In this document: positions 1 through 64,000 of the stretch, in pieces
Layout of the letters: every line of letters starts with the position of its first letter
How positions within the stretch are numbered: the first letter of the stretch is position 1
Source: an uncultured Alphaproteobacteria bacterium
Lineage (GTDB): Bacteria > Pseudomonadota > Alphaproteobacteria > HIMB59 > GCA-002718135
Reading direction: 5' to 3'
Length of the DNA stretch: 64,000 nucleotides
Assembly (NCBI GenBank): GCA_902614395.1
Contig: CACMKW010000002.1
Location: 3,356-67,355 of the forward strand
The notes under the pieces: generated by a model
What the model saw: only the letters and a program-made list of their open reading frames with translations
Told to the model about the DNA's origin: nothing
Database searches by the model: none
Program-made: the position numbers and the translations under genes

Positions 1-257
1 ATCCAGTTGAAGAATTTGTTTATTCTATTATGATGTGGTCATCTAAATCATTTAAAAAAAATTATAATAAATCTAAAGGATCTATCATTCATGGTAAATT
101 TAAAACTTTTGAGGTTTCACAATATTCTGGGTTAATTGTTAAAAATAAGTACGATTTAGAGGTCATTGAAAGTATTATTAAGAATAAAAATAAGAAAGTT
201 AATAAAGTTAAGTATGATAAATTAATAAAATCATTTAATGTACAAAATAAAAAATAA
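1..257 (+). CDS. 3' end of an unidentified CDS that begins upstream of the window
   Basis: The frame of the listed 30..257 ORF stays open back to base 3 (PVEEFVYSIMMW...), so the ATG at 30 is probably internal. Lys/Asn-rich tail with no motif I recognise. Confidence 0.3.
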   Translation, partial: PVEEFVYSIMMWSSKSFKKNYNKSKGSIIHGKFKTFEVSQYSGLIVKNKYDLEVIESIIKNKNKKVNKVKYDKLIKSFNVQNKK

Positions 258-1320
258 TCTCACAAAACTTAAAAGAATTTCAAAAAAACATGATTTTTAT
301 TTAAACCCTAATGGGATTTACTTAAATAGAAACGAGAGGATAATTCAATTCTCAAATCAAATTCTTAAAAAAATAAGAAATAGTATTACAAGTGAAAGTC
401 TATCTCTTTATCCAGATTTCAATTTATTTTATAAAAAAATCTCAAATTGGCTTAATGTAAAAGAATCAGAAATTTTTTTAAATGAAGGTGTCTCAGGTCT
501 AGTAAAAACTTTATTTGAAACTTTTTGTGATCAAGGTAAATCAAATGTAATCATTCCATTTCCAACATTTGCAATGTACGAAATATTTGCAAAAATTTAT
601 AAGGTTAAAATTAAAAAATTAAAATATGATAAAAAATTTAAAATAAATTTAGATGATATATTTAGAGTAGCAGATAAAAACACATCTTTAATAATTTTAC
701 CTAATCCAAATGTTCCAATTGAGGGGTTTTTAGATTTAACTAAAATTAAAAAAATTCTTAATTTTTGTAAAAAAAATAAGATAATGCTAGTAATTGATGA
801 GGTTTATTATCCTTTCTCTAAATCAACATCAATTGAACTTTTTAGTAAATATAAAAGTCATTTTATTATATTGAGATCTTTTTCAAAGGCATTTGGTTTA
901 GCAGGTATAAGGTTAGGATATGCAATTGGATCCAAAAAAAATATAAAATATTTATCTAAAGTAAGGGGGGGGTATGAAACTAACAACTTATCTGTATTAG
1001 CAGCTTCTGTGCTAATAGATAATTATCATCAAGTAATAAAATATGTTGATGATATTAAGAATGGTATGAAATTTTTTCAAAAAAAATTAAAAAAAATTGG
1101 GATACCATATGTTGGGGGTAATCATGGTAATTATATTTTTGTAAGCTTAAAAAATAAGACTGAAGCTTCTAAAATATATAACGAGTTAAAATATTATAAA
1201 ATTTACGTACGCAGTGGTTGGCCAAAACCTTATGATAATGGCTTACTAATAAGTGGTTCAAATATAAAAATAATGAAAGATGTAAGTAAAGTTTTTGAAA
1301 ATTTTTTTTATAATGAGTAA
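238..1320 (+). CDS. Class I/II (HisC/CobD-like) PLP-dependent aminotransferase
   Basis: 360 aa. PNPNVP substrate/PLP loop and the PLP-lysine context SFSKAFGLAGIRLGY are typical of fold-type I histidinol-phosphate-aminotransferase-like enzymes. Confidence 0.8.
   Translation: MYKIKNNLTKLKRISKKHDFYLNPNGIYLNRNERIIQFSNQILKKIRNSITSESLSLYPDFNLFYKKISNWLNVKESEIFLNEGVSGLVKTLFETFCDQGKSNVIIPFPTFAMYEIFAKIYKVKIKKLKYDKKFKINLDDIFRVADKNTSLIILPNPNVPIEGFLDLTKIKKILNFCKKNKIMLVIDEVYYPFSKSTSIELFSKYKSHFIILRSFSKAFGLAGIRLGYAIGSKKNIKYLSKVRGGYETNNLSVLAASVLIDNYHQVIKYVDDIKNGMKFFQKKLKKIGIPYVGGNHGNYIFVSLKNKTEASKIYNELKYYKIYVRSGWPKPYDNGLLISGSNIKIMKDVSKVFENFFYNE
965..972 (+). repeat. G8 homopolymer inside the aminotransferase CDS (codons AGG GGG GGG, protein RGG)
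   Basis: Read directly: gtaaGGGGGGGGtat. It is the longest G/C run I found in the window; other G or C runs reach 6 at most. Confidence 0.9.
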
Positions 1321-2425
1321 TATTGATTTTGATGTTACAATAGTTGGTGGTGGTGTAATCGGACTCTCAATTAGTTATCACATTTCAAAGCTCATTCCTA
1401 ATATAAAAATTTTGCTTCTTGAAAAAGAAAAAAGAATTGGTTTAATAAATTCATCCAGAAATACCGAAGTAATTCATGCAGGTATATATTATCAAAAAGA
1501 CTCAATGAAATCTATTTTTTGTAAAGAAGGAAAAAATAAAATTTATAAATTTTGTGAAAAATATAAAATTAAATCAAAAAAAATTGGTAAACTATTTATA
1601 GATAATTCAAATAATTCAATTGAAAATCTTCTGATGATTCAAAAACAAGCTAAATCAAATGGTTTAAATGATTTATTTTTTATAGATAAAAAAAACCTTA
1701 GAGAAATTGAGCCTAACCTAAATACAAATTTAGCACTTTGCTCTCCCTCTTCAGGTATTTTTGATACTTATGATTTTATTAGCAAACTTGAAGCATTGTC
1801 TTTGAACAGAGACGTTACAATTGTAAATGAATGTATTTTTACTAATGCAATTAGAGAGGATAGATTTTGGAAGATTTGTATTAATCATGATCAAAATAAC
1901 CACATCAAAACAAAAATCTTAATAAATTCTGCAGGATTACAATCTTTAGATATAAGTAAAAAAATATTTAATATAAATTTTGACTTAATTAAAAACTATA
2001 CCAAAGGCTGTTATCTAAGATATAAAGGTGTCTCACCTTTCAATCACATAATTTATCCCTCTTTAAAACCTGGAATCATAGAAGAAAGAGTCGACGCAAC
2101 TCCTGATATAAATGGTGGTTTAAGATTTGGTCCATCAGCCGAAAGTTCCAACGACAACATAAATTTCGAAACCAATAAAGAAATTTTAGATAAATTTTAT
2201 ACTAAAATTAAAGAATATTTTCCATTAGTAATAAAAAACAAATTAATTTTTGATACTGTTGGTATAAGACCAAAAGTATCAAGTAAAAAAAGCAAACTAC
2301 CATTAGATTTTAAAATAACATGTGGTAATAACTTTGTTGATCTAGTTAATATTGAATCTCCTGGACTTACATCCTCTTTAGCTATTGGTTCATATATTGC
2401 TAATCATGTGAAAGAAGTAATTTAA
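1313..2425 (+). CDS. FAD-dependent oxidoreductase, L-2-hydroxyglutarate oxidase (LhgO)/DAO-like
   Basis: N-terminal dinucleotide fold DVTIVGGGVIGLSISY and C-terminal ESPGLTSSLAIG. Start placed at ATG 1313 (MSNIDF...), 8 nt overlap with the upstream stop; the track start at 1295 adds only MKIFFI. Confidence 0.8.
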   Translation: MSNIDFDVTIVGGGVIGLSISYHISKLIPNIKILLLEKEKRIGLINSSRNTEVIHAGIYYQKDSMKSIFCKEGKNKIYKFCEKYKIKSKKIGKLFIDNSNNSIENLLMIQKQAKSNGLNDLFFIDKKNLREIEPNLNTNLALCSPSSGIFDTYDFISKLEALSLNRDVTIVNECIFTNAIREDRFWKICINHDQNNHIKTKILINSAGLQSLDISKKIFNINFDLIKNYTKGCYLRYKGVSPFNHIIYPSLKPGIIEERVDATPDINGGLRFGPSAESSNDNINFETNKEILDKFYTKIKEYFPLVIKNKLIFDTVGIRPKVSSKKSKLPLDFKITCGNNFVDLVNIESPGLTSSLAIGSYIANHVKEVI

Positions 2426-3196
2426 ATGATTAATTTAAAAAAAATTAAAAACAAATCAATCTCCGACATATTCAATTTCATTTCATATAAAATTGATTAT
2501 TTCTTAACATATCCAAAAAAAGGCTTTACCAGAAACCATGTTGATAATTTTATGTATAAAAATTTTAGTAAGATTGAATCCGATTTGAAAGTTTTAGATG
2601 TAGGAGCTGGGAATAAACCATATCAAAAATATTTTAATAAATGTCATTATGATACATGTGAGTCATCTGAAGTTTTAAGTCAAATCGGTTATATTGGTAA
2701 GATGAATCATTCTTTTTATTGTGATATTACAAAGTCAATTCCAAGAAATGATAATTATTATGATATCATAATATGTAATGAAGTCTTTGAACATATCAGC
2801 GAGCCTTCAGATGCGCTAAAAGAAATTTACAGAGTTTTAAAACCAAGTGGTAAACTTTTTTTAACTGTTCCTCAATGTCATGGATTACATCAAGAACCTC
2901 ACAATTACTTCAATTATTTATCCTATGGTTTAGAGTATTTACTAAAAAAAAATAAGTTTACTTCCTGCAAAGTATTTCCATTAGGAGGTGTTTATCATTT
3001 ACTTGGAAAAGTAATTCAAAATTCTTTAAATATTTTATTTCAAAAAATTAATTTTAAATTAAGAATTATATTATATCCAATAGAATTAATTATTAAGTTA
3101 GTATTTTTTATTATTTACATTTTTTTATTTTATGTAGATAAAATTGATACCCAAAGAAAATGGACAATAAACTATGGATGTATTGCGACTAAATAA
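2426..3196 (+). CDS. Class I SAM-dependent methyltransferase with a hydrophobic C-terminal tail
   Basis: Motif I VLDVGAGNKPY, post-I acidic residue, LKPSGKLFLTVP motif. The last 50 aa or so are hydrophobic (LRIILYPIELIIKLVFFIIYIFLFY). Confidence 0.8.
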   Translation: MINLKKIKNKSISDIFNFISYKIDYFLTYPKKGFTRNHVDNFMYKNFSKIESDLKVLDVGAGNKPYQKYFNKCHYDTCESSEVLSQIGYIGKMNHSFYCDITKSIPRNDNYYDIIICNEVFEHISEPSDALKEIYRVLKPSGKLFLTVPQCHGLHQEPHNYFNYLSYGLEYLLKKNKFTSCKVFPLGGVYHLLGKVIQNSLNILFQKINFKLRIILYPIELIIKLVFFIIYIFLFYVDKIDTQRKWTINYGCIATK

Positions 3197-3785
3197 TAAA
3201 TTTTTTTACGTTTTTATTAATTTTAATCTGAACAATTACTTACCTAAAGTTGCAATATATAATATTTATAAAATTCAAAACACTCAATATTCAAATTATG
3301 ACCCACAAAAAAATAAAAATCCTATCCTAAATTTAAATTCTTTTAATATTAATAAATTTATAAATGAATTAAATTTTAATATTACTAAAAAAAAACAATT
3401 TATAGATAATATAAACAATAATCTTAATTGTTGTGTAGTTTTGAATAAGAAAGATATAATTCATGAAAATTGGTTCTCTTTATCTTTAATTTCCAATAAA
3501 AATTTTGAAACGTGGTGTGATTTTATTAATTGGAAGTTAGAATCTACATGTGGCAATGCAAGAACTATTGAAATGTTTAAATCAAAAGGTTTTTACTCAG
3601 CAAGTTTATCTAAAATATTTAAATTTTTGATTTCAAAAGGAAAAATAAATACATATTTGTCAGTAAAAAAAAATAATAAAATAGGTAATTTATCTTTGAT
3701 AAAATTTAATCCATCAATTATAGGTATAGGTTATAAAATAAATTTTCTTTTTATTAAGATTTATTTTCTAAAAAAAATAATTTAA
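3174..3785 (+). CDS. Hypothetical protein (weak GNAT-like C-terminal motif)
   Basis: 203 aa ORF in operon context. Low-complexity Asn-rich N-terminal half. GNARTIEMFKSKGFY resembles the N..A...Y.K.GF end of acetyltransferase motif A/B, but this is weak. Confidence 0.4.
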   Translation: MDVLRLNNKFFYVFINFNLNNYLPKVAIYNIYKIQNTQYSNYDPQKNKNPILNLNSFNINKFINELNFNITKKKQFIDNINNNLNCCVVLNKKDIIHENWFSLSLISNKNFETWCDFINWKLESTCGNARTIEMFKSKGFYSASLSKIFKFLISKGKINTYLSVKKNNKIGNLSLIKFNPSIIGIGYKINFLFIKIYFLKKII

Positions 3786-3786
3786 A

Positions 3787-4827
3787 ATGAAAAAAATTAA
3801 GTATTCAGATCTTTTATCATTTTCAAAAAAAATTTTAATTAAATCAAATTTTGATAATAAATCTGCTAAAATTTTAGCTGAATGTCTATGTCAAACTTCA
3901 TTAAGGGGTGTAGACTCTCATGGCATCAGACTTTTAAATCATTATGTTAAGTCTACTATTGCAGGCAATAAAAATGCTAAACCAAAATTCAAAATTTACA
4001 AAAAATTCCCATCAGTTTCTTTACTAGATGCAGACAAAGGATTAGGTCACATAGCAGGATTTAAAGCAATAGAAATAGGTATTAAAGACTGTAAAAAATA
4101 TGGTCTGTCTATGGTTTCTGTTAAAAACTCAAAACATCCAGGCGCTTTAGCGAGTATAGCCATACCTGCTGCAAAAAAAGGATATGCGGTACTTGCTTTC
4201 ACTAATAGCGACTCTCTAATGCTTTCATTTAATGGTAAGAAAGCTCTTTTGGGCACAAACCCTATTTGTTTTGCTTGTCCAAATGGTGAAAATGAACCCT
4301 TTTGTCTTGACATGTCTACTACAACTTATACCTATAATAAATTACTTGTAATAAAAAAAAATAATAAAAAACTTCCTGATAACTTTGCAGCAGATAAAAA
4401 TGGAAATGTAACCTTAAATCCTAATATTGCTAAATCACTTCTTCCATTAGGAGGCTATAAAGGTTTTGGTTTGTCTATAATGGTTGAAATTTTAACAGCA
4501 GTGTTAGCAAATAGCTCTTTAGATTTTGAAATACCAGGAATGTATTCAAAATCAAAAAAGAAAAGGGATATATCACAAACTTACATAATTTTTAAAATTG
4601 AGTCTGTTACAACAAAAAACAAATTTATTAAAAGTTTAAAAAAATTATCTTCTAAAATTAGATCTGATAAAAAAGGAAAAAAGTCAGCAGTTATGCCTAA
4701 TGATCCAGAAAATAAATTTCTCAAAGAAAGAATCAAATACGGTATTCCTTTATCTAATGAAGTTTATAAAGATTTGATGATGTTATCAAAAAAAAATTCT
4801 GTGAAATTGATAGTTTATAATGGATGA
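3787..4827 (+). CDS. Ldh_2 family (malate/L-lactate/sulfolactate/diketogulonate-type) NAD(P)H oxidoreductase
   Basis: 346 aa. LRGVDSHGIRLLNHYV, the SKHPGALA segment and GTNPICFACP match my memory of the Ldh_2 (AllD/ComC/DlgD) family. Confidence 0.8.
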   Translation: MKKIKYSDLLSFSKKILIKSNFDNKSAKILAECLCQTSLRGVDSHGIRLLNHYVKSTIAGNKNAKPKFKIYKKFPSVSLLDADKGLGHIAGFKAIEIGIKDCKKYGLSMVSVKNSKHPGALASIAIPAAKKGYAVLAFTNSDSLMLSFNGKKALLGTNPICFACPNGENEPFCLDMSTTTYTYNKLLVIKKNNKKLPDNFAADKNGNVTLNPNIAKSLLPLGGYKGFGLSIMVEILTAVLANSSLDFEIPGMYSKSKKKRDISQTYIIFKIESVTTKNKFIKSLKKLSSKIRSDKKGKKSAVMPNDPENKFLKERIKYGIPLSNEVYKDLMMLSKKNSVKLIVYNG

Positions 4828-6565
4828 TATTATAGTTGTTGCAAACTTTGACGATGCAAATTTTATTTTAAAAAACTATTCAAATTCACAATATATATTA
4901 ACTTTAACACCTGATATTTATAACTATTTACAAAATAAAAATCTAAAACTGATTGATGTATTTAAAATTAATTATGATAAAATTCATTCTGAAACTATTC
5001 AAAAAACTTTTGTAATTGATAAGTTAATTGAAAAAAAATTAGCAGAGATAAAACTAAGACTTTCAACAAAAGAATATATAAAATTTCAAATCAATGTTTT
5101 CATGTCATCTTTTATTTATCTATCAACATTCATTAAAACTTATAAACAAATTACTATTATTGATGTGAATAAATTTAGAAAAATAAATAATATACATGAT
5201 GAAATTGAAATGATTTTTAATAAAATGTTAAAATTAAGAGGTTTTAGCTATTATTTTCCAACTCAGAGCTCCTATAAAAAAGCAAGTAATTATCTAATTA
5301 AATTAAATAATAATATTTTAAAATATTTTTTTTATAAAAAAAATATTATTTTTTCTTCTGGTGATGAATATGGAATGAATATCTTAAACAAAAAATTACT
5401 AAAGTGTAATAACAATTCACGAATAATCAAATTAGAAAGTTTAGATTCTAAATATTATCTAAAAATCATAATTAATTTATTAAAATTAATTTTCTTAAAA
5501 AAAAAATTTTCAGTATTTCCAATTAATGAATATCAAAAAAATTATATTAATGTAATTAACTCCATTTTTCTAGATTTACAAAATAATGAATTAAAATCTG
5601 CTAAAAATTTAATGATTCCAATATTAGTTGAAGGAGTAAATTATATTGAGAATAATACTAATTATTTTTCTATTTATTTTAGCAAAATCAATATTAATTT
5701 TTTTTTTGCTCATCAAATTAAAATGTCAAATTCATTAATTCTTGCTGAAATTGCAAAGTCAAAGAATGCGAAAACTTTTTTAATATCTCATGGAATACAT
5801 TCGTATTCTAAAAATGCAAATACTCACATCGCACTAAGTGCAAATGCAAGAGGTATGATTGTAAGTTCTCTAGCAAATTTTTCAATAATTCAATCAAAAA
5901 TTTCAAAAAAAGCATTTGATGCATATAACTCAAAAAATATTTCAATTAATTCCTTACCTTTAATGTGGGGAAACAAGAATATTAAAAAGGATAATTATAA
6001 CTTCATCGATAGACAAAAAAAAGTAATCCTCCACGCTAGTACCTTTAAATCATTTAATGTAAGACCATGGATATATGAGTCAACATTTGAGTATATTAAT
6101 GGTTTGAATAAACTAATATCAAAAATTAGAAATTTAAAAGACATTACATTGATAATTAGACTAAGACCAACATCGGAGTGTAGTTATGAAACTCTAGAAA
6201 ACTTAATATCAAAAAGTAGTAATGTATTTTTAAAAAAAGACGGTGATTTTATGGATGATCTTAAAAAAGCATCTTTACTAATAAGCTATTCTTCAACAAC
6301 AATTGAAGAAGCTCTACATGAAAGAGTGCCAGTAGCAATTTATGCAAACTCTATAAGATTTAATCATTTTGAGTGTATAAGTGAAGATATTGATAGTAAA
6401 AGATCAGCAGTTTATAATTTATCTGATCAAAATATGGAAAAAGAATTAAAAAAAATAATCAAGGATCATTTCAATAAACCTTTAACTGATGATGAATTAA
6501 AAAATTATATCTGGACTAAAGAAGACCTAGAACTAACATCTTATAACAAATTAAACTCTTTTTAA
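4820..6565 (+). CDS. Orphan 581-aa protein, C-terminal half resembles a GT-B / capsule-type glycosyl- or phospho-transferase
   Basis: No family motif recognised in the N-terminal half. The C-terminal half has an alternating beta-alpha pattern: KKVILHASTF ... ITLIIRLRPT ... ASLLISYSSTTIEEALHERVPVAIY, like the nucleotide-sugar-binding Rossmann half of TagF/KpsS/sialyltransferase-like enzymes. Confidence 0.5.
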   Translation: MDDIIVVANFDDANFILKNYSNSQYILTLTPDIYNYLQNKNLKLIDVFKINYDKIHSETIQKTFVIDKLIEKKLAEIKLRLSTKEYIKFQINVFMSSFIYLSTFIKTYKQITIIDVNKFRKINNIHDEIEMIFNKMLKLRGFSYYFPTQSSYKKASNYLIKLNNNILKYFFYKKNIIFSSGDEYGMNILNKKLLKCNNNSRIIKLESLDSKYYLKIIINLLKLIFLKKKFSVFPINEYQKNYINVINSIFLDLQNNELKSAKNLMIPILVEGVNYIENNTNYFSIYFSKININFFFAHQIKMSNSLILAEIAKSKNAKTFLISHGIHSYSKNANTHIALSANARGMIVSSLANFSIIQSKISKKAFDAYNSKNISINSLPLMWGNKNIKKDNYNFIDRQKKVILHASTFKSFNVRPWIYESTFEYINGLNKLISKIRNLKDITLIIRLRPTSECSYETLENLISKSSNVFLKKDGDFMDDLKKASLLISYSSTTIEEALHERVPVAIYANSIRFNHFECISEDIDSKRSAVYNLSDQNMEKELKKIIKDHFNKPLTDDELKNYIWTKEDLELTSYNKLNSF

Positions 6566-8316
6566 TGATATTCATAAATAATGTCTCTAAATTTGAAGAA
6601 AATTTAAATGATAAGAAATTTGCCTATCTCTATTCTGAAGATACAAAAAATGATTTGAAAATTGATAATATCAAAAATAAATTAATTCATATAAATCTTA
6701 ATTATGAAATCAACTTTAATGAAATAAGTATCTTTAATAATTATTTTTCAACTATTTCTAAAATAAATAATAATTTTCTTTATTGGTCTTCTGAATTAAG
6801 TTCAAAAAATCGATTTACAACAAAAATATCTCAAAATTTTTTTAAACACTATTTCTTGGTTAAAGAGCTCTTAAAAATTAAAGAAAGCAATATTCTAATT
6901 TTAACTGATGATTATAATATAATACAGACTATAACTTTGAATTTTGAAGACAGATTTATATTTAACGAAAATAAATTTAATTTGAAAAAATATCTAAAAG
7001 AAAAAACAAAGTATTTTTTAAAATTTAAAAAAATATTTTCAGAATTAATATTATTGGCAAATTTAATATTTAAATCAATTATCTCAAGAATTATTTTGAA
7101 TAGAATTGATTTTAAAAATAAATCTTATTTAATTAAAACACACACTTACTATAATCAAATAAATAAATTAAATGTGACTGATATTTTTTTTGGTGACCTA
7201 GAAAAAAATTTTAATAAAAGTTATTTCAAGTTAGCACATTTCCAAAATGATTATTTCAAAACACTTAAATTTATAAGTAAAAATAAATATAATATTTATC
7301 CATTTGAATATTTTATTAGCACATATCAGTTATTATATTTATTTATAAAAAAATATTTCTTTAAGATTAAAATTTTTGAATCTATAAAAAATACAATTAA
7401 GCTTGATCATATATTTATTCATGAAATTCAAAAATCAGGAATTTCACTCAATCATTTATCTTTTTATATCGTTGCAAAAAATTTGTCTAAGATCACAAAT
7501 ATTGAAAAATTATATTTAACTTATGAAAACATTGCATGGGAAAATTCTTTTATCTTTGGTCTTAAAAAATTTATGCCAAACATAAAAATTGTAGGTTATC
7601 AACATACTGTTGTTCCTCAAGCTTCTGTTGGAATGTTTATTAGCTCTCAAGATAATAAAGTAAAACCATTGCCTGATTTAATTTTGACTAATGGATCTGT
7701 GACAAAAAAGATAATAAACCAATATTCTAAATATCCAACTGGATTGGTAGATTCGTCATGCGCTCTTAGATTTAATAATCATTACCATTACTCACTTAAA
7801 AGAAAAAAAATATCAAATATTTTAGTAGTTCTTGAAGGCATTCCAGAAGTGTATAAATTAGTTAATTATATATTAAATTTCTCATTGAATAAAAACTTTA
7901 ATATTACTATCCGCACTCATCCTGTTTTACCTTGGAAAGTGATAAAAAAATTACTTAATTTATCTTCTACGTCTGATAACATTATCATATCTGAAAATAA
8001 ATCACTTCATCATGATTTTAAAAGATCAGATATTTGTATTTATTGGGGAAGCGCAGTATGTTTGGATGCTATAAAATATGGATTGCCAGTTGTGCATTTT
8101 GATGAGGGTAAATACTTAAGTTATGATCCATTGTTTGAATTAAATCAATTCAAATGGATAATTAAACGTACTAATGATCTTGAAATTATTATAAAAAAAA
8201 TCGATAACTTAAAAGCTTCTGAATTTGAAAATAAAAGAAAAAACGCTCAAGATTATGTAGATAAATATTTACATTCTATTAATCAAGAAGATATAAATAA
8301 ATTTTTAATAAAATGA
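6565..8316 (+). CDS. Orphan 583-aa protein, same architecture as the preceding gene (distant paralog, GT-B-like C-terminal half)
   Basis: ILVVLEGIPE ... NITIRTHPVLPW ... SDICIYWGSAVCLDAIKYGLPVVHF parallels the upstream protein segment by segment. Its start overlaps the upstream stop (ATGA-type junction). Confidence 0.5.
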   Translation: MIFINNVSKFEENLNDKKFAYLYSEDTKNDLKIDNIKNKLIHINLNYEINFNEISIFNNYFSTISKINNNFLYWSSELSSKNRFTTKISQNFFKHYFLVKELLKIKESNILILTDDYNIIQTITLNFEDRFIFNENKFNLKKYLKEKTKYFLKFKKIFSELILLANLIFKSIISRIILNRIDFKNKSYLIKTHTYYNQINKLNVTDIFFGDLEKNFNKSYFKLAHFQNDYFKTLKFISKNKYNIYPFEYFISTYQLLYLFIKKYFFKIKIFESIKNTIKLDHIFIHEIQKSGISLNHLSFYIVAKNLSKITNIEKLYLTYENIAWENSFIFGLKKFMPNIKIVGYQHTVVPQASVGMFISSQDNKVKPLPDLILTNGSVTKKIINQYSKYPTGLVDSSCALRFNNHYHYSLKRKKISNILVVLEGIPEVYKLVNYILNFSLNKNFNITIRTHPVLPWKVIKKLLNLSSTSDNIIISENKSLHHDFKRSDICIYWGSAVCLDAIKYGLPVVHFDEGKYLSYDPLFELNQFKWIIKRTNDLEIIIKKIDNLKASEFENKRKNAQDYVDKYLHSINQEDINKFLIK

Positions 8317-9308
8317 AAAGATATAAATGCGCCATTATTGGTTACGGATATATGGGGAAAATCCGTCATAATGTAGTTAATAAAATTCCAAAACTTGATC
8401 TAAAATATATCATTGATGAAAATATAAATATTATTCCAAATAGCTATAAATACATAAAACTTAATAGTTATAAAGAATTAGACTTTGATAAGATTGATAT
8501 AATTTTTGTGTGTACCCCAAATAACATAAGTCCACTAATTATAAAAAAGGCATTAAAGTTTAATAAAAAAATTTTTTGTGAAAAACCTCCTGCAAGAAAT
8601 TTAAGAGATGTTGCAAATATAAGAAAATTAAAAAATTCCTCAACAAATTTAATGTTTGGTTTTAATCATCGCTTTCATCCAGCTATTGAAAAAGCAAAAA
8701 AACTTATTGACTCTAAAAAATTTGGTAAAGTTATTTCTCTTAGAGGTGTTTATGGTAAATCAGGTGGTATAAATTTTAAAAAATCATGGAGAAATAATAT
8801 TAAAATTTCAGGTGGCGGTATTCTTTTAGATCAAGGAATACATATGATAGATATCTTTAGGTTTTTCTGTGGTAATTTTGAAAAGATAAAATCCTTTCAA
8901 TCAAATATTTTTTGGAAATTTGATATTGAAGATAATGCATTTTTGATTTTAAAAAATAAAAATAATCAATTAGCAAGCTTGCATTCTTCATCGACATTAT
9001 GGAGACACACATTTAGAATAGATGTAACTTTGGAAAAAGGTTATTTTCTAGTTGAGGGTCTATTATCTAAAACAGGAAGTTATGGGCAAGAAAAAATTAC
9101 ATATGCACCTAGACAATTTGAAAATATTTCAAAAGCAATTGGTAACCCAACTGAAACAGTGGTTTACTATGATACTGATAATTCATGGCTTAACGAAGTA
9201 AAAGCTTTTTTAAAATTTATTGAAAATAAATCAAAAATTAAAATAAATAATATTGATGATGCTTATTCTGCTATGCAAATAGTAGATAAAGCATATAAGC
9301 AGGATTAA
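8313..9308 (+). CDS. Gfo/Idh/MocA family NAD(P)-dependent oxidoreductase
   Basis: N-terminal Rossmann CAIIGYGYMGKIRH and the family EKP motif (IFCEKPPA). 331 aa. Confidence 0.8.
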   Translation: MKRYKCAIIGYGYMGKIRHNVVNKIPKLDLKYIIDENINIIPNSYKYIKLNSYKELDFDKIDIIFVCTPNNISPLIIKKALKFNKKIFCEKPPARNLRDVANIRKLKNSSTNLMFGFNHRFHPAIEKAKKLIDSKKFGKVISLRGVYGKSGGINFKKSWRNNIKISGGGILLDQGIHMIDIFRFFCGNFEKIKSFQSNIFWKFDIEDNAFLILKNKNNQLASLHSSSTLWRHTFRIDVTLEKGYFLVEGLLSKTGSYGQEKITYAPRQFENISKAIGNPTETVVYYDTDNSWLNEVKAFLKFIENKSKIKINNIDDAYSAMQIVDKAYKQD

Positions 9309-9310
9309 TT

Positions 9311-9922
9311 ATGAAAAAAAAATATGTTGAAAGATATTTGGAGGAAGTTGCAAAAATTGCCAAAACAATTGACAAAAATAAAATTAATAAAGTTATAAAC
9401 AGATTAGTTAAACTAAGAAAAGAAAATGGAAGAGTTTTTTTTATTGGTGTTGGGGGCAGTGCTTCTAATTGCTCTCATGCTGTAAATGATTTTAGAAAGA
9501 TAGCTCAAATAGAATCTTACACACCTGTTGATAATGTTGCAGAATTAACAGCAAGGACAAATGATGAGGGTTGGGATACTGTGTTTTCAGCTTGGTTAGA
9601 GAGAAGTAGAGTTAATAAAAAAGATTTATTATTTGTTTTAAGTGTTGGTGGTGGTAATATTAAAAAAAATGTTAGTGTGAATTTAATTCATGCTATTAAT
9701 TATTCAATTAAGAAAAGATGTGATGTAGCTGGTATAATAGGTAGAGATGGTGGTTACGTTAATAAGAAAAGTAATTTATGTATACTTGTACCCTCCCAAT
9801 CAAACGATACAATTACTCCTCTTGCAGAATCTTGGCAATCTATAGTTTGGCATTTAATAGTTAGCGATCCAAGAATAATTAAATATTCTAATAAATGGGA
9901 ATTTCTTGATAAAATGAAATAA
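9311..9922 (+). CDS. SIS-domain sugar-phosphate isomerase (GmhA/phosphoheptose isomerase-like)
   Basis: GRVFFIGVGGSASNCSHAVNDFRK matches the GmhA-type G.GGS...A.H pattern. About 200 aa, typical for single-SIS isomerases. Confidence 0.75.
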   Translation: MKKKYVERYLEEVAKIAKTIDKNKINKVINRLVKLRKENGRVFFIGVGGSASNCSHAVNDFRKIAQIESYTPVDNVAELTARTNDEGWDTVFSAWLERSRVNKKDLLFVLSVGGGNIKKNVSVNLIHAINYSIKKRCDVAGIIGRDGGYVNKKSNLCILVPSQSNDTITPLAESWQSIVWHLIVSDPRIIKYSNKWEFLDKMK

Positions 9923-10674
9923 TGTTACTTTTAAAAAGGATTTTAAATAAAATAAAAAAAATCAATAAAAAACTTAAGAGAGTTTTCACTAATAAAATTT
10001 ATTACAATAATAGCTCTTTTAAACTGAGAGCAAATAACTGGATAACAAAATATAGATTTGATACATTTGAAAATAAAGAACCAGAAACTCTTAAATGGAT
10101 AGATAATAATTTAAGAGAAAATGATGTTTTTTTTGATGTAGGAGCAAATATTGGAATTTATTCTTTATATGCTGCCTCAAAAAAATTTAATAATTCTAAA
10201 ATTTATAGTTTTGAGCCAGAATATTCTAATTTAAATGAATTGAAGTTTAATGTTTTAAACAATGGTTTTACAAATAACATAAATATTTTTTCAATTGCTT
10301 TTGGGGAATTTAGCCATCTTTCTTTTTTGCAGATAAATGATATAACTCCCGGTGCAGCATTACACTATTTAAGTAATTCTAATGCTCCTTTATCTAGTAT
10401 TTCCGAGGGAGTTTTTGTGATGAAAATTGATGAGTTTTGTAATCAGCAAAATATTTTTCCTAATCTTATTAAAGTAGATATAGATGGAAATGAGGATAAA
10501 TTTTTAAATGGAGCTACAAATTTGCTTAAAAATAAAAATTTAAGATCGATAATAATTGAACTTGATGATAAACAAAACAGAGACAAATGTATCAGTATAA
10601 TTAAAAAAAATGGGTTTGATTTAATTGATAATTATAAAAGTAACCAATCTTTTATTTTTTCTAAAAAGAAATGA
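9922..10674 (+). CDS. FkbM family methyltransferase
   Basis: FFDVGANIGIYSLYAA (motif I), FEPE, and LIKVDIDGNEDKFLNG, typical of FkbM-type O-methyltransferases. Confidence 0.8.
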   Translation: MLLLKRILNKIKKINKKLKRVFTNKIYYNNSSFKLRANNWITKYRFDTFENKEPETLKWIDNNLRENDVFFDVGANIGIYSLYAASKKFNNSKIYSFEPEYSNLNELKFNVLNNGFTNNINIFSIAFGEFSHLSFLQINDITPGAALHYLSNSNAPLSSISEGVFVMKIDEFCNQQNIFPNLIKVDIDGNEDKFLNGATNLLKNKNLRSIIIELDDKQNRDKCISIIKKNGFDLIDNYKSNQSFIFSKKK

Positions 10675-10736
10675 ATTTAACAAACAATATAAAAAATGTT
10701 TAGATTAATTTATCCATAAGTTGTAATACCTATATT

Positions 10737-11495
10737 ATGAAATTAAATAATAAATTTAAAAATTTAAATAAAATCTATGGAGGTTGGTTATCCATAAACA
10801 ATTTTCAACTATGTGATATTTTATCTAACATGCAAATTGATTTTTTAGGTGTTGATTTGGAGCATACTCCTACTTCAATAGATCAATTTTTAAAATTTGT
10901 AACTATTTGTCATTCAAAAAAAATTAGTTGTTTGCCAAGAATTCCTGATTTAGATAATGCATTAATAAAGAGATTATTAGATTCAGGAGCAGATGGTGTT
11001 ATAGCTCCAAGTATAGAAAATGTTGAACAGATTGAATTTTTAGAAAATTCAATTTTTTATCCTCCTAATGGCTCCAGAGGATATGGAGTATCCAAAGCTT
11101 CTAATTATGGCTTAGCTTTTAATAAATATGTAAAAAATTGGAATAAAAATGCCGTATTAATTATTCAGATTGAATCTATTAAAGCTATAAAAAACTTGGA
11201 GTCTTTAATATCAAAAAAATGTGTGAGTGGAGTAATGATTGGACCTTATGATATTTCAGGTTCTTTAGGTATTCCAGGAGAATTAAGTCACCCAGAGGTA
11301 CTGAATGCTTGTAAAGAAATATTATCAATCTGCAAGAAATATAAAAAATCATGTGGAATACATGATACTGATCCAAATTCTAAGTCTTTAAAATTGCTAG
11401 ATAAAAATGGATATAATTTCATTGTTATTGGTTCAGATATTTTTTTATTAACCAAATGGGTTAATAGCATGAACAAACTATTAAATGAAAAGTGA
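10737..11495 (+). CDS. HpcH/HpaI family class II (pyruvate-dependent) aldolase
   Basis: 252 aa. LGVDLEHTP, IQIESIKAIKNLESL and MIGPYDISGSLG correspond to the metal/pyruvate-binding segments of HpaI/GarL/RhmA-type 2-keto-3-deoxy-acid aldolases. Confidence 0.8.
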   Translation: MKLNNKFKNLNKIYGGWLSINNFQLCDILSNMQIDFLGVDLEHTPTSIDQFLKFVTICHSKKISCLPRIPDLDNALIKRLLDSGADGVIAPSIENVEQIEFLENSIFYPPNGSRGYGVSKASNYGLAFNKYVKNWNKNAVLIIQIESIKAIKNLESLISKKCVSGVMIGPYDISGSLGIPGELSHPEVLNACKEILSICKKYKKSCGIHDTDPNSKSLKLLDKNGYNFIVIGSDIFLLTKWVNSMNKLLNEK

Positions 11496-12271
11496 ATAAA
11501 AACAACTATATAAAAAACTATTTTGATTTTTCTAATAAAACAGTTGTAATCACAGGAGGTTCTGGACATCTTTGTGGTGAGATGGCAACAACTTTTCTTA
11601 AACTTGGATCAACAGTATTTATATTAGATAAAAATATAAAAAAAATAGACAAAAAAAAATTTATAATTTTTAGAAATAAGATATTTTTTAAGAAAATTGA
11701 TTTAATTAATAAAAGTCAAATTAAAACTTCTCTAAAGTATATTTTAAATAAATCTAATAAGATTGATATTTTAATTAATGGAGCTGGAGCAAATTCCCCA
11801 AAAAGTTTTTTTGATATTACTGAAAAAGATTGGCAATTCGTAATTGATAGCCAACTAAAATCAACATTTTTATCTTGTCAAATTTTTGGTAAACAAATGA
11901 TAAAGCAAAAACATGGCAGTATATTAAATATAAGCTCAGCTTCTGCAGGCCCTCCATTATCAAAAGCATTTGCGTATTCTGCTGCAAAATCTGGAATAAA
12001 AAATTTAACACAAAATTTAGCTAGAGAGTGGGCTACTAAAGGTGTAAGAGTAAATGCTTTAAGGCCAGGTTTCTTTCCAACACGATGGAGTATGGAAAAT
12101 TTTATTGATAAACAAAGAAAAGAAAAAATTTTTCAACATACGCCTATGAAAAGATTTGGAAATCCGAAAGAATTGATCACCGCAGTATTGTTTATTTGTT
12201 CAGATAAATCAACTTTTCTTACTGGTAGTGAGATTGCTGTTGACGGAGGATTTGGAGCTATGACTATATGA
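11492..12271 (+). CDS. SDR family oxidoreductase
   Basis: VVITGGSGHLCGEMA cofactor motif, NGAG, catalytic YSAAKSG. GTG start in a GTGA overlap with the upstream stop. Confidence 0.85.
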   Translation: MNKNNYIKNYFDFSNKTVVITGGSGHLCGEMATTFLKLGSTVFILDKNIKKIDKKKFIIFRNKIFFKKIDLINKSQIKTSLKYILNKSNKIDILINGAGANSPKSFFDITEKDWQFVIDSQLKSTFLSCQIFGKQMIKQKHGSILNISSASAGPPLSKAFAYSAAKSGIKNLTQNLAREWATKGVRVNALRPGFFPTRWSMENFIDKQRKEKIFQHTPMKRFGNPKELITAVLFICSDKSTFLTGSEIAVDGGFGAMTI

Positions 12272-13023
12272 ATCAAGATAAAAGAGTAGTTTTGATAACT
12301 GGAGGATCTTCGGGAATTGGTTTCGAGATAGCTATTAAATATTTTGAAAATGATTGGAATGTTGTAATTTTAGGAAGAAAAAAATATAATTATTTTCCAA
12401 AATCAAAAAAATTTAAATTTGTAAAAGGCGATGTAATCAGTGAGAATTCTCATTTATTAACTGCAAAATCAGCTATTAAATTTTTTAACAGACTTGATTG
12501 TTATATAAATTGCGCAGGTATTTCTGAGTGGAAATCTATAGATAACGTAAATAGAAAATTTTGGGATAAAATAATTAATACTAATCTTTTAGGTACTATG
12601 TGGGGATGCAAAACTGCCTCAAATTTTCTTTCTAAAAATGGGTCAATTATTAACATTTCAAGTATTGCTGGGAAAAGAGGAAGTGCAAACAATTCTGTCT
12701 ATTGCGCATCTAAATTTGGAGTAAATGGAATAACGCAATCATTATCTAAAGAATTGGGTATAAAAAAAATAAGAGTTAATTCTGTTTGCCCTGTATATAT
12801 TAAAACAAAAGGTCTTGAAAACGCATTGAGACATAAAGTTTCTCCAACCAATGGTAAAAAAATCGATTCGTATTTAGAAAAATTTATAAGACAAAATTCA
12901 TCTCTTAAAAGTTTACCAACTAGTGAAGATGTCGCAAATTTTTGTTATTTCTTATCATCAGATAAAGCTAAATCAATTACCGGACAATGTTTAAATATTG
13001 ACTCCGGCGTCTTTCCTCAATGA
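12268..13023 (+). CDS. SDR family oxidoreductase (classical, FabG-like)
   Basis: VVLITGGSSGIGFE, NCAG, catalytic YCASKFG. 4-nt overlap with the upstream gene. Confidence 0.85.
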   Translation: MNQDKRVVLITGGSSGIGFEIAIKYFENDWNVVILGRKKYNYFPKSKKFKFVKGDVISENSHLLTAKSAIKFFNRLDCYINCAGISEWKSIDNVNRKFWDKIINTNLLGTMWGCKTASNFLSKNGSIINISSIAGKRGSANNSVYCASKFGVNGITQSLSKELGIKKIRVNSVCPVYIKTKGLENALRHKVSPTNGKKIDSYLEKFIRQNSSLKSLPTSEDVANFCYFLSSDKAKSITGQCLNIDSGVFPQ

Positions 13024-13793
13024 AGAAAGAAAAAATAGTAGCTATAATTCCATCAAGAATGGCATCAACTAGATTACCTGGAAAGCCATTATTGAAAATT
13101 TATAACTTAGAATTAATAGAGCACGTAAGAAGAAGAGCCTTGTTAAGTAAATTTTTTGATGAAGTATATGTTGCCACTTGTGATAGGGAAATTGCAAGTA
13201 TCGTTAAACAAAATAATGGTAAGGTAATCATGACATCAGACAAACATTTTGATTGCAATGAAAGAATATTAGAGGCTTCAAAAAAAATTAATGCAAAATT
13301 TATTGTAAATGTTCAGGGTGATGAAATACTAGTTCATCCTAAAAACTTAGATATGATATGCAAAACAATTGTAAAAGATAAGAAATCTATGTATTGGAAT
13401 GCGATTTCTAAAATAGAAGACAAAAAAGATTTAATAAACGATACAGTAGTTAAATGTTATATTTCAAAAAATAAAAATATATTATTCTGCTCAAGAAAAG
13501 AGGAAATTATAAAAAGAATAGATCCAAATATTCCAATTATGAAATTATTAGGACTTCAAGCTTTTAAAAAATCAGCTTTAAAAATTTATTCTAAGAACAA
13601 CATTACACCGTTAGAGAAAAATTTTTCAATTGGTCAAATGAGAATTTTAGAAAATAATCATAATTTAAAGTCTATTAATATAAAAAATGGATATAGGGGG
13701 ATTGATAAAAAAAGAGATATAATATATGCTAAAAACATATTAACTAGAGATAAAGAGCAAATAAAGATTTTAAATAAAATTATAAATCATTAA
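13020..13793 (+). CDS. KdsB-like cytidylyltransferase (CMP-3-deoxy-ulosonate synthetase family)
   Basis: IVAIIPSRMASTRLPGKPL and VNVQGDE closely follow the KdsB signature (IIPAR.ASTRLPGKPL / NVQGDEP), not the NeuA one. Confidence 0.8.
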   Translation: MKKEKIVAIIPSRMASTRLPGKPLLKIYNLELIEHVRRRALLSKFFDEVYVATCDREIASIVKQNNGKVIMTSDKHFDCNERILEASKKINAKFIVNVQGDEILVHPKNLDMICKTIVKDKKSMYWNAISKIEDKKDLINDTVVKCYISKNKNILFCSRKEEIIKRIDPNIPIMKLLGLQAFKKSALKIYSKNNITPLEKNFSIGQMRILENNHNLKSINIKNGYRGIDKKRDIIYAKNILTRDKEQIKILNKIINH

Positions 13794-13813
13794 TAAAATA
13801 AAATAAGTATTTT

Positions 13814-14494
13814 ATGGCAATTTTTTTAGACACAGGGAAAGTAGACGAAATCAAAAAGTACCATGATTATGGTATAATAAGAGGTGTGACTACCAATCCT
13901 TCTATACTAATAAAAGAGGGATTAGGAACAAATTTACAAGAATTAAAAAAAAAATTTATTGAAATTGCTGATTTGATAAATCCGCTTCCTTTATCTTTAG
14001 AAGTTACTTCAAATGAAACTTCTGAAATGTTTGAACAAGCAGAATTATTTGCAGGATGGGCTGATAATATTAACGTAAAAATCACAATTCACGGTCCTAA
14101 TGGTGAATTGAATAATTTAAAAGTTATAAATCAATTAGAAAACAAAAAAAATATCAGAGTAAATGTTACCGCTATGATGAGTGCACAGCAATGTTATCTT
14201 GCAGCTCAAGCTGGTGCAACTTATGTGTCTATTTTTGGAGGTAGAATTAATAATATGGGTTATGATTCAAATAAGGAAATATATATTTTAAGAAATTTAT
14301 TGGATAAATTTAATCTTAATTCTAAAATTATAGTTGGTTCTACTAGAGAAATTATTAATATAACTCAATGGCTAAATGCAGGTGCACATATAGTAACTTG
14401 TCATCCTAATTTTCTAGAGGGAATGCTGATCCATCCATATACAAAAGAAACTGTACAAATGTTTCTAAATGATGGAAATAAAATTAAAAAATAA
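13814..14494 (+). CDS. Short (type 3B) transaldolase / fructose-6-phosphate aldolase family protein
   Basis: 226 aa. FLDTG ... GVTTNPSIL N-terminus, the Schiff-base lysine region NVKIT, and the size fit FSA/TalC-type enzymes. Confidence 0.85.
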   Translation: MAIFLDTGKVDEIKKYHDYGIIRGVTTNPSILIKEGLGTNLQELKKKFIEIADLINPLPLSLEVTSNETSEMFEQAELFAGWADNINVKITIHGPNGELNNLKVINQLENKKNIRVNVTAMMSAQQCYLAAQAGATYVSIFGGRINNMGYDSNKEIYILRNLLDKFNLNSKIIVGSTREIINITQWLNAGAHIVTCHPNFLEGMLIHPYTKETVQMFLNDGNKIKK

Positions 14495-15436
14495 ATGATA
14501 AAAAAAAAAGTTTTAATTACAGGTGGTGCTGGTTTCGTTGGGTCACATCTTTGTGAAAGATTGTTAAAAAAAGGATACTTTGTTTATTGCCTTGATAATT
14601 TAGTTACTGGTAAGCTTCAAAATATTAATCATTTGATAAAACAACCAAACTTCGAATTAATACAAAAAAACATTAATGAGCCAATTAATTTAAAGGTTGA
14701 AGAAATTTACAACTTAGCTTCTCCCGCATCACCAAAGCATTATCAATTAGATCCTGTAGAAACTGTAAAGACAAATGTTCAAGGAGTTTTAAATTTATTA
14801 GAATTATCTAAAAGATATAATTCAAAAATTTTACAGGCATCAACTTCAGAGATTTATGGAGATCCTCTTGAGCATCCACAAAATGAAACTTATTGGGGGA
14901 ATGTTAACCCTATAGGTCCACGGAGTTGTTATGATGAAGGAAAAAGATGCGCAGAAACTCTCTTTTTTGATTTTCACAGACAGCATAAATTAAGAATAAA
15001 AGTTATGAGGATTTTTAATACATATGGTCCAAGAATGAATTTAGATGATGGAAGAGTGGTAAGTAATTTTATCATCCAAGCAATTAATAATGAAAATATT
15101 ACTATATATGGTGATGGAACTCACACACGAAGTTTTTGTTTTGTAGACGATTTAATTAATGGGATGATTTCTTTCTTTGATTGTGATGACAATTTTACTG
15201 GTCCTGTTAATGTAGGTAATCCAGAAGAGTACTCGATATTAGAGCTTGCTAGAAAAATAATTGATCTAACAAATTCAAAAAGTAAAATAGTTTTTTTAAA
15301 GTTACCAGATGATGATCCAAAAAAAAGAAAACCAAATATAAGTTTAGCTAAAGCAAAATTTAATTGGGAACCAACTACAAATTTAGAAAGTGGTCTTATT
15401 AAAACAATTCAATATTTTAGCAAAATTTTAAAATGA
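14495..15436 (+). CDS. UDP-glucuronate decarboxylase (UDP-xylose synthase, UXS/ArnA-C-domain-like)
   Basis: VLITGGAGFVGSHLCERL, QASTSEIYGDPLEHPQNETYWGNVNPIGPRSCYDEGKRCAETL and RIFNTYGPRM...DGRVVSNFI match the UXS consensus nearly residue for residue. Confidence 0.9.
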   Translation: MIKKKVLITGGAGFVGSHLCERLLKKGYFVYCLDNLVTGKLQNINHLIKQPNFELIQKNINEPINLKVEEIYNLASPASPKHYQLDPVETVKTNVQGVLNLLELSKRYNSKILQASTSEIYGDPLEHPQNETYWGNVNPIGPRSCYDEGKRCAETLFFDFHRQHKLRIKVMRIFNTYGPRMNLDDGRVVSNFIIQAINNENITIYGDGTHTRSFCFVDDLINGMISFFDCDDNFTGPVNVGNPEEYSILELARKIIDLTNSKSKIVFLKLPDDDPKKRKPNISLAKAKFNWEPTTNLESGLIKTIQYFSKILK

Positions 15437-16122
15437 AACTAAGTATAGTAATACCATGCTTTAATGAAGAAAATACAATTATAGATATATTAAAGCTAGT
15501 TAAAAAAAATCCTTATAAAGATATTGAAATTATAGTAGTGGATGATTTTTCTAAGGATAACACAAGGAAGATCCTCTCAGAAAATCGACAATATTATGAT
15601 GTCTTAGAATTACACGATCAAAATAGAGGTAAAGGTTCAGCTATAAGGACAGGTTTAAATAGAGTTTCTGGAGAAATAGTTTTAATTCAAGACGCAGATT
15701 TAGAATACGATCCTAACGAATATCTAGATCTATTGGGGCCAATTTTAAACAATAAAGCCGATGTTGTTTATGGATCAAGATTTCAGGGAGGTAAACCACA
15801 TAGAATTTTATATTTTTGGCATACTATAGGAAATAAATTTCTTACATTATTCTCAAATATGTTTACAAATTTGAATTTAACGGACATGGAATGCTGTTAT
15901 AAAGTATTTAGATCAGACATAATAAAAAAAATTAAATTAAAAGAAAATAGATTTGGTTTTGAACCTGAAGTTACAGCTAAAATAGCTAAGTTGAATTGCA
16001 GAATATATGAGGTTGGAGTTTCTTACTATGGCAGGACTTATAAAGAGGGTAAAAAAATAGGATGGAAAGATGGTATAAGTGCAATTATTTGTATAATTAA
16101 ATATGGAATATTTAGTAAATAA
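15433..16122 (+). CDS. GT2 polyprenyl-phosphate glycosyltransferase (DPM1/ArnC-like)
   Basis: LSIVIPCFNEE, VVDDFSKDNT, QDADLEYDP and GSRF are characteristic of the lipid-phosphate sugar synthase subgroup of GT2. Confidence 0.8.
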   Translation: MKLSIVIPCFNEENTIIDILKLVKKNPYKDIEIIVVDDFSKDNTRKILSENRQYYDVLELHDQNRGKGSAIRTGLNRVSGEIVLIQDADLEYDPNEYLDLLGPILNNKADVVYGSRFQGGKPHRILYFWHTIGNKFLTLFSNMFTNLNLTDMECCYKVFRSDIIKKIKLKENRFGFEPEVTAKIAKLNCRIYEVGVSYYGRTYKEGKKIGWKDGISAIICIIKYGIFSK

Positions 16123-17677
16123 AAAATTTTTTACACTTTTTTTTATACTAATTATGTTTTTCTTAATTTATTTTTTTCAAAATACAACAAACTATACAAA
16201 TTTTAAATTAAATTGGGATGAAGTAGATTATGCAAATGTAGCTTCTAAAGGAATAATAAATAATTATATTGATAGAGATAGTATAAGTTTTAAGACTTTT
16301 ACAGCAATTGGATTATCAAAATTTAAAAATAAAGAAGTATTTGTAGATAAAAATTTAACAGTATTAGAACATAATGATAATTTTAACTTAAGACATTTTC
16401 ATCCACCACTTCCAGTTTATTATTGGTCAATATTCACAAATGATAAAAATACTAATGAAATAAATGCTAGAAATCTTAGATTTAGTAATTTACTTTTATA
16501 CTTTGTTATATTTGTTTTTTTTACAATTTTTATTCATCTAAATTCTATAAATATAAAAAATTATTTTCTATCAACAAGTCTTTTATTTTTTTACTTAACT
16601 AATATTAATGTAATCGAATCATTTTTAAATTTACATTTTCATAATTTTTTTTCAATTATTTTTTTTTATCATATTTATTCAGTCATAATATATTTTAATG
16701 AAAAAAATGATGTATACTCAAGAGCAAATTTTACTTTTTCTATTTCACTTTTAATAATCACATTGGAAACATTTCCTATTGTATTAATAACAACAATTTT
16801 AATTTATTTATTATTTCCAATTAAGAATAAGAAAAAAATAAATTTATTTGAATTGATTAAAAATTTTGTTACTGCAATATTTATTGCTATAATTTTATTC
16901 CCATCCTCAATTGTTAAACTTACTTACCTAAAAACTTTTTTAATGTATTTTTATAGAATTTTTGCAAAAAATAATGAGGAATATAGTGAGATTAATTATT
17001 TGGATAATTGGAAAAATTTTTTCTTTGATAATCTTCTTGTTTTATTGGTAATAATTTTTGTTCTATCATTTTATCTTCTTAGAAATAAAATTGATAAAAA
17101 ATACTTAATATACTTCTTTTATATATTTGCTTACTCAATAATTATGACACCATTTATTTTATCATATACATATGTTTTTCCAGTTATTTTTATTTTTATT
17201 TGTTTAACCATCCAAATAATTAATAAAACAAAATTAAACAGTTATGAATTTGTATTATTATTATCTATTTTTGCGATTACAATATCTATAAATATTTTAG
17301 CAATTAATAGTAAAAATTATTACACTAACTTTCAGCTTTATAATAATAAAATTGATACTATTATTTCTGAATATTTAATTGATAAAAAAAATAAAAATAT
17401 ACTAATAGATGGCGCTCATATCTTTAATTATTATTCTGAAAATACGAATTTTATAAATCTAAATATAATGTCTTTAAGTAATCCTAGTTTTTATATAAGA
17501 AAAAATTACAAAAACATAAAAATTAATGAAAAAATTAAAAATAATTATTTTGATATGATTATTATTCAATCAAACAGAAGTTATACTGATGAAAAGATCA
17601 AGTTTCTTTATGACAGTGGTTACAAATCATTAGATAATTATGAAGGATATAATATATATAAATTAGATAATGGATAA
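16103..17677 (+). CDS. Polytopic membrane protein, probable GT-C glycosyltransferase (PMT/ArnT-like)
   Basis: 524 aa with 10 or more hydrophobic segments. The first loop after TM1 carries WDEVDYANV, resembling the DE(V)HF acidic motif of PMT/ArnT enzymes. The soluble C-terminal domain and the position directly after a lipid-P-sugar synthase also fit. Confidence 0.55.
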   Translation: MEYLVNKKFFTLFFILIMFFLIYFFQNTTNYTNFKLNWDEVDYANVASKGIINNYIDRDSISFKTFTAIGLSKFKNKEVFVDKNLTVLEHNDNFNLRHFHPPLPVYYWSIFTNDKNTNEINARNLRFSNLLLYFVIFVFFTIFIHLNSINIKNYFLSTSLLFFYLTNINVIESFLNLHFHNFFSIIFFYHIYSVIIYFNEKNDVYSRANFTFSISLLIITLETFPIVLITTILIYLLFPIKNKKKINLFELIKNFVTAIFIAIILFPSSIVKLTYLKTFLMYFYRIFAKNNEEYSEINYLDNWKNFFFDNLLVLLVIIFVLSFYLLRNKIDKKYLIYFFYIFAYSIIMTPFILSYTYVFPVIFIFICLTIQIINKTKLNSYEFVLLLSIFAITISINILAINSKNYYTNFQLYNNKIDTIISEYLIDKKNKNILIDGAHIFNYYSENTNFINLNIMSLSNPSFYIRKNYKNIKINEKIKNNYFDMIIIQSNRSYTDEKIKFLYDSGYKSLDNYEGYNIYKLDNG

Positions 17678-18503
17678 AAAAATTAATTTCTCTATTAATA
17701 TATGCTGTTTAAATTCAGAAAAATATTTAAATGAAACTATTCAAAGTGTTATTAATCAGTCGTATAAAAATTGGGAATTAATACTTGTTGATAATGGCTC
17801 AGATGATAATACTCATAATATTATAAATAATTATGTCAAAAAATATAAAAATATAAAAAGTTTTAATGAAAATAAAAAAGGTCTTTCTAACGCTAGAAAT
17901 TTAGCTGTTAAAAATTCTTCTTATGAATGGATAGTTTTATTAGACCACGATGACATAATGCATAAAGACAGACTTAAAATTCATTGCAATGATATAAGAA
18001 ATAATATTAACAAAATGTTTTTCTTTGGAGATGCAATGTTCTTCGATAATAATAATACGAAATTATATTCTCGTTTTGATATTGCTAGAAAAAAAGATAA
18101 CTTTGACCCTGTAAGATTAAATTTAAATAAAGTTGATGGGTATATAAACTTAACAAAATATGGATGTTTTATTGTTTCATCGACTGTTTGTTTTAATAAA
18201 AATATAATTAAAAAAATAGGGTGGTTTAATAACAAATACAAGTTTATATTAGATTATATTTTTTTTTTAAATGTTTCGAAGTTTTATGATTTCTATTGCT
18301 CTAATAAAATAATTTCAAGATGTAGAATACATGATGATCAATCAACTAACAAGTTAAAGAAAATATATTTTATTGAACTTAATAATTTATATTTTAGTTT
18401 TTATTTTAATACCAAAATATCATATTCAATTAAAATAAGTATTTTTATTAAGAATTTAAGATTAATATTTTCATATATAAAAACAAATACATTGTATATG
18501 TAA
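17670..18503 (+). CDS. GT2 family glycosyltransferase
   Basis: NQSYKNWELILVDNGSDDNT and LLDHDD (DxD). Confidence 0.85.
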   Translation: MDKKINFSINICCLNSEKYLNETIQSVINQSYKNWELILVDNGSDDNTHNIINNYVKKYKNIKSFNENKKGLSNARNLAVKNSSYEWIVLLDHDDIMHKDRLKIHCNDIRNNINKMFFFGDAMFFDNNNTKLYSRFDIARKKDNFDPVRLNLNKVDGYINLTKYGCFIVSSTVCFNKNIIKKIGWFNNKYKFILDYIFFLNVSKFYDFYCSNKIISRCRIHDDQSTNKLKKIYFIELNNLYFSFYFNTKISYSIKISIFIKNLRLIFSYIKTNTLYM

Positions 18504-18535
18504 ATTGTTTGATTAGTAGAATAAATTTTAATTAA

Positions 18536-20038
18536 ATGAAATCAATAAATAATCAAAATACAATTAACTTATTCTTTATTTTTATTTTTAATATTATATT
18601 TCATTTTATTCCATTTGAAAGATCAATTATTTCACCTGATACGTTTTCTTTTTTTAGTAATGAAAAACTTGGCATATTAAATTTTTTATATAATCCAGAT
18701 AGACCCATTGAATTTATTATTCATGAGTTAGAATATTATTTTTTAAACTATAATTTTAATTATCATTTTTATTATTTAATTTTTTCAACAATATTCTTAA
18801 ATGTAATTATTTATTTTTTTTTTGAAAATTTCTTTAAAAAAGATCAATCACTTTTATTATCTTTGCTATTTTCAATATTGCCTTTTAAAATAGAGATATA
18901 TCACTCTTCTATATATGCTTGGATAAATATTATAGAATCTATCTATATTTTAAGTATTCTACTATTTATTAAATATACAAAAAATAAAGTAAATTTATTT
19001 TATATTATTTCAATTTTTTTATTTTTTATTTCTGTATTGGGTCGTGAAAGTGGTATTTTTTTACCCATAGCATTATTTATATTTATTATATTATTTATAA
19101 AACCAATTAATATTTTTAGTTCATTTATTTTAATCATTCCTTATATTTCAATCATTCTATTTAGTTTTATACTAAGAATTACAGGTGGTTTTTTTCATAC
19201 AGATAATATGGGAAGAAATATTGATATTCAAAATATACCCTCAGGTTTCTATGATATTTTTAATATTTTTTTAGGTAGATATTTGTTTAAAAATATTATT
19301 TATGGATTGTATCAATTTATTAATATTCCTTATTTCTTAATATTAATTTTTTTACTAATAAATATATTAATAATTATATTGTTCTCATTTAAATATTTAA
19401 AATTAAACTCATTAAAAATAGATTTTAACAAAAAAATTTTTATGTTTTTTTTATCAATATTTATTTTATCTTTAATACCTAACCTTATTGCAGGTAGCAT
19501 TGGTGGAAGAAATACAATCATTGCTTCACTTTTTATTTCTTTAGTTTTTCTTTACTTAATTAAATATCTAAATAAATATATTAGTATAATAATAATTTTT
19601 ATAACAATTATTATAAATCAAGGTAATGCATATACACATGTACTTTCATTAAGATTGGCTTCAAGTGTATACAGTTACCTTGATGCAAATCAAAAAATTT
19701 TAAATAATTATGATAATATTGTTATTGATACTAATGATTTTTCAAAAAATATAGAATTTACATTAGTGACAAATAAATACAATGTATTGAATACATATTA
19801 TGGTGCACAAACATTTGAAGATTGGGGTTTAGACGCAATGGTTAATTTAAATCTTGATCAAAAAAATACTTATATTTCTTCTGGAGGTATTAAAAAAACT
19901 GATACTTTTCATAAAATATTAATTTATCAAAAAATCGGTTATAATAAATTTACTGAAAAAGAAATACTTTTGCCCGTTGATAATACATTTATAATAAATT
20001 ATGAGAAAGTTTTTAAAAATAATTTAGAAAAAAGGTAA
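18536..20038 (+). CDS. Polytopic membrane protein (second GT-C-like candidate, or polymerase/ligase-like)
   Basis: 500 aa, about 11 hydrophobic segments followed by a C-terminal soluble domain of about 130 aa. No diagnostic motif recognised. Confidence 0.45.
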   Translation: MKSINNQNTINLFFIFIFNIIFHFIPFERSIISPDTFSFFSNEKLGILNFLYNPDRPIEFIIHELEYYFLNYNFNYHFYYLIFSTIFLNVIIYFFFENFFKKDQSLLLSLLFSILPFKIEIYHSSIYAWINIIESIYILSILLFIKYTKNKVNLFYIISIFLFFISVLGRESGIFLPIALFIFIILFIKPINIFSSFILIIPYISIILFSFILRITGGFFHTDNMGRNIDIQNIPSGFYDIFNIFLGRYLFKNIIYGLYQFINIPYFLILIFLLINILIIILFSFKYLKLNSLKIDFNKKIFMFFLSIFILSLIPNLIAGSIGGRNTIIASLFISLVFLYLIKYLNKYISIIIIFITIIINQGNAYTHVLSLRLASSVYSYLDANQKILNNYDNIVIDTNDFSKNIEFTLVTNKYNVLNTYYGAQTFEDWGLDAMVNLNLDQKNTYISSGGIKKTDTFHKILIYQKIGYNKFTEKEILLPVDNTFIINYEKVFKNNLEKR

Positions 20039-20046
20039 TTACTTAA

Positions 20047-21036
20047 ATGATTAATGATAAGTTTTTAAAAGATAATTATATTTATTATGCTGATGTTGGT
20101 GCAAAAGGAGGCGCTAATCCAAAATGGATTAATGAAACTAAATATTTCTTTTCTATATTATTTGAGCCTAATCCTTCATCATATAAAAAACTTTTAGAAA
20201 ATAAAAAATCTAATGAAATAATTCTAAATACTGCACTTTCAGATAAAAAAGAAAATATTTCGTTGAACATTTGTAAAAGTGATGGTGCGTCATCTATATT
20301 TTATCCAAATTATGATTTATTAAATTTATATTATAATTCAGATAGGTTTAAAATTAAAAATACATCTACAATAAAGGCTGATACTCTTGATAATCAATTA
20401 AAAATAAATCAAATTGAAGATATTGATTTTTTAAAAATTGATGTTCAAGGTTATGAATTAAATGTTTTAAAAGGGTCTATAAATTCATTAAAATCTATAA
20501 TTGGATTAGAAATTGAATGTGAGATTTCAGAGATGTATCTTAATCAACCTTTATTTGATCATGTATTTCAATTTGTTAAAAAATATGAATTTCAATTATT
20601 TGACTTAAAGCGGTATTATTGGAAGAGGAAAATTGGAAAAGAAAGTAACCATAAAAAAGGACAAATTATATTTGTTGATACTCTTTTTTTAAAACAACCT
20701 GAATATATTATAAAAGAACATAGTAATGATACTAAAAAATTAATAAAGGCATTTTATATATATTTGTATTATGGCTATTCAGATCTTTCATTAATATTAT
20801 TGAATTACTTTCAAAATAATAAAATTATTAATAATGATCAAATTAATATTTTAAAAGTTAATTTAATTAATGCTAACAAAAATTACTTTACTTTACCTAA
20901 TTTTTTTGGAAAAAATTTATTTAAAAAAATATTTAAAACTTTGTTTATGATATTTTCTGATAAAAATTATTATCTCAAAACTCTTGAGTGGAAAAAAAAC
21001 CATTTTTTAGGTAATGATCATGATTTAGGAAATTAA
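20047..21036 (+). CDS. FkbM family methyltransferase
   Basis: ADVGAKGG, LFEPNP and FLKIDVQGYELNVLKG. Confidence 0.75.
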   Translation: MINDKFLKDNYIYYADVGAKGGANPKWINETKYFFSILFEPNPSSYKKLLENKKSNEIILNTALSDKKENISLNICKSDGASSIFYPNYDLLNLYYNSDRFKIKNTSTIKADTLDNQLKINQIEDIDFLKIDVQGYELNVLKGSINSLKSIIGLEIECEISEMYLNQPLFDHVFQFVKKYEFQLFDLKRYYWKRKIGKESNHKKGQIIFVDTLFLKQPEYIIKEHSNDTKKLIKAFYIYLYYGYSDLSLILLNYFQNNKIINNDQINILKVNLINANKNYFTLPNFFGKNLFKKIFKTLFMIFSDKNYYLKTLEWKKNHFLGNDHDLGN

Positions 21037-21043
21037 TTTAAAA

Positions 21044-21931
21044 GTGAATAAAGAAATCCAAATTTCTATAATTATTCCAACTTATAATAGAAAAGAAAAA
21101 GTATGTAATCTAATTAATAGCTTATTACTTCAAATTAATAAAAATTTTGAAATTATAATTGTAGATGATGGAAGTACTGATAACACTTATGATGCATTAC
21201 GTGTTTATAGTAATCATAATAATATTTCATCCTATAGGATTTTAAATTCTGAGAGAGGAGCAGCAAGGAATTATGGTGCATCTTTAGCAAGAGGAAAATA
21301 TCTAAATTTTTTTGATTCGGATGATATAGCGTTAGAAAATCATACTAAGATTGCTTCATCTAAAATATTAGAATTAAATAATCCTCCATTATTTAATCTT
21401 TCATACGCTTATAAGTTTGATAATAAAATTAAAAACATAATTCTATCTGGCAAAATTAATAATAAAATTTTTTCTAACAATATAGTTAGCTGCAATGGTA
21501 TATTTATTAGAAAAGATATATTTGAAAAAAATAAATTTTCTGAAAATAGAGACTTATCTGGATCAGAAGATTGGCATCTCTGGATAAGATTAGCTAGTCA
21601 ATATGAAATTTTTTCTTTTAAAGAAATTACGACTTATATAATTGATAATGAAAACCGAAGTATGAAAACACAATCACTTAAGCAAGTAAAAAAAAGGATA
21701 GATATATTATTAAAATATGTAAATAATGATTTAAAAAAAAATATTAAATTTATAAATTTATGTAAAATTAATTCCGAATTGTATTCATTTATATCGATGA
21801 CAGCAAGTTTTTACAAAAATGAAAAATTGATATCTTTTAAATATCTAGTTAAAGCAATTTTTTCTTATCCATTGATTTTATTTAGTAGACGATCAATAGT
21901 TTTATATTATAGATTATTTTTTAGATGGTAA
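21044..21931 (+). CDS. GT2 family glycosyltransferase
   Basis: ISIIIPTYNRKE, IIIVDDGSTDNT, FFDSDD. GTG start. Confidence 0.85.
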   Translation: MNKEIQISIIIPTYNRKEKVCNLINSLLLQINKNFEIIIVDDGSTDNTYDALRVYSNHNNISSYRILNSERGAARNYGASLARGKYLNFFDSDDIALENHTKIASSKILELNNPPLFNLSYAYKFDNKIKNIILSGKINNKIFSNNIVSCNGIFIRKDIFEKNKFSENRDLSGSEDWHLWIRLASQYEIFSFKEITTYIIDNENRSMKTQSLKQVKKRIDILLKYVNNDLKKNIKFINLCKINSELYSFISMTASFYKNEKLISFKYLVKAIFSYPLILFSRRSIVLYYRLFFRW

Positions 21932-22842
21932 ATATTTTATTCACAGGAGGTGCAGGTTTTATTGGTAGCTCAATTATTGATAAGCTTAATAAGAAAAAAT
22001 ATAATATTTATGTAGTTGATAACTTGTTAACTGGTAAATATAAAAATATTCCTCTAGGTAAAAGGGTAAAATTCTTAAAAATAAATGTTAATGATAAAAA
22101 AAAACTAATCAAATCAACGAATAAATTATCTATTGATTATATTTTTCATTTTGCTGCTTGTGTTGGCGTCAAAAGAACATTAAAAAATCCACTTAAAGTA
22201 TTAGAAGATATTGATGGATTTAAAAATATTTTATATTTAGCAAGATTTAAAAAAGTAAAAAGAGTATTTTTTTCATCATCATCAGAGGTGTATGGGGAAG
22301 GACAAGGATTAGCACAGAATGAAGAAAAAACACCTCTAAATTCAAGACTTCCTTATGCTATTGTCAAAAATGTGGGTGAGTCTTTTTTTAAAACATATAA
22401 AAACGAATATAATATAAATTATACAATTTTTCGTTTGTTTAATACCTATGGCCCTAAACAATCTAGTGATTTTGTTGTTTCACAATTTTTAAAAAATGCT
22501 CTAAAAAATAAAGATATAAATATTTATGGTAATGGACAACAAAGTAGAACCTTTTGTTATATTGATGATACAGTAGAAGCAATTATAAATTGTTTTGAAA
22601 AAAATTATTTTATAAACAGTACAGTAAATATTGGTAATAATAAAGTTACTAAAATTATTGATTTGGCAAAAATAATAAAAAAAATAACTAGATCAAATTC
22701 AAAAATTAAAAAAATAGAACCTTTAAAGGAAGGAGATATGTTGAGAAGAAAACCAGATATAAAAAAAATGAAATCAGTTTTAAACAGAAGATTTACATCT
22801 CTTGAAAAAGGACTTTATAGTATATTAAAAGAATATGAATAA
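21925..22842 (+). CDS. NAD-dependent nucleotide-sugar epimerase/dehydratase (extended SDR)
   Basis: ILFTGGAGFIGSS, SSSSEVYG, catalytic YAIVKNVGE, RLFNTYGP. Confidence 0.85.
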   Translation: MVNILFTGGAGFIGSSIIDKLNKKKYNIYVVDNLLTGKYKNIPLGKRVKFLKINVNDKKKLIKSTNKLSIDYIFHFAACVGVKRTLKNPLKVLEDIDGFKNILYLARFKKVKRVFFSSSSEVYGEGQGLAQNEEKTPLNSRLPYAIVKNVGESFFKTYKNEYNINYTIFRLFNTYGPKQSSDFVVSQFLKNALKNKDINIYGNGQQSRTFCYIDDTVEAIINCFEKNYFINSTVNIGNNKVTKIIDLAKIIKKITRSNSKIKKIEPLKEGDMLRRKPDIKKMKSVLNRRFTSLEKGLYSILKEYE

Positions 22843-23788
22843 ATTTAATAAATATAAAATAAGAATTATAATTCCAGTTTTTAATGATAATATTTCTTTA
22901 AATATTTTAATAAAAAATATTTATGAACAGGCTGATAAACACGATTATTTTTTTGAAATATTAATTATAGATGATAATTCTAATAAAGAAATTTTTATAA
23001 AATCTGCATCTTCATACAATGACAGGTTGCATATAAATATATTAAAAAATAAACAAAATTTAGGACATCAAAAGTCTATTTTTATGGGCTTAAATTATAC
23101 TCTAACAAATCCAATTGATAAAATCATAGTTATGGATTCTGATGGAGAAGATAATCCTAGCTATTTGCACAAACTTATAGAAGAAAATTTAAATATAAAA
23201 TCAAATATTGTAGCTAAACGTATAAAAAGAAAAGAGAGCTTAATTTTTATTTTGTTTTATTCAATATATAAATTGATATTTTCCATGTTAACAGGTTATA
23301 ATTTAAATTTTGGAAATTTTTCAATTATTAATTTCGATTCTGTTCAAAAAATTTTAAATGTAGAAAATAATTTCAATCATTACTCAGCTTCACTTTTAAA
23401 AGTAGATAAAAATATACACAAAATACCGATTCCAAAAAATAATAGATATGAAGGTAAATCAAAAATGAGTTTTATTAGATTAATTACCCATGGTTTAGAT
23501 GCAATATCTATTTTCAGAAAAGAAGCGATTATAAGAGTTATAATCTTTTCTATAATAAGTGAAATAATATTGTTATTAATTGCTCTAATTATTTTTTATA
23601 TGAGATTTTTTAGTAGTTTATTAATAACTGGACAAACAACTACAGTACTTTTCTTTTTGATAGTCATAGGTTTTGTGTTTATTGTTTTATGTTTAATGCT
23701 TTCACTTTCTTTAAACTTTAATATTAATCCAGATATAAATAATAAAATATATAAAAATTATTTAGATAAGATAAAGAAGGTAATTTAA
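22835..23788 (+). CDS. GT2 polyprenyl-phosphate glycosyltransferase with two C-terminal TM helices (GtrB/ArnC-like)
   Basis: IIIPVFNDN, ILIIDDNSNKE, VMDSDGEDNP, then the hydrophobic segments VIIFSIISEIILLLIALIIFY and TTTVLFFLIVIGFVFIVLCLMLSL. Confidence 0.8.
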   Translation: MNKFNKYKIRIIIPVFNDNISLNILIKNIYEQADKHDYFFEILIIDDNSNKEIFIKSASSYNDRLHINILKNKQNLGHQKSIFMGLNYTLTNPIDKIIVMDSDGEDNPSYLHKLIEENLNIKSNIVAKRIKRKESLIFILFYSIYKLIFSMLTGYNLNFGNFSIINFDSVQKILNVENNFNHYSASLLKVDKNIHKIPIPKNNRYEGKSKMSFIRLITHGLDAISIFRKEAIIRVIIFSIISEIILLLIALIIFYMRFFSSLLITGQTTTVLFFLIVIGFVFIVLCLMLSLSLNFNINPDINNKIYKNYLDKIKKVI

Positions 23789-24666
23789 ATTTTAGTTTGA
23801 AAAATATTATTTTTTCTATCATTATTTATTAATTTAAACTTATTATTCTTTAAAAGTTTTACAATACTTTTATTTGAAATTGGTTTATCATATTTTGCAA
23901 ATAATCCATCAAGTGTATCTAAGACTGACCATTTTTCATGCATTTTTTTTGATAATTCTAATTTTCCTTCATAACTCCATATCGGAATAAAAATATCAGA
24001 AATAAAATATGAATTTAAAAATAATCTTCTAACAAAATTTTTTACTTTTAAAAGCCAACTTATGTTTTTAATTAAAAATTTTTTTACACTTTCGTAAGTA
24101 AAAAAAAATTTAAATAAAGGTCGCCAGATTAAGTATTTGGGGTGAAAATATCCTAATTTTGGCATTTTATATACATCAAAAAAAACAAATCCCTTAGGAT
24201 CAACAAAAGAGTGGATTTTTTTGATAGTTTCTTTTGGGTTTGGTGTATGTTGTATCACACCTCTACAAATAACGATATCAAACTTAGTTTTAAAATCCAG
24301 ATTCATCAAATCAGATTTAATTAAAATTAAATTTTTATTTTTCTTTGACACATTGTAAAATATAGCTGAGGATAGATCAACAGATACACATAATTTACTA
24401 GATTTCACTAAGTACTCTGTAAATCTCCCAGCACCACATCCTATTTCTAAAATAGTTTTGTCGTTAAGTATACTCATTTGATTAAATAAAATTCTATTTA
24501 AAAACTTAAATGATATGTTATTTTTATTTAAACTATCAATTTGAACATTTTGAAAATCTTTCCATTGCTTTCCAAAATTTGACGTATAATTGTCACTCTT
24601 ATCAAAAATATATACACCTTCTTTAAGTATAAAATTTTTTTTAGAAAATAAATTATTAATCTCCAT
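23785..24666 (-). CDS. Class I SAM-dependent methyltransferase
   Basis: ILEIGCGAGRFTEYL motif I and DIVICRGVIQH. It is the only minus-strand gene in the island, and its stop overlaps the upstream gene's stop (TTAA). Confidence 0.75.
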   Translation of the reverse strand: MEINNLFSKKNFILKEGVYIFDKSDNYTSNFGKQWKDFQNVQIDSLNKNNISFKFLNRILFNQMSILNDKTILEIGCGAGRFTEYLVKSSKLCVSVDLSSAIFYNVSKKNKNLILIKSDLMNLDFKTKFDIVICRGVIQHTPNPKETIKKIHSFVDPKGFVFFDVYKMPKLGYFHPKYLIWRPLFKFFFTYESVKKFLIKNISWLLKVKNFVRRLFLNSYFISDIFIPIWSYEGKLELSKKMHEKWSVLDTLDGLFAKYDKPISNKSIVKLLKNNKFKLINNDRKNNIFQTKI

Positions 24667-24714
24667 TTTATTGATAGATAGTATATAATTAATAAATCTA
24701 ATAATAGTAATAAA

Positions 24715-26685
24715 ATGTGTGGAATTTTCGGAATTATTTTTAAAAATAAAAATTTATATAATCAAAATAATCTTGTCAATTCACTTAATTTATTAAAAAA
24801 TAGAGGCCCAGACTCACAAAATTATATAGAATACGAAAATAGTAATTATAAATATTTTTTTGGTCACACAAGATTATCTATTTTAGATACATCATCTTCA
24901 GGTAATCAACCTATGTATTCAAATTCAAAAAGATATTTAATAATATTTAATGGAGAAATTTATAATCATTTAGAAATAAGAAATTTGATAAATAAAAAAA
25001 TAAAGATTTTTTGGAAATCTAATTCAGATACTGAAACATTAATTAATTTCATAGAAAATTTTGAAATAGATTATGTACTTAAAAATATTTCTGGCATGTT
25101 TGCATTTGTTGTTTATGATTTTAAAGATGACAAATTATATCTTGCAAGGGATATTGCTGGTGAAAAACCATTATATATAACGGGTAACGAAGAATATTTA
25201 GCTTTTTCATCAGATTTAAAACCTTTTAAAAATTTAAATTTTTATAAAAAGGATATAAATAAAATTGCTTTAAAAAGTTACTTAAAATATAATTATATTC
25301 CTGCACCAATTACTATATTTGAAAATACTTTCAAAATTAAAAGTGCATCAGTAATAGACATAAATTTAAAGAAATATAATTTTAAAACTATTCAATCATA
25401 TCAAAGTATTTTAGATGATAAACACATCAAAACTAAAAAATGGTGGACTTTAAACACTGCTTCAAAACAAAAAATAGAAATAAATAATCAAAAACAAATT
25501 TTTGATAAAATTGAAAATCTATTAGAAAAATCAACTAAAGAGCAATTAATATCTGATGTGCCTATTGGAGTTTTTCTTTCAGGAGGAGTTGACTCATCTC
25601 TTATATTATCTCAAATTGTTAAAAATAAATCAAATGTAGATACATTCAATATAGGATTTGATTTTAAAGAATATGATGAGTCTGAAGATGCAAATAAAAT
25701 TGCAAGAATATTTAAAACTAATCATAATCATTATGTATGTAACAAAAATGAAGCAATTAGTATGATTGACAAAATTAATGATGCATTTTCAGAACCATTT
25801 GCTGACTCATCTCAAATTCCAACAATGCTAGTTTCACAAATTGCGAGAAAAAAAGTTAAAGTTATTTTAGGTGGAGATGGGGGTGATGAAATATTTGGCG
25901 GTTATAACAGATACCTTTTGGCTAATAAGTATTGGAAATATTTAAAGTATTTTCCAAAACCATTTAATTTAATATTTAGGGCTCACAAAATACTTCCAAA
26001 AAATTTAATTTTTAAAATATTTGATAATTATTTCAATCTTAGTAGTTTTTCCAAAAATAAAATTAGTTCCTATAATAAGATTTTAAATAAAATAGAAAAA
26101 ATACATAGTAGACAGTCATTTTACGAAAATTTAATTGAAGAATGGTCAGATGAAAATATTTTAAATGAAAAAATTTCTGATGAAAAAAATCATATTGGTA
26201 TGTATTCAGATAAAAATTTAAATTTTGAAGAATGGATGATGAGTATTGATTTCAATACTTACCTTCCTGATGACATACTATGTAAAGTTGACAGATCTTC
26301 CATGTTATTTTCTTTAGAAGCTAGATCGCCATTTTTAAATAAAGATTTAATTGAATTTGTATATAACCTTCCTTTCGAATTTAAAATAAATAATCAGGTA
26401 ACAAAATGGTCTTCAAAAAAAATATTAGAGAAATATTTACCTAAAGAATTAATTTATAAGTCAAAACAAGGATTTGGTGTACCACTTGCAGAATGGTTTA
26501 GAAATGAATTAAAAGATTACGTTTATGATAATTTATCTAAAAATAGTTGTGATAAACATAATTTATTTAATTATAAAGTTATTCAACAAACCCTAGATAA
26601 TCATTATAATAAAAATATTAATTCTGAATTTAAAATTTGGTCTCTAATTCAATTTAATAGTTGGTACAATAAATTTATCCATTAA
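24715..26685 (+). CDS. asnB: Asparagine synthase (glutamine-hydrolysing) family amidotransferase, glycan-cluster paralog (WbpS-like)
   Basis: N-terminal nucleophile MCGIFGI, the RGPD segment, and the PP-loop FLSGGVDSS. 656 aa. Confidence 0.9.
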   Translation: MCGIFGIIFKNKNLYNQNNLVNSLNLLKNRGPDSQNYIEYENSNYKYFFGHTRLSILDTSSSGNQPMYSNSKRYLIIFNGEIYNHLEIRNLINKKIKIFWKSNSDTETLINFIENFEIDYVLKNISGMFAFVVYDFKDDKLYLARDIAGEKPLYITGNEEYLAFSSDLKPFKNLNFYKKDINKIALKSYLKYNYIPAPITIFENTFKIKSASVIDINLKKYNFKTIQSYQSILDDKHIKTKKWWTLNTASKQKIEINNQKQIFDKIENLLEKSTKEQLISDVPIGVFLSGGVDSSLILSQIVKNKSNVDTFNIGFDFKEYDESEDANKIARIFKTNHNHYVCNKNEAISMIDKINDAFSEPFADSSQIPTMLVSQIARKKVKVILGGDGGDEIFGGYNRYLLANKYWKYLKYFPKPFNLIFRAHKILPKNLIFKIFDNYFNLSSFSKNKISSYNKILNKIEKIHSRQSFYENLIEEWSDENILNEKISDEKNHIGMYSDKNLNFEEWMMSIDFNTYLPDDILCKVDRSSMLFSLEARSPFLNKDLIEFVYNLPFEFKINNQVTKWSSKKILEKYLPKELIYKSKQGFGVPLAEWFRNELKDYVYDNLSKNSCDKHNLFNYKVIQQTLDNHYNKNINSEFKIWSLIQFNSWYNKFIH

Positions 26686-27878
26686 TGAGTTACCCAAAAA
26701 AAATTATTTATATTACATATGATAGCGTTTTAGAGCCATTAGGACAGTCACAAGTTTTAAAATATATTTCAAAATCTAATTATAATAAAAACATTTTATT
26801 GCTTAGTTTTGAAAAAGAAAAAAATTTCTTTAATAAAAAAAATCTTAAATATACAAAAGATATTATCAATGATGCAAATATTAAATGGGAATATTTTTTT
26901 TATAGTAATAAATTTTGGATTTTATCTAAAATAATTGATGTTTTGAAAATAATTTTTTTTATTTTTAAAAAAAAAATAAAACATAAGGTAAAAGTAATTC
27001 ACGCAAGAAGTTATTTGCCAGGATTTGCTGTCTACATAAGTAAATTTTTTATTAATACAAAATTTATCTTTGATATGCGTGGATTTTGGATAGATGAAAG
27101 ATTTGAATGGAGTATTTGGTCAAATAAAAATATATTTAATTTTAAAATTTTAAAACAAATTGAAAAAAAAATTATTAAATCTTCAACTAAAATCGTTGTT
27201 TTGTCAAAAGATGCAAAAGAAATACTAACTAATAAATTTAAATACGATTTAAAAAATATAAGTGTAATCCCCACATGTGCGGATGAAAATCAATTCAATA
27301 TATCAAAAAAAAAATATTGGCGTAATGAACTTAATATTTGTCATTTAGGTACTATTGGTACAAGATATAATATCGATCTAACTCTTAAGTTTTATAAATT
27401 ACTAAATAAACATATAAAAACAAAAATATTATTTATTAATGATAAAGAAAAAACATTTATTAAAAATAATTGTGAAAAATATAGAATAAATAAAACGAAT
27501 TATGAAATAAAAAATATAAAATATTATGATGTTCATAATACTATAAATAATTTTGATTTTTCAGTTTTTTTCCCAAAAAAAGGATATTTTATTAATGGTT
27601 TTTTTCCAACAAAAATTGCAGAGTCATTATTATCAGGTGTTCCAATTATTACATCAAAAATTAATAATGATCTTGATAAAAGAATATCAAAAAATAATAT
27701 AGGTATTCAAATTGATCAAATAAATGAAGAAAATATTATACGAATAATGGATAATATAAATAATTTCAAAAAAAATAATTACAAAATCAAATTAAGAGAT
27801 TACGCTCTCAAGAATTTATCATTAGTTTTTGCAAAGTCTAAATATGATATAATTTATAATTTATTGTTAGAGAAATGA
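26685..27878 (+). CDS. GT-B fold glycosyltransferase (GT4-like)
   Basis: 397 aa. IIYITYDSVLEPLGQSQVL N-terminus and the C-terminal FPTKIAESLLSGVPIITS acceptor/donor loop pattern of group-1 glycosyltransferases. Confidence 0.65.
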   Translation: MSYPKKIIYITYDSVLEPLGQSQVLKYISKSNYNKNILLLSFEKEKNFFNKKNLKYTKDIINDANIKWEYFFYSNKFWILSKIIDVLKIIFFIFKKKIKHKVKVIHARSYLPGFAVYISKFFINTKFIFDMRGFWIDERFEWSIWSNKNIFNFKILKQIEKKIIKSSTKIVVLSKDAKEILTNKFKYDLKNISVIPTCADENQFNISKKKYWRNELNICHLGTIGTRYNIDLTLKFYKLLNKHIKTKILFINDKEKTFIKNNCEKYRINKTNYEIKNIKYYDVHNTINNFDFSVFFPKKGYFINGFFPTKIAESLLSGVPIITSKINNDLDKRISKNNIGIQIDQINEENIIRIMDNINNFKKNNYKIKLRDYALKNLSLVFAKSKYDIIYNLLLEK

Positions 27879-30178
27879 ATAATATAAATATAAGTTTGGT
27901 TATTCCTTGTTATGAGAATTTTAATTCTTTTAAAAAGTCATTTTCTTCAGCTATTAATCAAAAATCTAAACCAGAACAAATAATAATTATTGACTCATCT
28001 AATAGTGATAATATTCGTGAATACATTCAAAAAAATAATTATGACAATTTATCAATTGAAATTATATATCATCATGAAAAAAATTTATATCCAGGAAAAG
28101 CAAGAAATATTGGAGTTAAAATTTCGCAATGTAATTGGATTGCATTTTTAGATTCTAAAACAATTGCTAGTGAAAATTGGTTATCAGAGTACAAAAAACT
28201 AATTTTAAAAAATAATTATGATGTAATATTTGGATCCACAATGTTTGTGAGTAAAAAAGAAAATAAAATATCAACTCTTTTCTTAAATGCTACTTATGGA
28301 AATAAACCACATTGTACAGTGCCAGGAACATTAATAAAAAAAAATTACTTTGAACAAAATAAGTTTTTAGAAAATTTTAGATCTGGAGAAGATGTATTGT
28401 GGAGAAAAAAAATAATAAATAATCATTTAATTAATAAATTAATATTAGATAAAAAATTCTACGTCACATATGATCAAATTTCTAATAAATTCTCAGAGAA
28501 TATATATAAACATTTTATTTATTCGATCTACTCTTCAACTATTGCTATTAAAAATAACATTAAGGATATTTATTTGTCTATTTTTTTAATATTAACTGCA
28601 CTCATTATCCCCAAATGGAATGTTTTAATTGAAGGCTGGGATACAAATCCATTGTATATCCCAAATATAACAAAATTATATATTCTTACATTAGTATCAA
28701 TATTAATAATTTATGTTCTTTTTAAAAATATTTTAAATTTTAAAATTTTTAAAGAAAATTTTTTAATAAAAATAATTTTAGCTATTTTATTTATTTTTTT
28801 TTCCATATTTATAATTAGATGGAATGAGGAATATTCTCTTAGATATTATAATGCAATTTTTAAATTACCTCATATCACAAAAATATATTTATTTTCGATT
28901 GTACTTATTTCAATAATTTATAGAGGTATCTATGTTCCATTAGTAAACAATGTCAAATTAAGTAAACTTATGTATTTTGAATGGATCAAAATTGGTATCT
29001 TTGGCTTGTGTATTGATATTGTAAAAAGCCCTGGCTTAATTTTTGGATCAATAATTTCAGTTTTTAAGCTAGAATTTTTATTTAATTTAAAAGAAAAGAA
29101 TCTTGAAAAAAAAATGCTTGTTGTTTGTCCATTTCCTCATGATGTTCAAGCTGGTCAAAGATTAAAATACGAACAACATTTAAAATTCTTTTATTTAAAT
29201 GGATATAGCATTACACTTTCATCCTTCATTTCAAAAAAAACATGGAATATAATCTATAAAAAAGGATTTTATTTTAGAAAATCATTTGCACTGATTAAAG
29301 GGTATTTATTAAGATTATTAGGATTATTATCATTAAGAAAGTATGATGCTGTTTATATATTTATGTGGGTTGTGCCTTATACATCCGGCATAGTTGAAAA
29401 TATTTATCGTAAAGTAGCAAAAAAAATAATCTACGATATGGAAGATAATATTTTAATTATTCCAAAAAATGAAATAAACCCAATAACTTCTTCATTTAAA
29501 TCTGTGAAAAAATATCAATATTTAATTTCTTCTGCTGATCAAGTAATTGTATCATCTAAATACATGGAAGAAATTTGTAATAAATTAAACAATAAAAATA
29601 ATGCAAATTACATTTGTGCCTCAATAAACTTAAATAGATATAATCCAATAACTAAAAAAAATAAACCTACTATTAATATCGGTTGGACAGGTACGTTTAG
29701 TACAAAAAAATATCTCAAAATTATTGAACCTGTGATTCAGGAAATTTCAAAGATAAGAAATATAAATTTTATTGTAATTGGTGATTTTGATTACTATCTC
29801 GAAGGTGTAAAAGTTCAAAATATTATTTGGAATAAATCAACGGAAATTGATGACTTGAATAAAATAGATATAGGAATTTATCCTTTATTTAAAGATGAGT
29901 GGGTTTTGGGTAAAAGTGGTTTAAAAGCATTACAATATATGGCACTAGGTATACCAACTGTAGCTACAAATTATGGAAATATAAAAAATATCATTACGAA
30001 TAATTTAAATGGTTATTTGGTAAATAGCAGAGAAGAATGGATAACAAAATTGACAGAGTTATGCGACGATGTTGACTTAAGGAATTATGTTGGTAATAAT
30101 GGTAGAAAACATGTAGAAAAATTTTATTCAGTTGATGTAATCAGCAAAAAATATCTAGATGTAATAAATAATTTGTAA
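27875..30178 (+). CDS. Fusion protein: N-terminal GT2, central multi-TM region, C-terminal GT4 (GT-B)
   Basis: ISLVIPCYENF ... IIIIDSSNSDN ... AFLDSKT (GT2). About 170 aa of hydrophobic helices (aa 230-400 approx). C-terminal GKSGLKALQYMALGIPTVATNYGNIKNIITNNLNGYLV (GT4 nucleotide-sugar half). Confidence 0.75.
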   Translation: MNNINISLVIPCYENFNSFKKSFSSAINQKSKPEQIIIIDSSNSDNIREYIQKNNYDNLSIEIIYHHEKNLYPGKARNIGVKISQCNWIAFLDSKTIASENWLSEYKKLILKNNYDVIFGSTMFVSKKENKISTLFLNATYGNKPHCTVPGTLIKKNYFEQNKFLENFRSGEDVLWRKKIINNHLINKLILDKKFYVTYDQISNKFSENIYKHFIYSIYSSTIAIKNNIKDIYLSIFLILTALIIPKWNVLIEGWDTNPLYIPNITKLYILTLVSILIIYVLFKNILNFKIFKENFLIKIILAILFIFFSIFIIRWNEEYSLRYYNAIFKLPHITKIYLFSIVLISIIYRGIYVPLVNNVKLSKLMYFEWIKIGIFGLCIDIVKSPGLIFGSIISVFKLEFLFNLKEKNLEKKMLVVCPFPHDVQAGQRLKYEQHLKFFYLNGYSITLSSFISKKTWNIIYKKGFYFRKSFALIKGYLLRLLGLLSLRKYDAVYIFMWVVPYTSGIVENIYRKVAKKIIYDMEDNILIIPKNEINPITSSFKSVKKYQYLISSADQVIVSSKYMEEICNKLNNKNNANYICASINLNRYNPITKKNKPTINIGWTGTFSTKKYLKIIEPVIQEISKIRNINFIVIGDFDYYLEGVKVQNIIWNKSTEIDDLNKIDIGIYPLFKDEWVLGKSGLKALQYMALGIPTVATNYGNIKNIITNNLNGYLVNSREEWITKLTELCDDVDLRNYVGNNGRKHVEKFYSVDVISKKYLDVINNL

Positions 30179-30186
30179 TAGCTTAT

Positions 30187-31077
30187 ATGAAAAAAATTTA
30201 TCTAGCAGGAAGTGGCGGTATGTTAGGTGAAGCCTTTTATGATTTATTTAGTAAAGATTATAAAGTTTTAGCTTCAGACATAGATGTTAACGAGGATTGG
30301 TTGCATTTTCTTGATTTTAGAAATTTTGAAAAATATCATCAAGATGTATATAATTTTAAACCTGATTATCTTTTTCACTTAGGTGCTATTACAAGTTTAG
30401 AAGAATGTGATTTAGATGAAGATAAAGCTTATTCAACTAATACAATTGGTCCAGAAAACGCAACTATAATAGCAAATCAATTGGATATCCCTATAATTTA
30501 TATAAGCACTGCAGGAATTTTTGATGGAAAAAAAGATTTATATGATGACTGGGATATTCCAAATCCGCTTGGTCATTATGCAAGAAGTAAATACAACGGT
30601 GAGCTGTATGTTGAGCAAAATGCAAAAAAATATTTAATTTTAAGAGCGGGTTGGATGATGGGAGGAGGTCCAAAAAAAGATAAAAAATTTATTAATAAAA
30701 TTTATAAACAAATAATTCAAAATAAAAATACCATTAATATAGTAAATGATAAGTTAGGTACTCCAACTTATACAATAGATTTTGCTAAAAATACTAAATT
30801 ATTACTCGAAAAAAATATTTGGGGAAAATATAATTTAGTCTGTGAAGGAGTTTCAAGTAGATTAGAAGTTGCAAAAGAAATTTTGAAAATAATGAATATA
30901 TCAGACAAAATAAATTTAAATGAAGTCGACTCATCTTTTTTTCAAAAAGAATATTTTTCTCCAAGACCTCCTTCGGAGAGATTAATTAATAAAAAATTAA
31001 ACTTGAGAAATTTAAATATAATGAGAGATTGGAAAATCTGTTTGAATGAATATCTAAATTTGAGATTTTTGAAATAA
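30187..31077 (+). CDS. RmlD-family NDP-4-keto-6-deoxyhexose reductase paralog
   Basis: KIYLAGSGGMLGEAF, ISTAGIFDG and catalytic YARSKYNGE follow the RmlD substrate-binding-domain pattern, but the protein differs strongly from the rmlD at 32650. Confidence 0.7.
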   Translation: MKKIYLAGSGGMLGEAFYDLFSKDYKVLASDIDVNEDWLHFLDFRNFEKYHQDVYNFKPDYLFHLGAITSLEECDLDEDKAYSTNTIGPENATIIANQLDIPIIYISTAGIFDGKKDLYDDWDIPNPLGHYARSKYNGELYVEQNAKKYLILRAGWMMGGGPKKDKKFINKIYKQIIQNKNTINIVNDKLGTPTYTIDFAKNTKLLLEKNIWGKYNLVCEGVSSRLEVAKEILKIMNISDKINLNEVDSSFFQKEYFSPRPPSERLINKKLNLRNLNIMRDWKICLNEYLNLRFLK

Positions 31078-31088
31078 TATTATTAATT

Positions 31089-31646
31089 ATGCTAAATATT
31101 AAGACATATTTTGATGGCTCTATTAAATTAATAAATTCTCAATTGTTCAAAGATAGCAGAGGTTTTTTTACTGAATCTTATAATTATAATTTTTTTAGAA
31201 AAAACTTCAAAGTATCGGATAGATTTGTTCAGGATAATATATCTTTTTCAAGAAAAAAAAACACAATCAGAGGAATGCATTTACAATTGCCGCCTTTTTC
31301 TCAGTCAAAATTAGTCAGTGTGTTGAGTGGTTCCATATTAGATTATTTTGTTGATATGCGAAAAAGTTCGAAAACTTTTGGTTTATATGGATATGTTCAT
31401 TTAAATTCAAAAAAAAATCAATATTTATATATAAAAAAAGGATTTGCACATGGTTTTAAAACTTTAGAAGATAATACAACTGTTTTTTATAAAGTATCAA
31501 ATTATTATTCAAAAAAACACGAAATAACTCTAAATTTCAAAGATAAGCATATTAATATAGATTGGCAATTAAATAATTCAAAACCAAATCTTTCTAAAAA
31601 AGATTTACAAGCTGATAATTTTGATAAAATAATTAAATTTTTATGA
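31089..31646 (+). CDS. rmlC: dTDP-4-dehydrorhamnose 3,5-epimerase
   Basis: DSRGFFTESY, RGMHLQ, GFAHGF. 185 aa. Confidence 0.85.
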   Translation: MLNIKTYFDGSIKLINSQLFKDSRGFFTESYNYNFFRKNFKVSDRFVQDNISFSRKKNTIRGMHLQLPPFSQSKLVSVLSGSILDYFVDMRKSSKTFGLYGYVHLNSKKNQYLYIKKGFAHGFKTLEDNTTVFYKVSNYYSKKHEITLNFKDKHINIDWQLNNSKPNLSKKDLQADNFDKIIKFL

Positions 31647-32653
31647 GAATAATTGTTACAGGAGGATCAGGTTTTATTGGGTCACACTTAGTCCGTTTAT
31701 TAATTAAAAAAAAACATATAGTATTAAATATTGATAAACTATCAAAATTTTCTGTTAATGAATCACTTGATGATTTAAAAAAAAACAAAAAATATAACTT
31801 TAAAAAAATTGACCTTCAAAATTATTCAAAATTAAGCACGGCAATAAATAATTTTAAACCAAATATAATATATAATTTGGCTGCTGAGTCACATGTTGAT
31901 AGATCTATAACTAACCCAATAAATTTTGTAAAATCTAATATAAATTCAACAATTAATTTATTAGAGGCTGCTAATAAGTATCTTGATAAAAATACTAAAA
32001 TTAAAAAAAATTTCAAATTAATTCATGTTTCTACAGATGAAATATATGGCTCATTAAATTCTAAAGAAAAAAAATTCACAGAAAAGTCAAAAATTGAACC
32101 TAGCTCACCATATGCAGCATCAAAAGCTTCTACTGATTTATTAGTCAAAGCTTGGAATAAAACTTATAAATTACCAATAATAATTACAAACTGTAGTAAT
32201 AATTTTGGCCCTTGGCAATACCCTGAAAAGTTAATTCCAGTTATTATTTCTAAAATATTAAAAAAACAAACCATTCCAATATATGGAAACGGCAAAAATA
32301 TTAGAGACTGGATATATGTTTTAGACCATGTTGATTGTTTATACACAATATTAAAAAAAGGTAAAATTGGTGAAACATATAATATAGGAACTAACAATGA
32401 GCTAGAAAACATTAATTTATGCAGAATGATTTGTTTAAAAATAAACAAATTAAAGAAAAATAAATTCAATAATCTTAAACTAATTAATTTTGTAGATGAT
32501 CGCAAAGGTCATGATCTAAGGTATGCAATAAATAATAATAAAATAAAAAAAACACTTGGTTTTAGATCAAAATATAAATTTGAAAACGCATTAGACAGTA
32601 CAGTAAAATGGTATTTAAACAATTCAAATTGGCTAAAGAATAAAACTAAATGA
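31643..32653 (+). CDS. rmlB: dTDP-glucose 4,6-dehydratase
   Basis: IIVTGGSGFIGSH, AAESHVDRSI, VSTDEIYG, YAASKAS, NNFGPWQYPEKLIP. Confidence 0.9.
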   Translation: MRIIVTGGSGFIGSHLVRLLIKKKHIVLNIDKLSKFSVNESLDDLKKNKKYNFKKIDLQNYSKLSTAINNFKPNIIYNLAAESHVDRSITNPINFVKSNINSTINLLEAANKYLDKNTKIKKNFKLIHVSTDEIYGSLNSKEKKFTEKSKIEPSSPYAASKASTDLLVKAWNKTYKLPIIITNCSNNFGPWQYPEKLIPVIISKILKKQTIPIYGNGKNIRDWIYVLDHVDCLYTILKKGKIGETYNIGTNNELENINLCRMICLKINKLKKNKFNNLKLINFVDDRKGHDLRYAINNNKIKKTLGFRSKYKFENALDSTVKWYLNNSNWLKNKTK

Positions 32654-33531
32654 AAGTATTAATTCTGGGATCAAGAGGGCAATTAGGAAAAATATTATAT
32701 AATTATTTATTAAAAAAAAAATTTTTTATAGTAAATAGTTTATCAAGAAAAAATTTTGATTTAACAAATAAAATAAAATTAACAAAATATATCACTCAAA
32801 TTAATCCAGATGTTGTAATTAATTGTGTAGCATATACAGATGTTGAAAATGCAGAAATAAATAAAAAAAAATGTTTTTTAATTAATTCAAAATTTACAAG
32901 TGTCTTATCAGATTTGTGTATTAAAAATAATTGTTTTCTAATACATTTTTCTACAGATTTCGTTTTTAATGGCAAAAAAGGCAATTACAAAGAGTCTAAT
33001 AAAGTTTCATCTATAAATTATTATGGTCATACTAAAATATTAGGAGAAAATAATATAAAAAAAAAATTAAAAAAATATATTATTATAAGGACCTCCTGGT
33101 TGTATAGTAACTCTAAAAATAATTTCTTTACAAAAATTATAACAAAAATAAAAAATAAAGAAGATATTCAAGTAGTAAACGATCAGTTTGGTTTTCCAAC
33201 TTCATGCTATGACTTAGCTAAAGTTACTATTAAAATAATTACAATATTTAAAAATAATAATAAAATTAAAACTGGCGTTTATCATTATTCAAATTATGGA
33301 ATTAAAGAAATCTCATGGTTTGATTTTGCTAAAAAAATAAATTATTATTATTGCAAAAAGACTAATAATTTCTCTAAAATTATTAGTGTGTCTTCTAAAA
33401 AGTTTAAAACTATTGCAAAAAGACCAGCAAATTCTTCTCTAAATATTGATAAAATATGCAATACATTTAATATCAAAAAGAAAAAGTGGGATATGGAACT
33501 AAAAAAAATTATTAGAGGTGAGAGAATTTAA
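32650..33531 (+). CDS. rmlD: dTDP-4-dehydrorhamnose reductase
   Basis: VLILGSRGQLG, NCVAYTDVENAE, FSTDFVFNG, YGHTKILGE. Confidence 0.85.
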   Translation: MKVLILGSRGQLGKILYNYLLKKKFFIVNSLSRKNFDLTNKIKLTKYITQINPDVVINCVAYTDVENAEINKKKCFLINSKFTSVLSDLCIKNNCFLIHFSTDFVFNGKKGNYKESNKVSSINYYGHTKILGENNIKKKLKKYIIIRTSWLYSNSKNNFFTKIITKIKNKEDIQVVNDQFGFPTSCYDLAKVTIKIITIFKNNNKIKTGVYHYSNYGIKEISWFDFAKKINYYYCKKTNNFSKIISVSSKKFKTIAKRPANSSLNIDKICNTFNIKKKKWDMELKKIIRGERI

Positions 33532-34382
33532 TGAAAGGAATAATATTATCTGGAGGTGATGGTAAAAGATTGTATCCAATAACAAAATCTATCACCAAGC
33601 AATTATTACCTATTTATGATAAACCTATGATTTACTATCCATTATCTACTCTTATGGAATTCCAGATTAGGGATATTTTAATTATTGTTAAACCAAGTGA
33701 TCTAAAATTATTTAAAAATTTATTAGGTAACGGTAGTAAATTTGGAATTAAAATTAATTATAAAATTCAAAAAAAACCTGCTGGTATAGCTGAGTCTTTT
33801 TTAATTGGTGAAAAGTTTATAAATAAAAGTAATGTATGCTTGATTTTAGGAGATAATATTTTTCATGGGATACCATACAAAGAAATTTTACCACAAAACT
33901 CAAACTTTAATGGAGCAAAAATAATACTCTATAAAGTTCAAGATCCCGATAGGTATGGTGTAGCTAAATTTAATAAAAAAAATAAAATTGTTAAAATAAT
34001 TGAGAAGCCAAAAAAATTTATATCAAATTATGCAGTAACAGGAATTTATTTTTATGATAACAAAGTTATAAACTTTGCAAAAAAATTAAATCCTTCAAAT
34101 AGAAATGAATTAGAAATAACTGATATTAACAACTATTATTTAAAAGAAAGTAATTTAAAATATTTTAAAATTAAACCAGGTGGAGTGTGGCTTGATGCGG
34201 GTACTGAAAAGTCTCTTTTGCAATCATCACTCTTTATTCAAACAATGCAAGAAAGACAAAATATTCAAATTTCTTCGCCAGAAATTATTGCATATAATAA
34301 TGGATGGATTTCCAAAAAAAAATTAATTAGCTCAGTTACAGATATTAATAATTCATACACTAGTTTTATAAAAAATTCTTAA
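33531..34382 (+). CDS. rmlA: Glucose-1-phosphate thymidylyltransferase
   Basis: KGIILSGGDGKRLYPITKSITKQLLPIYDKPMIYYPLSTL, LGDNIF, YGV..F ... EKP. Confidence 0.9.
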   Translation: MKGIILSGGDGKRLYPITKSITKQLLPIYDKPMIYYPLSTLMEFQIRDILIIVKPSDLKLFKNLLGNGSKFGIKINYKIQKKPAGIAESFLIGEKFINKSNVCLILGDNIFHGIPYKEILPQNSNFNGAKIILYKVQDPDRYGVAKFNKKNKIVKIIEKPKKFISNYAVTGIYFYDNKVINFAKKLNPSNRNELEITDINNYYLKESNLKYFKIKPGGVWLDAGTEKSLLQSSLFIQTMQERQNIQISSPEIIAYNNGWISKKKLISSVTDINNSYTSFIKNS

Positions 34383-34386
34383 TCAA

Positions 34387-35460
34387 ATGTTAATTTACAT
34401 TTTGACTTTACTAATACCCTCATTATTCTATGGTTTTAATCTTAAGTTAGAAAGTAAATTTTATCATATTTTGATATATTTATTTTTATTTTATTTAATA
34501 TGTTTGGTAGGTTTACGTCATCATACTGGCGGAGATTGGTCTGCTCAAATTTACGAATATTACAGAGCTCAAGTTGGATTTAATATTTATACATTAGATT
34601 TTAGAGGTGACTTTTTATTTAGCTATTTAAACTATTTAGTTTCAAACTTTTATGGAAGTATTTACATTCTCAATGTTTTTTTGGCATCTCTATTAGTTTT
34701 ATCAGTTTATTTATATTCATCTTTATTAAGTCAAAGATTTATTACTTTATTAATTTCTTTCCCATATATATTTGTAGTAGTTGGAATGGGCTTTAATAGA
34801 CAAGGTATGGCTTTGTCACTAGTCTTAATTGGACTTTATTATTTACAAAAAAATAAATATTTTATTTATATTTTATATTCTGCATTTTCAATATTTTCTC
34901 ATAAATCTGCAATAATAATTTTAGCAATAAATCTTTTTAAATTTAATAAATATTTTTTTCTTAGAATAATTTTTTCCATTTTGATTGCTGTGTTGATTAT
35001 TTATTTTGTTAAAGATGATTTATCTAGATTATACTATTATTATTTAGGAGGAGGTGTTCACCTTGATTCTAAAGGTTCAGTTTTTAGAAATTCCTTCAAT
35101 ACAATACCAGTATTAATATTTATTATTTTTTATAAAAGTTTTTTAAAAATAATGAAAGAAGAAGAAAAACAAATTTATCTGTTTTTTTCTTTTTATCAAT
35201 TAATTTTATTAGTTATGTCTTTTTATATTTCAACATTCGCAGATAGAATGACTATATATTCTTTACCTTTACAGTTATTTATTTTTAGTAATTTACATTC
35301 TATATTTCATCCAAAATATAAAGTATTAATAAATGTAATAATATTATCCATGTATAATTGTTATTTCTTTATTTGGATTTTTTTAGGGCAATACAGTAAG
35401 GTTTGGTTTCCTTATAGAAATATTATAATTGAATATATTTTTAATTTTCCTGTAAGATGA
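34387..35460 (+). CDS. EpsG family / Wzy-like polysaccharide polymerase (membrane)
   Basis: 357 aa with about 10 TM segments. GLRHHTGGDWSAQIYEYY resembles the EpsG G.D...Y loop after TM2. Confidence 0.6.
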   Translation: MLIYILTLLIPSLFYGFNLKLESKFYHILIYLFLFYLICLVGLRHHTGGDWSAQIYEYYRAQVGFNIYTLDFRGDFLFSYLNYLVSNFYGSIYILNVFLASLLVLSVYLYSSLLSQRFITLLISFPYIFVVVGMGFNRQGMALSLVLIGLYYLQKNKYFIYILYSAFSIFSHKSAIIILAINLFKFNKYFFLRIIFSILIAVLIIYFVKDDLSRLYYYYLGGGVHLDSKGSVFRNSFNTIPVLIFIIFYKSFLKIMKEEEKQIYLFFSFYQLILLVMSFYISTFADRMTIYSLPLQLFIFSNLHSIFHPKYKVLINVIILSMYNCYFFIWIFLGQYSKVWFPYRNIIIEYIFNFPVR

Positions 35461-36554
35461 AAAAAATATTAATAGTAAGTAATTCAATATGGAATGTAGA
35501 GAATTTTAGAAGAAGTCTTATAAATAAATTTTTAGATTTAAATTATAAGATTGATATAATTGTTCCTTTTGATAAAAAATATTTAAACACAATTGCACAT
35601 AAAAATATAAAAATTATATATATTGATTTTAAATCCAAATCATATTTTATTTTTCTAGATTTTTTATTTATCTACAAACTTTCTAGATATATAAAAAAAA
35701 ATAATCCTCATTATGTACTTTCATTTACTGTAAAACCAAATCTAATATGTGGATTTCTATCAAGATTTTATAATTATAAAAGTATCTGCAATATAACTGG
35801 TTTAGGAACTTTATTTCTTCGTGGTAATTTTATAAAAAAATTATCTTTACTTTTATATAAAATTTGTCTTAAAAAAGTAAATCATGTTTTATTTCATAAT
35901 ATTAATGACAAAAAAATATTTATAAAAAATTTGATCGTTAATGATTATAATTCTTCAACAATACCAGGGTCTGGAGTAAATTTAAATTACTTTCATTATG
36001 ATAAAAAAAAATATTTTAAAAATAAAGAAATTGTTTTTTTATATCTAGGTAGAATAATGAAAGATAAGGGTATTAATGAGTATATTAAAGCTATTGAAAC
36101 ATTAAAAACATTAAAATTAAATGTTAAATTTATTTTTGCAGGAGCCATTGATAATAAAAATAAAAACTTAAATAATAAATTTAACCAATTAATTAAAAAT
36201 AATAATATTATATTTTATAAGGATATATTAGATGTTAGAAATCTACTTAAAGTTTCTGATTGTATAGTATTACCTTCATACAGAGAAGGTTTATCTAAAA
36301 GTTTACTTGAGGCTTCTGCAATAGGTAGACCAATGTTAGTTAGCGATGTTCCTGGATGCAATGACATTGTTGATGATGGAGTAAATGGTTTTTTATTTAA
36401 ATCTAAAAACTATAAATCATTGCAAAACTGTTTGATAAAATTTATAAATTTACCAGAAGAAGAAAAAAACTTAATGGCAAAAAATTCATATATGAAATCG
36501 GTTAATTTTGATGAAAAAATTATAATTGATAAATATTTAAATTTAATGAATTGA
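35457..36554 (+). CDS. GT4 family glycosyltransferase
   Basis: PSYREGLSKSLLEASAIGRPMLVSDVPGCNDIVDDGVNGFL contains the E(x7)E motif. Confidence 0.85.
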   Translation: MKKILIVSNSIWNVENFRRSLINKFLDLNYKIDIIVPFDKKYLNTIAHKNIKIIYIDFKSKSYFIFLDFLFIYKLSRYIKKNNPHYVLSFTVKPNLICGFLSRFYNYKSICNITGLGTLFLRGNFIKKLSLLLYKICLKKVNHVLFHNINDKKIFIKNLIVNDYNSSTIPGSGVNLNYFHYDKKKYFKNKEIVFLYLGRIMKDKGINEYIKAIETLKTLKLNVKFIFAGAIDNKNKNLNNKFNQLIKNNNIIFYKDILDVRNLLKVSDCIVLPSYREGLSKSLLEASAIGRPMLVSDVPGCNDIVDDGVNGFLFKSKNYKSLQNCLIKFINLPEEEKNLMAKNSYMKSVNFDEKIIIDKYLNLMN

Positions 36555-36555
36555 T

Positions 36556-37779
36556 ATGAAGATAGCAATTATAGGTCTAGGATATGTTGGACTCCCTTTG
36601 TTAATCGAATTCTCAAAAAAATACAATGTTTTGGGATATGAAAAAAATAAAAAAAGAGTTTATGAATTAAAAAATAATATTGATTCAAATAATGAATTAA
36701 ATGCTAAGCAATTAAATTTAATTAAAAAAATTAATATAACCAATAATATCAATCATTTATCTGATATTAATATATTTATAGTAACAGTTCCAACACCTGT
36801 TAATAAAAAAAATATACCTGATTTAAAACCTTTGAAAAATGTCTGTCTTAATATTTCTAAATTTCTTAAAATCAATGACGTGGTTATTTTTGAATCTACA
36901 GTATATCCAGGTCTCACTGAGGATTTTTGTGTAAAATGGCTTAAAACTTATAATAATCTAATTTATAACAAAGACTTTTTTTGTGGTTATTCCCCTGAAA
37001 GAATCAACCCGGGTGATAAATCAAAAACCCTTACAAAAATAAAAAAAATTACCTCAGGTTCTAATCCTAAAACATCAAACTTAGTAAATAAGTTATATAA
37101 AAGTATTATAAAAGCTGGAACACATCAAGTCTCATCTATTAAAGTTGCTGAAGCTGCAAAAATAATTGAAAATTGTCAAAGAGATGTAAATATTGCATTT
37201 ATGAATGAACTTGAAAATATATTTGATAATCTAGGCTTAGATACTAAAGAAATACTTGAGGCAGCTAATACAAAATGGAATTTTTTAAATTTTAAACCAG
37301 GACTTGTAGGTGGGCATTGCGTTAGTGTAGATCCATATTATTTAATTTATAAATCTACTATTAAAAAATATAATCCTAAACTTTTAGCCTTAGCAAGAAA
37401 TATTAATGAAAAAATTCCAAACAAAATTACTTCTAAAGTAAGAAATTTACTTAATGATAATAAAAATAAAAAAATTTTAATTTTAGGTTTTTCTTTTAAA
37501 GAAAATTGCAATGATATTAGAAATACTAAAGTATTTAATATCTATAAATTATTAAATAAAACATTTAAAACAATATATATTTATGATCCACTAGTTAATA
37601 TAAAAGAAGTTAAGGAATTATACAACATTAGTATGATAACTAAATTAAAAAAAAATTATTATGACCTTGTTCTTATAACTGTTAAGCATGATATTTTTAA
37701 AATTTTTACTAGGAAAAAATTAAAAATCTACTTAAAAGGTAAAAAAATAATTTACGATTATATTAATCTACTCAAATAG
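36556..37779 (+). CDS. Nucleotide-sugar 6-dehydrogenase, TviB/WbpO/Cap5O-like (UDP-N-acetylhexosamine type)
   Basis: KIAIIGLGYVGLPL, YSPERINPGD, catalytic-Cys segment GLVGGHCVSVDPYYL (GGHC type, not the GFGGSC of classical Ugd). Confidence 0.85.
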   Translation: MKIAIIGLGYVGLPLLIEFSKKYNVLGYEKNKKRVYELKNNIDSNNELNAKQLNLIKKINITNNINHLSDINIFIVTVPTPVNKKNIPDLKPLKNVCLNISKFLKINDVVIFESTVYPGLTEDFCVKWLKTYNNLIYNKDFFCGYSPERINPGDKSKTLTKIKKITSGSNPKTSNLVNKLYKSIIKAGTHQVSSIKVAEAAKIIENCQRDVNIAFMNELENIFDNLGLDTKEILEAANTKWNFLNFKPGLVGGHCVSVDPYYLIYKSTIKKYNPKLLALARNINEKIPNKITSKVRNLLNDNKNKKILILGFSFKENCNDIRNTKVFNIYKLLNKTFKTIYIYDPLVNIKEVKELYNISMITKLKKNYYDLVLITVKHDIFKIFTRKKLKIYLKGKKIIYDYINLLK

Positions 37780-39019
37780 ATCTTAATGCTTTAAGTAATA
37801 GATTGGTTTCATTTAGCGAATTGTAATGAGTCATACTTATACGAACTACTCCATCATTTGTGTCAATACCCAAATCTCTTAAACAGCGCCAAGCATAAAA
37901 ATTATCATTTCTTGTAGCAATCTTTTTTGATACAAGCTTTTTACTAATTTCTTTAGAGCTAATTTCTTTAGAGTAAAAAGATATTGTTGGTGCTCTATTT
38001 TTATCTTTTATATTATTCTTGCCAATTAGTTTAAATTTATTATTTTTAGATAAATATTCTAAAACTGGATTAGCAATAGTTTCTTCATGATAGGAAATAA
38101 GCGAGTTAATTTTTTTAATTTTTTCTAATAAATTTTTTTCTTTTTTTGAAAAATGATGATTATATAAATTATCAAAATATTCATATATACCAACCAATGA
38201 TACTAATTCTTCATGATTTGGACCTCCAGGATTAATAGTATATGGATATTTACCATCTAAAAATTCATGGTTTTGATTTGGTAGAGTTTTTAATAATTTT
38301 TCTTTACCGTATAATAAAGCTAAATGAGGTCCATAGGTTTTGTAGAGACTAAAAGTATAAAAATCAACATCTAGTTCTTTTACATCAGGAAAACCATGTG
38401 GAGCATACGATACCCCATCACCAATTACTATTGTGCCATGATTATGTGCTAAGTCTGAAATTTCTCTTAAATTATTAACTGATCCAACAATATTTGAACA
38501 ATGAGTTACTGCTAGTATTTTAGTTTTATCACTAATAATTTTTTTTAATTCATCAATTTCTAGTTCATGATTTTTAGGATTAAACTTCCATTCAATTATT
38601 TTTGCACCAAATTCTTCAAGTTTTCTCCATGGACTAATATTTGCTTCATGATCCTGGTTTGTAACTATAACTTCATCACCAACATTTATAAATTTTCTAA
38701 GAGCATTAGATAACACGTACAAATTTATCGATGTAGATCCACCTATTAAAATTTCATTCTCCTGCGCATTGATCATATTTGCAAAAAGTTTTATGGCTCT
38801 ATCCATATTTTCTCCTGCTATTTTAGACATTGGATATTCAGCATAGGGTTGAACTTTAGTAGAAATCATAAAATTTTTTAAATTATCAATAACATTTTGC
38901 GGAACATAACTTCCTCCTGCATTTTCAAAAAATGACCAATCTTTTGAAAGAGGATCTTTGAATGCTGGAAACTGTGATCTTACGAATTCTATATCAAGTT
39001 TAATATTTTCTAGTGTCAA
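37772..39019 (-). CDS. Class V aminotransferase-fold PLP enzyme (cysteine-desulfurase/SufS-like fold, function unknown)
   Basis: AVTHCSNIVG and the PLP-lysine context FSLYKTYGPH. 415 aa. Its 3' end overlaps the convergent dehydrogenase gene by 8 nt. Confidence 0.8.
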   Translation of the reverse strand: MTLENIKLDIEFVRSQFPAFKDPLSKDWSFFENAGGSYVPQNVIDNLKNFMISTKVQPYAEYPMSKIAGENMDRAIKLFANMINAQENEILIGGSTSINLYVLSNALRKFINVGDEVIVTNQDHEANISPWRKLEEFGAKIIEWKFNPKNHELEIDELKKIISDKTKILAVTHCSNIVGSVNNLREISDLAHNHGTIVIGDGVSYAPHGFPDVKELDVDFYTFSLYKTYGPHLALLYGKEKLLKTLPNQNHEFLDGKYPYTINPGGPNHEELVSLVGIYEYFDNLYNHHFSKKEKNLLEKIKKINSLISYHEETIANPVLEYLSKNNKFKLIGKNNIKDKNRAPTISFYSKEISSKEISKKLVSKKIATRNDNFYAWRCLRDLGIDTNDGVVRISMTHYNSLNETNLLLKALRSI

Positions 39020-39097
39020 TTTTTCCTCTTCTTGTATATTCTTTTAATCTAATATAGAAAAAAATAAATGTATAATTAATTTAAAACCTTATTATTC

Positions 39098-40528
39098 ATG
39101 ATTGATAAACGAAAATTTTATATAAATGGTACTTGGATTAATCCAATTATAAAGAATGATTTTGAGGTTATTAATCCCTCTAATGAACAACCGTACGCAA
39201 CTATTTCTTTAGGATCTAAAAAAGATGTAGATATAGCAGTAAATACTGCAAAAAAAGCATTTATTATGTGGAGTCAGTTAGATAAAAAAGAAAAAATTAG
39301 TTTACTAGAAAATCTACTTAAGATTTATAAAAGTAGATGGGATGAAATAACTCAAACAATGTCTGAGGAAATGGGAGCACCATTAGACTGGTCATCTTCT
39401 GCCCAAACTTCTTCAGGAGCAGATCATATTGACGATTTTATTTTAAGATTAAAAAATTTTGAATTTGAAAAAAGATTTAATAAAAATTCTAATAATTATA
39501 TAGTTTATGAACCAATTGGAGTATGTGGTCTTATTACTCCATGGAATTGGCCTATAAATCAAATCACATTAAAAGTAATTCCTGCCTTAGCAACTGGCTG
39601 TACAATGATATTAAAACCTTCAGAAATTGCACCTATGTCAGGGATCATTTTTGCGGAAATAATACATGAAGCAGGTTTTCCTCCAGGTGTTTTTAATTTA
39701 GTTAATGGTGATGGAGATGGTGTAGGCACGGATTTATCATCTCATAAAGATATTGATATGATATCTTTTACTGGATCAACAAGAGCAGGAAAACTTATTT
39801 CTAAAAACGCGGCAGATACTATAAAAAGAGTTTGCTTAGAACTAGGAGGTAAGGGGGGTAATATTGTTTTTAGTGATTCACATCCAGAAGCAGTAAGAGA
39901 AGGTGTAAGGAATATAATGAGTAATTCTGGTCAATCTTGTGATGCGCCAACAAGAATGCTAGTTGAAAAATCAATCTATAAAAGAGCAATAGAAGAGGCG
40001 GCTGATGAGGCAAGTAAAATCAAAGTTGATATTGCTTCTAAGAATGGAAATCATATTGGTCCAGTTATTTCTAAAACACAATATGATAAAATTATTGATC
40101 TAATTAATAGTGGAATAAATGAGGGCGCTACTCTCGTTGCTGGAGGTCCTGAAAAACCAAATGGTTTAGAAAAAGGTTATTTTGTTAAACCAACAATTTT
40201 TACAGATGTAACTAATGATATGAGAATTGCAAAAGAAGAGATTTTTGGACCAGTACTCTCTATAATTCCATTTGAAGATGAAGATGAAGCTATATCGATT
40301 GTTAACGATACATCCTATGGTTTAGGAAACTACGTGCAAACTCAAGATATAGAAAAGGCAAAAAGAGTTGCAAGAAAATTTAGATCTGGAGGTGTTTATA
40401 TAAATGGAAATAGCGCTGATCCAGGAACTCCCTTTGGTGGTTATAGACAATCAGGCAATGGAAGAGAGGGGGGTGATTGGGGTCTAGAAGAATATTTAGA
40501 AATTAAAACTATCTGCGGATGGGAATGA
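39098..40528 (+). CDS. NAD(P)+ aldehyde dehydrogenase
   Basis: FTGSTRAGK, ELGGKG, catalytic GQSCDA, EEIFGPV. Confidence 0.9.
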   Translation: MIDKRKFYINGTWINPIIKNDFEVINPSNEQPYATISLGSKKDVDIAVNTAKKAFIMWSQLDKKEKISLLENLLKIYKSRWDEITQTMSEEMGAPLDWSSSAQTSSGADHIDDFILRLKNFEFEKRFNKNSNNYIVYEPIGVCGLITPWNWPINQITLKVIPALATGCTMILKPSEIAPMSGIIFAEIIHEAGFPPGVFNLVNGDGDGVGTDLSSHKDIDMISFTGSTRAGKLISKNAADTIKRVCLELGGKGGNIVFSDSHPEAVREGVRNIMSNSGQSCDAPTRMLVEKSIYKRAIEEAADEASKIKVDIASKNGNHIGPVISKTQYDKIIDLINSGINEGATLVAGGPEKPNGLEKGYFVKPTIFTDVTNDMRIAKEEIFGPVLSIIPFEDEDEAISIVNDTSYGLGNYVQTQDIEKAKRVARKFRSGGVYINGNSADPGTPFGGYRQSGNGREGGDWGLEEYLEIKTICGWE

Positions 40529-40529
40529 T

Positions 40530-41669
40530 CTAAACTTTAATATTATTAAAATAATTTAATCTTCCTATTATTTCATCTCTTTCAATATAATATCCTTGAA
40601 GATGTCTATTTCCAGAGTTTGGATCAAATTCAGTCCTACCATGTAATACTCTTCTATTGTTAAAACAAAATATATCACCTGCCTTTAATCTAAAATCAAT
40701 TTTAAATTTTTTGTTTTGAAGCAGTGATGCAAAATATTGGTAGGCATCATAAAATTTTTTCATTTTTTTTGGATCAACATCAACTGCTCCCATTGCAGCC
40801 ATACTAAATCTGATATCATTGAAATCATTATCTTTTGTAAGTGTTATTATTGGTGAATGAAGAATTCTGACAGCTTTTTGAGTATAATCAGTATCTTTGA
40901 ATTTAACGTGAGTTTTTGTTAAAATATTAAAAACATCTTTTTCATTTTTTTTTAAATAATTTGCAACTGCAAAACCATCTACAACAGATGATAATCCACC
41001 ATTAGCTTCATTTACTAAGCAATGGAGAAACTGATAACCAGGAGCATATTCAAAATAAGGTAAGTCGGTGTGATTTCTTAATGCATCTGCCGTATAAGCG
41101 GTGTTATTTGGCTTTGGAATGTTAATTACTTCAAATGGTGTACCAAAAAATGTTTCTCTATGATGGCTTATTCTATTTAATATTTTGAATGCTGATTTTT
41201 TGCTAGTTGGTGCATTTTTGATTAATGCAAAACCATAAGTATGAAGTAAATTTAACCATTTACTTAAATTTTTGTCATTTTTTATTACACTATTATGATC
41301 AACAATAATTTTCTTTAAATTTTTTTTTAATTTACCATCCCAAAAAACATAAGGTGATTTATATTTTCGATTATTTATTTCGGTATAACAATGATCTCTT
41401 AACCATTTTAAATTGAACTTGCTATTATGATCACCTTCACTCCAATCAATGTTGAGTTTATTTTTTTCAATTTTATACTTTTTAGGAAATATATTTTTAC
41501 TAACAGTTAAAATATTAAAGACTCGCATATTTGCAGTAGGATGTATTGCTGTTGGACAATTATCTCTTAACCACATAAAATGGAATTTACTTTCAAAATT
41601 ATCTTTCCACAAAATACTTAAATGGTCATTCTTTTTTTCTAATTTTTTTACATGATATTTACTACTCAT
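40530..41669 (-). CDS. Gamma-butyrobetaine/trimethyllysine dioxygenase-like Fe(II)/2-oxoglutarate oxygenase (DUF971 + TauD fold)
   Basis: N-terminal LSILWKDNFESKFHFMWLRDNC and NIDWSEGDHNSKFNLKWLRDHC (DUF971 pattern). HxD facial-triad segment NHTDLPYFEYAPGYQFLHC and C-terminal NRRVLHGR. Confidence 0.8.
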   Translation of the reverse strand: MSSKYHVKKLEKKNDHLSILWKDNFESKFHFMWLRDNCPTAIHPTANMRVFNILTVSKNIFPKKYKIEKNKLNIDWSEGDHNSKFNLKWLRDHCYTEINNRKYKSPYVFWDGKLKKNLKKIIVDHNSVIKNDKNLSKWLNLLHTYGFALIKNAPTSKKSAFKILNRISHHRETFFGTPFEVINIPKPNNTAYTADALRNHTDLPYFEYAPGYQFLHCLVNEANGGLSSVVDGFAVANYLKKNEKDVFNILTKTHVKFKDTDYTQKAVRILHSPIITLTKDNDFNDIRFSMAAMGAVDVDPKKMKKFYDAYQYFASLLQNKKFKIDFRLKAGDIFCFNNRRVLHGRTEFDPNSGNRHLQGYYIERDEIIGRLNYFNNIKV

Positions 41670-41719
41670 TTTTAAATATTTATATCTGAATAATTTATCT
41701 TAGTATATTAAACAAATTA

Positions 41720-42580
41720 ATGAAATCGAAAAATAATAATCTCTTGGGAATTTCTTTCATGTTATTTTCCATGTTTTGTCTCAGTATAAATGATATCACG
41801 TATAAATATTTAAGCTTTCATTTTCCTGTATGGGAATCAATATTCTTCAGAGCACTAAGTGGAAGTATCATTTCAACTTTTTCAGCAATGTATTTTGGAT
41901 TTGATAAGTTAAAAACTAAAAAACCAGTTGGGCATGCTATCCGAGCTCTTTCTGCTTCTGGTTGTGTTGTATTCTATATTTACGGAATTAATTATTTAAT
42001 GTTATCTGAAAATATTGCTATTGCACATTCTGCTCCCATTATTGCCGCTTTTCTTGCTGTACCAATACTTGGCGAGAGAATTGGGATTTTTAGAACAACT
42101 GCAATATTAATTGGTTTTATTGGTGTGTTAATTATTGTTAAGCCTGGTACTGACTTGTTCAAATTAGAATCACTCTATCCTCTAATATCTGCAGCTTTTA
42201 TGGCTTCTGTTTATTTATCAACTAGATCAGTAATGAGTACTGATTCCAGTGTTGCAATTGTTTTTTATTACTCTTTTGCATTATTAATCACGTCAATAAT
42301 ATTTTTCCCTGATAATTTTATTATGCCAAATGGAATTCAATTAATTTTTGCTATGAGTTTAGGTGTGATGGGATCACTAGGACATTTATTTATGTCTCAA
42401 GCATTTAAATACGCAGATGTTGCAATTACTTCACCCTTTGAATACTCATCTTTTATATTTGTAGGAATTATGGGATATTTAATTTATTCTGAGGTTCCAA
42501 CTTTGAGTATTTATTTAGGGGGGACAATAATTATTAGTACTGGAATATTTATAGCTTACAGAGAAAGAAAAAATAGCTAA
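41720..42580 (+). CDS. DMT superfamily (EamA-type) transporter
   Basis: 286 aa, 10 hydrophobic segments arranged as two EamA repeats. Confidence 0.85.
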   Translation: MKSKNNNLLGISFMLFSMFCLSINDITYKYLSFHFPVWESIFFRALSGSIISTFSAMYFGFDKLKTKKPVGHAIRALSASGCVVFYIYGINYLMLSENIAIAHSAPIIAAFLAVPILGERIGIFRTTAILIGFIGVLIIVKPGTDLFKLESLYPLISAAFMASVYLSTRSVMSTDSSVAIVFYYSFALLITSIIFFPDNFIMPNGIQLIFAMSLGVMGSLGHLFMSQAFKYADVAITSPFEYSSFIFVGIMGYLIYSEVPTLSIYLGGTIIISTGIFIAYRERKNS

Positions 42581-42581
42581 A

Positions 42582-43907
42582 TTAAAAAATTATTTCTTTT
42601 AAATTTTTCTTCTTATATTTTTGATTTCTTATTTTATTTAAAATATTTTTTTTACCTCCACACATTAAAAATTTATTATTAATATCTTCGTCTCTTAAGG
42701 GGGTTTTTTTCCCTCCTTTAATATGTGATATTTTTTCAATCAATATACTTCCATCATTCATTATTACTTTAATTATATCAGGATACTTAGGATCATAATC
42801 TTCAAAATTATTTGGCACTTTATACGTGACTAGTTTAATTATTTTAACCATATTTAAACTTTTTTTATTTTTGGAAATATTTAAACTACTTAAATCAAAT
42901 TTACCATTAATCAGAGCAGTTGCTAAACAATAACTCAATGAAAATCTAGCTTCAGTAGAATTTTTAGGTATATGAAATTTTGATACTCTGAACCAAGGTT
43001 CTGGAAACTCAATTGTAATTGATTTAATATTTTTTTTTATAAAAATTTTTTTATTTAAAATTAATCCTCCTTGTATTACTCTTTGTGAATAACTACAAAC
43101 TGGCCAAAACTTAATGAAATTCGGAAATTTAATTATTGCATTTCCTAAATCTGATCTTTTAAAATTATTATTTAATTTTTTAGAAAATTTACTACCATAT
43201 AATTCAATAAATCCTCTCTCAATATTCCAAATATCTTGATTAGCTGTCCCTCCATTTTTTGCAAGTAAGGCTGACTGTACACCTGCTTGGGCGGCAAAAC
43301 CTATATGAAACGCTTTTGTATCTTTTCCGAATTGTTGTTTTAAGCCAGATGAAAAACTTGTGGCAATAGAAATTGCATTTGCCATTTGATCTGCATTTAA
43401 TTTTAACACTTTAGATACTGCTGCAGCAGTTCCAAGCACTCCTATTGTATTTGCTGAATGCCATCCTTTATAATAATGATCATAGCTAAGTGCTTGTCCT
43501 AATTTTATTATTAATTCATATCCTACTACCCATCCTTGATATATTTCTTCAATTGAAATGTTTTTCATTTGAGCGATAGATATAAGAGCTGAAAAAATAG
43601 GGGCACTAGGATGAGATCCAGCTACGTATTCGTAATCATCAAAGTCTGTCGACGCTGATCTTACTCCATGTAAAAAACTTGCAGCAGAAATAGATAATTT
43701 TTTTCCACCTCCAAAAACTTTTATTTTTCCTAAATTATTATTTTCTAAACAATATTTTAAAGCAACCTTTGATTGTTTTTCTTTAACACCTGATAATATA
43801 CAAGCTAGGCTATCTATGAATGCATTTTCTGCTCTTTTATAAGTTACCTTATTTATTCTAATTTTTTTTTGTGATGCCCAATTACAAAATTTTTTATGAA
43901 AACTCAT
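42582..43907 (-). CDS. MmgE/PrpD family protein (2-methylcitrate dehydratase / cis-aconitate decarboxylase superfamily)
   Basis: 441 aa. IDSLACILSG, SHPSAPIFSALI and GWHSANTIGVLG segments as in PrpD-family proteins. Confidence 0.8.
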   Translation of the reverse strand: MSFHKKFCNWASQKKIRINKVTYKRAENAFIDSLACILSGVKEKQSKVALKYCLENNNLGKIKVFGGGKKLSISAASFLHGVRSASTDFDDYEYVAGSHPSAPIFSALISIAQMKNISIEEIYQGWVVGYELIIKLGQALSYDHYYKGWHSANTIGVLGTAAAVSKVLKLNADQMANAISIATSFSSGLKQQFGKDTKAFHIGFAAQAGVQSALLAKNGGTANQDIWNIERGFIELYGSKFSKKLNNNFKRSDLGNAIIKFPNFIKFWPVCSYSQRVIQGGLILNKKIFIKKNIKSITIEFPEPWFRVSKFHIPKNSTEARFSLSYCLATALINGKFDLSSLNISKNKKSLNMVKIIKLVTYKVPNNFEDYDPKYPDIIKVIMNDGSILIEKISHIKGGKKTPLRDEDINNKFLMCGGKKNILNKIRNQKYKKKNLKEIIF

Positions 43908-44722
43908 TTTTGAAATTTTGTAATCATTGTGATTTCTTCTTTTTCATTGAGTATTCTTCCAATAATTTCATCTTTTGGATTTCTGCCAATTTCTACAAAT
44001 AAATTATTATTATATACAAGAGGCGCTGTAGCCCTATACTCAAAAGAATTAAAATCAATATCGTTTTTTCTTGCAAGATTTAAAAGATAAGTTGCTTGAA
44101 GAGGTGCATGGACTAATAATCCATTATGACCCTCAAAATTTTTTGTATAATCGTTATCATAATGAATCTTATGTCCATTAAAAGTTAAAGCAGAATATCT
44201 AAACAGCAAAGTTGATGAACTAAAAATTTCTACTTTATCAATTAATTTTAATTCGTCTTTTATTTTAGGAGTAATGGAGTTTTTATTTATTTTTTCTCTA
44301 TAAACAGCAGTTTGATCTTCTGATATTATTAATTTATTTTTATTTAAATATTCATGATTAATATTAACAAAACATAAATTACCTGATCTACCTTCTTTAA
44401 ATTCAATACTTGAAATGGTTGAATTTTTTTTAATTTCAGATCCAATTTCAAATTCATCAAATATTTTTATTTTACCACCAGCCCACATTCTAATTTTATA
44501 AGGTAACTCAGGTAAGAAAATTCCTAATTTTGTATTTCCATCTTTGTCTAGATCATTTAGTGAAGCTATATCTGGGCATAAACATAAAAAAATTCCCTCA
44601 GGAACGGTTTGATCACTTAAACAGTTTTGATCGATTGTTTTTTTTAAATGATCAACTAATCGAGGAGTAATAATATCACTTCTTGAAATTTTCTTTCCAA
44701 TCCAATCTTTGTAATTATTCAT
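43904..44722 (-). CDS. MaoC/hotdog-fold (R)-hydratase-like protein (HTD2 / mesaconyl-CoA hydratase-like)
   Basis: FNGHKIHYDNDYTKNFEGHNGLLVHAPLQATYLL is the hydratase-2 motif region. 4-nt overlap with the prpD-family gene. Confidence 0.65.
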   Translation of the reverse strand: MNNYKDWIGKKISRSDIITPRLVDHLKKTIDQNCLSDQTVPEGIFLCLCPDIASLNDLDKDGNTKLGIFLPELPYKIRMWAGGKIKIFDEFEIGSEIKKNSTISSIEFKEGRSGNLCFVNINHEYLNKNKLIISEDQTAVYREKINKNSITPKIKDELKLIDKVEIFSSSTLLFRYSALTFNGHKIHYDNDYTKNFEGHNGLLVHAPLQATYLLNLARKNDIDFNSFEYRATAPLVYNNNLFVEIGRNPKDEIIGRILNEKEEITMITKFQK

Positions 44723-44782
44723 ATTTAATATACTCGAGTTTACTTATAAATTAATAATTAGTATAATTTATATTTTTAAAAA

Positions 44783-46420
44783 ATGAAAAAAACATTTGAC
44801 TACATAATAGCAGGAGGAGGTTCTGCTGGCTGTACATTAGCCTCAAGATTATCTGAAAATAAGGATATAAAAGTCTTACTAATAGAAGCAGGGGGGTCAG
44901 GAAAAAGTTTATTCACTCAAATGCCCGGTGGTAACGGATACATTTTTGGAAACCCTAAATTTGATTGGGGTTTTGAGTCAATACCTCAACCTTCTTTAAA
45001 TAATAGAAAAATTTTATACCCTAGAGGTAAAGGGCTAGGAGGATCTTCTCTTTTAAACGGTATGATTTACATGAGAGGCGCTCCAGGTGATTTTAATCGG
45101 TGGAGACAAAAGGGCTTAGAGGGTTGGTCATATAATGATGTATTACCATATTTCAAAAGATCTGCCTCAGCTTTTCATAGAGAAAAAAATGAATATCACT
45201 CACATTCAGGTCCTTTAAAACTTACACCAGCTGGTAATTACAATTCTATCGATAAAGCATTTATTGATGCATGTGTTGAAGCTGGGGCAGAAATTAATAA
45301 TGATTTTTACAATGGCAATCTAAATGGAGTAGGCCGATATGATGTTAAAGTATGGAAGGGAAAAAGACAATCATCAGCAGAAGCTTATTTGAAATTTAAA
45401 CCTAGCAATTTAACAATTTATAAAAATACATCTGTAATAAAAATTTTAATTGAGAAAAATAAAGCTAAAGGATTACTTTTATCAAATGGTGAAGTTTATG
45501 CATCATCAGAGGTAATATTATCTTTAGGAGCATTCGGTAGTCCCAAATGTTTAATGTTGTCAGGAATTGGTCCAGAAGAACATTTAAAAGAAAAAAATAT
45601 AGAATTATTAATTAACTTACCTGGAGTAGGTAAAAACCTTCACGATCATCCTGTTATGCCAATGAATTGGGCTTTTCAAAACAACAATTTAAGTTTCTCT
45701 AAATATCAAAGAATCGATAGAGCTATTATTGTGGGTTTAAAATATATTTTATTTAAACAGGGATTAGCCTCAGCTCCTTTTTGGTCAACAAATCTATTTC
45801 ATGCAATAAGAGAAAAAGAAATGCCTGAAATACAAGTGTTCATGACACCTATGTGTTTTAAAGAAGAAAAAGATAACTGGTCTATGAGTTTAGATAATTT
45901 GCTAAATTTTGGTTCATTATTTTTTTCTAGAGGTAAAAAAGCTTTTCCAGGATTACACTTTCAAATTAATTTACTAAGACCAAAGAGCACAGGAAGTGTA
46001 AAACTTAAAAGCTCAAATCCAAATGATGAACTTAATATAAATCCAAATTGGTTCATCGATCCATCTGATATGGAAGACATGATAGAAGGGATGAAGCATA
46101 CAAGAGAAGTATTGTCAAAACCCAGTTTAGCTAAAATTGTTTCGGAAGAATTACTTCCAGGAAAAAAAATCAAAAGTGACCAAGATTTAAAAGAGTCAGT
46201 TCGAAATCATGTACAAACAGGTCATCATCCTGCATCTACTTGCGCAATGGGTTCAAGTAATAACAATATGGCTGTACTTGATAATCAGCTTAAAGTTAGA
46301 GGAATAGACAATCTGAGAGTAGTAGATGCTTCTTCTTTTCCAGATATGATAAGTGGAAATATAAATGCATCTGTAATTATGTTAGCAGAAAAAGCATCAG
46401 ATATGATATTAAAAAATTAA
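44783..46420 (+). CDS. GMC family FAD oxidoreductase (choline dehydrogenase-like)
   Basis: FDYIIAGGGSAGCTLASRLSE, GGSSLLNGMIYMRG, active-site region HHPASTCAMG. Confidence 0.9.
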   Translation: MKKTFDYIIAGGGSAGCTLASRLSENKDIKVLLIEAGGSGKSLFTQMPGGNGYIFGNPKFDWGFESIPQPSLNNRKILYPRGKGLGGSSLLNGMIYMRGAPGDFNRWRQKGLEGWSYNDVLPYFKRSASAFHREKNEYHSHSGPLKLTPAGNYNSIDKAFIDACVEAGAEINNDFYNGNLNGVGRYDVKVWKGKRQSSAEAYLKFKPSNLTIYKNTSVIKILIEKNKAKGLLLSNGEVYASSEVILSLGAFGSPKCLMLSGIGPEEHLKEKNIELLINLPGVGKNLHDHPVMPMNWAFQNNNLSFSKYQRIDRAIIVGLKYILFKQGLASAPFWSTNLFHAIREKEMPEIQVFMTPMCFKEEKDNWSMSLDNLLNFGSLFFSRGKKAFPGLHFQINLLRPKSTGSVKLKSSNPNDELNINPNWFIDPSDMEDMIEGMKHTREVLSKPSLAKIVSEELLPGKKIKSDQDLKESVRNHVQTGHHPASTCAMGSSNNNMAVLDNQLKVRGIDNLRVVDASSFPDMISGNINASVIMLAEKASDMILKN

Positions 46421-46469
46421 TTAATCACAAATAAGTTGACCAATGAAAATATTTAAGTTTAAATAAATT

Positions 46470-47942
46470 ATGTCTGAAATTCAAACCTACAAATTTTATG
46501 CAGGAAATAAATGGCATGACCCTTCTTCTGAAAAATATTTTGAAAGTGAGGATCCATCTATAGGTAAAGTATGGGCAAGGGTCCCTGAATGTAATGAAAA
46601 AGATATTAATCTTGCAGTATCATCTGCTAAACATGCTTATTATGATGGTCCTTATGGTAAAATGCATCCAGCAGAAAGAGGGAGAACTTTAACTAGAATT
46701 GGAGATATTATTGCTAAAAATGCAGAACGCATTGGACAGATAGAAACTAAAGACAACGGCAAACTACCAAAAAATATCACTCCTTCTTTAACCAGCTGGC
46801 AGACTGAGAGTTTTTATTATTATGCAGGCATGTGTGACAAGTATGAAGGTAGATTGATACCTTCAGAGGTTCCAAATATGCATAATTATTTAAAATGGGA
46901 ACCATTTGGAGTTGTTGCACTTATTCTTCCTTGGAACTCACCAATTGGAACATTGATCTGGAAATTAGCGCCGGCAATAGCTGCAGGCAATACAGTTGTA
47001 ATTAAACCATCAGAAAGAGCATCGTGCTCTACATTAGAGTTAATGAAAATTCTAGAAGAAGCCGATCTTCCAGAAGGTTTGATTAATGTTGTTACTGGTT
47101 TTGGTCCTACCACTGGTGCACCTCTTATTGAACACCAAGATGTTAGAATGATAAGTTTTACAGGTGGAACAAAAGGGGGAAGTGCAGCGAGTTTAAGTGC
47201 ATCCAAAAATGTTAAACCCATTATTATGGAGTTAGGTGGTAAATCACCACAAATTATATTCAAAGATGCTGATTTAACTTTATCAGTTAATGGAGTTGTG
47301 TCGGGCATATTTCCAGTTTCAGGCCATAGTTGTATTTCAGGATCAAGGATACTAGTGCATAAAGATATAAAAGATAAATTTACTCATAATTTATTAGAAG
47401 TTGTTAAAAAGGCTAAAGTTGGTCACCCAAATGATACTGCAACACAAATAGGGCCAATAGCAAATAAAGAGCAATATGATTTTATTTTATCTAAAATAGA
47501 AGCGGCCGAAAAAAGAGGTTTAAAATTATTAATTGATGGAAGAAAAGAACAAAAATCTGAAGGGTACTATATTGGACCAACTATTTTTGATAATGTTCCA
47601 AATGAAGACGATTTAGCTCAAAATGAAGTATTTGGACCTGTAGCCTCAATACAAACTTGGGAGGATGAAGATGAAGTAATTAAAATTGCAAACGATACTA
47701 TTTATGGACTTGCAGCAGGAATTTGGACTAATGATACTAATAAAGCTATACGTTTAGCGGATAAGATAGAAGCTGGAACTGTTTATATAAATAATTATTT
47801 TAATGCTTCTACCCAATCACCAGTTGGAGGTTTCAAGCAATCAGGATACGGTCGTGAAAATGGATGGGAGGGAATGCAAAGTTATATGCAGACCAAATCT
47901 ACATGGTTAGCAACTAATCCCTCCCAACCAGATCCATTTTAA
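46470..47942 (+). CDS. NAD(P)+ aldehyde dehydrogenase
   Basis: FTGGTKGG, ELGGKSP, catalytic SGHSCISGSR, NEVFGPV. Confidence 0.9.
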   Translation: MSEIQTYKFYAGNKWHDPSSEKYFESEDPSIGKVWARVPECNEKDINLAVSSAKHAYYDGPYGKMHPAERGRTLTRIGDIIAKNAERIGQIETKDNGKLPKNITPSLTSWQTESFYYYAGMCDKYEGRLIPSEVPNMHNYLKWEPFGVVALILPWNSPIGTLIWKLAPAIAAGNTVVIKPSERASCSTLELMKILEEADLPEGLINVVTGFGPTTGAPLIEHQDVRMISFTGGTKGGSAASLSASKNVKPIIMELGGKSPQIIFKDADLTLSVNGVVSGIFPVSGHSCISGSRILVHKDIKDKFTHNLLEVVKKAKVGHPNDTATQIGPIANKEQYDFILSKIEAAEKRGLKLLIDGRKEQKSEGYYIGPTIFDNVPNEDDLAQNEVFGPVASIQTWEDEDEVIKIANDTIYGLAAGIWTNDTNKAIRLADKIEAGTVYINNYFNASTQSPVGGFKQSGYGRENGWEGMQSYMQTKSTWLATNPSQPDPF

Positions 47943-47943
47943 A

Positions 47944-48879
47944 ATGAGTTTAAAAAATCGCCATGAATGGAATTGGCAACCAACTTTACCAATTAAATTA
48001 TCGCCAATATTAGATTGGCCTCCAAATTTTTTTTTGCTTTTCAAATGGCTAGCTTCTTATTGGCTTCACATTAGTTCAATTATAATTGAAGTTTTACTTG
48101 CTTTATTTATATTCTATTTGTTTCACCCATCTGCTGAAGAAATGAAAAATTTTTCTTTTTCGTGGATTTCACAGTTATGGATTAGAAATTGTATTTTAAT
48201 CACTCTTGTTGCTGGTTCTCTACATTTTTGGTTTTATTACTTAAAAGGACAAAGTAAAAAACTTAAATTTGAAAAAAAATTTATAGATGAAAAAGTAAAA
48301 AAATTTACTTTCAATAATCAACTTTTTGATAATATTTTTTGGACAATTATAAGTGGTGTTACTATCTGGACAATATTTGAAAGTCTTTATTTTTGGGCAG
48401 CAAGTAATGATATTGTTCCTATCATGTTTTGGCATGATAACCCTTTTTGGTATGGAATATTTTTTATTTTAATTCCTATTTGGTCAAGTGCGCATTTTTA
48501 TATTATTCATCGATTATTACATTTTACTTTTCTCTATAAAACTGTTCACAATTTACATCATAGAAATATAAGTCCAGGACCTTGGAGTGGTATATCTATG
48601 CATCCTATCGAACATATTTTATACTTTTCAACTGTAGTTATACATTTTGTTGTTCCATCAAGTCCAATACATGTACTTTTTCATTTTTATCAACAAGGAT
48701 TAAATCCAGCTTTTAGTCATTCAGGTTTTGATAGTATCGTGATCAAAGATAAAAAAAGATTAAAAGCAGGTGATTTCTTTCACCAACTTCACCACCGATA
48801 CTTTAATTGTAATTATGGAACTGTAGAAATGCCTTGGGATAGATTTTTTGGAACCTTTAATGATGGTACAAAAAAATAA
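47944..48879 (+). CDS. Fatty acid hydroxylase / sterol desaturase superfamily membrane di-iron oxygenase
   Basis: Histidine boxes HRLLH, HNLHHRN and HQLHHRY, plus 4-5 TM segments. Confidence 0.8.
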   Translation: MSLKNRHEWNWQPTLPIKLSPILDWPPNFFLLFKWLASYWLHISSIIIEVLLALFIFYLFHPSAEEMKNFSFSWISQLWIRNCILITLVAGSLHFWFYYLKGQSKKLKFEKKFIDEKVKKFTFNNQLFDNIFWTIISGVTIWTIFESLYFWAASNDIVPIMFWHDNPFWYGIFFILIPIWSSAHFYIIHRLLHFTFLYKTVHNLHHRNISPGPWSGISMHPIEHILYFSTVVIHFVVPSSPIHVLFHFYQQGLNPAFSHSGFDSIVIKDKKRLKAGDFFHQLHHRYFNCNYGTVEMPWDRFFGTFNDGTKK

Positions 48880-48883
48880 GAAA

Positions 48884-49675
48884 TTATTCTTTCCAATTTG
48901 GTTCTCGTTTTTCTAAAAAGGCATCAATGCCTTCCTTAGAATCATCATGTAACATATTTTCTGTCATTACTTTTGAAGTAAAAGTATAGGCGTCTTCTAA
49001 ATTCATTTCTTTTTGTTTGTAAAAAGCTTCTTTACCAATTTTTATAGTATTAGAAGATTTAGAAGATATTTTTTTAGCAATTTGAAATACATTTTCTTTT
49101 AAACTTTCTTCTTCAAAGACATCATTTATTAAACCAATCCTTAATGCTTTATTTGCATCTATAAGATCTCCAGTGAGAAGCATTTCCATTGCTTGCTTTT
49201 TACCTACAGTTCTTGATAATGGAACCATTGGTGTAGAACAAAATAATCCAATATTAACACCAGGAGTTGCATATTTTGCTCTACTACTTGAGTAAGCTAA
49301 ATCACAGCTAGAAATTAACTGACAGCCTGCTGCAGTAGCGATACCATCAACCATAGCTATAACTGGTTTATTATTTTTATTAATTTTCAGCATAAGTTGA
49401 GAGCACATTTGAAATATTTTTTTAAAATAGCTTTCACCTTTATCATTTTGCAATCTTTGTGAATTTAAATCTTTTAAATTATGTCCTGCACAAAAAATAT
49501 TACCTTTTGATGATAAAATAATTACTTTTACTTCATTATCTTTATCAGCAATGTCTAGAGCTGATGTTAATTCATTGATCATCTTTTCGCTTAAAGTATT
49601 TTGGTTTTTCTGGTCATTAAGAATAATATAAAAAATATTATTATTTTTTTCAGTTAAAATTAGATTAAAATTCAT
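48884..49675 (-). CDS. Enoyl-CoA hydratase/isomerase (crotonase) family protein
   Basis: FCAGHNLKDL oxyanion-hole segment and DGIATAAGCQLISSCDL. Confidence 0.85.
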   Translation of the reverse strand: MNFNLILTEKNNNIFYIILNDQKNQNTLSEKMINELTSALDIADKDNEVKVIILSSKGNIFCAGHNLKDLNSQRLQNDKGESYFKKIFQMCSQLMLKINKNNKPVIAMVDGIATAAGCQLISSCDLAYSSSRAKYATPGVNIGLFCSTPMVPLSRTVGKKQAMEMLLTGDLIDANKALRIGLINDVFEEESLKENVFQIAKKISSKSSNTIKIGKEAFYKQKEMNLEDAYTFTSKVMTENMLHDDSKEGIDAFLEKREPNWKE

Positions 49676-50122
49676 TTAATTAATTTGAATTTCAACATCT
49701 TTAGACAGGGAATTAGCGATAAAACAATACTTATGTGATCTCTCTTTCATCTTTTTCATTTCTTCATCAGAAATATTAAAGTTATCTTCGAATACTATAG
49801 TTGGATTTAGCTCTATTTTGTTGACGTACATTCTTCCCTCTGCATTTTTTCCTAAATACGAAATTGCTTTATCTTTGTAATTAATAACTGGCCATTTCAT
49901 TTTTGCAGCTAAAGCTAAAAACGTCATCATAAAACAACTACTTACAGCTGCAGCTAGTTTTTGCTCTGGATTAATATTAGTTTCGCTTCCTCCATAATCT
50001 GGAGATGATCCTGCATCAATAGATACATTTTTGTTAAGCATTACTGTGTGATCAGTTAAGTATTTTCCAAATTCGAGTTTTTGATTTCCTAATTCCCACT
50101 TTAATTCGATTGAATGACTCAT
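49676..50122 (-). CDS. OsmC/Ohr family protein
   Basis: NPEQKLAAAVSSCFMMTFLALA and HKYCFIANS carry the two family cysteines. Start placed at ATG 50122 (MSHSIELK), 1 nt after the upstream stop; the track's longer ORF would overlap the upstream gene. Confidence 0.8.
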   Translation of the reverse strand: MSHSIELKWELGNQKLEFGKYLTDHTVMLNKNVSIDAGSSPDYGGSETNINPEQKLAAAVSSCFMMTFLALAAKMKWPVINYKDKAISYLGKNAEGRMYVNKIELNPTIVFEDNFNISDEEMKKMKERSHKYCFIANSLSKDVEIQIN

Positions 50123-50123
50123 T

Positions 50124-51245
50124 TTAAGAATAATTAAAAGGTAGTGAGCACACTTTACCTTTTCTCTCAATATTGTCTGGTGTTAATACGATAACATCCT
50201 GCCCATCATTCCAATAATCTCTATCAACCATTGATAGCCCAATATTAGTTTTTAAAAATGGTGAATAAATACCAGAAGTAATATTACCAATTTGAAATCT
50301 ATTTTTTGAGTATAAAGGAAAAGGTATTGTGCATGGGGGAGTCGGGGACCCATCAAAGGTAATTCCTTTTATTTTTTTTTCTATTCCATTTTTTAATATT
50401 TTTTTTAGTGCATTTTTTCCAATGAAATCATGAGATAAATTGTTACAATAATTATCAAATCCACATTCAATTGGATTATTTTCTAAAGTAAATTCATTAC
50501 CATATGATAATAAACCACCTTCTATTCTATCAATTAAATTTGGACATCCTGGAGAAATATTAAAATCTTTTCCTGCTTCCCAAATAGTTTCCCAAAGTTT
50601 TTTTCCTAAACTAAAACCTTTAAGATAAATCTCAAAACCATCTTGTTTGCTATATCCTGATCTTGCAATTATCTGCTTTGTTCCTTCAAATTCAAAAAAA
50701 GAAAAATGAAAGAATTTTAGTTTTTTAATTTTTTCTCCAAATATTGTTGACATTAATTCTTCAGATTTTGGACCTTGAATTGCTAGAGGGTAAATATCTG
50801 GCTCTATAATATTAACTTCAAAATTTCTACCTACAGCTAATCCTTTTGCCCAAAGAAGAACATCTGAGTCTGCAACTGATAGCCAATATTTATTTTCACT
50901 TAACTTTAAAAGTACAGGATCATTTATCATCCCTGCATTTTCATCAATCATTGGATAATAGTAACATTTACCAATAGGCATATCTTTTATTGATCTTGGA
51001 GACATGAGTTGTATTAATTTTGTAGCATCTTCTCCTATTATTTGAACCTGTCGTTGACATGAAACATCCCAAATTTGAGTATTTTTAGATAAGTGCCAAT
51101 AATCTTCTTCTACTGTCGCTTTAAATGATTTTGGAAGAAGCATATGATTAACTACAGTAAAACCACTTACGCCAGCCTCAATTACTTTCTCGGTATAGGG
51201 AGTCCTCCTAATACGTCTGGACATGTTTAATCCTGAATTACTCAT
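50124..51245 (-). CDS. Aminomethyltransferase (GcvT) family protein, DmdA-like (stand-alone THF-dependent demethylase type)
   Basis: SRRIRRTPYT ... NHMLLP ... IWDVSCQRQVQI ... IQGPKS ... ARSGYSKQDGFEIYL ... RIEGGLLSYG. Start placed at ATG 51245 (MSNSGLN), 1 nt after the upstream stop. Confidence 0.85.
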   Translation of the reverse strand: MSNSGLNMSRRIRRTPYTEKVIEAGVSGFTVVNHMLLPKSFKATVEEDYWHLSKNTQIWDVSCQRQVQIIGEDATKLIQLMSPRSIKDMPIGKCYYYPMIDENAGMINDPVLLKLSENKYWLSVADSDVLLWAKGLAVGRNFEVNIIEPDIYPLAIQGPKSEELMSTIFGEKIKKLKFFHFSFFEFEGTKQIIARSGYSKQDGFEIYLKGFSLGKKLWETIWEAGKDFNISPGCPNLIDRIEGGLLSYGNEFTLENNPIECGFDNYCNNLSHDFIGKNALKKILKNGIEKKIKGITFDGSPTPPCTIPFPLYSKNRFQIGNITSGIYSPFLKTNIGLSMVDRDYWNDGQDVIVLTPDNIERKGKVCSLPFNYS

Positions 51246-51246
51246 T

Positions 51247-51582
51247 TTATTTTGACCACCATATTGAGTATCCATTTGGAGAAACAATTAAAGGTATGTG
51301 ATATTTTTTAAGAGGATCTTTCATTTTAAATTTAACACTGATTGAATTAATTATTTCACTAGTATTTCTAAAATATTTACCAGAATTAATTATCATTTCA
51401 TAATCACTTTCACAATCTTCTTTCGTTAAATCAAATTCTTTAAGCATTCTTCCAGAACTATCTGTTTTATCTTCTAGAAATACGACTTTGTTATTATTAT
51501 TTACTTTATAAATAACAATTTCTACATCACTTGCATGCGTACCATCTATTGAGTTTAGTAAATGTGTAGAAAAAATTGCCAT
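51247..51582 (-). CDS. Transthyretin-like / 5-hydroxyisourate-hydrolase-fold protein with atypical C-terminus
   Basis: 111 aa. STHLLNSIDGTHA and YHIPLIVSPNGYS follow the HIUase pattern, but the protein ends ...YSIWWSK rather than the ...YSTYRGS I recall for HIU hydrolases. Confidence 0.75.
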   Translation of the reverse strand: MAIFSTHLLNSIDGTHASDVEIVIYKVNNNNKVVFLEDKTDSSGRMLKEFDLTKEDCESDYEMIINSGKYFRNTSEIINSISVKFKMKDPLKKYHIPLIVSPNGYSIWWSK

Positions 51583-51585
51583 AAC

Positions 51586-53328
51586 CTACTCTATAGACGC
51601 TTTATCTCTTTTATCACTAACTGCAGCAACTATTGGACTTATAACACCTTTAGCCTTAACATTTACACATGCAGTTTTACCACTTTCTAACGCTCTTTTT
51701 AAAGCAGGGCCTAAATCTTCTCTTTTAGTAACTAATTCGCCATGTCCTCCAAAGCCCTCAAAAATTGAATGAAATGGAATATCTCTAAAATCAGTTGCAA
51801 AGTGTTTCCCACTTTCAAACAACCTTTCTTGTTGTTGAGAAATACAGTCAAGACCTCCATTGTTATCGATAACTACAACAATAGGTTTTTTTTCTTGAAA
51901 TGCAGCTTCAATTGATAATCCGCCAGATAAAAATGCACCATCTCCACTTATTAAAACAACATTAGATTTAGGATTAAGATTTTTCGCTGATACTGCAAAA
52001 GGAACTCCAACACCTAACATACTAAAAGTGCCTGGATGTAATATTCCTCCAAGTTTTTTGCCTTTTGATCCAGCAATATTAATTGCAATCTCAGACCAGA
52101 AATGTGTGTTTCCACCATCAATAACTAACCAATCATTTTCAGTTAATACTTCTTGAACATCTAAAGCTAACTGAAGAGGATGAATTTTTCCACCTTCTTT
52201 TTTAGCCTCTTCAGTTTCTTTATTTAAATCATCTAATGTTTTATCAATCCAATTTTTTTTCTCTTTTTTATTCTTATCAAACCATTCATTATTTAATTTC
52301 CATTTATTAATTTTTTTTAATTCTACGAGTTTATCCAAAAAGACTCCAGGATCACAAAGTAAATTAATATCTGCAGCTCTATTTAATTCTATTTCTTCAT
52401 GTGATCCATTAATACAAACAAGCTTTGTACTTTTTGGAAAAAGTGGAGGATTACCAAAATTCATTTGATTATCAAGACGTGCACCAATCATAAGAACCAA
52501 ATCTGATTCATTAAGAGCCTTTTTTGATGGAGGATATTGATGAATATCTGCAAGACCCATATATGTATCTGCCTCTTCACCTAAAAGTTTTTGGTGGTAT
52601 GGTATATTAAATATTGGAATATTTAATTCAAACCCAGCTTGCTCTAATTTTTTTTCTGCATTGGACCACCAAACACCATGCCCTCCAATAAAAACAGGTT
52701 TTTGAGCACTAATTGCAAGATCAAATATCTCATTTAAACTCTCAGGATCGGGCCAAGCTTTGGCTAAAGGTTTTTTTTGTTGAGTAAATGGTCTTTCTTC
52801 TAAACCTGCATCATCTTCAAATGATGAAAACATTATATCTACTGGCACACTTAAATGTACTGCACCTGGATAACCATTTGTTGCAATTCTATAAGCTTTA
52901 TCTACGAACTCTCTTATTCTATTGCCATCTGTTATACTGGCACTGTATTTTGTTAAAGGTGCTGCAATAGATACATCATCTATTTCCTTAAAACCGCCTG
53001 CTCCTTGTCTTTTTAAGCTACTAGATCCAGTAATAAAAATAACAGGTGATCTTTCACCCCAAGCTTCCATCATTGAGGGTACTGCATTTGCAAAACCTTC
53101 TGGTCCCACAATGCAAACAGATGGTTTCCTTGATATTCTTGTGTGACCATCTGCTAAATGACCAGCAATTTGTTCATGAGGACAATTAATTACATTAATT
53201 TGACACTCCATAAATCCTTCAAGTGCTGGATTACAAAAACCTCCTGAAAGTGTAAAAACATTATCAATACCTTTGTCTTTAAGAGCTCTTGCAACTAATG
53301 CTCCACCTCTAATCTTTTTATCTCCCAT
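51586..53328 (-). CDS. Thiamine-diphosphate-dependent enzyme (acetolactate synthase / oxalyl-CoA decarboxylase / 2-hydroxyacyl-CoA lyase-like)
   Basis: N-terminal GGALVARALKDKGIDNVFTLSGG, GPEGFANAVP, GGFKEID, and ThDP motif GDGAF...(x)...NNGG. Confidence 0.85.
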   Translation of the reverse strand: MGDKKIRGGALVARALKDKGIDNVFTLSGGFCNPALEGFMECQINVINCPHEQIAGHLADGHTRISRKPSVCIVGPEGFANAVPSMMEAWGERSPVIFITGSSSLKRQGAGGFKEIDDVSIAAPLTKYSASITDGNRIREFVDKAYRIATNGYPGAVHLSVPVDIMFSSFEDDAGLEERPFTQQKKPLAKAWPDPESLNEIFDLAISAQKPVFIGGHGVWWSNAEKKLEQAGFELNIPIFNIPYHQKLLGEEADTYMGLADIHQYPPSKKALNESDLVLMIGARLDNQMNFGNPPLFPKSTKLVCINGSHEEIELNRAADINLLCDPGVFLDKLVELKKINKWKLNNEWFDKNKKEKKNWIDKTLDDLNKETEEAKKEGGKIHPLQLALDVQEVLTENDWLVIDGGNTHFWSEIAINIAGSKGKKLGGILHPGTFSMLGVGVPFAVSAKNLNPKSNVVLISGDGAFLSGGLSIEAAFQEKKPIVVVIDNNGGLDCISQQQERLFESGKHFATDFRDIPFHSIFEGFGGHGELVTKREDLGPALKRALESGKTACVNVKAKGVISPIVAAVSDKRDKASIE

Positions 53329-53329
53329 C

Positions 53330-54493
53330 TTAATACTTTATATCCTTAAAAAATTTCTCTGCTATAATTTTTTTATCAACTTCATTTATATCGGTTAATC
53401 CCACTAAGCCAAGATTTGTACTTAACTCTTCTTTAATAAGGTTAATGATTCTTCTAAGACCTCTTGCACCATCTGCTCCAATAGCATACATTAAAGGTCT
53501 GCCAAACATCACAAAGTTAGCTCCCAGAGCTAATGCTCGTAAAATATCACTACCACTTCTAATGCCACTATCAAAAAGTATTGGAAAATCATCTCCCAAA
53601 GCTTTTCGTATTAATGGCAAAGCATTAATAGAAGCAGTAGCACTATCTAATTGCCTTCCACCATGATTTGATACTTGAATTGCATCAACACCAGCCTCTT
53701 TAATTTTCAAAGCATCTTCAGAATTCATTACGCCTTTGATTATTAATTTTCCTTTCCAAGCGTCTCGAACTCTTTTTAGAGTACTCCAATCAGTTGCTCC
53801 TCTACTTTCTTTTCGTCTAAAAATTTGATCACCACTTTTAGAGGTAATATAATTCATTGGTTGTGGAGCGCCTTTAAACAAAGTTGTTAAACTCCATTGA
53901 GGATGTAGTGCAAAATCTAAAAATTGTTTTGGACCAATTTTAAATGGATAACCAAAGCCATTTCTATCATCTCTAGCTCTTCTTGAAAGAATTGGAACAT
54001 CAACAGTGAGGATCAAAACCTTGTATCCAATACTTTCTGCTCTTTTCAATAATTCCATAATAAATTCTTCACTTTGAAAAATATATATTTGCATCCACGA
54101 ATGACCTTTTGAAAAAGTAAACATATCTTCTAGTGTAGTACTAGAAGCCATTGAAACACATGTTGGAATATTATTATACGCACTTTCTTTTGCTATCATT
54201 TTATCTGCATCAGGCCATGAAAGATTTGTCATTCCCATTGGAGCAAATCCAAATGGATAATCAAAATGAAAATCAAATATTTTTTTTCTTAAATTTCTAT
54301 TCTCAACATTTCTAAAAACCTTAGGCTCAAGTCTAATTTGATCTAATGCAGTACTATTAATTTCTGCAAGTTTATCATCTCCTGATGCTCCATCAATAAA
54401 ATCAAAGACTAATTTTGGTAATCTTTTTTTAGATAATCTTATTGCATCATCAATTGTGTGAATTTTTGTGCTGGGTTTAATGAGATCATTCAT
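53330..54493 (-). CDS. FMN-dependent alpha-hydroxy acid oxidase/dehydrogenase (LldD/glycolate oxidase family)
   Basis: GVDAIQVSNHGGRQLD and DSGIRSGSDILRALALGANFVMFGRP. Confidence 0.9.
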   Translation of the reverse strand: MNDLIKPSTKIHTIDDAIRLSKKRLPKLVFDFIDGASGDDKLAEINSTALDQIRLEPKVFRNVENRNLRKKIFDFHFDYPFGFAPMGMTNLSWPDADKMIAKESAYNNIPTCVSMASSTTLEDMFTFSKGHSWMQIYIFQSEEFIMELLKRAESIGYKVLILTVDVPILSRRARDDRNGFGYPFKIGPKQFLDFALHPQWSLTTLFKGAPQPMNYITSKSGDQIFRRKESRGATDWSTLKRVRDAWKGKLIIKGVMNSEDALKIKEAGVDAIQVSNHGGRQLDSATASINALPLIRKALGDDFPILFDSGIRSGSDILRALALGANFVMFGRPLMYAIGADGARGLRRIINLIKEELSTNLGLVGLTDINEVDKKIIAEKFFKDIKY

Positions 54494-54541
54494 TTTAATA
54501 TTTGTATTCTAATATAATTTATAATTCTATTACAAAATATA

Positions 54542-55771
54542 TTAGTTTTTTGAAATACCCTTCCAAGGTATTGGACTGGGTGGAATATCTTCTTTTAAAC
54601 CTCTCTGTATTTCACCTTTCTCATCATACATTGGTAAAGTGCAGATTTCACCTTTTTGCAAACTACCATCATCACAGCTGACATCTACTATTGTGCCTGG
54701 TCCAAATTCTACATGGTTCATATGAACTATAGCAACACCACAAACTTGAAATGGCGACCATGTACTTGAAGTTACAATGCCTACTTTTCTATTATTAATA
54801 GAAATTTCAGAATCAACTAAAGCAAAACTATTTTCTACTCTCATACCCCAAGTTAAACAATCTTTACTGGCATTAAGTAAATATTCTCTTCCAATGAAAT
54901 CTCCTTTATTAAAATCTATAAATTTTCCTAATCCAACAGCAAATGGAGATCTATCCCTCGTAAAATCTCTCCCTGCAGACAAAAGGCCTGCCTCAATTCT
55001 TCTACATCTAAATCCTGGTGATGCTGTTAAGATCATTCCCATTTCTTCACCTTTACTTAATATTAAGTCCCCAATTTTTTTTGAATCATTTTGTGGTCTT
55101 AAATAAATTTCCCAACCTAGTTCATTTGTAAACCCTGTTCTACTTATAATTACTTTTTCTGAAGCAATTGAAGTTTCAATCCAATCAAAGTAATTAAAAT
55201 TATTTTTTAATGGTTGATCAATTAGTTTTTCTAACAGTTTTAGAGATTTAGGTCCTTGTATTTGGCTTACCCAAACATTTGGATCTTTAATTTCAATATC
55301 TAAATTTTTCGAATGAGCTTTGTACCAACTATATAAATGTCCATCACCTTGAGCAAACCAAAATTTATTTTTTTCTAATCTTAATAACAATCCATCTGAA
55401 ATCATTCCTCCATCATGGTAGCATGCAAATTGATAGGAGCATCTTCCAATTTTTACTTTTGAAATATCTCTAGGAAATATTTGTTGAAGTAAATTTTCAG
55501 CATCCGGACCAGAGATTTCGTATGGATGTTCACCCGTATGACGTAAGATTATTTCTTGTCTAGCTTTCCAATACATTTCATCTGCTGTAGCATGAGACAA
55601 TTTTTCAAGTGTAAATCTTCCATCAGCGTAGTTAGTATATTCTGGGTTGAGTGGTAACTCCTGATAAGTAAGAGGATGTATTTTCATGGGTCTAGCCAAA
55701 TCCAGAGATCTGCCACTTTCTTTAATAACTGGCTTTACAACAAATCTGTAATTACTAACTAAATCTCCCAT
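54542..55771 (-). CDS. Aminomethyltransferase (GcvT) family protein, second divergent paralog
   Basis: EISGPDAENLLQQIFPRD, IQGPKSLKLLEKL, SRTGFTNELGWEIYL, RIEAGLLSAG. Confidence 0.85.
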   Translation of the reverse strand: MGDLVSNYRFVVKPVIKESGRSLDLARPMKIHPLTYQELPLNPEYTNYADGRFTLEKLSHATADEMYWKARQEIILRHTGEHPYEISGPDAENLLQQIFPRDISKVKIGRCSYQFACYHDGGMISDGLLLRLEKNKFWFAQGDGHLYSWYKAHSKNLDIEIKDPNVWVSQIQGPKSLKLLEKLIDQPLKNNFNYFDWIETSIASEKVIISRTGFTNELGWEIYLRPQNDSKKIGDLILSKGEEMGMILTASPGFRCRRIEAGLLSAGRDFTRDRSPFAVGLGKFIDFNKGDFIGREYLLNASKDCLTWGMRVENSFALVDSEISINNRKVGIVTSSTWSPFQVCGVAIVHMNHVEFGPGTIVDVSCDDGSLQKGEICTLPMYDEKGEIQRGLKEDIPPSPIPWKGISKN

Positions 55772-55812
55772 AAAATATATTCAACTTATCACAAAATAAT
55801 TAAAAAAAAATT

Positions 55813-56736
55813 TTAAAATAAATTCTTAATAGCTTCAATATGTCGTGGCTTTACTTCACAGCATCCACCAACTAGAGTAACACCTTCATTTAAAGATTTT
55901 AAAACAAACTTTTTATATTTATCTTCTCCAAATTGTTCTTTCCTAGTGCCAAGTAACTCAACGGGATCAATATAATCATAATGTCCTTCAAAACCCTCTG
56001 AATTGAATTTTTCTTTACTACTAGTAGGCAGTTCTTTAAATAAATTCATCTTATAACCAAAAGGAAGCTTTTGTTTATTAAATATAGGAATACTCAAATT
56101 AACAATTTCAGGTGATACGCAGGCTGATACTATGCCGCAACAATTAAATTTTTGTATAGTTTCAAAAAGTTCTTCAAGACTTTCTCCAGATGGTAATTTT
56201 CCATCATAACGTAAGTGCACACCTACAAGAACTTGTTTATTAAATTCTTTTGTAGCTTCTAAAGCAATTTTTATTTCTTTGATGGAACACAAAACATCTA
56301 AGTAAAATATATCGACGTAATCTTTTAATATTATTGCAATTTCATGAAAATAATTAAACATGGTTTCATCGGTTTCAAAATGTATTGGGGAATATGTATT
56401 ACCTTGATTTGGCAATGAGCCTGCAATAATAACTTTTTTTTTACTTTCATTTTTTGCTTTTAATGCAAGTGCTCCAGCAGATCTTATTCCAAATTCAAAT
56501 TTATCAAGTAAATTATATTTTTTTAGTAGCCTTCTTCTAACACTAAAATTTGAAGTGACTATTAATTGTGATCCCGCATTTATAAAATTTTTATGCATTT
56601 CTACGACCATTGGGTGATTATTTTCATTTAATAAAGCTTGTGCTGACCAAAGATCACCTGTTGTCTCCAAACCCATTTCCATTAAAGTTTGACCGGAACC
56701 TCCATCAAAGAGGTATTTCTTATTTTTTAAAAACAT
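55813..56736 (-). CDS. Homocysteine S-methyltransferase domain protein (BHMT/MmuM-like)
   Basis: FDGGSGQTLMEMG N-terminus. Zn-ligand cysteines in SACVSPE and VGGCCEVKPRHI. Confidence 0.8.
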   Translation of the reverse strand: MFLKNKKYLFDGGSGQTLMEMGLETTGDLWSAQALLNENNHPMVVEMHKNFINAGSQLIVTSNFSVRRRLLKKYNLLDKFEFGIRSAGALALKAKNESKKKVIIAGSLPNQGNTYSPIHFETDETMFNYFHEIAIILKDYVDIFYLDVLCSIKEIKIALEATKEFNKQVLVGVHLRYDGKLPSGESLEELFETIQKFNCCGIVSACVSPEIVNLSIPIFNKQKLPFGYKMNLFKELPTSSKEKFNSEGFEGHYDYIDPVELLGTRKEQFGEDKYKKFVLKSLNEGVTLVGGCCEVKPRHIEAIKNLF

Positions 56737-56761
56737 TTTTTTGGGAGATTAGTTGAAGTAA

Positions 56762-56785
56762 TGTGGCGCATTTGAATGCGCCACA
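56762..56785 (-). terminator. GC-rich stem-loop between the binding-protein gene and downstream enzyme genes (attenuator / mRNA 3'-end stabiliser candidate)
   Basis: tgtggcgca-tttgaa-tgcgccaca is a perfect inverted repeat of 9-11 bp, 16 nt downstream of the SBP stop. No clear U-tract follows on the minus strand, so it is not a textbook intrinsic terminator. Confidence 0.4.
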
Positions 56786-56800
56786 AAGAAAATTAAAATT

Positions 56801-58429
56801 TTATGCAAACCACCAACGTTCAGAAAGTTTGTTACCGTCACTTTCCCAGTTACCAGCAACATCTTCACCGTGAGCAAGTTTTTTAGAACCAGCACCAACG
56901 TATTGGTTAAATGCATAAACAATTGCACCACCATCGTAGTTACAAAGAGCTTGTGCTTCCCAGTACATTGATTTTCTTTTTTCTGCATCAAGTTCTGATC
57001 TAGCAGATCTAACAAGTTCATTGAAACGAACAGTTGAATCAGTTTGAACTAGATTACCCCAAGCAGCTTCGTTCCATTCTGTGTCATCTGTGAATGCAGC
57101 AGACCACATCATATCTTCTGTAGGTCTTCCACCCCAAGAACTCATACTGAAACCCTTAGTGTTCCATACGTTACTCCAGTAACCATCTTCAGGTTCTTTT
57201 TTAACTCGAAGATCGATACCACATTCTTGAGCAGATGCTGCTATCAAGTTAGTTGCATCTGTACATCCTGCATAAGGAACTTCAGAAGTACTAATTTCAA
57301 TTGGTCCACTTACTCCAGATTTTTTCCAGTGATAAGCAGCTTTATCAGCATCGAACTCTCTCTGCTCTAAAGCGCTATTATGGTATGGGTGAGCAGTAGA
57401 GATCGGATGATCATTACCAACAGTTCCATATCCAAGCATAATCTTATCAACAATTTCCTGTCTTTTAATTGCAAACTTCATTGCCATACGCACATCAAAG
57501 TTATCAAACGGTGGAACGTTCAATCTCATTGGAGCTGTATAGTGAGCGTAACCAGAAGCTGCTGTAATTTCTACACTAGGATTTCTAGTCAATAGATTAG
57601 CAGTTCTAAGATCAACACCATTCATCCAGTCAATTTCACCGTTTAATAATGCTGCTTGTCTAGTAGCAGGATCATTAATACCAATTACTTCAACTGAATC
57701 AAAGTGTGCAACACTATCACCTTTGAAATAATTTGGATTTCTTTTTCCAAATTTTGCACCAACACCAGGATTGAATTCATCCATAATATATGGACCAGTT
57801 CCGATCGTTGATTGAGCATCAACAACTCCATCTTTTGTTGGTTTGATCATAATGTGATAGTCAGTAGTTATTGCAGGCCAATCGGCATTTGCACCTTTTA
57901 GCTTAAAAATAACTCTGTCATTTCCATCAGCAGAAACTGTTTCAATTTGAGATAACAGTCCACCTGCTGCCGAAGCAGTATCTGGATTCATATGATACTG
58001 ATAGTTGAGCACAACATCTTCTGCTGTCATTGATTTACCATTATGGAATTCAACTCCTTTGCGAAGATTATATACCCAAGTTTGAGCATCATCTGATTCA
58101 ATTGACTCAGCAAGCTCTCCAACAATTGTGTGATCTGAATCAACAACAGTTAGACAGTTCTGATATGACCAAGCAGTAGCTTGCATAAATGAACTCTGAT
58201 AAGTTGCTGGATCAAGAGTATCAGTTGCATCTGCTGCACTATTACCCCATCTTAAATGTCCACCTTTTTTTGGTGTAGCTGCAACTGCTTTATCTGCTAA
58301 TGATAATGCAATTGGGAGCGTGACCCCAGTAGCAAGGACAGACATCATGAACTGTCTTCTATCAATAAGCCCTTTTGTTAGCTTTGAAGACTGTTCTTCA
58401 ATGTATTTGTCTATTTTCTTATTTTTCAT
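56801..58429 (-). CDS. ABC transporter substrate-binding protein, family 5 (peptide/opine/nickel type), twin-arginine signal
   Basis: Start placed at ATG 58429 (MKNKKIDKY), preceded by AGGGAGGA 4-5 nt upstream. DRRQFMMSVLATG...ADKAVA is a Tat-like signal. The mature part has the SBP_5 layout. Confidence 0.9.
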   Translation of the reverse strand: MKNKKIDKYIEEQSSKLTKGLIDRRQFMMSVLATGVTLPIALSLADKAVAATPKKGGHLRWGNSAADATDTLDPATYQSSFMQATAWSYQNCLTVVDSDHTIVGELAESIESDDAQTWVYNLRKGVEFHNGKSMTAEDVVLNYQYHMNPDTASAAGGLLSQIETVSADGNDRVIFKLKGANADWPAITTDYHIMIKPTKDGVVDAQSTIGTGPYIMDEFNPGVGAKFGKRNPNYFKGDSVAHFDSVEVIGINDPATRQAALLNGEIDWMNGVDLRTANLLTRNPSVEITAASGYAHYTAPMRLNVPPFDNFDVRMAMKFAIKRQEIVDKIMLGYGTVGNDHPISTAHPYHNSALEQREFDADKAAYHWKKSGVSGPIEISTSEVPYAGCTDATNLIAASAQECGIDLRVKKEPEDGYWSNVWNTKGFSMSSWGGRPTEDMMWSAAFTDDTEWNEAAWGNLVQTDSTVRFNELVRSARSELDAEKRKSMYWEAQALCNYDGGAIVYAFNQYVGAGSKKLAHGEDVAGNWESDGNKLSERWWFA

Positions 58430-58446
58430 TTGTCCTCCCTTATAAT

Positions 58447-58488
58447 TGAACAAAAACCTAAGATTTTTGTTCATAATTTCTAGAAATT
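58447..58488. promoter_or_regulatory. Two adjacent symmetric elements in the divergent control region (candidate operators or 5'-UTR hairpin)
   Basis: TGAACAAAAA-7 nt-TTTTTGTTCA (58447-58473), followed directly by the perfect 14-bp palindrome AATTTCTAGAAATT (58475-58488). They lie 18-60 nt upstream of the SBP start. Confidence 0.3.
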
Positions 58489-58663
58489 TAACAAAAAACA
58501 AACTTAAGTTAATATATAAAAACATATATAACGTTTTAATTCAACGTATAAATTATTAATTTTAGCTTACATGTTGACCTAATTTAGACAAAACTTTAAG
58601 AATTAAGATTGTATCTTTAAGGAGGGTAATATTAGTAGAATTCATCCAATATTTAGAACAATT

Positions 58664-59629
58664 TTGTTAAGGCTTAGCCTTGGTCTCGTTACGGTTTTTG
58701 CATTTTCGGTAATAATATTTAGTACATTCTCTTTTTTACCGGGAGACTTTGCCACAGAAATATTAGGTCAAAGTGCAACAAAATCTGCAGTAAAAGCCCT
58801 AAGAGCAGAATTGGGTTTAGATAAACCTCCGGTAACAAGATATTTTGATTGGTTAGGAAATGTTTTTCAAGGAGATTTTGGTAGTTCTTTCTCTGGAAGA
58901 TCTAAAGTTCAAGGGGATCAAGGTGATAGGTCTAGAGAAGTTGTTGGTTTAATTGTCCCTAGATTAAAGAATACATTATTTTTAACAGGGGTTGCCGCCA
59001 TGTTGGCTATTCCTCTATCTTTAATCTTAGGTATCTCAGCAGCATTATACAGAAACTCTTATTATGATAGGTCAGCAACTGGAGTTAGCTTAGTAACCGT
59101 ATCTTCACCAGAATTTTTTACAGCCTATATTTTTATTCTTTTACTAGCGACACTGTTCCCAGTTTTTCCAACTATTTCTAATGTGGATGAAGCTTCAACT
59201 TTGGCTGAAAGATTTTACAGGACTGCTCTTCCAGTTTTTACTTTGACATTAATTACTATGGGTCACATGATGAGAATGACAAGGTCAGCTATTATAAATA
59301 TCTTATCTAGTGAATATATTGAAATGGCAAAATTATCGGGAGCTTCTAGATACGAGGTAATTGTTAAACACGCACTTCCAAATGCTTGGGCACCTATTTC
59401 TCAAGTAATTGCAATAAACTTAGCTTATATGTTGATTGGTTCAGTTGTTGTTGAATATGTTTTTAACTATCAAGGTATTGGTAGGTTGATGGTCGGATCA
59501 GTCTATAATCGAGATTTACCGGTTGTTCAAGCTTGTGCATTAATTTTTGCATCAACATATGTAATATTAAATTTAATTGCTGACTTGATCGGAATTATTT
59601 CTAACCCAAGGTTGCTATATCCAAAATGA
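58664..59629 (+). CDS. ABC transporter permease (DppB/OppB-like)
   Basis: PGDF...LGLDKP N-terminal region and an EAA-loop-type segment (SEYIEMAKLSGASRYEVIVKHALPNA). The listed start is TTG; the frame is open from 58607, and an SD-preceded ATT at 58631 may be the true start (see findings). Confidence 0.9.
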   Translation: MLRLSLGLVTVFAFSVIIFSTFSFLPGDFATEILGQSATKSAVKALRAELGLDKPPVTRYFDWLGNVFQGDFGSSFSGRSKVQGDQGDRSREVVGLIVPRLKNTLFLTGVAAMLAIPLSLILGISAALYRNSYYDRSATGVSLVTVSSPEFFTAYIFILLLATLFPVFPTISNVDEASTLAERFYRTALPVFTLTLITMGHMMRMTRSAIINILSSEYIEMAKLSGASRYEVIVKHALPNAWAPISQVIAINLAYMLIGSVVVEYVFNYQGIGRLMVGSVYNRDLPVVQACALIFASTYVILNLIADLIGIISNPRLLYPK

Positions 59630-60546
59630 GCGAAAATTTATCTTATTCTGCAAAAAGTGAAGTTGCAAATTTAATTAAAAGAAGAACTAGATTAGAAAGA
59701 TTAAAAATTGCCTTATCAAAAGCTCCAATCTCAGCTTGGTTTGGTATGATTGTACTATTTATATATTTTTTTGCTGCAATATTTGCTCCCTTAATTGCTC
59801 CACATGGAGAAGCAGAAATATTCCCAGTAGCTTATGCTCCTTGGGGTGATGGCCATATATTTGGTACTGATCAAATTGGGAGAGATATTTTTTCTCGCAT
59901 TATCTATGCTGCAAGAAATACAATTGGTATTTGTTTATTGGCTACTTTTATTGCTTTAGGAATTGGAACAGTATTTGGAATTATAGCTGCTCTGGATAGA
60001 AGATATTTAGATCAGCTATTGAGTAGAATAGTAGACACGCTTATGGCTATACCTGTAATGATTTTTACTTTTATACTTTTATCAGTTTTTGGACCTACTA
60101 ATTTTAATTTAATTGTCATTTTAGGAATTTTGGAGTCAACTAGATTTTTTAGAATATCAAGATCAGTTGCTGTTGGTCAAGTTGTTCTAGAATATGTAGA
60201 GGTCGCGAGATTAAGAGGTGAAAATTTATCATATATTATTTTCAGAGAAATACTTCCTAATATAGCTTCACCTTTGATTATTGAGTTTGGTTTAAGGTTC
60301 ATATTTATAATTTTTACAATATCTAGTTTAAGTTTTTTAGGAATTGGCATTCAACCCCCTTCAGCAGATTGGGCATCAATGGTGAGGGAAAATGCAATAC
60401 TTATTCAATATGCGCAATATGATATAACAGCAGGTTTAACACCATTAATTCCAGCTGCTGCAATTGCTTTACTTTGTGTATCAATTAATTTTGTTGTTGA
60501 TTGGTATCTTTACATTACTAGCGGATTAAAAGATGACGTTAAATAA
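59626..60546 (+). CDS. ABC transporter permease (DppC/OppC-like)
   Basis: GTDQIGRDIFSRIIYAARN and EYVEVARLRGENLSYIIFREILPN. 4-nt overlap with the upstream permease. Confidence 0.9.
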   Translation: MSENLSYSAKSEVANLIKRRTRLERLKIALSKAPISAWFGMIVLFIYFFAAIFAPLIAPHGEAEIFPVAYAPWGDGHIFGTDQIGRDIFSRIIYAARNTIGICLLATFIALGIGTVFGIIAALDRRYLDQLLSRIVDTLMAIPVMIFTFILLSVFGPTNFNLIVILGILESTRFFRISRSVAVGQVVLEYVEVARLRGENLSYIIFREILPNIASPLIIEFGLRFIFIIFTISSLSFLGIGIQPPSADWASMVRENAILIQYAQYDITAGLTPLIPAAAIALLCVSINFVVDWYLYITSGLKDDVK

Positions 60547-62146
60547 ATCAAAAGAACTCCTGCTTGAAATGAAAAATATCCATATTGATGGATTTTCAGA
60601 TGAGAGATGGCATAAAATTTTAAAAGGTGTAGATTTGACTTTACACAGAGGAGAAATACTAGGATTAATTGGAGAGAGTGGAGCCGGAAAATCTACTATG
60701 GGTAAAGCTGCAATGGGCTATACCCAACCAGGTTGTAAGATTGTAAAGGGAGAAATTAATTTTAATGGAATAGACCTTGCTAAACTAACTGAATTTGAAA
60801 AGAGAAAAATTTGGGGAACTAAAATATCTTATGTTGCTCAATCAGCAGCAGCATCTTTTAATCCTGCTCATAGATTAATGGACCAAACAATAAGTGCTGC
60901 TAATAGATTAAAGATAAATCCAACGGATGTATTAAAAAAAGATGCAGTTCAACTTTATGAATCACTACAGCTTCCAGATGCTGAAAATATAGGAGATAGA
61001 TACCCGCATCAAGTATCTGGAGGACAACTACAAAGAATAATGACTGCAATGGCTATGTCCCCAAGACCAGAGTTAATTATATTTGATGAGCCCACAACAG
61101 CTTTAGATGTAACAACTCAAGTTGAAGTATTATCTGCTATGAGATCTATAGTAGATAAATTTAATACAGCAGCAATATATATTACTCATGATTTAGCCGT
61201 AGTTGCGCAAATGGCTGATAGAATAAAAGTTTTGCGATACGGTGAAGAAGTTGAAGAAGCTGAAACAAGAGATATGCTATCAAACCCAAAAGAAGAATAC
61301 ACCAAATCTCTGTGGTCAGTAAGATCACTGATCAAGCCTGAAGAAACAAATAAAGATTATATGTTGTCTATTAAAAATATTGATGCAGCATATGGCTCAT
61401 CAAAGGTCTTACACAATGTTTCTATAAATATTCCTAAAGGTAAAACAGTAGCTATAGTTGGTGAAAGTGGATCAGGAAAATCAACAACAGCAAGAGTAAT
61501 TACAGGCTTACTTCCTCAATTAAAAGGAGAAATAATTTTTGATGGAAAAAAATTGTCTCCAAAACTTGAGCAAAGGTCAAAAGAAGAATTAAGAAGAATT
61601 CAAATAATTTTTCAAATGCCTGATACTGCAATGAACCCCCGTCAAACTGTTGATGAAATAATAGGAAGGCCAATAGAATTTTATCAAGGTATAAAAGGTA
61701 AAAAAAGAGAAGCAAAAGTTATTGAATTATTAAAAATGATTGAGCTAGATGAAAATTTTTTAGATAGATTACCATCCGAATTATCTGGAGGTCAAAAACA
61801 GAGAATATGCATTGCAAGAGCTTTAGCGGCTAACCCAGATTTAATTATTTGTGATGAAGTGACATCAGCACTAGATCAAATTGTTCAAGAAGGAATATTA
61901 AAATTACTCCAAAAATTACAAAAAGAGCTTGGTGTAACTTATATTTTTATTACTCATGATATAGCAACAGTTAAAGCAATCTCAGATGAAATAGTTGTTA
62001 TGTATCAAGGTGAGGTAGTGGAACAGGGTTTGAAAAGTAAAATTTTAAATCCACCATATCCTGATTATACAGAACTTTTATTGTCTTCAGTCCCAGAAAT
62101 GGATCCTGATTGGCTAACCAATCTTCTGAATAAAAGATCTTCCTAG
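60533..62146 (+). CDS. ABC transporter ATP-binding protein with two fused ATPase domains (DppD-DppF type)
   Basis: Two Walker A motifs (GESGAGKST, GESGSGKST), two signature motifs (VSGGQLQR, LSGGQKQR) and two Walker B motifs (LIIFDEPT, LIICDEVT). Confidence 0.9.
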   Translation: MTLNKSKELLLEMKNIHIDGFSDERWHKILKGVDLTLHRGEILGLIGESGAGKSTMGKAAMGYTQPGCKIVKGEINFNGIDLAKLTEFEKRKIWGTKISYVAQSAAASFNPAHRLMDQTISAANRLKINPTDVLKKDAVQLYESLQLPDAENIGDRYPHQVSGGQLQRIMTAMAMSPRPELIIFDEPTTALDVTTQVEVLSAMRSIVDKFNTAAIYITHDLAVVAQMADRIKVLRYGEEVEEAETRDMLSNPKEEYTKSLWSVRSLIKPEETNKDYMLSIKNIDAAYGSSKVLHNVSINIPKGKTVAIVGESGSGKSTTARVITGLLPQLKGEIIFDGKKLSPKLEQRSKEELRRIQIIFQMPDTAMNPRQTVDEIIGRPIEFYQGIKGKKREAKVIELLKMIELDENFLDRLPSELSGGQKQRICIARALAANPDLIICDEVTSALDQIVQEGILKLLQKLQKELGVTYIFITHDIATVKAISDEIVVMYQGEVVEQGLKSKILNPPYPDYTELLLSSVPEMDPDWLTNLLNKRSS

Positions 62147-62165
62147 TAAATCTATACTTTAAATA

Positions 62166-62432
62166 ATGAATATATTTAAATTTTTACTTAATTTTTTTTC
62201 TAGTAAAGAAAATAGAATAGATAATCTAGAAGCAAAAAATATAATGATAATTGAGAACAATTTTAATAAAGATAATTTAACTTTAGGTTCTATTTACAAA
62301 GTAAATCAAAATATAAAACTAAAAAATTTTAAAAATAAAATTCTTGAAGACAACTTAACAATAGTAGTTACTGACAATAAAGGTAAAACTATTGGATATA
62401 TTTCTAAAAAAGAGATAAATAATATTCAATAA
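62166..62432 (+). CDS. Small hypothetical protein (88 aa)
   Basis: The ORF fills the gap between the ATPase and the SDR exactly (its stop abuts the next ATG). No motif recognised. Confidence 0.35.
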   Translation: MNIFKFLLNFFSSKENRIDNLEAKNIMIIENNFNKDNLTLGSIYKVNQNIKLKNFKNKILEDNLTIVVTDNKGKTIGYISKKEINNIQ

Positions 62433-63215
62433 ATGAAAATTAATCTTAGTAAAAAAAAATATATTATTTCTGCTGGTGCAGATGGCTTAGGTTTTGCTAT
62501 AGCAAATAAAATAATCGGTTCAGGTGGAAAAGTTTATTTATCTGATATAAATAAATCAAAAATTGATAAAATAAATTTAAACAATAAATATCGTAATAAA
62601 ATATTTGCTAAACACTTAGACTGCACAAATCCAAAAGACATTAAAGAATATTTTAAATCTCTATCTAACTTAAAAAAAATAGATGGATTAATAAATAATA
62701 TAGGCATTGCAGGACCTACAAAGTATCTTCAAAATATTTCAATAGATGAATGGGATAACACGATTAAAACTAATTTAAGTTCACATTTTTATTTCACAAA
62801 ATTTGCTATTCCATTTTTAAAAAATGCTAAAAAAGGATCTATTATTAATTTATCTTCAACTGCAGGATTATATGGTTTTGCTCAACGTTCACCATATGCA
62901 TCAAGTAAATGGGCAGTAATTGGATTAACTAAAACATTAGCAGTTGAATTAGGAAAATTTAAAATACGTGTGAATGCAATTTGTCCTGGTTCTGTTAATG
63001 GCGATAGAATGGATAGAGTAATAAATGCAAAAGCTAAATTAATAAATTCTTCAAATAAAAAAGTAAGAAAAGAATTAGAGTCAATGGTTTCATTAAACAC
63101 ATTTGTAGAAAAAGAAGATATTGCATCAATGGCATTATTTTTATTGAGTGATGCTTCAGAAAATGTATCTGGTCAAATCATGACTATTGATGGAAATACT
63201 GAAAGAATGAATTAG
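62433..63215 (+). CDS. SDR family oxidoreductase
   Basis: IISAGADGLGFAIANKI, NNIGIAG, catalytic YASSKWAV. Confidence 0.85.
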   Translation: MKINLSKKKYIISAGADGLGFAIANKIIGSGGKVYLSDINKSKIDKINLNNKYRNKIFAKHLDCTNPKDIKEYFKSLSNLKKIDGLINNIGIAGPTKYLQNISIDEWDNTIKTNLSSHFYFTKFAIPFLKNAKKGSIINLSSTAGLYGFAQRSPYASSKWAVIGLTKTLAVELGKFKIRVNAICPGSVNGDRMDRVINAKAKLINSSNKKVRKELESMVSLNTFVEKEDIASMALFLLSDASENVSGQIMTIDGNTERMN

Positions 63216-64000
63216 TGGATAACAACGCTGACTACATCATTGTTGGAGCAGGGTCAGCAGGTTGTGTTTTAGCTAACAGATTGTCTTCACAATCAAAGAA
63301 TTCTGTAATTTTATTAGAAGCTGGCCCATCCAGTAAAACCTGGAAAGTTGATATGCCAAGCGCACTTCTATATGCAATGCATGACCCGAAATATAATTGG
63401 AAATATTATACTGAGCCTGAACCGTTTCTAAATAATAGATCTTTATATTGCCCAAGAGGTAAAATGATTGGAGGGTGTTCATCACATAATGGCATGGTTT
63501 TTGCAAGAGGTCATAAAGAGGATTTTGATAGATGGTCTTCAAGTGGTTTAACTGATTGGTCGTATGAAAAAGTTGTACCTTTTTTTAAAAAATTAGAAAC
63601 TTGGTCCCATGATAGTAATCAAAGAGGTAAAGAGGGGCCATTAAAAGTAAATAAATCAAACATAGATAAAAAATATCCTTTATTTAAAAAAGTTTTAGAA
63701 GCTGCACAAGAAGCTGGATATAAAATATTTAATGACTCTAATAATACTGATAATGAAGGTTTTGGAACTTTTGATGTAACAATAAACAACGGTGTCAGAC
63801 AAAGTGTTGCTAAGGCATATTTAGAACCTATCCAAAATAGAAAAAATCTTAGAATAATAAATAATATTGATGTGAAAAAAATTATTTTTAAAAATAAAAC
63901 TGCAACTGGTGTTGAAACAATTAAAAAAAATATAACAAATAAATATTTAGCAAATAAAGAAGTTATACTTTGTGCAGGTTCAATAAATTCTCCCAAAATT
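63215..64000 (+). CDS. GMC family FAD oxidoreductase (choline dehydrogenase-like), 5' part; continues beyond the window
   Basis: Not in the ORF track because no stop lies in the window. My translation from GTG 63215 gives VDNNADYIIVGAGSAGCVLANRLS...CPRGKMIGGCSSHNGMVFARG...VILCAGSINSPKI, open for all 262 codons to base 64000. The GTG overlaps the SDR TAG stop (TAGTG). Confidence 0.85.
   Translation, partial: MDNNADYIIVGAGSAGCVLANRLSSQSKNSVILLEAGPSSKTWKVDMPSALLYAMHDPKYNWKYYTEPEPFLNNRSLYCPRGKMIGGCSSHNGMVFARGHKEDFDRWSSSGLTDWSYEKVVPFFKKLETWSHDSNQRGKEGPLKVNKSNIDKKYPLFKKVLEAAQEAGYKIFNDSNNTDNEGFGTFDVTINNGVRQSVAKAYLEPIQNRKNLRIINNIDVKKIIFKNKTATGVETIKKNITNKYLANKEVILCAGSINSPKI

Follow-up and report, generated by a model that had tools for sequence, protein, structure and literature searches.

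Two adjacent proteins with a predicted GT-B fold are probable CMP-ulosonic acid glycosyltransferases of unclassified families

We propose that two neighboring genes of an uncultured HIMB59 alphaproteobacterium encode glycosyltransferases that probably use CMP-activated ulosonic acids, each tied to the sugar-acid module next to it. The two proteins, A and B, belong to two families that are unclassified and uncharacterized. Our evidence is computational throughout and consists of open reading frames, predicted fold, family sizes, motif conservation, and gene linkage. The window analyzed here is a 64,000-nucleotide stretch of contig CACMKW010000002.1, and all coordinates refer to it.

Gene layout and predicted fold

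The initial annotation described two adjacent open reading frames on the forward strand, and both are present, including the peptides that it cited.

4820-6565, + strand: protein A, 581 aa
6565-8316, + strand: protein B, 583 aa

Neighboring reading frames overlap, by 8 nt between the upstream Ldh_2 gene and A, by 1 nt between A and B (TAATG), and by 4 nt between B and the downstream GFO gene, which indicates the layout of a single operon. As the annotation stated, no family could be named for either protein: both fall below every Pfam and NCBIfam cut-off. No PDB sequence relative of A or B was found, family-profile searches included.

AF2 models of both proteins were of high confidence (A, pLDDT 91.3 and pTM 0.92; B, pLDDT 89.0 and pTM 0.90). 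Foldseek matched both models to GT-B proteins with probability 1.0 over 400-450 aligned columns, with best E values of 3.5e-8 for A and 1e-8 for B. The Rossmann/GT-B fold that had been predicted is therefore found for both. It had been placed in the C-terminal half alone, but the match covers over 400 columns, so each protein is modeled as GT-B along its full length. The N-terminal half had also been called helical and rich in Lys and Asn. The models do contain long helical insertions there, but they alternate strands and helices and are not simply helical. The Lys/Asn richness is spread along the entire protein (K 12-13% and N 11% overall; K 11% in the C-terminal part), and we attribute it to the 22% GC content rather than to a domain feature.

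These Foldseek matches do not single out one type of enzyme: UDP-GlcNAc 2-epimerases, GT1, MurG, and WaaA score alike, at TM-scores of 0.4-0.56 and roughly 10% identity. The specific kinship suggested earlier to TagF, KpsC/KpsS, and GT52/80 enzymes was not recovered: among the top 50 matches of either model there was no member of these groups, no sialyltransferase, and no WbbB. A conserved DXD motif was not found in either family, which fits a metal-independent GT-B enzyme. Polar residues that face the predicted cleft are very strongly conserved in both.

Two families that share a C-terminal domain

Neither protein is an orphan. Clustering at 90% identity gives 96 family A clusters, and the family occupies 54 loci in species-level genomes from many phyla. 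The family B profile retrieves 5,774, 3,967, and 1,388 representative proteins at E≤1e-3, 1e-10, and 1e-30, respectively.

The matching C-terminal segments noted in A and B reflect real homology. BLASTP aligns the two proteins over 89 aa (26% identity, E 9e-5), and profile-profile comparison of the C-termini with hhalign gives 97% probability (E 5.8e-11, 138 columns). Over the N-terminal 400 residues, hhalign detects no homology (probability 3.5%), so the description of a tandem paralogous pair does not hold. Judged by sequence comparison, A and B are two different large families that are homologous only over the last ~140 residues. They also mostly occur apart, with a B gene at 15 of the 58 A loci and an A gene at 8 of the 85 B loci.

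At the sequence level, the only named relatives are TIGR04326, TIGR04396, and NF046086, and all of these NCBIfam matches lie far below the curated cut-offs. TIGR04326 is matched by all B members tested (46 plus 10), with protein B of the window scoring 38 bits where the cut-off is 250; by this measure, family B is a sister group of TIGR04326. TIGR04396 is matched by 30 of 46 B members and 13 of 78 A members, and NF046086 by 18 of 46 B members and, weakly, by 23 of 78 A members. For protein A of the window itself, there was no NCBIfam match at E≤0.01. NF046086 is the family of BFO_1060, which contains the pseudaminic and legionaminic acid transferases of Tannerella forsythia identified by knock-out (PMC5420450). 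Homology to a non-transferase family, which would have spoken against the proposal, was not found for A or B; the NF046086 relatives are transferases.

A predicted CMP-binding site

Sialyltransferases and Kdo transferases bind CMP through a (K/R)XHP motif, and in KrkA (GT140) the CMP contacts are H227 together with S271, S272, V273, and E276 (PMC12887879). Candidate counterparts can be placed in both proteins.

7912-7923, + strand: B residues 450-453, RTHP, (K/R)XHP motif predicted to bind CMP
8047-8067, + strand: B residues 495-501, GSAVCLD (consensus GSTVxLE), predicted contacts to CMP phosphate, cytosine, and ribose
7525-7605, + strand: B residues 321-347, candidate general base or acceptor site just ahead of the C-terminal Rossmann domain
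6158-6169, + strand: A residues 447-450, RLRP, Arg variant of (K/R)XHP and putative CMP motif
6290-6310, + strand: A residues 491-497, SSTTIEE, predicted to bind phosphate and ribose within the nucleotide-binding Rossmann domain
5786-5800, + strand: A residues 323-327, SHGIH (consensus SHGSH), candidate catalytic or acceptor-side residues

The initial annotation rated the resemblance of the H-P dipeptide in B to the sialyltransferase motif as weak. Across family B it is strong: R/K450 is conserved in 151 of 151 sequences, H452 in 150, and P453 in 143. Downstream, S/T496 (151/151), V498 (128/151), and E/D501 (144/151) are also conserved, and S/T496, T497, V498, and E/D501 lie at +44, +45, +46, and +49 from H452, the same offsets as those of the KrkA contacts from H227, a comparison of published residue numbers rather than a structural superposition. 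Upstream of the C-terminal domain, E321 (151/151), W325 and E326 (150/151 each), Q346 (144/151), and H347 (147/151) are nearly invariant.

In family A, unlike family B, Arg replaces the His of the HP motif. At position 449, 85 of 87 sequences carry Arg and 2 carry His; R/K447 is conserved in 87 of 87 and P450 in 51 of 87, and this is the sole family-level [KR]x[HR]P site. S492 and T493 are invariant (87/87), E496 and E497 nearly so (84/87 and 82/87), and T493 lies 44 residues past R449, equal to the His-to-Ser spacing of KrkA. H324 (87/87) and H327 (81/87) directly follow a modeled beta-strand (residues 318-322) on the N-terminal side of the C-terminal Rossmann domain.

Gene modules flanking A and B

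The pair was reported to lie next to CMP-sugar genes. There is a cytidylyltransferase gene downstream, at 13020-13793, and a second, truncated one at the window start. The genes upstream of A form module 1, interspersed with two other genes.

3-254, + strand: NeuA-like cytidylyltransferase (CTP1), last 84 codons, truncated by the window start
238-1320, + strand: class I/II aminotransferase, module 1 (Pfam Aminotran_1_2, E 3.8e-41)
1295-2425, + strand: FAD-dependent oxidoreductase of the DAO family, module 1 (Pfam DAO, E 2.3e-39)
2426-3196, + strand: class I SAM methyltransferase (Pfam Methyltransf_23, Methyltransf_11)
3174-3785, + strand: 203-aa reading frame with no Pfam match
3787-4827, + strand: Ldh_2-family 2-hydroxy/2-keto-acid dehydrogenase, module 1 (Pfam Ldh_2, E 1.3e-93)

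The CTP1 fragment is 47% identical to the C-terminus of a CTP_transf_3 protein at L001:2665-3369, whose closest matches in the PDB are CMP-NeuAc synthetases (1eyr, E 6e-12), and CTP1 is likely the activating enzyme of module 1. The aminotransferase keeps its position in loci L001 and L102; the 203-aa frame has one weak homolog (64 bits), in the syntenic L102. The Ldh_2 protein falls below the cut-offs for sulfolactate and ureidoglycolate dehydrogenases. Ldh_2 genes lie near family A in 32 of 63 loci by a first count and in 30 of 58 by clustering. CTP1-type cytidylyltransferases occur in 44 of 63 family A loci, from more than 10 phyla. The strongest companion of family A elsewhere, a GT2-cytidylyltransferase fusion, is absent from the window.

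Module 2 begins directly after B.

8313-9308, + strand: Gfo/Idh/MocA oxidoreductase (GFO), first gene of module 2 (Pfam GFO_IDH_MocA)
9311-9922, + strand: SIS_2 sugar-phosphate isomerase, weakly GmhA-like (Pfam SIS_2; TIGR00441 gmhA, 50.7 bits, cut-off 209)
9922-10674, + strand: FkbM-family methyltransferase (Pfam Methyltransf_21, TIGR01444)
10737-11495, + strand: HpcH/HpaI class II pyruvate aldolase (Pfam HpcH_HpaI, E 5.7e-27), resembling HpaI and GarL below their cut-offs
11492-12271 and 12268-13023, + strand: two SDR oxidoreductases
13020-13793, + strand: KdsB-like cytidylyltransferase (CTP2), activating enzyme of module 2 (Pfam CTP_transf_3, E 1.2e-37)
13814-14494, + strand: fructose-6-phosphate aldolase/transaldolase (TAL_FSA), module 2 (Pfam TAL_FSA, E 7.1e-38; TIGR00875, 152.6 bits, cut-off 246)

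CTP2 scores 198 bits against NF009905 (cut-off 255) and matches the capsule-specific CMP-Kdo synthetase 1gq9 at E 6.9e-27. The first SDR resembles sugar-acid dehydrogenases; it scores 238.8 bits against NCBIfam D-mannonate oxidoreductase (cut-off 281) and is also KduD-like.

The order B-GFO-(MT)-SIS-TAL-HpcH-HAD-SDR-SDR-CTP2-2Hacid_dh is seen again in Thermodesulfobacteriota and in contigs from groundwater and the sea. GFO is the usual next gene after B and was detected at 48 of the 85 B loci, a set that includes many short contigs. Among the 25 B loci whose downstream flank reaches 8 kb or more, GFO is present in 14, CTP2 in 17, and HpcH in 16, and about one third of these long-flank loci have no module 2 detectable by tblastn. 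A distant B relative, P0144, directly follows HpcH and CTP_transf_3 genes. Module 2 has no further glycosyltransferase-like gene as a consistent neighbor. Homologs had been expected to neighbor cytidylyltransferases, and for both families they do so across phyla.

Discussion

The earlier proposal that the pair acts as transferases for a CMP-activated acid is supported by fold, motif, and gene linkage, and none of the results on fold, homology, or co-occurrence refutes it. However, other functions deserve consideration. A, B, or both could be processive polymerases like polysialyltransferase, KpsC, or TagF that make a homopolymer or an alternating acidic-sugar polymer, which we regard as unlikely. 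At ~580 aa with large helical insertions, the proteins exceed a minimal GT-B enzyme, and the adjacency and probable translational coupling of A and B in marine genomes would suit an alternating co-polymer. Likewise, ABC transporter genes, typical of ABC-dependent capsules, adjoin homologs in loci L004 and L005. However, A and B are independent of each other in most genomes, neither matches Pfam Capsule_synth, polysialyltransferase, or Glyphos_transf, and the window encodes a Wzy-like EpsG and many single-addition GT2 and GT4 enzymes, typical of a repeat-unit pathway.

It is less probable still that A and/or B are GT-B biosynthetic enzymes, NDP-sugar hydrolases or hydrolyzing 2-epimerases like NeuC, LegG, and PseG, which would release a free aldose from an NDP-sugar for condensation with pyruvate by the HpcH aldolase. 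UDP-GlcNAc 2-epimerases including NeuC stand at or near the top of the Foldseek lists for both models, but they match no better than the glycosyltransferases GT1, MurG, WaaA, and BshA. Some A members match Pfam Epimerase_2 weakly (E 0.05-0.1), one A member matches NeuC_NnaA (E 0.0013), and one B member matches PseG, whereas the closest named relatives by sequence belong to a transferase family whose function was established by knock-out. NDP-sugar genes are frequent in the same islands, yet the isomerase, FSA/transaldolase, and usual HAD phosphatase of module 2 point to a sugar-phosphate precursor, and the conserved (K/R)XHP and S/T-T-V-x-x-E are a signature of CMP rather than UDP or GDP binding. 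A CDP-activated or other non-ulosonic cytidine donor (CDP-alditol phosphate, as for TagF), or a non-catalytic scaffold for assembly, is very improbable. The T. forsythia relatives were first annotated with a TagB-like domain, and the His-to-Arg change in family A could suit a different phosphate arrangement. However, the linked CTP_transf_3 enzymes are of KdsB/NeuA types, which make CMP-ulosonates and are not CDP-alcohol cytidylyltransferases; the missing Glyphos_transf match counts here too, and the conserved polar residues of the predicted cleft argue for catalysis.

We therefore favor CMP-ulosonic acid transfer, and from the evidence above we infer the CMP-sugar donor, the pairing of module and transferase, the acceptor, and the catalytic residues. 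A and B would be soluble or peripheral, metal-independent GT-B glycosyltransferases that share only the nucleotide-binding C-terminal Rossmann domain. CMP would be held by the C-terminal (K/R)XHP in B or (K/R)XRP in A plus an S/T-rich turn, and the acceptor may be activated by upstream invariant His or Glu residues (H324 and H327 in A; E321, E326, and H347 in B). Each enzyme would take a CMP-activated 2-keto-3-deoxy (ulosonic-type) sugar acid from the pathway of the adjacent genes. For B, this would be the product of module 2 (GFO, SIS, FSA/transaldolase, HpcH, two SDRs, and the KdsB-like cytidylyltransferase), a module whose logic resembles the Kdo pathway, with the HpcH aldolase probably forming the carbon-carbon bond that gives the 3-deoxy-2-keto acid. 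The donor for A would come from module 1 (NeuA-like cytidylyltransferase, aminotransferase, DAO oxidoreductase, and Ldh_2). The enzymes would add the sugar acid to a surface glycan under construction, the repeat unit of an O-antigen or capsule, presumably assembled by the GT2, GT4, and EpsG genes farther downstream. If this is correct, A and B represent two widespread glycosyltransferase families, each with its own acidic-sugar pathway for the bacterial cell surface.

Results

A and B are adjacent ORFs on the plus strand, and the peptides that the initial annotation had quoted from them are located in the window sequence. Two modules meet at the A/B junction. Module 1 ends with A and module 2 begins with B, in the following order.

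3-254, truncated NeuA-like cytidylyltransferase (module 1)
Then an aminotransferase, a DAO oxidoreductase, and a methyltransferase
3174-3785, ORF of 203 aa
Then Ldh_2
4820-6565, plus strand, ORF A, 581 aa, last gene of module 1
6565-8316, plus strand, ORF B, 583 aa, first gene of module 2
8313-14494, remainder of module 2: GFO (Gfo/Idh/MocA oxidoreductase), SIS_2 isomerase, FkbM methyltransferase, HpcH/HpaI aldolase, two SDR oxidoreductases, KdsB-like cytidylyltransferase, FSA/transaldolase

Ldh_2 runs 8 nt into A, the stop codon of A and the start codon of B share one base (TAATG), and B overlaps the next gene by 4 nt. Because these gene ends overlap, Ldh_2, A, B, and the next gene probably form a single transcript. 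The window opens inside the NeuA-like gene, the second cytidylyltransferase gene of the locus, and therefore two CMP-activating enzymes flank the A/B pair, one on each side. Between the methyltransferase gene and Ldh_2 lies the 203-aa ORF, which matches no family and has a single weak homologue, in a syntenic marine locus (L102). Two antisense ORFs, one inside Ldh_2 (4047-4313, minus strand, 88 aa) and one across the HpcH/SDR junction (11288-11569, minus strand, 93 aa), are most likely spurious. No Rfam RNA genes were found within the window.

GC content is 18-29% across the first 38 kb of the window and 27-35% from 38 to 64 kb, and the step near ~38000 probably marks the boundary between a variable glycan island and core genes. 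Downstream of A and B the island carries many GT2 and GT4 genes (five GT2, one GT4, and a GT2-GT4 fusion at 27875-30178), together with AsnB, rmlABCD, and EpsG. Among the GT2 genes are two ORFs (16103-17677, 524 aa; 18536-20038, 500 aa) with no Pfam match and 8-9 hydrophobic segments each, which may encode as yet undescribed membrane proteins (a polymerase, a flippase, or a GT-C-like protein). The Lys/Asn richness that had been described as a property of the N-terminal halves of A and B spans both proteins throughout and reflects base composition. A has no transmembrane anchor. In B, residues 156-178 form a single borderline hydrophobic helix whose position is not conserved across the family; we rejected a membrane anchor.

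Size and spread of the two families

A and B had been described as orphans, a label that does not hold in wider searches. Family A comprises 96 clusters at 90% identity and 54 loci on contigs from one genome per species. It extends over >10 phyla, and its loci cover Cyanobacteria, Pelagibacteraceae, SAR324, Leptospiraceae, Omnitrophota, Planctomycetia, Latescibacterota, CPR groups, Elusimicrobia, SAR86, Dehalococcoidia, and a Micrarchaeota bin; every source genome is a MAG or SAG. For family B, a word-indexed search returned only 46 clusters, and a second such search with a B profile added almost no members. The true size of this family became visible because an exhaustive HMMER profile search was used, which returned 5,774, 3,967, and 1,388 representative proteins (clusters at 50% identity) at E<=1e-3, 1e-10, and 1e-30, respectively. 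Family B was found at 170 metagenome loci. The loci closest to that of the window are labelled Alphaproteobacteria or Pelagibacteraceae, and no homologues of either family were found in viral collections.

The initial annotation noted matching C-terminal segments in A and B and suggested a pairwise alignment as a check on paralogy. The matching segments are real: BLASTP aligns ~89 residues at 26% identity (E 9e-5), and profile-profile comparison aligns 138 C-terminal columns with 97% probability (E 5.8e-11). Homology is confined to these columns, however, and the N-terminal 400 residues show none (probability 3.5%). We therefore rejected an origin of the pair by duplication. A and B belong to two families with a nucleotide-binding domain in common and do not stem from a recent duplication.

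Predicted fold

AlphaFold2 run on the family alignments gave confident models, with a pLDDT of 91.3 and a pTM of 0.92 for A and 89.0 and 0.90 for B. Both models are alpha/beta along their full length, with long helical insertions at residues 52-105 and 256-286 of A and 138-178 of B. In Foldseek searches against the PDB, all matches with a probability of 1.0 were GT-B proteins (best E 3.5e-8 for A and 1e-8 for B), among them UDP-GlcNAc 2-epimerases, GT1 UGTs, MurG, BshA, TarM, and WaaA. These matches are generic, with target TM-scores of 0.4-0.56 and ~10% identity. With E-values of 1e-8 to 1e-6, they cover 400-450 aligned columns, and therefore both Rossmann domains are matched. A GT-B-like fold had been proposed for the C-terminal halves; the GT-B assignment agrees with the models, but the predicted two-Rossmann-domain fold occupies the whole protein. 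The proposed structural likeness to TagF, KpsC, and sialyltransferases was not seen in these searches: these proteins and WbbB are absent from the top 50 Foldseek matches of both models.

Sequence relatives

Neither A nor B scores above the cut-off of a Pfam or NCBIfam model. Among Pfam models, A is matched best by DUF6716 ('putative glycosyltransferase', E 0.043), and PDB sequence searches with single proteins and family profiles gave only noise (twinfilin, spore coat proteins). Pfam Capsule_synth (PF05159; GT107 KpsC/KpsS) matches neither protein at E<=10, and 1 of 46 family B members at E 0.0039. Glycos_transf_N, A-2_8-polyST, Glyco_transf_52, and PM0188 match neither A nor B, and Glyphos_transf (PF04464; TagF type) matches neither A, B, nor the homologues tested. 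Epimerase_2 appears at E 0.05-0.1 in three A members only, and single members match the NCBIfam models PseG and NeuC at E about 1e-3, below the cut-offs of these models.

Sub-threshold similarity was found to three NCBIfam families. The first, TIGR04326 (O_ant_LIC13510), is a 602-position model of the same length class as B that is annotated in O-antigen-type loci. It matches B with 38 bits, all 46 family B members (best E 9.5e-20), and ten of ten further members from the exhaustive search (31-59 bits; 56/56 in total), always over one region, ~300-570. Because B scores far under the curated cut-off of 250 bits, we place family B as a sister family of TIGR04326 rather than within it. TIGR04396 ('surface carbohydrate biosynthesis protein') matches 30 of 46 B members and 13 of 78 A members. 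NF046086 matches 18 of 46 B members (best E 7.4e-11) and 23 of 78 A members (best E 1.7e-8), with 17-37 bits for the individual members whose scores were listed versus a curated cut-off of 200; the window's own A and B did not match it at the thresholds used. Every one of these scores lies far under the respective curated cut-off; A and B are related to the three families without belonging to any of them.

NF046086, the BFO_1060 family, is the sole named and genetically validated family with significant similarity to A and B. It includes Tanf_01245 and TFUB4_00887 of Tannerella forsythia, deletion of which removes the terminal pseudaminic or legionaminic acid from the O-glycan (PMC5420450). 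The Tannerella enzymes resemble A and B in three respects: their genes adjoin a CMP-ulosonic acid pathway, they have an HP motif, and their predicted fold is GT-B (PMC5420450). However, they are ~445 aa long compared with ~580 aa for A and B, and the similarity is confined to the C-terminal domain. The DXD and D/E-D/E-G motifs reported in them (PMC5420450) are conserved in neither A nor B, and the pathways linked to A and B lack NeuB, PseI, or LegI-type synthases. We found no papers on TIGR04326, LIC13510, or TIGR04396 in our literature searches, and none of the papers searched mentions a member of family A or B.

Putative CMP-binding and catalytic signatures

The motif (K/R)XHP is conserved in sialyltransferases of GT29, GT38, GT42, GT52, and GT80 and in retaining Kdo transferases of GT99 and GT107; K/R and His contact the cytosine and the CMP phosphate, respectively, and Pro stacks on the base (PMC12887879). 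The same source, a 2026 structural paper on a Kdo transferase, describes in KrkA (GT140) His227 and then Ser271 and Ser272 (phosphate), Val273 (cytosine), and Glu276 (ribose) (PMC12887879). In B, the initial annotation had pointed to an H-P dipeptide at the sialyltransferase-type position, and in an alignment of 151 proteins this proved to be a family feature, with R/K450 in 151/151, H452 in 150/151, and P453 in 143/151. Downstream are S/T496 (151/151), T/A/S497, V498 (128/151), and E/D501 (144/151). By residue-number arithmetic rather than superposition, these lie at +44, +45, +46, and +49 from H452, offsets identical to those of KrkA.

Family A has a variant motif: R/K447 in 87/87 proteins, R449 in 85/87 (His in the other two), and P450 in 51/87. 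Invariant S492 and T493 follow at +43 and +44 from R449, and then E496 and E497, at offsets that nearly equal those of KrkA in the same residue-number comparison. Each family has one family-level [KR]x[HR]P site, and the putative CMP-binding motif is complete in family B and present only as an Arg variant in family A. From the published residue numbers, we infer that the downstream positions correspond to the CMP contacts of KrkA.

No DxD site is conserved at the family level in A or B. Absence of DXD and metal is typical of GT-B enzymes, unlike GT-A, and both proteins appear to fit a GT-B enzyme that needs neither. The QXXXD motif carries the Asp nucleophile in the retaining beta-Kdo transferases GT99, GT107, and GT140, and the D/E-D/E-G motif holds the catalytic base in the bacterial sialyltransferases GT38, GT52, and GT80. 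Unlike these enzymes, neither family has a conserved Qxxx[DE] or [DE][DE]G site. Since the QXXXD nucleophile is missing, a double-displacement mechanism of the GT99/107 type is unlikely for A and B.

Conserved gene neighbourhoods

A and B are adjacent only in marine AT-rich contigs (L001, L064, L066, L067, L077, L079, L081, L091, and L102); elsewhere they occur separately. Of the 58 A loci, 15 contain B, and of the 85 B loci, 8 contain A. Each family has its own recurrent neighbours. Family A is accompanied by a NeuA-like cytidylyltransferase (44/63 loci), Ldh_2 (32/63), and a GFO-like protein of 393 aa. Of all the neighbours of family A, a GT2-cytidylyltransferase fusion shows the strongest conservation, at 430-570 bits in most loci and across phyla. 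The fusion is ~450 aa long, with GT2 and PseF-like cytidylyltransferase domains, and is seen at L001:7805-9157 and in 30+ other A loci. It is absent from the window, where tblastn gave generic GT2 matches only, and may lie upstream of the window start.

For family B, the string B-GFO-methyltransferase-SIS-TAL-HpcH-HAD-SDR-SDR-CTP_transf_3-2-Hacid_dh (TAL, FSA/transaldolase; CTP_transf_3, the KdsB-like gene) occurs in unrelated organisms (Thermodesulfobacteriota and metagenomes from groundwater and elsewhere). When 25 B loci with >=8 kb downstream were compared, the KdsB-like gene was present in 17, HpcH in 16, and GFO plus SIS in 14, and at least 12 had the full order. This module, 7-10 genes whose order is conserved across distant phyla, is also seen in L005, L006, L008, L078, L085-L095, L105, L111, and L128. 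The HAD and 2-Hacid_dh genes are absent from the window's copy. A distant B relative, P0144 (JGI 3300072015), directly follows HpcH and CTP_transf_3 in a cluster that includes SIS_2, GFO, HAD, and FkbM. This cluster also contains a DHQ-synthase-like sugar-phosphate cyclase, an FkbH-like protein, a small ORF of carrier-protein size, and a phosphopantetheinyl transferase, which hints at an acylated variant of the module 2 sugar acid.

The Kdo pathway consists of KdsD, KdsA, KdsC, and KdsB. Module 2 resembles it in having a SIS isomerase, an aldol-type condensation that would give a 3-deoxy-2-keto acid, a KdsB-like cytidylyltransferase, and, in most loci though not in the window, a HAD phosphatase. 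However, the isomerase is GmhA-like rather than KdsD, and the condensing enzyme is a class II pyruvate aldolase (HpcH/HpaI) rather than a PEP-dependent KdsA/NeuB synthase. Module 2 also has an FSA/transaldolase, GFO, two SDRs, a 2-hydroxyacid dehydrogenase, and methyltransferases that the Kdo pathway lacks. It therefore looks like a Kdo-type pathway in which a pyruvate aldolase replaces KdsA; we found nothing in the literature on a glycan pathway that combines HpcH with a cytidylyltransferase. The GmhA-like isomerase adjoins the transaldolase-type enzyme, an arrangement compatible with a heptose-phosphate precursor but no demonstration of one. CMP-activated C10 ulosonic acids with no assigned genes are described from Magnetospirillum gryphiswaldense in a 2026 preprint (bioRxiv 10.64898/2026.04.20.719630). 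These are sugars of the diamino Pse/Leg type, and no link to the A/B genes was found.

Discussion

Few transferases use CMP-activated acidic sugars (Kdo and the sialic, pseudaminic, and legionaminic acids), and such enzymes are hard to spot by sequence. The reading with the best support makes A and B putative GT-B glycosyltransferases of CMP-activated keto-acid sugars. Known enzymes of this kind (WaaA of GT30, GT38, GT52, GT80, GT99, GT107, and GT140) share the GT-B architecture, and WaaA matches B in Foldseek at E 2.4e-7. Further likenesses are the (K/R)XHP motif and the linked KdsB-like gene, and possibly the downstream positions, which by residue number are spaced like the Ser/Ser-Val-x-x-Glu contacts of KrkA. 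However, WaaA aside, no CMP-Kdo or CMP-sialic acid transferase is among the top 50 Foldseek matches, and the N-terminal region of A and B is about twice as long as theirs.

The top Foldseek matches would also suit a NeuC/PseG-like hydrolase or epimerase as the function of A, B, or both. We consider this quite improbable: the motif is of the CMP type, module 2 has the character of a sugar-phosphate pathway, and there are transferases among the sequence relatives. TagF-like CDP-alcohol transferases or scaffold proteins are likewise unlikely, as the linked activating enzymes are of the KdsB and NeuA types and the polar residues are conserved. Processive polymerisation by A, B, or both is a rather doubtful alternative.

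As transferases of CMP-activated acids, A and B would each be dedicated to the product of their own flanking module. The acceptor would presumably be a lipid-linked repeat unit that is made by the GT2/GT4 enzymes and polymerised by EpsG. In module 2, an isomerase would be followed by aldol-type condensation, a phosphatase, and KdsB-like activation, with redox and methylation tailoring. A fuller proposal, to which we give somewhat less than an even chance as a whole, is that family B and its linked module form a widespread, undescribed system that both makes and transfers a new Kdo-like ulosonic acid, that A represents a second, new Arg-type CMP family, and that both are new CAZy families. The module 2 parts would be GFO, the GmhA-like isomerase, FSA/transaldolase, HpcH, the HAD phosphatase, two SDRs, and the KdsB-like cytidylyltransferase, and the carbon skeleton would be built by the class II pyruvate aldolase, which would take the place of a PEP-dependent KdsA/NeuB synthase. 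The product could be a higher-carbon sugar if heptose phosphate is what the GmhA-like isomerase provides. For CMP binding, A would rely on an Arg where the canonical motif has His, and its donor would be a different CMP-acid.

GT-B transferases of CMP-ulosonic acids are a known kind of enzyme. With Pfam and NCBIfam as proxies for CAZy, families A and B have no Pfam coverage, and their NCBIfam coverage consists only of sub-threshold matches to families without an assigned function or to the Tannerella family. Our analysis places two large unannotated families in the CMP-acidic-sugar transferase class, and family B alone has >1,300 clusters at 50% identity. Each is tied to its own cytidylyltransferase-bearing pathway, one of which resembles an undescribed pyruvate-aldolase route to a Kdo-like sugar. 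The interest of these families lies in their size and spread and in the sugar-acid pathway linked to B, which may be new. CMP-acid transferases are wanted for glyco-engineering and for understanding how phages and predators recognise cell surfaces. The two enzyme-pathway pairs described here could account for part of the hypervariable surface-glycan islands in abundant AT-rich marine bacteria.

Follow-up and report, generated by a model that had tools for sequence, protein, structure and literature searches.

A widespread gene cassette that may use a pyruvate aldolase to build a CMP-activated ulosonic acid

In the known pathways to Kdo and to sialic acid-like sugars, it is KdsA or NeuB that forms the 2-keto-3-deoxy acid, and both do so with PEP. 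A glycan locus need not carry its own synthase: the kps loci for the group 2 capsules of Escherichia coli have kpsF and kpsU but no kdsA, and draw on the housekeeping kdsA. Two further bodies of work bear on the genes described here. In lincomycin biosynthesis, a transaldolase and a GmhA-like isomerase build octose-8-P (PMC5854111, PMC12945683). Aldolases of the HpcH family take polyhydroxylated aldehydes such as glyceraldehyde and erythrose, their stereocontrol at the new carbinol centre is loose, and some of them accept hydroxypyruvate (PMC7610986).

Our subject is a cassette in a surface-glycan island of a 64-kb stretch of DNA from a SAR11-type (Pelagibacteraceae) marine bacterium, the whole of which we call the window. 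The cassette most likely makes a CMP-activated, Kdo/sialic acid-like sugar, and we found no published description of it in the literature. That a pyruvate aldolase replaces the PEP-dependent synthase is plausible, at slightly under even odds (about 0.45).

Genes and predicted enzymes

ORF calling gave eight co-directional genes between 8313 and 14494, all on the forward strand. The initial annotation had counted nine; a ninth, at 6565–8316 on the same strand, lies outside that interval and is translationally coupled to the first of the eight by a 4-nt overlap. The junctions within the interval measure, in order, +2, −1, +62, −4, −4, −4 and +20 nt, and the gap from the last gene to its downstream neighbour is 0 nt. 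Family assignment by Pfam and NCBIfam profile searches agreed with every earlier domain call, with one change of subtype, in the transaldolase. An Ldh_2-family 2-hydroxyacid dehydrogenase is encoded 3.5 kb upstream in the window.

The aldolase (10737–11495, forward strand) is an HpcH/HpaI-family, class II, metal-dependent 2-oxoacid aldolase by Pfam (HpcH_HpaI, 95 bits), as first proposed. As the proposed skeleton-forming enzyme it would join pyruvate to an aldose or an aldose phosphate. In NCBIfam it scores best against HpaI, GarL and RhmA, though far short of the equivalog cut-off of each, and its best PDB matches are GarL (1DXE), HpaI (7ET8) and YfaU (2VWS). Five residues, H43, R68, Q144, E146 and D172, are invariant across 42 family members; we take them to be H45, R70, Q147, E149 and D175 of E. 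coli HpaI. The class II pyruvate-aldolase catalytic set is complete; an additional basic residue that would point to a phosphate site is not conserved in the family.

Two genes could supply the aldehyde. The protein of 13814–14494 (forward strand; Pfam TAL_FSA) was first called an FSA/short transaldolase. Its closest PDB match is a Thermoplasma transaldolase. Where TacTal has E60 and F132 it likewise has Glu and Phe, and both the Schiff-base Lys and the phosphate-binding residues (R135, S167 and R169) are present. Across 35 orthologues there is conservation of D6, E60, K86, T110, F132, R135, S167 and R169. On these residues we rejected the FSA identity, and we call the enzyme a short (TalC/TacTal-type) transaldolase. 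The isomerase (9311–9922, forward strand; Pfam SIS_2) remains the GmhA-like SIS protein of the initial annotation, a putative ketose-phosphate/aldose-phosphate isomerase, by matches that are all weak: only GmhA models respond in NCBIfam (33–51 bits against cut-offs above 200), and the PDB matches are to phosphoheptose isomerases only. Its motifs show strong conservation across 33 orthologues, and H, D, E and H fill the Zn/catalytic positions of GmhA. Together, the two genes parallel LmbR/LmbN of the lincomycin pathway.

At the other end of the pathway stands the KdsB-like cytidylyltransferase (13020–13793, forward strand), a call upheld by Pfam (CTP_transf_3, 130 bits) and by a best NCBIfam model within the KdsB subfamily (PRK13368, 198 bits against a cut-off of 255, which one orthologue passes at 269 bits). 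Its closest PDB match is KpsU (1GQ9). The catalytic residues are intact, and the enzyme retains the nucleotide loop, QGDEP and the C-terminal Asp; where KpsU has H181 the family has Q, and where KpsU has E210 the family has D but the window's protein G.

The remaining four enzymes, whose assignments all match Pfam and NCBIfam, look like a tailoring set. The Gfo/Idh/MocA protein (8313–9308, forward strand; N- and C-terminal Pfam domains) is predicted to be an NAD(P)-dependent sugar dehydrogenase for a redox step, with its catalytic residues in place: 26 orthologues share the EKP and D-x-x-x-H motifs. SDR 1 (11492–12271, forward strand; Pfam adh_short), a classical SDR, is most similar to sugar-acid dehydrogenases, its NCBIfam scores being 239 bits for D-mannonate oxidoreductase (PRK08277), 179 for gluconate 5-dehydrogenase and 162 for KduD, all below cut-off. 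SDR 2 (12268–13023, forward strand), a generic classical SDR in Pfam and NCBIfam, may pair with SDR 1 in an oxidation/reduction that epimerises the sugar. The FkbM-family methyltransferase (9922–10674, forward strand; Methyltransf_21, TIGR01444) probably adds an O-methyl group; elsewhere it is replaced by other methyltransferases, either a 335-aa class I-like protein or, in one locus (L048), a NanM-like protein.

The ninth gene encodes a protein of 583 aa that matches no Pfam family. Its AlphaFold2 model (pLDDT 89, pTM 0.89) retrieves GT-B enzymes with Foldseek, among them TagF, WaaA and NeuC, as generic matches only (TM about 0.5 to the target). Its R-x-H-P ('HP') motif (R450, H452 and the P after it), which varies little or not at all among 44 homologues, is of the type seen in CMP-sugar (sialyl/nonulosonyl) transferases. 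The protein has a weak NCBIfam match to TIGR04326, and its Marinimicrobia orthologue also matches the BFO_1060 family, the Tannerella Pse/Leg transferase family (PMC5420450). Fold and motif make it a probable candidate for a transferase that uses a CMP-activated sugar. The protein of 581 aa encoded just before it (4820–6565, forward strand) is possibly a second GT-B-like transferase, though its membership is uncertain: it weakly resembles the C-terminal half of its 583-aa neighbour (pairwise E = 9e-5), it has a sub-threshold match to DUF6716 ('putative glycosyltransferase'), and its orthologues adjoin the cassette in two loci (L001 and L023).

Conservation across metagenomic loci

Metagenomes hold at least 519 relatives of the aldolase. 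Dozens of independent metagenomic loci carry these genes in the same order, with amino-acid identities of 35–95%, and for that reason the association is far from chance. We sampled 18 non-redundant related loci of at least 15 kb each. The aldolase, both SDRs and the cytidylyltransferase are in all 18, every time as a contiguous block in which SDR 2 separates SDR 1 from the cytidylyltransferase; the SIS isomerase and the Gfo protein are each in 17, the transaldolase and a HAD phosphatase each in 14, and an orthologue of the GT-B protein in 12. The FkbM methyltransferase, in 7 of the 18, is a variable accessory. The commonest order (SIS, transaldolase, aldolase, HAD, SDR, SDR, cytidylyltransferase) can be read as a pathway, one that parallels KdsD-KdsA-KdsC-KdsB. 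Relatives with names belong to Marinimicrobia, Bacteroidota, Omnitrophota and Thermodesulfobacteriota.

Like glycan islands in general, this one is a mosaic, with a dTDP-rhamnose set and several glycosyltransferases and methyltransferases besides the cassette. It could be argued that two or more unrelated products are made here by genes that happen to travel together, such as a heptose from the transaldolase and isomerase, a small hydroxy-acid substituent from the aldolase and SDRs, and a CMP-Kdo linker from the cytidylyltransferase. The coming and going of accessory genes among loci (FkbM, HAD, a PGDH-like dehydrogenase and the 335-aa gene) would suit such a patchwork, but we think it improbable: the core stays contiguous and ordered across 35–68% sequence divergence and several phyla, overlaps of 4 nt couple the aldolase gene through SDR 1 and SDR 2 to the cytidylyltransferase gene, and the cassette is without a heptose kinase or heptose nucleotidyltransferase. 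The KdsB-family enzyme is the sole nucleotidyltransferase of the conserved cassette, which argues for a single product. The evidence supports a single conserved biosynthetic cassette.

Immediate neighbours of the aldolase gene were counted in 81 non-redundant loci, in which the upstream side could be read in 70 (11 end at a contig edge) and the downstream side in 66 (15 end at a contig edge). The transaldolase gene lies immediately upstream in 24 of the 70, and a HAD phosphatase gene immediately downstream in 36 of the 66, an adjacency that resembles the synthase–phosphatase pairs of the Kdo and Kdn pathways. Within the long loci, the HAD gene co-varies with the PGDH-like and 335-aa genes, so the phosphatase may be part of a decoration sub-module and not an analogue of KdsC. 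The window's cassette, unlike most of its relatives, has no HAD gene after the aldolase, and it has no PGDH-like gene.

These accessories lend some colour to a different nucleophile, with the aldolase using hydroxypyruvate or a substituted 2-oxoacid to give a 3-hydroxy (Ko-like) or 3-substituted 2-ulosonic acid. Most canonical loci add the PGDH-like 2-hydroxyacid dehydrogenase (211 bits to PGDH) and HAD, which together could yield hydroxypyruvate from 3-phosphoglycerate; the window has its Ldh_2-family enzyme; and hydroxypyruvate is a known substrate in the HpcH family (PMC7610986), PDB 6R62, a 'hydroxyketoacid aldolase', being among the aldolase's matches. We nevertheless regard this as a long shot, given that PGDH-like and HAD genes are both missing from the window's cassette and that the aldolase scores higher against the pyruvate-specific GarL, HpaI and YfaU (98–108 bits) than against the hydroxypyruvate aldolase (67 bits).

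KdsA, the aldolase and a proposed route

The statement that the window holds no PEP-dependent synthase was confirmed: no DAHP_synth_1/KdsA or NeuB domain occurs among its scanned ORFs of at least 100 aa, and tblastn with KdsA and NeuB sequences found no match in the 64 kb. The kps precedent makes the absence of kdsA from a locus weak evidence, and a presumed housekeeping kdsA almost certainly lies elsewhere in the genome, outside the window. Moreover, in 8 of 85 loci (about 10%), a Kdo8P synthase and a KdsD-type CBS pair sit directly upstream of the orthologous aldolase; the synthase of one (L048) passes its equivalog cut-off (327 bits against 242). The aldolase thus cannot be read as a plain replacement for KdsA in every locus, and in these loci the ulosonic acid could come from KdsA while the aldolase does something else.

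A modified-Kdo pathway would accommodate this. KdsA, housekeeping in the window's genome and cluster-encoded in the related clade, would make Kdo-8-P, with the SIS protein as analogue of KpsF (arabinose-5-P isomerase) and the cytidylyltransferase as analogue of KpsU; the aldolase (e.g. by C4 inversion through retro-aldol/aldol), the SDR pair, the Gfo protein and the methyltransferase would then remodel it to an epimeric or methylated Kdo before CMP is added. The KdsB-subfamily cytidylyltransferases, including the PRK13368-passing orthologue in L044, are consistent with it, as are the kps-like gene content and the loose stereocontrol of the aldolases. We consider it unlikely, if the most serious of the alternatives. 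It leaves no role for the transaldolase, whose gene is better conserved than any other in the cassette (60–79% identity across phyla); the SIS protein matches GmhA-type models only, not KdsD/KpsF-type; and we know of no retro-aldol epimerase of the kind needed. The KdsA-linked loci form one derived, monophyletic clade of the aldolase family, without transaldolase, so KdsA may be an add-on there for a Kdo linker.

The aldolase route would begin with the transaldolase making or topping up a ketose phosphate, most likely sedoheptulose-7-P and possibly octulose-8-P, which the GmhA-like isomerase would convert to the aldose phosphate. The aldolase would then join pyruvate to that aldehyde to give the 2-keto-3-deoxy acid, and the phosphate would come off, a step for which most relatives have HAD and the window's version has none. 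SDRs, Gfo and FkbM enzymes would tailor the sugar by epimerisation via keto intermediates and O-methylation; the KdsB-family enzyme would join it to CMP; and the GT-B protein would move it onto the glycan. The chain length of the product would depend on what the isomerase makes: C8 from arabinose-5-P, C10 from heptose-7-P and C11 from octose-8-P, with C8 or C10 favoured.

Of the self-contained route first proposed, much stands: the conserved cassette, the KdsB enzyme, the intact aldolase and the LmbR/LmbN precedent favour it, as does a GT-B partner that carries an HP motif and is remotely linked to the family of nonulosonic-acid transferases known from Tannerella. KdsA beside the aldolase in one clade, the missing HAD, the lack of an extra basic residue for phosphate in the aldolase family, the weak GmhA match and some loci (L047, L049 and L069) without a transaldolase within 10 kb count against it. 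At the same somewhat-below-even odds, then, ten genes at 4820–14494, with a core at 6565–14494, make one CMP-activated, probably O-methylated 3-deoxy-2-ulosonic acid and transfer it to a surface glycan, as one version of a widespread, uncharacterised cassette.

The cassette and its genomic setting

Eight co-directional genes occupy positions 8313–14494 of the window, with junctions of +2, −1, +62, −4, −4, −4 and +20 nt and a further gene following at 0 nt. The initial annotation had counted nine genes here; ORF calling gives eight, and its picture of a co-directional, tightly packed array stands. In order, Pfam and NCBIfam assign the products to Gfo/Idh/MocA (8313–9308), SIS_2 (9311–9922), FkbM (9922–10674), HpcH_HpaI (10737–11495), two classical SDRs (SDR 1, 11492–12271; SDR 2, 12268–13023), CTP_transf_3 (13020–13793) and TAL_FSA (13814–14494). 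These matches agree with every domain first proposed; the last protein, first named as an FSA/short transaldolase, is a transaldolase rather than an FSA. None of the eight window proteins reaches the curated NCBIfam cut-off of any characterised equivalog. SDR 1 comes nearest to D-mannonate oxidoreductase, gluconate 5-dehydrogenase and KduD in NCBIfam, and the Gfo protein retains its EKP and D-x-x-x-H motifs. We include in the cassette a ninth gene, an ORF at 6565–8316 whose last 4 nt lie within the Gfo gene and which encodes a 583-aa protein belonging to no Pfam family.

The cassette lies within a low-GC (18–28%) surface-glycan island, at 1–37779, which holds glycosyltransferases, an rmlABCD set, methyltransferases, an AsnB-like amidotransferase, an EpsG/Wzy-like protein and a UDP-sugar dehydrogenase. 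The flank, from 38 to 64 kb, has a GC content of 28–35%, carries osmolyte and one-carbon metabolism genes, and encodes proteins that cluster at ≥90% identity with proteins named 'Pelagibacteraceae bacterium'. The HVR2 region of SAR11 is low in GC and consists mostly of surface polysaccharide genes (bioRxiv 10.64898/2026.04.03.716430). By its low GC, its surface-glycan content and its Pelagibacteraceae-like flank, the island resembles HVR2 and looks like a SAR11 hypervariable region of that type. Three blocks of the flank, at 40530–41669 (−), 44783–47942 (+) and 50124–55771 (−), encode a gamma-butyrobetaine-hydroxylase-like dioxygenase, a GMC (choline-dehydrogenase-like) oxidoreductase, two aldehyde dehydrogenases, two GcvT-like aminomethyltransferases and a homocysteine S-methyltransferase; such genes are typical of SAR11 osmolyte and methyl-group metabolism.

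Several of the cassette's neighbours in the island deserve description in their own right. Five co-directional genes lie 5′ of it (238–4827, + strand), encoding a HisC-like class I/II aminotransferase, an FAD oxidase like L-2-hydroxyglutarate or glycerol-3-P oxidase, a class I methyltransferase, a 203-aa familyless protein and an Ldh_2-family 2-hydroxyacid dehydrogenase. By analogy, these could furnish an amino-alcohol phosphate or hydroxy-acid substituent, for example serinol phosphate, an idea that stems from Campylobacter capsule chemistry. On the other side, in the stretch of lowest GC (18–19%), two ORFs of 500–524 aa (16103–17677 and 18536–20038, both +) have no family match and 8–11 hydrophobic segments each, and are probably membrane proteins of the island of polymerase, flippase or ligase type. 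A glutamine-dependent asparagine-synthase (AsnB) homologue, which could amidate a sugar carboxylate, stands a few genes 3′ of the cassette in the window (24715–26685, +) and in two metagenomic loci that carry relatives of the aldolase, L001 (14367–16337) and the Marinimicrobia locus L002 (17420–19381). Further on (30187–34382, +) is a dTDP-rhamnose set of RmlD-like, RmlC, RmlB, a second RmlD and RmlA; the presence of two RmlD-like reductases points to another 6-deoxyhexose besides rhamnose.

Enzymes encoded by the cassette

The aldolase (10737–11495) matches the Pfam HpcH_HpaI domain at 95 bits and has the features of a class II pyruvate aldolase: Glu and Asp as metal ligands, a pyruvate-binding Arg, and an active-site His and Gln. 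Five residues, H43, R68, Q144, E146 and D172, do not vary across 42 sequences, and we equate them with the catalytic His, Arg, Gln, Glu and Asp of class II pyruvate aldolases like HpaI. Among known structures, those of GarL, HpaI and YfaU come closest. The cassette aldolase has its fold family and full catalytic residue set in common with GarL, YfaU/RhmA and HpaI, yet it falls far under the NCBIfam equivalog cut-offs (HpaI, 141 versus 369 bits; GarL, 130 versus 407; RhmA, 110 versus 441), and its own family has a distinct group of invariant residues in Y124, G125, F128, Y131 and W135. The known enzymes reversibly link pyruvate with hydroxy-aldehydes in degradation pathways, whereas the cassette family is found in biosynthetic glycan loci. 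Addition of pyruvate to polyhydroxy-aldehydes by HpcH-family enzymes has been described (PMC7610986).

The protein at 13814–14494 aligns with Thermoplasma transaldolase, with the equivalents of D6, E60, K86, T110, F132, R135, S167 and R169 all present. A Schiff-base Lys, a Glu as acid/base and a phosphate-binding Arg, Ser, Arg set mark it as the short TalC/TacTal type; the eight residues are conserved among 35 orthologues, the Glu in 34 of them and the Phe in 30. At the E60 and F132 positions we would expect Gln and Tyr in an FSA, and the Glu and Phe found there rule that assignment out. The SIS protein (9311–9922) is harder to place, scoring 33 bits to SIS_2 and matching GmhA models alone, weakly (34–51 bits versus cut-offs of 209–320). 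It has H, D, E, H at the Zn/catalytic positions where GmhA has His, Glu, Gln, His, and its phosphate loop carries a six-residue insertion.

A dedicated transaldolase paired with a GmhA-like isomerase in a sugar cluster recalls the LmbR/LmbN pair of lincomycin biosynthesis, which we compare with the cassette from published descriptions; there, a transaldolase and a GmhA-like isomerase domain make octulose-8-P and then octose-8-P (PMC5854111, PMC12945683). In the lincomycin pathway, a kinase, a phosphatase and a guanylyltransferase take the octose phosphate on to GDP-octose; the cassette has an aldolase and a CMP-transferase instead. The downstream anomeric kinase, phosphatase and NDP-transferase (LmbP, LmbK, LmbO) have no counterpart in the cassette, which has no kinase or NTP_transferase-type gene.

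The cytidylyltransferase (13020–13793) matches CTP_transf_3 in Pfam at 130 bits and falls below the cut-off of every KdsB model: 198 versus 255 for the best, PRK13368, 188 versus 193 for NF003952 and 107 versus 155 for TIGR00466. Its orthologue in the metagenomic locus L044 passes PRK13368 at 269 bits. The PseF model gives 34 bits only. The closest structure is the capsule enzyme KpsU (1GQ9), and the alignment to it shows IPSRxxSxRLPGKPL, QGDE and GID; the nucleotide-binding loop, the QGDEP metal motif and the C-terminal Asp are kept here and in 33 orthologues. Two positions differ. H181 and E210 of KpsU/KdsB, which in role and numbering we presume to be the Kdo-contacting residues, are replaced, the first by Q throughout the family and the second by D in most members and by G in the window. 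Taken as a whole, the protein is a putative CMP-activating enzyme of the KdsB family.

The 583-aa protein (6565–8316) has 44 homologues, all 'hypothetical'. An AlphaFold2 model built with them is confident (pLDDT 89), and the matches returned by Foldseek are all GT-B enzymes (glycosyltransferases, TagF, WaaA, NeuC), all generic, with TM scores of about 0.5 to the target. NeuC was the top match, but we discarded a NeuC-like hydrolysing epimerase, the other GT-B matches being equally generic and an Epimerase_2 match in Pfam being absent. The family has a consensus IRTHPVLP, in which R450 and H452 are invariant; of a D/E-D/E-G motif there is only 'LEG' (L423, E424, G425), nearly invariant. The consensus contains the 'HP' motif, a mark of CMP-donor binding shared by bacterial sialyltransferases and the Pse/Leg transferases of Tannerella (PMC5420450). 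The latter, the Tanf_01245/BFO_1060 family of Tannerella forsythia, are GT-B/TagB-like and carry the HP motif, and their donors are derivatives of CMP-Pse or CMP-Leg (PMC5420450); the 583-aa protein is about 140 residues longer and passes the cut-off of no Pfam or NCBIfam family. It matches TIGR04326 weakly (38 bits, cut-off 250). Its Marinimicrobia orthologue weakly matches the BFO_1060 family (32 bits), and the BFO_1060 model gives no match to the window protein itself. We infer that it is the transferase for the cassette's CMP-sugar.

Related loci and the search for a synthase

The aldolase has at least 500 database relatives at E ≤ 1e-10, and a metagenome scan confirmed at least 519 relatives, from which 80 loci were kept. 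Synteny is retained in L001, including both genes of ~580 aa, where the aldolase is 69% identical; in L006 it is 94% identical, and the same gene set is present on Marinimicrobia contigs at an aldolase identity of just 45%. We ran tblastn with the window proteins against all loci and tallied presence in the 18 non-redundant loci of at least 15 kb. The aldolase, both SDRs and the cytidylyltransferase are found in all 18, the SIS and Gfo proteins in 17, a PGDH-like 2-hydroxyacid dehydrogenase in 15, and the transaldolase, an HAD phosphatase and a 335-aa methyltransferase-like (MT-like) protein in 14 each; 12 of the 18 have an orthologue of the 583-aa protein. The transaldolase is the cassette's best-conserved member (60–79% identity), with named orthologues in Marinimicrobia, Mariniphaga (Bacteroidota) and Omnitrophica MAGs; those of the 583-aa protein are in Thermodesulfobacteriota and Smithella MAGs. 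A scan of genome contigs with the aldolase gave no cultured named carrier, its one hit being an unrelated Clostridia locus at 33% identity, and tblastn with the transaldolase against 72,556 plasmids gave no match.

The commonest gene order is GT-B, Gfo, MT-like, SIS, transaldolase, aldolase, HAD, SDR, SDR, cytidylyltransferase, 2-hydroxyacid dehydrogenase, an arrangement in which SIS and transaldolase are adjacent; transaldolase and GmhA-like isomerase occur together in the window and in 14 of the 18 long loci. Immediate neighbours were counted over 81 non-redundant loci, with the gene upstream of the aldolase readable in 70 (11 cut at a contig end) and that downstream in 66 (15 cut): a transaldolase lies immediately 5′ in 24/70 and an HAD immediately 3′ in 36/66. 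A SAR11-type variant, represented by the window, L001, L006 and L023, dispenses with the MT-like, HAD and 2-hydroxyacid dehydrogenase genes, has FkbM in their stead, and places the transaldolase 3′ of the cytidylyltransferase. These three accessory genes, encoding the 335-aa methyltransferase-like protein, an HAD_2 phosphatase and a phosphoglycerate-dehydrogenase-like enzyme, tend to come and go jointly; in L044 they lie at 7645–8655, 10771–11406 and 17675–18598, and equivalents occur in 14–15 of the 18 long loci. They may form a sub-module, for instance for hydroxypyruvate or glycerate chemistry. A hydroxypyruvate variant of the pathway as a whole strikes us as improbable. Since its presence tracks that of the PGDH-like and MT-like genes, the HAD is possibly part of a decoration module. 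The window's variant of the cassette contains no phosphatase gene, and a 203-aa ORF at 3174–3785, considered as the missing HAD, was set aside, since it resembles neither the cassette HAD nor any chain in the PDB. Both the missing phosphatase and the possible decoration role of the HAD weigh against the pathway proposed below.

The window was initially said to lack a PEP-dependent synthase, and this is borne out: the ORFs of at least 100 aa that we scanned contain no DAHP_synth_1/KdsA or NeuB domain, and tblastn with KdsA and NeuB queries found nothing in the 64 kb. The KdsA probe works, since the same tblastn found KdsA in other loci. In eight of these (L048, L066, L039, L040, L074, L055, L072 and L058) a KdsA homologue stands directly 5′ of the aldolase. 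That of L048 is a genuine Kdo8P synthase, at 327 bits versus a cut-off of 242. There, at 8691–9967, the synthase and then a stand-alone CBS pair, which matches the C-terminal half of KdsD/KpsF, precede the aldolase, and a NanM-like sugar O-methyltransferase takes the HAD's usual place 3′ of the aldolase. The aldolases of the KdsA-linked loci form one clade, from which the transaldolase is absent, and in this clade a ulosonic acid from KdsA may be remodelled by the aldolase.

Could the cassette at large then make a modified Kdo? The eight KdsA-linked loci speak for it, and so does a capsule precedent. Region 1 of the E. coli group 2 capsule (kps) loci has its own sugar-phosphate isomerase and KdsB paralogue, kpsF and kpsU, and no kdsA, so a locus may depend on the housekeeping kdsA; KpsU is, moreover, the best PDB match of the window cytidylyltransferase. 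Unlike the cassette, the kps loci do without an aldolase, a transaldolase, an SDR pair and a Gfo gene; their isomerase KpsF combines SIS and CBS, and their Kdo transferases are KpsC and KpsS rather than members of the 583-aa family. A modified Kdo would leave the transaldolase, the best-conserved gene of all, without a role, and we think this explanation somewhat unlikely.

A candidate pathway and its meaning

To our knowledge, all known pathways to CMP-activated ulosonic acids (Kdo, Neu5Ac, Kdn, Leg, Pse and relatives) use a PEP-dependent synthase of the KdsA/NeuB type. The Kdo pathway, with KdsD (SIS isomerase), KdsA (PEP-dependent synthase), KdsC (HAD phosphatase) and KdsB (CMP-Kdo synthetase), has the step logic of the cassette, and its order of sugar-phosphate isomerase, C3-adding C–C bond enzyme, HAD phosphatase and KdsB-family cytidylyltransferase is that of most related loci; the closest matches of the cassette cytidylyltransferase are KpsU and KdsB. 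The two differ in that the window has an HpcH class II pyruvate aldolase where DAHP_synth_1/KdsA would be, the cassette isomerase is GmhA-type (SIS_2) rather than KdsD-type SIS + CBS, the HAD of related loci is of the HAD_2/phosphoglycolate-phosphatase rather than the KdsC type, and the cassette adds a transaldolase, two SDRs, a Gfo protein and a methyltransferase. The nonulosonic acid pathways (Neu5Ac, Leg, Pse, Kdn) use a NeuB-family synthase and a NeuA/LegF/PseF cytidylyltransferase, joined in Leg clusters by PtmA (SDR) and PtmF (oxidoreductase). They resemble the cassette in their CMP-activated sugar and HP-motif GT-B transferases, and in Leg clusters SDR, Gfo/Idh/MocA-annotated oxidoreductase and CTP_transf_3 genes adjoin (PMC4481668). 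In contrast, the cassette has no NeuB-type synthase and no UDP/GDP-GlcNAc dehydratase, aminotransferase or acetyltransferase steps, and its cytidylyltransferase is KdsB-like.

Set against KdsD-KdsA-KdsC-KdsB, the sequence of isomerase, (transaldolase), aldolase, phosphatase, SDR, SDR and cytidylyltransferase runs in parallel, and the aldolase falls where KdsA stands. That parallel, the pyruvate addition of HpcH enzymes and the LmbR/LmbN module together give what we regard as the best reading, namely that the aldolase acts as the synthase; we put its probability at about 0.45, and every step is one that we infer. A ketose phosphate, most likely sedoheptulose-7-P, would be isomerised to an aldose phosphate, which would be condensed with pyruvate and the product dephosphorylated; the SDR pair, Gfo and the methyltransferase would then tailor the sugar before its activation with CMP and its transfer by the HP-motif GT-B enzyme. 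As the cassette has a single activating enzyme, we take a single product to be the simplest case; a mosaic reading we hold to be a long shot. The predicted product may have a chain length of C8, C10 or C11; neither the altered cytidylyltransferase positions nor the invariant residues peculiar to the aldolase family pointed decisively to one substrate size. In its boldest form, the proposal is that two successive PEP-free C3 additions (transaldolase and GmhA-like isomerase giving heptose-7-P or octose-8-P, then pyruvate from the class II aldolase) would lead to a C10 or C11 3-deoxy-2-ulosonic acid. O-methylated and CMP-activated, this 'deculosonic' acid would be displayed at the surface of abundant uncultured bacteria, SAR11 and Marinimicrobia among them. 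We consider this unlikely.

Full-text literature searches, including for higher ulosonic acids, found no published description of this combination of genes. The finding belongs to a known kind, CMP-ulosonic acid biosynthesis, and the new biosynthetic logic is a real, though unproven, potential. In Magnetospirillum, mass spectrometry has recently picked up CMP-activated ulosonic acids beyond C9, reported as being of unknown origin (bioRxiv 10.64898/2026.04.20.719630); these are diamino sugars without a link to the cassette, and they show that the chemical space exists.

If our reading is true, the biosynthetic logic would be a different one, a class II pyruvate aldolase fed by a transaldolase–isomerase front end, probably yielding a new acidic methylated sugar as well, in carriers that are very abundant. 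The C10/C11 version would give a biosynthetic logic for the ulosonic acids beyond C9 that are starting to be detected by mass spectrometry (bioRxiv 10.64898/2026.04.20.719630). The unannotated GT-B family, of ~600 residues, is a candidate new family of CMP-sugar transferases. The cassette recurs in MAGs of Marinimicrobia, Bacteroidota, Omnitrophota and Thermodesulfobacteriota, and in the window it sits in a hypervariable surface-glycan island of the kind thought to set phage-receptor diversity.

Follow-up and report, generated by a model that had tools for sequence, protein, structure and literature searches.

Within the 64 kb stretch of DNA analyzed here (the window), a surface-sugar island attributed to SAR11 (Pelagibacteraceae) carries three consecutive genes on the plus strand. 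They encode a 313-aa UDP-glucuronate decarboxylase/UDP-xylose synthase (UXS; 14495-15436), a 229-aa GT2 enzyme without TM helices, predicted to be a Dpm1/AglJ/PpgS-like polyprenyl-phosphate sugar synthase (15433-16122), and a 524-aa membrane protein that has 11 TM helices and ends in a periplasmic domain of about 100 aa (16103-17677). This arrangement, three open reading frames on one strand with overlapping starts and stops, is exactly as given in an earlier, sequence-only reading of the locus. Read from the DNA, UXS and GT2 overlap by 4 bp, with ATGA at 15433-15436 serving as UXS stop and GT2 start, and GT2 and the membrane protein gene overlap by 20 bp. UXS starts at 14495, directly after the stop of an upstream aldolase gene at 14494 (TAAATG), and the MEY start of the membrane protein is common to homologues P0001 and P0002. 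Homology marks the three genes as real rather than chance open reading frames: UXS aligns with human UXS1 at E = 1.4e-113, more than 8000 homologues of GT2 occur at E<=1e-20, and the family of the membrane protein comprises 611 clusters (50% identity) at E<=1e-3. Nearly every gene of the island abuts or overlaps the next; thus, overlap and adjacency inside the window are weak evidence for a specific functional link.

The decarboxylase assignment of the 14495 product held up. Its 54% identity over 310 aa to human UXS1 (hUXS1; PDB 4gll) and retention in the alignment of six of six active-site/signature residues (T117, S118, E119, Y146, K150 and R278, corresponding to hUXS1 T118, S119, E120, Y147, K151 and R277) indicate a true UXS. 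A UXS with Glu and Arg, here E119 and R278, should release UDP-xylose and not a 4-keto-pentose (PMC3438964). With both residues intact, UDP-xylose release is expected, which argues against the 4-keto-pentose previously offered as an alternative cargo. No clear UDP-glucose 6-dehydrogenase that could supply UXS is encoded in the window, whose sole nucleotide-sugar dehydrogenase (36556-37779) is TviB-like.

GT2 matches Pfam Glycos_transf_2 at 5.8e-33. Its only full-length NCBIfam matches are AglJ, ArnC, PpgS and a Dol-P-hexose transferase, and its full-length PDB matches are DPMS (5mlz) and ArnC (9hwj; 3.8e-12). The PpgS model covers residues 5-208 at E = 3.3e-16, although with 59 bits against a cutoff of 370, and the ArnC model scores 63 bits against 529; with no named lipid-phosphate synthase model does GT2 reach the curated cutoff. 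In the family QDADLEYDP is invariant, and GKKIGWKDG and a hydrophobic tail are conserved at the C terminus; members from cyanobacteria, Nitrospirota, Bacteroidota and Proteobacteria are 55-68% identical. The full-length matches place GT2 in a Dpm1/ArnC/AglJ-like clade, consistent with its earlier description as DPM1/ArnC-type, and homology together with partner genes predicts a polyprenyl-phosphate glycosyltransferase.

Sequence searches of Pfam, NCBIfam and the PDB gave no match for the 524-aa protein, and PMT_2 is not reached at E<=0.01. However, its confident AF2 model (pLDDT 85.9, pTM 0.87) retrieved GT-C enzymes as the best 23 Foldseek matches (DPY19, STT3, AftA, Pmt4, AftB and ALG3), with Pmt1/2 and Pmt4 among the structural matches. 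Values were modest (best E 8e-4, TM-scores 0.4-0.5), and transporters and WaaL appeared only at a probability of 0.1 or less. More distant ties were found through the family: 19 of 70 distant members match PMT_2 (PF13231), and the family profile reaches ArnT (5ezm) at E = 0.0057. The protein models as a GT-C glycosyltransferase of a previously unclassified family, and not as a transporter or polymerase, in agreement with the sequence-only reading. With the N terminus inside, all invariant polar residues, including D39, E40, D42, Y43, R97, H98, H100, H180 and E222, are located on the outer (periplasmic) face. The WDEVDY sequence (W38-D39-E40-V41-D42-Y43; codons 16214-16231, plus strand), which had been likened to the PMT/ArnT acidic motif, proved to be the invariant first-loop motif of the family. 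It is a predicted catalytic motif in the first periplasmic loop, about nine residues past the first hydrophobic helix; among 70 diverse members D39 never varies, while E40, D42 and Y43 are each at least 90% conserved. Lying just after TM1, the motif corresponds in position to the catalytic Asp/Glu of other GT-C enzymes, such as D31/E34/Y35 of GT136 (PMC11127046). The same loop carries RHxHPP (R97-H98-F99-H100-P101-P102; codons 16391-16408, plus strand), with R97 and H100 invariant across the family and H98 at least 90% conserved.

GT2 orthologues (42-64% identical) adjoin or lie near a homologue of the 524-aa GT-C in SAR86, Pelagibacteraceae, Prochlorococcus, Flexibacter, Cytophagales and one unassigned contig. 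A large polytopic protein adjoins the orthologue in 26 of 80 metagenome loci, and these neighbors include PMT_2 (4), STT3/AglB (1) and GT87 (1) proteins; GtrA adjoins a GT2 orthologue in 5 loci. UXS is present in only 3 of the 80 loci of GT2 orthologues (55-67% identical), twice immediately upstream; 51 of the 80 extend 1.2 kb or more upstream. No UXS was found near GT2 in the available sequence of Prochlorococcus, Flexibacter, Cytophagales or cyanobacterial loci. Linkage of UXS to GT2 is thus a minority arrangement, and it occurs within Gtr-like sets. SAR86 locus L020 encodes GT-C, UXS (60%), GT2 (64%) and GtrA surrounded by non-glycan genes, the sole other glycosyltransferase gene being a GT2-domain ORF (11679-12845) just past GtrA. 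Locus L048, a short contig without another glycosyltransferase, has GtrA, UXS (60%) and GT2; Thermodesulfovibrionales loci L029/L030 have UXS (64%), GT2 (65%) and an LPG_synthase_TM protein; and L043 has UXS (61%) and GT2. UXS-linked GT2s are dispersed across the GT2 tree, and at least five separate lineages have a same-strand UXS directly upstream of GT2.

Together, these data suggest a Gtr/Arn-style two-compartment glycosylation module with UDP-xylose as the most likely donor, a reading to which we assign a probability of roughly 0.45. UXS, identified by sequence and residues, would convert UDP-glucuronate to UDP-alpha-D-xylose in the cytoplasm. The peripheral GT2 would load a nucleotide-sugar-derived sugar onto polyprenyl (undecaprenyl) phosphate at the inner membrane face, with the recurrent UXS linkage pointing to UDP-xylose as donor. 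Because GT2 enzymes invert, the product would be polyprenyl-P-beta-xylose; the searchable literature contains no description of a polyprenyl-phosphate-xylose intermediate. The lipid-linked sugar would then be flipped to the periplasmic face, for which relatives use GtrA or an LPG_synthase_TM-domain protein; no GtrA, SMR or LPG_synthase_TM flippase is recognizable in the 64 kb window. Based on modeled fold and topology, the GT-C may accept the lipid-phosphate sugar in a periplasmic site formed by the invariant residues D39/E40/D42/Y43, R97/H98/H100, H180, E222, K277/Y282/Y284 and E293, and would transfer the sugar with inversion onto a periplasmic acceptor. In other phyla the GT-C gene has housekeeping genes as neighbors, which makes a strain-specific O-unit a less likely acceptor than a conserved component of the envelope, be it lipid A/core, a different lipid or glycan, or a protein. 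The lipid-carrier/GT-C logic is well supported, and the three-gene set probably decorates the cell envelope from outside, possibly with xylose. As cargo, xylose is plausible from the gene content: the UXS-linked loci are telling for the pentose proposed earlier, but UXS beside only 3 of 80 orthologues keeps it a suggestion.

The same lipid-carrier logic could instead deliver another cargo, a hexose or N-acetylhexosamine, from one donor used throughout the GT2 family, with UXS feeding cytoplasmic glycosyltransferases of the island, namely two further soluble GT2s (17670-18503 and 21044-21931) and GT4s farther downstream. We consider this a real if lesser possibility. The very large size and cross-phylum conservation of the GT2 family fit a common sugar, as do the usual lack of a UXS neighbor and the prevalence of class I methyltransferases, rather than sugar-nucleotide enzymes, as the commonest small neighbors. 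Several other island glycosyltransferases could consume UDP-xylose, and gene overlap is the island norm. Against a common sugar are the repeated placement of UXS directly upstream of GT2 in separate lineages and the minimal GtrA/GT2(/GT-C) sets of L020 and L048, which have UXS inside them.

A neighboring parallel module, all on the plus strand, raises a different question of partnership. It includes a second GT-C membrane protein of a different family (18536-20038; 500 aa) whose AF2 model (pLDDT 86.6, pTM 0.89) has STT3, PglB, AftA, ArnT and DPY19 as its top 19 Foldseek matches, and which is unrelated in sequence to the 524-aa family (hhalign probability 40%). A 305-aa extended SDR (21925-22842; Pfam Epimerase) precedes a 317-aa GtrB/ArnC-like GT2 with a C-terminal membrane segment (22835-23788), a second predicted polyprenyl-phosphate sugar synthase. 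The latter matches NCBIfam ArnC (1.5e-15) and PgfS (1.3e-14), both over residues 8-286, and in the PDB a GtrB homologue (5ekp; 6.5e-11) and ArnC (9bhc; 8.6e-11). The second GT-C and second lipid-phosphate GT2 were absent from the sequence-only reading.

With both present, the window alone does not fix which synthase serves which GT-C. UDP-xylose might be processed further and served by the 317-aa GT2 and second GT-C, for example after 4-epimerization to UDP-L-arabinose by the SDR, leaving the 229-aa GT2 and 524-aa GT-C to handle another sugar. The natural substrate of ArnC has the L-arabino configuration, which favors such crossing, as does conservation of the SDR-GT2(317) pair itself in L001, L021 and the P0010 contig. 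We nonetheless regard it as improbable. An SDR-GT2(308)-membrane protein set occurs without UXS in L021 and the P0010 contig, whereas the 229-aa GT2 and 524-aa GT-C stay paired from phylum to phylum, with UXS accompanying the 229-aa GT2. Moreover, the SDR, with UXS1 (1e-41) as best PDB match and GalE-like enzymes next, keeps the UXS-type Ser-Ser-Glu and Arg (aligned SSSSEVYG and RRKPDI), where epimerases typically have Ser and Thr.

It is about as hard to credit that GT2 is an ordinary cytoplasmic transferase acting on an undecaprenyl-diphosphate glycan, with an oligosaccharyltransferase/ligase-like GT-C moving the preassembled oligosaccharide. STT3/OST proteins rank beside DPY19 among the best structural matches, and the sub-cutoff synthase scores of GT2 would be compatible. 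However, the acceptor half of GT2 aligns only with lipid-phosphate synthases; GtrA, a partner for lipid-monophosphate sugars, recurs beside GT2; neither an initiating phosphoglycosyltransferase nor a Wzx flippase accompanies the stand-alone sets of GT2 and GT-C (with or without GtrA); and the PMT_2/ArnT tie is to users of monosaccharide-phosphate-lipid donors. That the 524-aa protein is a transporter, Wzy-like polymerase or structural membrane protein is very improbable: the missing sequence match and modest Foldseek values would allow it, but the uniformly GT-C top matches, the PMT_2-matching relatives and the clustering of invariant acidic and His/Arg residues in periplasmic loops, like GT-C active sites, argue otherwise.

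The preferred lipid-linked pentose module can be set beside several known systems. Arn (PmrHFIJKLM; lipid A aminoarabinose) comprises ArnA, ArnB, ArnC, ArnD, ArnT and ArnE/F, and shares the order of UDP-glucuronate decarboxylase, GT2 lipid-phosphate sugar synthase and PMT_2-type GT-C, with the ArnC and ArnT matches noted above. Here, UXS would reduce the keto intermediate to UDP-xylose, whereas ArnA releases the 4-keto-pentose; ArnE/F are lacking, and, as reported earlier, no ArnB-type (DegT-type) aminotransferase, ArnA-type formyltransferase or ArnD-type deformylase occurs among the island ORFs scanned. Gtr-type three-component systems are closer, since relatives carry GtrA. These consist of a GtrA flippase, GtrB polyprenyl-phosphate glucosyltransferase and GtrC-type or GT-C transferase, with Gram-positive examples CsbB/GtcA/YfhO and GacI/GacL. 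As predicted here, a GT2 places a monosaccharide on polyprenyl phosphate and a polytopic GT-C acts outside the cytoplasm. Differences are the absence of TM helices from GT2 (two in GtrB), the unclassified GT-C, the lack of GtrA in the window and the embedded dedicated UXS, which suggests a pentopyranose cargo not described for Gtr-type systems. The mycobacterial PpgS (Rv3631)/Rv3779 and MTX-capping systems likewise pair a small, TM-less soluble/peripheral synthase (about 226-240 aa) with a GT-C; the PpgS score is far under cutoff, however, and the mycobacterial sugars (GalNAc and methylthioxylose), GT-C families and phylum differ. Protein O-mannosyltransferases and the PMT_2 family (GT39/GT83) share a first-external-loop acidic Asp-Glu motif followed by HPP(L), but the 524-aa protein is shorter, without a MIR domain and with a different C-terminal domain.

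Polyprenyl phosphoribose synthase is a UbiA-type prenyl-phosphate phosphoribosyltransferase. In pentofuranose three-component systems it acts with a MATE flippase and a GT136 GT-C (Kelly et al. 2024, PMC11127046), so that the donor is PRPP-derived rather than a UDP-sugar used by a GT2, and the sugars are furanoses. In both cases a pentose, predicted here, is added outside the cytoplasm from a lipid-phosphate donor. In architecture, the GT-Cs share 11 TM helices, a first periplasmic domain that is helical and an additional periplasmic domain at the C terminus. Their patterns of essential residues are similar, with Asp/Glu/Tyr after TM1, His near 100 and 175, and a later basic residue and Tyr.

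Three overlapping + strand genes, encoding UXS (14495-15436, 313 aa), a GT2 (15433-16122, 229 aa) and a polytopic membrane protein (16103-17677, 524 aa), are predicted to form a lipid-carrier glycosylation system of the Gtr/Arn type that employs a GT-C of an unclassified family and may carry a lipid-linked sugar new to such systems. UXS and GT2 are joined by an ATGA overlap, and the GT2 and GT-C genes overlap by 20 bp, which confirms the gene positions and overlaps noted from sequence alone.

Because the UXS protein passed no NCBIfam model, its assignment rests on comparison with the PDB. Human UXS1 gave the best matches, with four entries near E=1e-113 (1.4e-113), followed by a GalE-like family (3e-40) and the ArnA decarboxylase domain (~1e-21). 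Pairwise alignment with human UXS1 (hUXS1) gave 54% identity over 310 aa (E=1e-131). The N-terminal Rossmann motif GxxGxxG is present as GGAGFVGS (residues 9-16), the catalytic triad T117/Y146/K150 aligns with T118/Y147/K151 of hUXS1, and S118, E119 and R278 correspond to hUXS1 Ser119, Glu120 and Arg277. The UXS active site is described as comprising Thr118, Ser119, Glu120, Tyr147, Lys151 and Arg277, of which Ser119, Glu120 and Arg277 close the site and stop release of a 4-keto-pentose (PMC3438964). All six residues are kept; therefore, the expected product is UDP-xylose. These comparisons agree with the sequence-only reading, which had proposed a UDP-glucuronate decarboxylase, and indicate that 14495-15436 encodes a predicted UDP-xylose synthase. 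That reading had also offered a 4-keto-pentose as alternative cargo, which is unlikely and was rejected given intact Glu119 and Arg278. A UXNAcS search returned nothing useful for telling UXS from UDP-GlcNAcA decarboxylase.

In Pfam, the GT2 matched only the generic Glycos_transf_2 domain (5.8e-33). Matches that continued past the nucleotide-binding half were to NCBIfam AglJ (residues 3-225), ArnC (2-207), PpgS (5-208) and a haloarchaeal dolichyl-phosphate hexose transferase (9-202), and, in the PDB, to Pyrococcus DPMS 5mlz (1-197) and ArnC 9hwj (2-205). The remaining GT2 families aligned with residues 1 to ~110 only. Homology through the acceptor half is thus limited to lipid-phosphate synthases, in keeping with the DPM1/ArnC-type enzyme originally suggested. 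By sequence, the protein belongs to the Dpm1/GtrB/ArnC/AglJ/PpgS clade, and it falls outside every named equivalog because its scores are far under the curated cutoffs (AglJ, 112 versus 325 bits; ArnC, 63 versus 529; PpgS, 59 versus 370). The DxD motif follows the DADL(Q/E)xxP pattern and, as Q86-D87-A88-D89-L90-E91-Y92-D93-P94, is invariant across 22 orthologues. The 229-aa protein contains no TM helix, and the C-terminal TM helices of GtrB, ArnC and archaeal DPMS types are absent; clade members lacking TM helices do exist, the PpgS model being 226 positions in length. The C-terminus is strongly conserved (GRTYxEGKKIGWKDG) and ends in a short amphipathic/hydrophobic tail (GWKDGxxAIxCIxKY) that we infer to be a membrane-interface element. 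The family is very large and very highly conserved: over 8000 database clusters match at E<=1e-20, and many, from cyanobacteria, Nitrospirota and others, are 65-68% identical.

The 524-aa protein had no Pfam (E<=0.01), NCBIfam or PDB sequence match, an exact look-up returned no record, and a 14-sequence profile of its family found nothing in the PDB. Word-indexed searching identified 14 relatives, and an exhaustive profile search recovered 611 clusters (50% identity) at E<=1e-3, including 161 at <=1e-30. Its link to known families came only from structure prediction and from a broader, 70-sequence family. AlphaFold2 with the family alignment gave a high-confidence model (pLDDT 85.9, pTM 0.87). 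When this model was compared with the PDB by Foldseek, ranks 1-23 were all GT-C enzymes (DPY19, STT3/OST, AftA, Pmt4, Pmt1/2, AglB, AftB and ALG3), with probabilities of 0.8-1.0 for the top 16, a best E of 8e-4 and TM-scores up to 0.52. MurJ, WaaL and transporters ranked lower, with probabilities <=0.1, and a transporter or polymerase identity was rejected on these matches. The model thus sustains the GT-C identity proposed from sequence, and the protein is a predicted GT-C glycosyltransferase of an unclassified family. PMT_2 was matched by 19 of 70 diverse family members (best, 1.2e-11), and the 70-sequence profile reached ArnT 5ezm with E=0.0057 over residues 100-394. The sequence link to ArnT/PMT runs through distant family members and the profile, and not through a direct PMT_2 or PDB match of the protein itself; the family would be a distant relative of PMT_2/ArnT, as opposed to a demonstrated member.

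Hydropathy of the modeled helices and Lys/Arg distribution indicate 11 TM helices with a cytoplasmic N terminus; K7/K8 at the N terminus and KNKKK in the 238-247 loop are inside. The first periplasmic loop is helical, spans ~90 residues and carries WDEVDY (residues 38-43; nt 16214-16231), which follows TM1, as well as RHFHPP. The second holds K277, Y282, Y284 and E293, and an alpha/beta C-terminal domain of ~100 residues lies outside. Over 70 diverse family members D39, R97, H100 and H180 are invariant, and conservation is 90% or higher at E40, D42, Y43, H98, P267 and Y284; in a closer set, E222, K277, Y282 and E293 are also invariant. An N-in polytopic core with such an acidic motif, predicted to be catalytic, in the first extracytoplasmic loop is a GT-C hallmark; the sequence-only reading had likened WDEVDY to the acidic motif of PMT/ArnT. 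In the model, all conserved polar residues are placed on the periplasmic face. GT136 and other GT-C-A enzymes share the architecture of the 524-aa protein, and residues essential in GT136 are D31, E34, Y35, H106, H174 and R349/Y350 (PMC11127046). This pattern is strikingly parallel to that of the 524-aa protein, a resemblance that does not imply relationship.

Inside the window, the pairing of synthase with GT-C is ambiguous because a second module is present. A 500-aa membrane protein (18536-20038) without a Pfam match also adopts a GT-C fold by model (pLDDT 86.6), its first 19 Foldseek matches being STT3, PglB, AftA, ArnT and DPY19. Alignment of the 524-aa and 500-aa families by hhalign revealed no sequence relationship (probability 40%). 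Further downstream, an SDR is encoded at 21925-22842, and an ArnC/GtrB-like GT2 that has a membrane tail at 22835-23788. The SDR shares only 35% identity with UXS but retains Ser-Ser-Glu of the decarboxylase type and the arginine of RKPDI. A dehydrogenase at 36556-37779 is TviB-like (UDP-GlcNAc 6-dehydrogenase type; 408 bits, under cutoff), and the SDR and dehydrogenase might constitute a UDP-GlcNAcA decarboxylation route to UDP-XylNAc. One idea is that the second module would carry another pentose-type cargo, such as XylNAc. Other SAR11 contigs have this paired arrangement too, and the island is predicted to carry two parallel lipid-carrier glycosylation modules.

Comparative synteny across phyla pairs the 229-aa GT2 with the 524-aa GT-C. 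We compared ORFs from 17 genome and 8 metagenome loci encoding GT-C relatives with the window proteins. A GT2 orthologue (42-64% identical) adjoins the GT-C homologue, or is less than 2 kb from it, in the window's own clade, another Pelagibacteraceae MAG, a SAR86 single-cell genome, three Prochlorococcus genomes, Flexibacter, a Cytophagales MAG and one contig ordered GT2-methyltransferase-GT-C; adjacency of the two was counted in six lineages. The 229-aa-type GT2 and a class I methyltransferase were the only recurrent GT-C partners. Other Bacteroidota GT-C loci had no 229-aa-type GT2 within 8 kb, their neighbors being housekeeping genes (Lon, photolyase, SOD, transporters). Among 80 metagenome loci anchored on the GT2, 26 encode a large polytopic protein within 600 bp. 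Polytopic neighbors recognized by Pfam included the GT-C families PMT_2 (4), STT3/AglB (1) and GT87 (1); others were Wzy_C (2) or, in a few cases, membrane proteins of unrelated kinds. An HMM of the 524-aa family had 0 matches in these 80 loci, and the GT-C family is much narrower than that of the GT2. Together, the neighborhood results for GT-C and GT2 lend good support to a reading in which the GT2 probably makes a lipid-phosphate sugar that is consumed by the GT-C.

Several loci have additional features. A class I SAM methyltransferase was the commonest small neighbor of the 229-aa-type GT2 in the GT2-anchored loci L032-L111 (8 of 96 GT2 neighbors), and at one comparison locus (L005, 6514-9593) it sits between GT2 and GT-C; these arrangements hint that some lineages may methylate the sugar, either lipid-linked or transferred. 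In the cyanobacterium Woronichinia (L026, 4106-8490), the GT2 orthologue occurs with a 590-aa DUF8201 protein and with a protein of 552 aa that has no Pfam match. Two GT-C copies are disrupted: the SAR86 frame is broken, with a 370-aa ORF and similarity continuing to 9452 (assembly error or pseudogene), and the Cytophagales copy (L013) is split into 175 and 340 aa.

Whether the sugar is xylose was judged from the balance of several observations, and we place the probability that xylose is the cargo of the three-gene module at about 0.45. The main alternative, that the lipid-carrier logic is unchanged and a different sugar is carried, is somewhat less probable, and it draws on the distribution of UXS. 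A UXS orthologue is near the GT2 in just 3 of the 80 GT2-anchored metagenome loci, and none was found in available sequence of cyanobacterial, Prochlorococcus and Bacteroidota GT2 loci. Moreover, UXS-linked GT2s do not form a single xylose-specific clade in a neighbor-joining tree. The window has no clear UDP-glucose dehydrogenase, its sole nucleotide-sugar dehydrogenase being the TviB-like protein, and further island GT2s could in principle use UDP-xylose. Against these points, five or six lineages, each independent of the others, have UXS directly upstream of the GT2 on the same strand; by informal expectation, a gene present at most once per genome would be found there far less often. The SAR86 genome (L020) has the order GT-C, UXS (60%), GT2 (64%), GtrA; surrounding genes encode a nitroreductase, a GMC oxidoreductase and an acetyltransferase, and one GT2-domain ORF just past GtrA is the only other glycosyltransferase gene nearby. 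Metagenome contig L048 is ordered GtrA, UXS (60%), GT2; UXS overlaps GT2 in locus L043; and a Thermodesulfovibrionales MAG (L029, 1836-4494; L030) encodes UXS (64%), GT2 (65%) and an LPG_synthase_TM protein resembling the MprF flippase. The SAR86 GT-C, UXS, GT2 and GtrA genes form a compact set (7962-11552) outside any polysaccharide cluster.

GT2 and GT-C enzymes are both inverting. With xylose as cargo, UDP-alpha-D-Xyl would consequently be converted to polyprenyl-P-beta-D-Xyl and then to an alpha-xyloside. A literature search for Und-P-Xyl and for polyprenyl- or dolichyl-phosphate xylose, with incomplete coverage, found no paper, and the lack of a published polyprenyl-phosphate-xylose donor is a weak sign of novelty.

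The module had been likened to the Arn pathway with its accessory enzymes missing. Indeed, Pfam and NCBIfam scans of the island ORFs detected no ArnB (DegT-type) aminotransferase, ArnA formyltransferase domain or ArnD deformylase. Because these defining enzymes are absent, the three-gene system is not an Arn system, and that identification was rejected; the proposed three-part architecture holds up, as the structural model, distant sequence homology and the comparison of genomes all back it. The module would work similarly to three-component Gtr systems, with its flippase encoded elsewhere or unrecognizable. By tblastn, the 64 kb contain no homologue of GtrA (best E=1.9), LPG_synthase_TM, ArnE/F or another small flippase; among the comparison loci, GtrA adjoins the GT2 in five (L020, L034, L036, L045 and L048). 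In pentofuranose (GT136) systems, the lipid donor is made from PRPP by a polyprenyl phosphoribose synthase and a MATE flippase is used (PMC11127046), whereas the donor-forming enzyme here would be a GT2. The scanned island ORFs included neither a polyprenyl phosphoribose synthase nor a MATE flippase.

SAR11 is the ocean's most abundant bacterial clade. Two of its "unknown membrane proteins" model as GT-C enzymes paired with predicted lipid-phosphate sugar synthases, and these pairs provide a concrete, testable model of SAR11 envelope modification outside the cytoplasm. Should xylose prove to be carried, the module would represent the first lipid-linked pentopyranose route of the Gtr/Arn type fed by a UDP-sugar and a GT2, and it would define a new family of GT-C enzymes in marine and freshwater phyla (~600 clusters at 50% identity). 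A broader scheme can be envisaged in which UXS, a TM-less 229-aa-type GT2, a flippase and diverse GT-Cs make up a widespread, unrecognized polyprenyl-phosphate-xylose pathway. Acting on the periplasmic side, it would attach (alpha-)xylose to some conserved component of the envelope, and it would span SAR11, SAR86, Prochlorococcus, Bacteroidota, Nitrospirota and cyanobacteria. A new GT-C (CAZy) family would then have the 524-aa protein as its founding member, and the SAR11 island would harbor two parallel pentose modules, the second perhaps operating via a UXS-like decarboxylase and the TviB-like dehydrogenase. In its entirety, this scheme is unlikely.

The window is very AT-rich, with a block of 18-28% GC from position 1 to ~37.8 kb followed by 28-35% GC; the minimum of ~18%, at 16-20 kb, falls exactly over both GT-C genes. 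Block ORFs of at least 100 aa are packed end to end on the + strand, the exceptions being 23785-24666 and one ORF nested in another gene. To the right of the block, core proteins group in 90%-identity clusters in which the named members are "Pelagibacteraceae bacterium", so the host is of SAR11 type; its contig spans 197.6 kb. HVR2 has been described as containing glycosyltransferases, methyltransferases, sugar-nucleotide enzymes and unannotated membrane proteins (PMC3448164), and block gene content matches published accounts of this region. Scans for tRNA and Rfam models found no tRNA or rRNA across the window, including the block boundary; for this reason, the block is not equatable with HVR2 from the window alone. 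Flanking DNA had no megablast match to phage genomes, and no Wzx-type flippase or O-antigen ligase was recognized among the ORFs scanned.

Other parts of the island are rich in predicted glycan genes. Neighboring ~580-aa proteins at 4820-6565 and 6565-8316 have no Pfam match. Contiguous genes at 8313-14494 encode a Gfo/Idh/MocA oxidoreductase, a GmhA-like SIS isomerase, an FkbM methyltransferase, an HpcH/HpaI-type aldolase, two classical SDRs, a KdsB-like cytidylyltransferase and an FSA/TalC-type aldolase, a candidate route that may lead to an unusual CMP-activated keto-deoxy (ulosonic-type) sugar. A related contig (L001) has in addition a cupin, a class III aminotransferase and an Ldh_2 dehydrogenase. 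A single 767-aa ORF at 27875-30178 has a GT2 domain at its N terminus and a GT4-like domain at its C terminus, joined by a membrane region of several helices. In 30187-35460, dTDP-rhamnose-type genes (RmlD-like, RmlC, RmlB-like, RmlD-like, RmlA) precede one for an EpsG-family membrane protein, a possible polymerase. Outside the AT-rich block, a class V aminotransferase is encoded on the opposite strand at 37772-39019.
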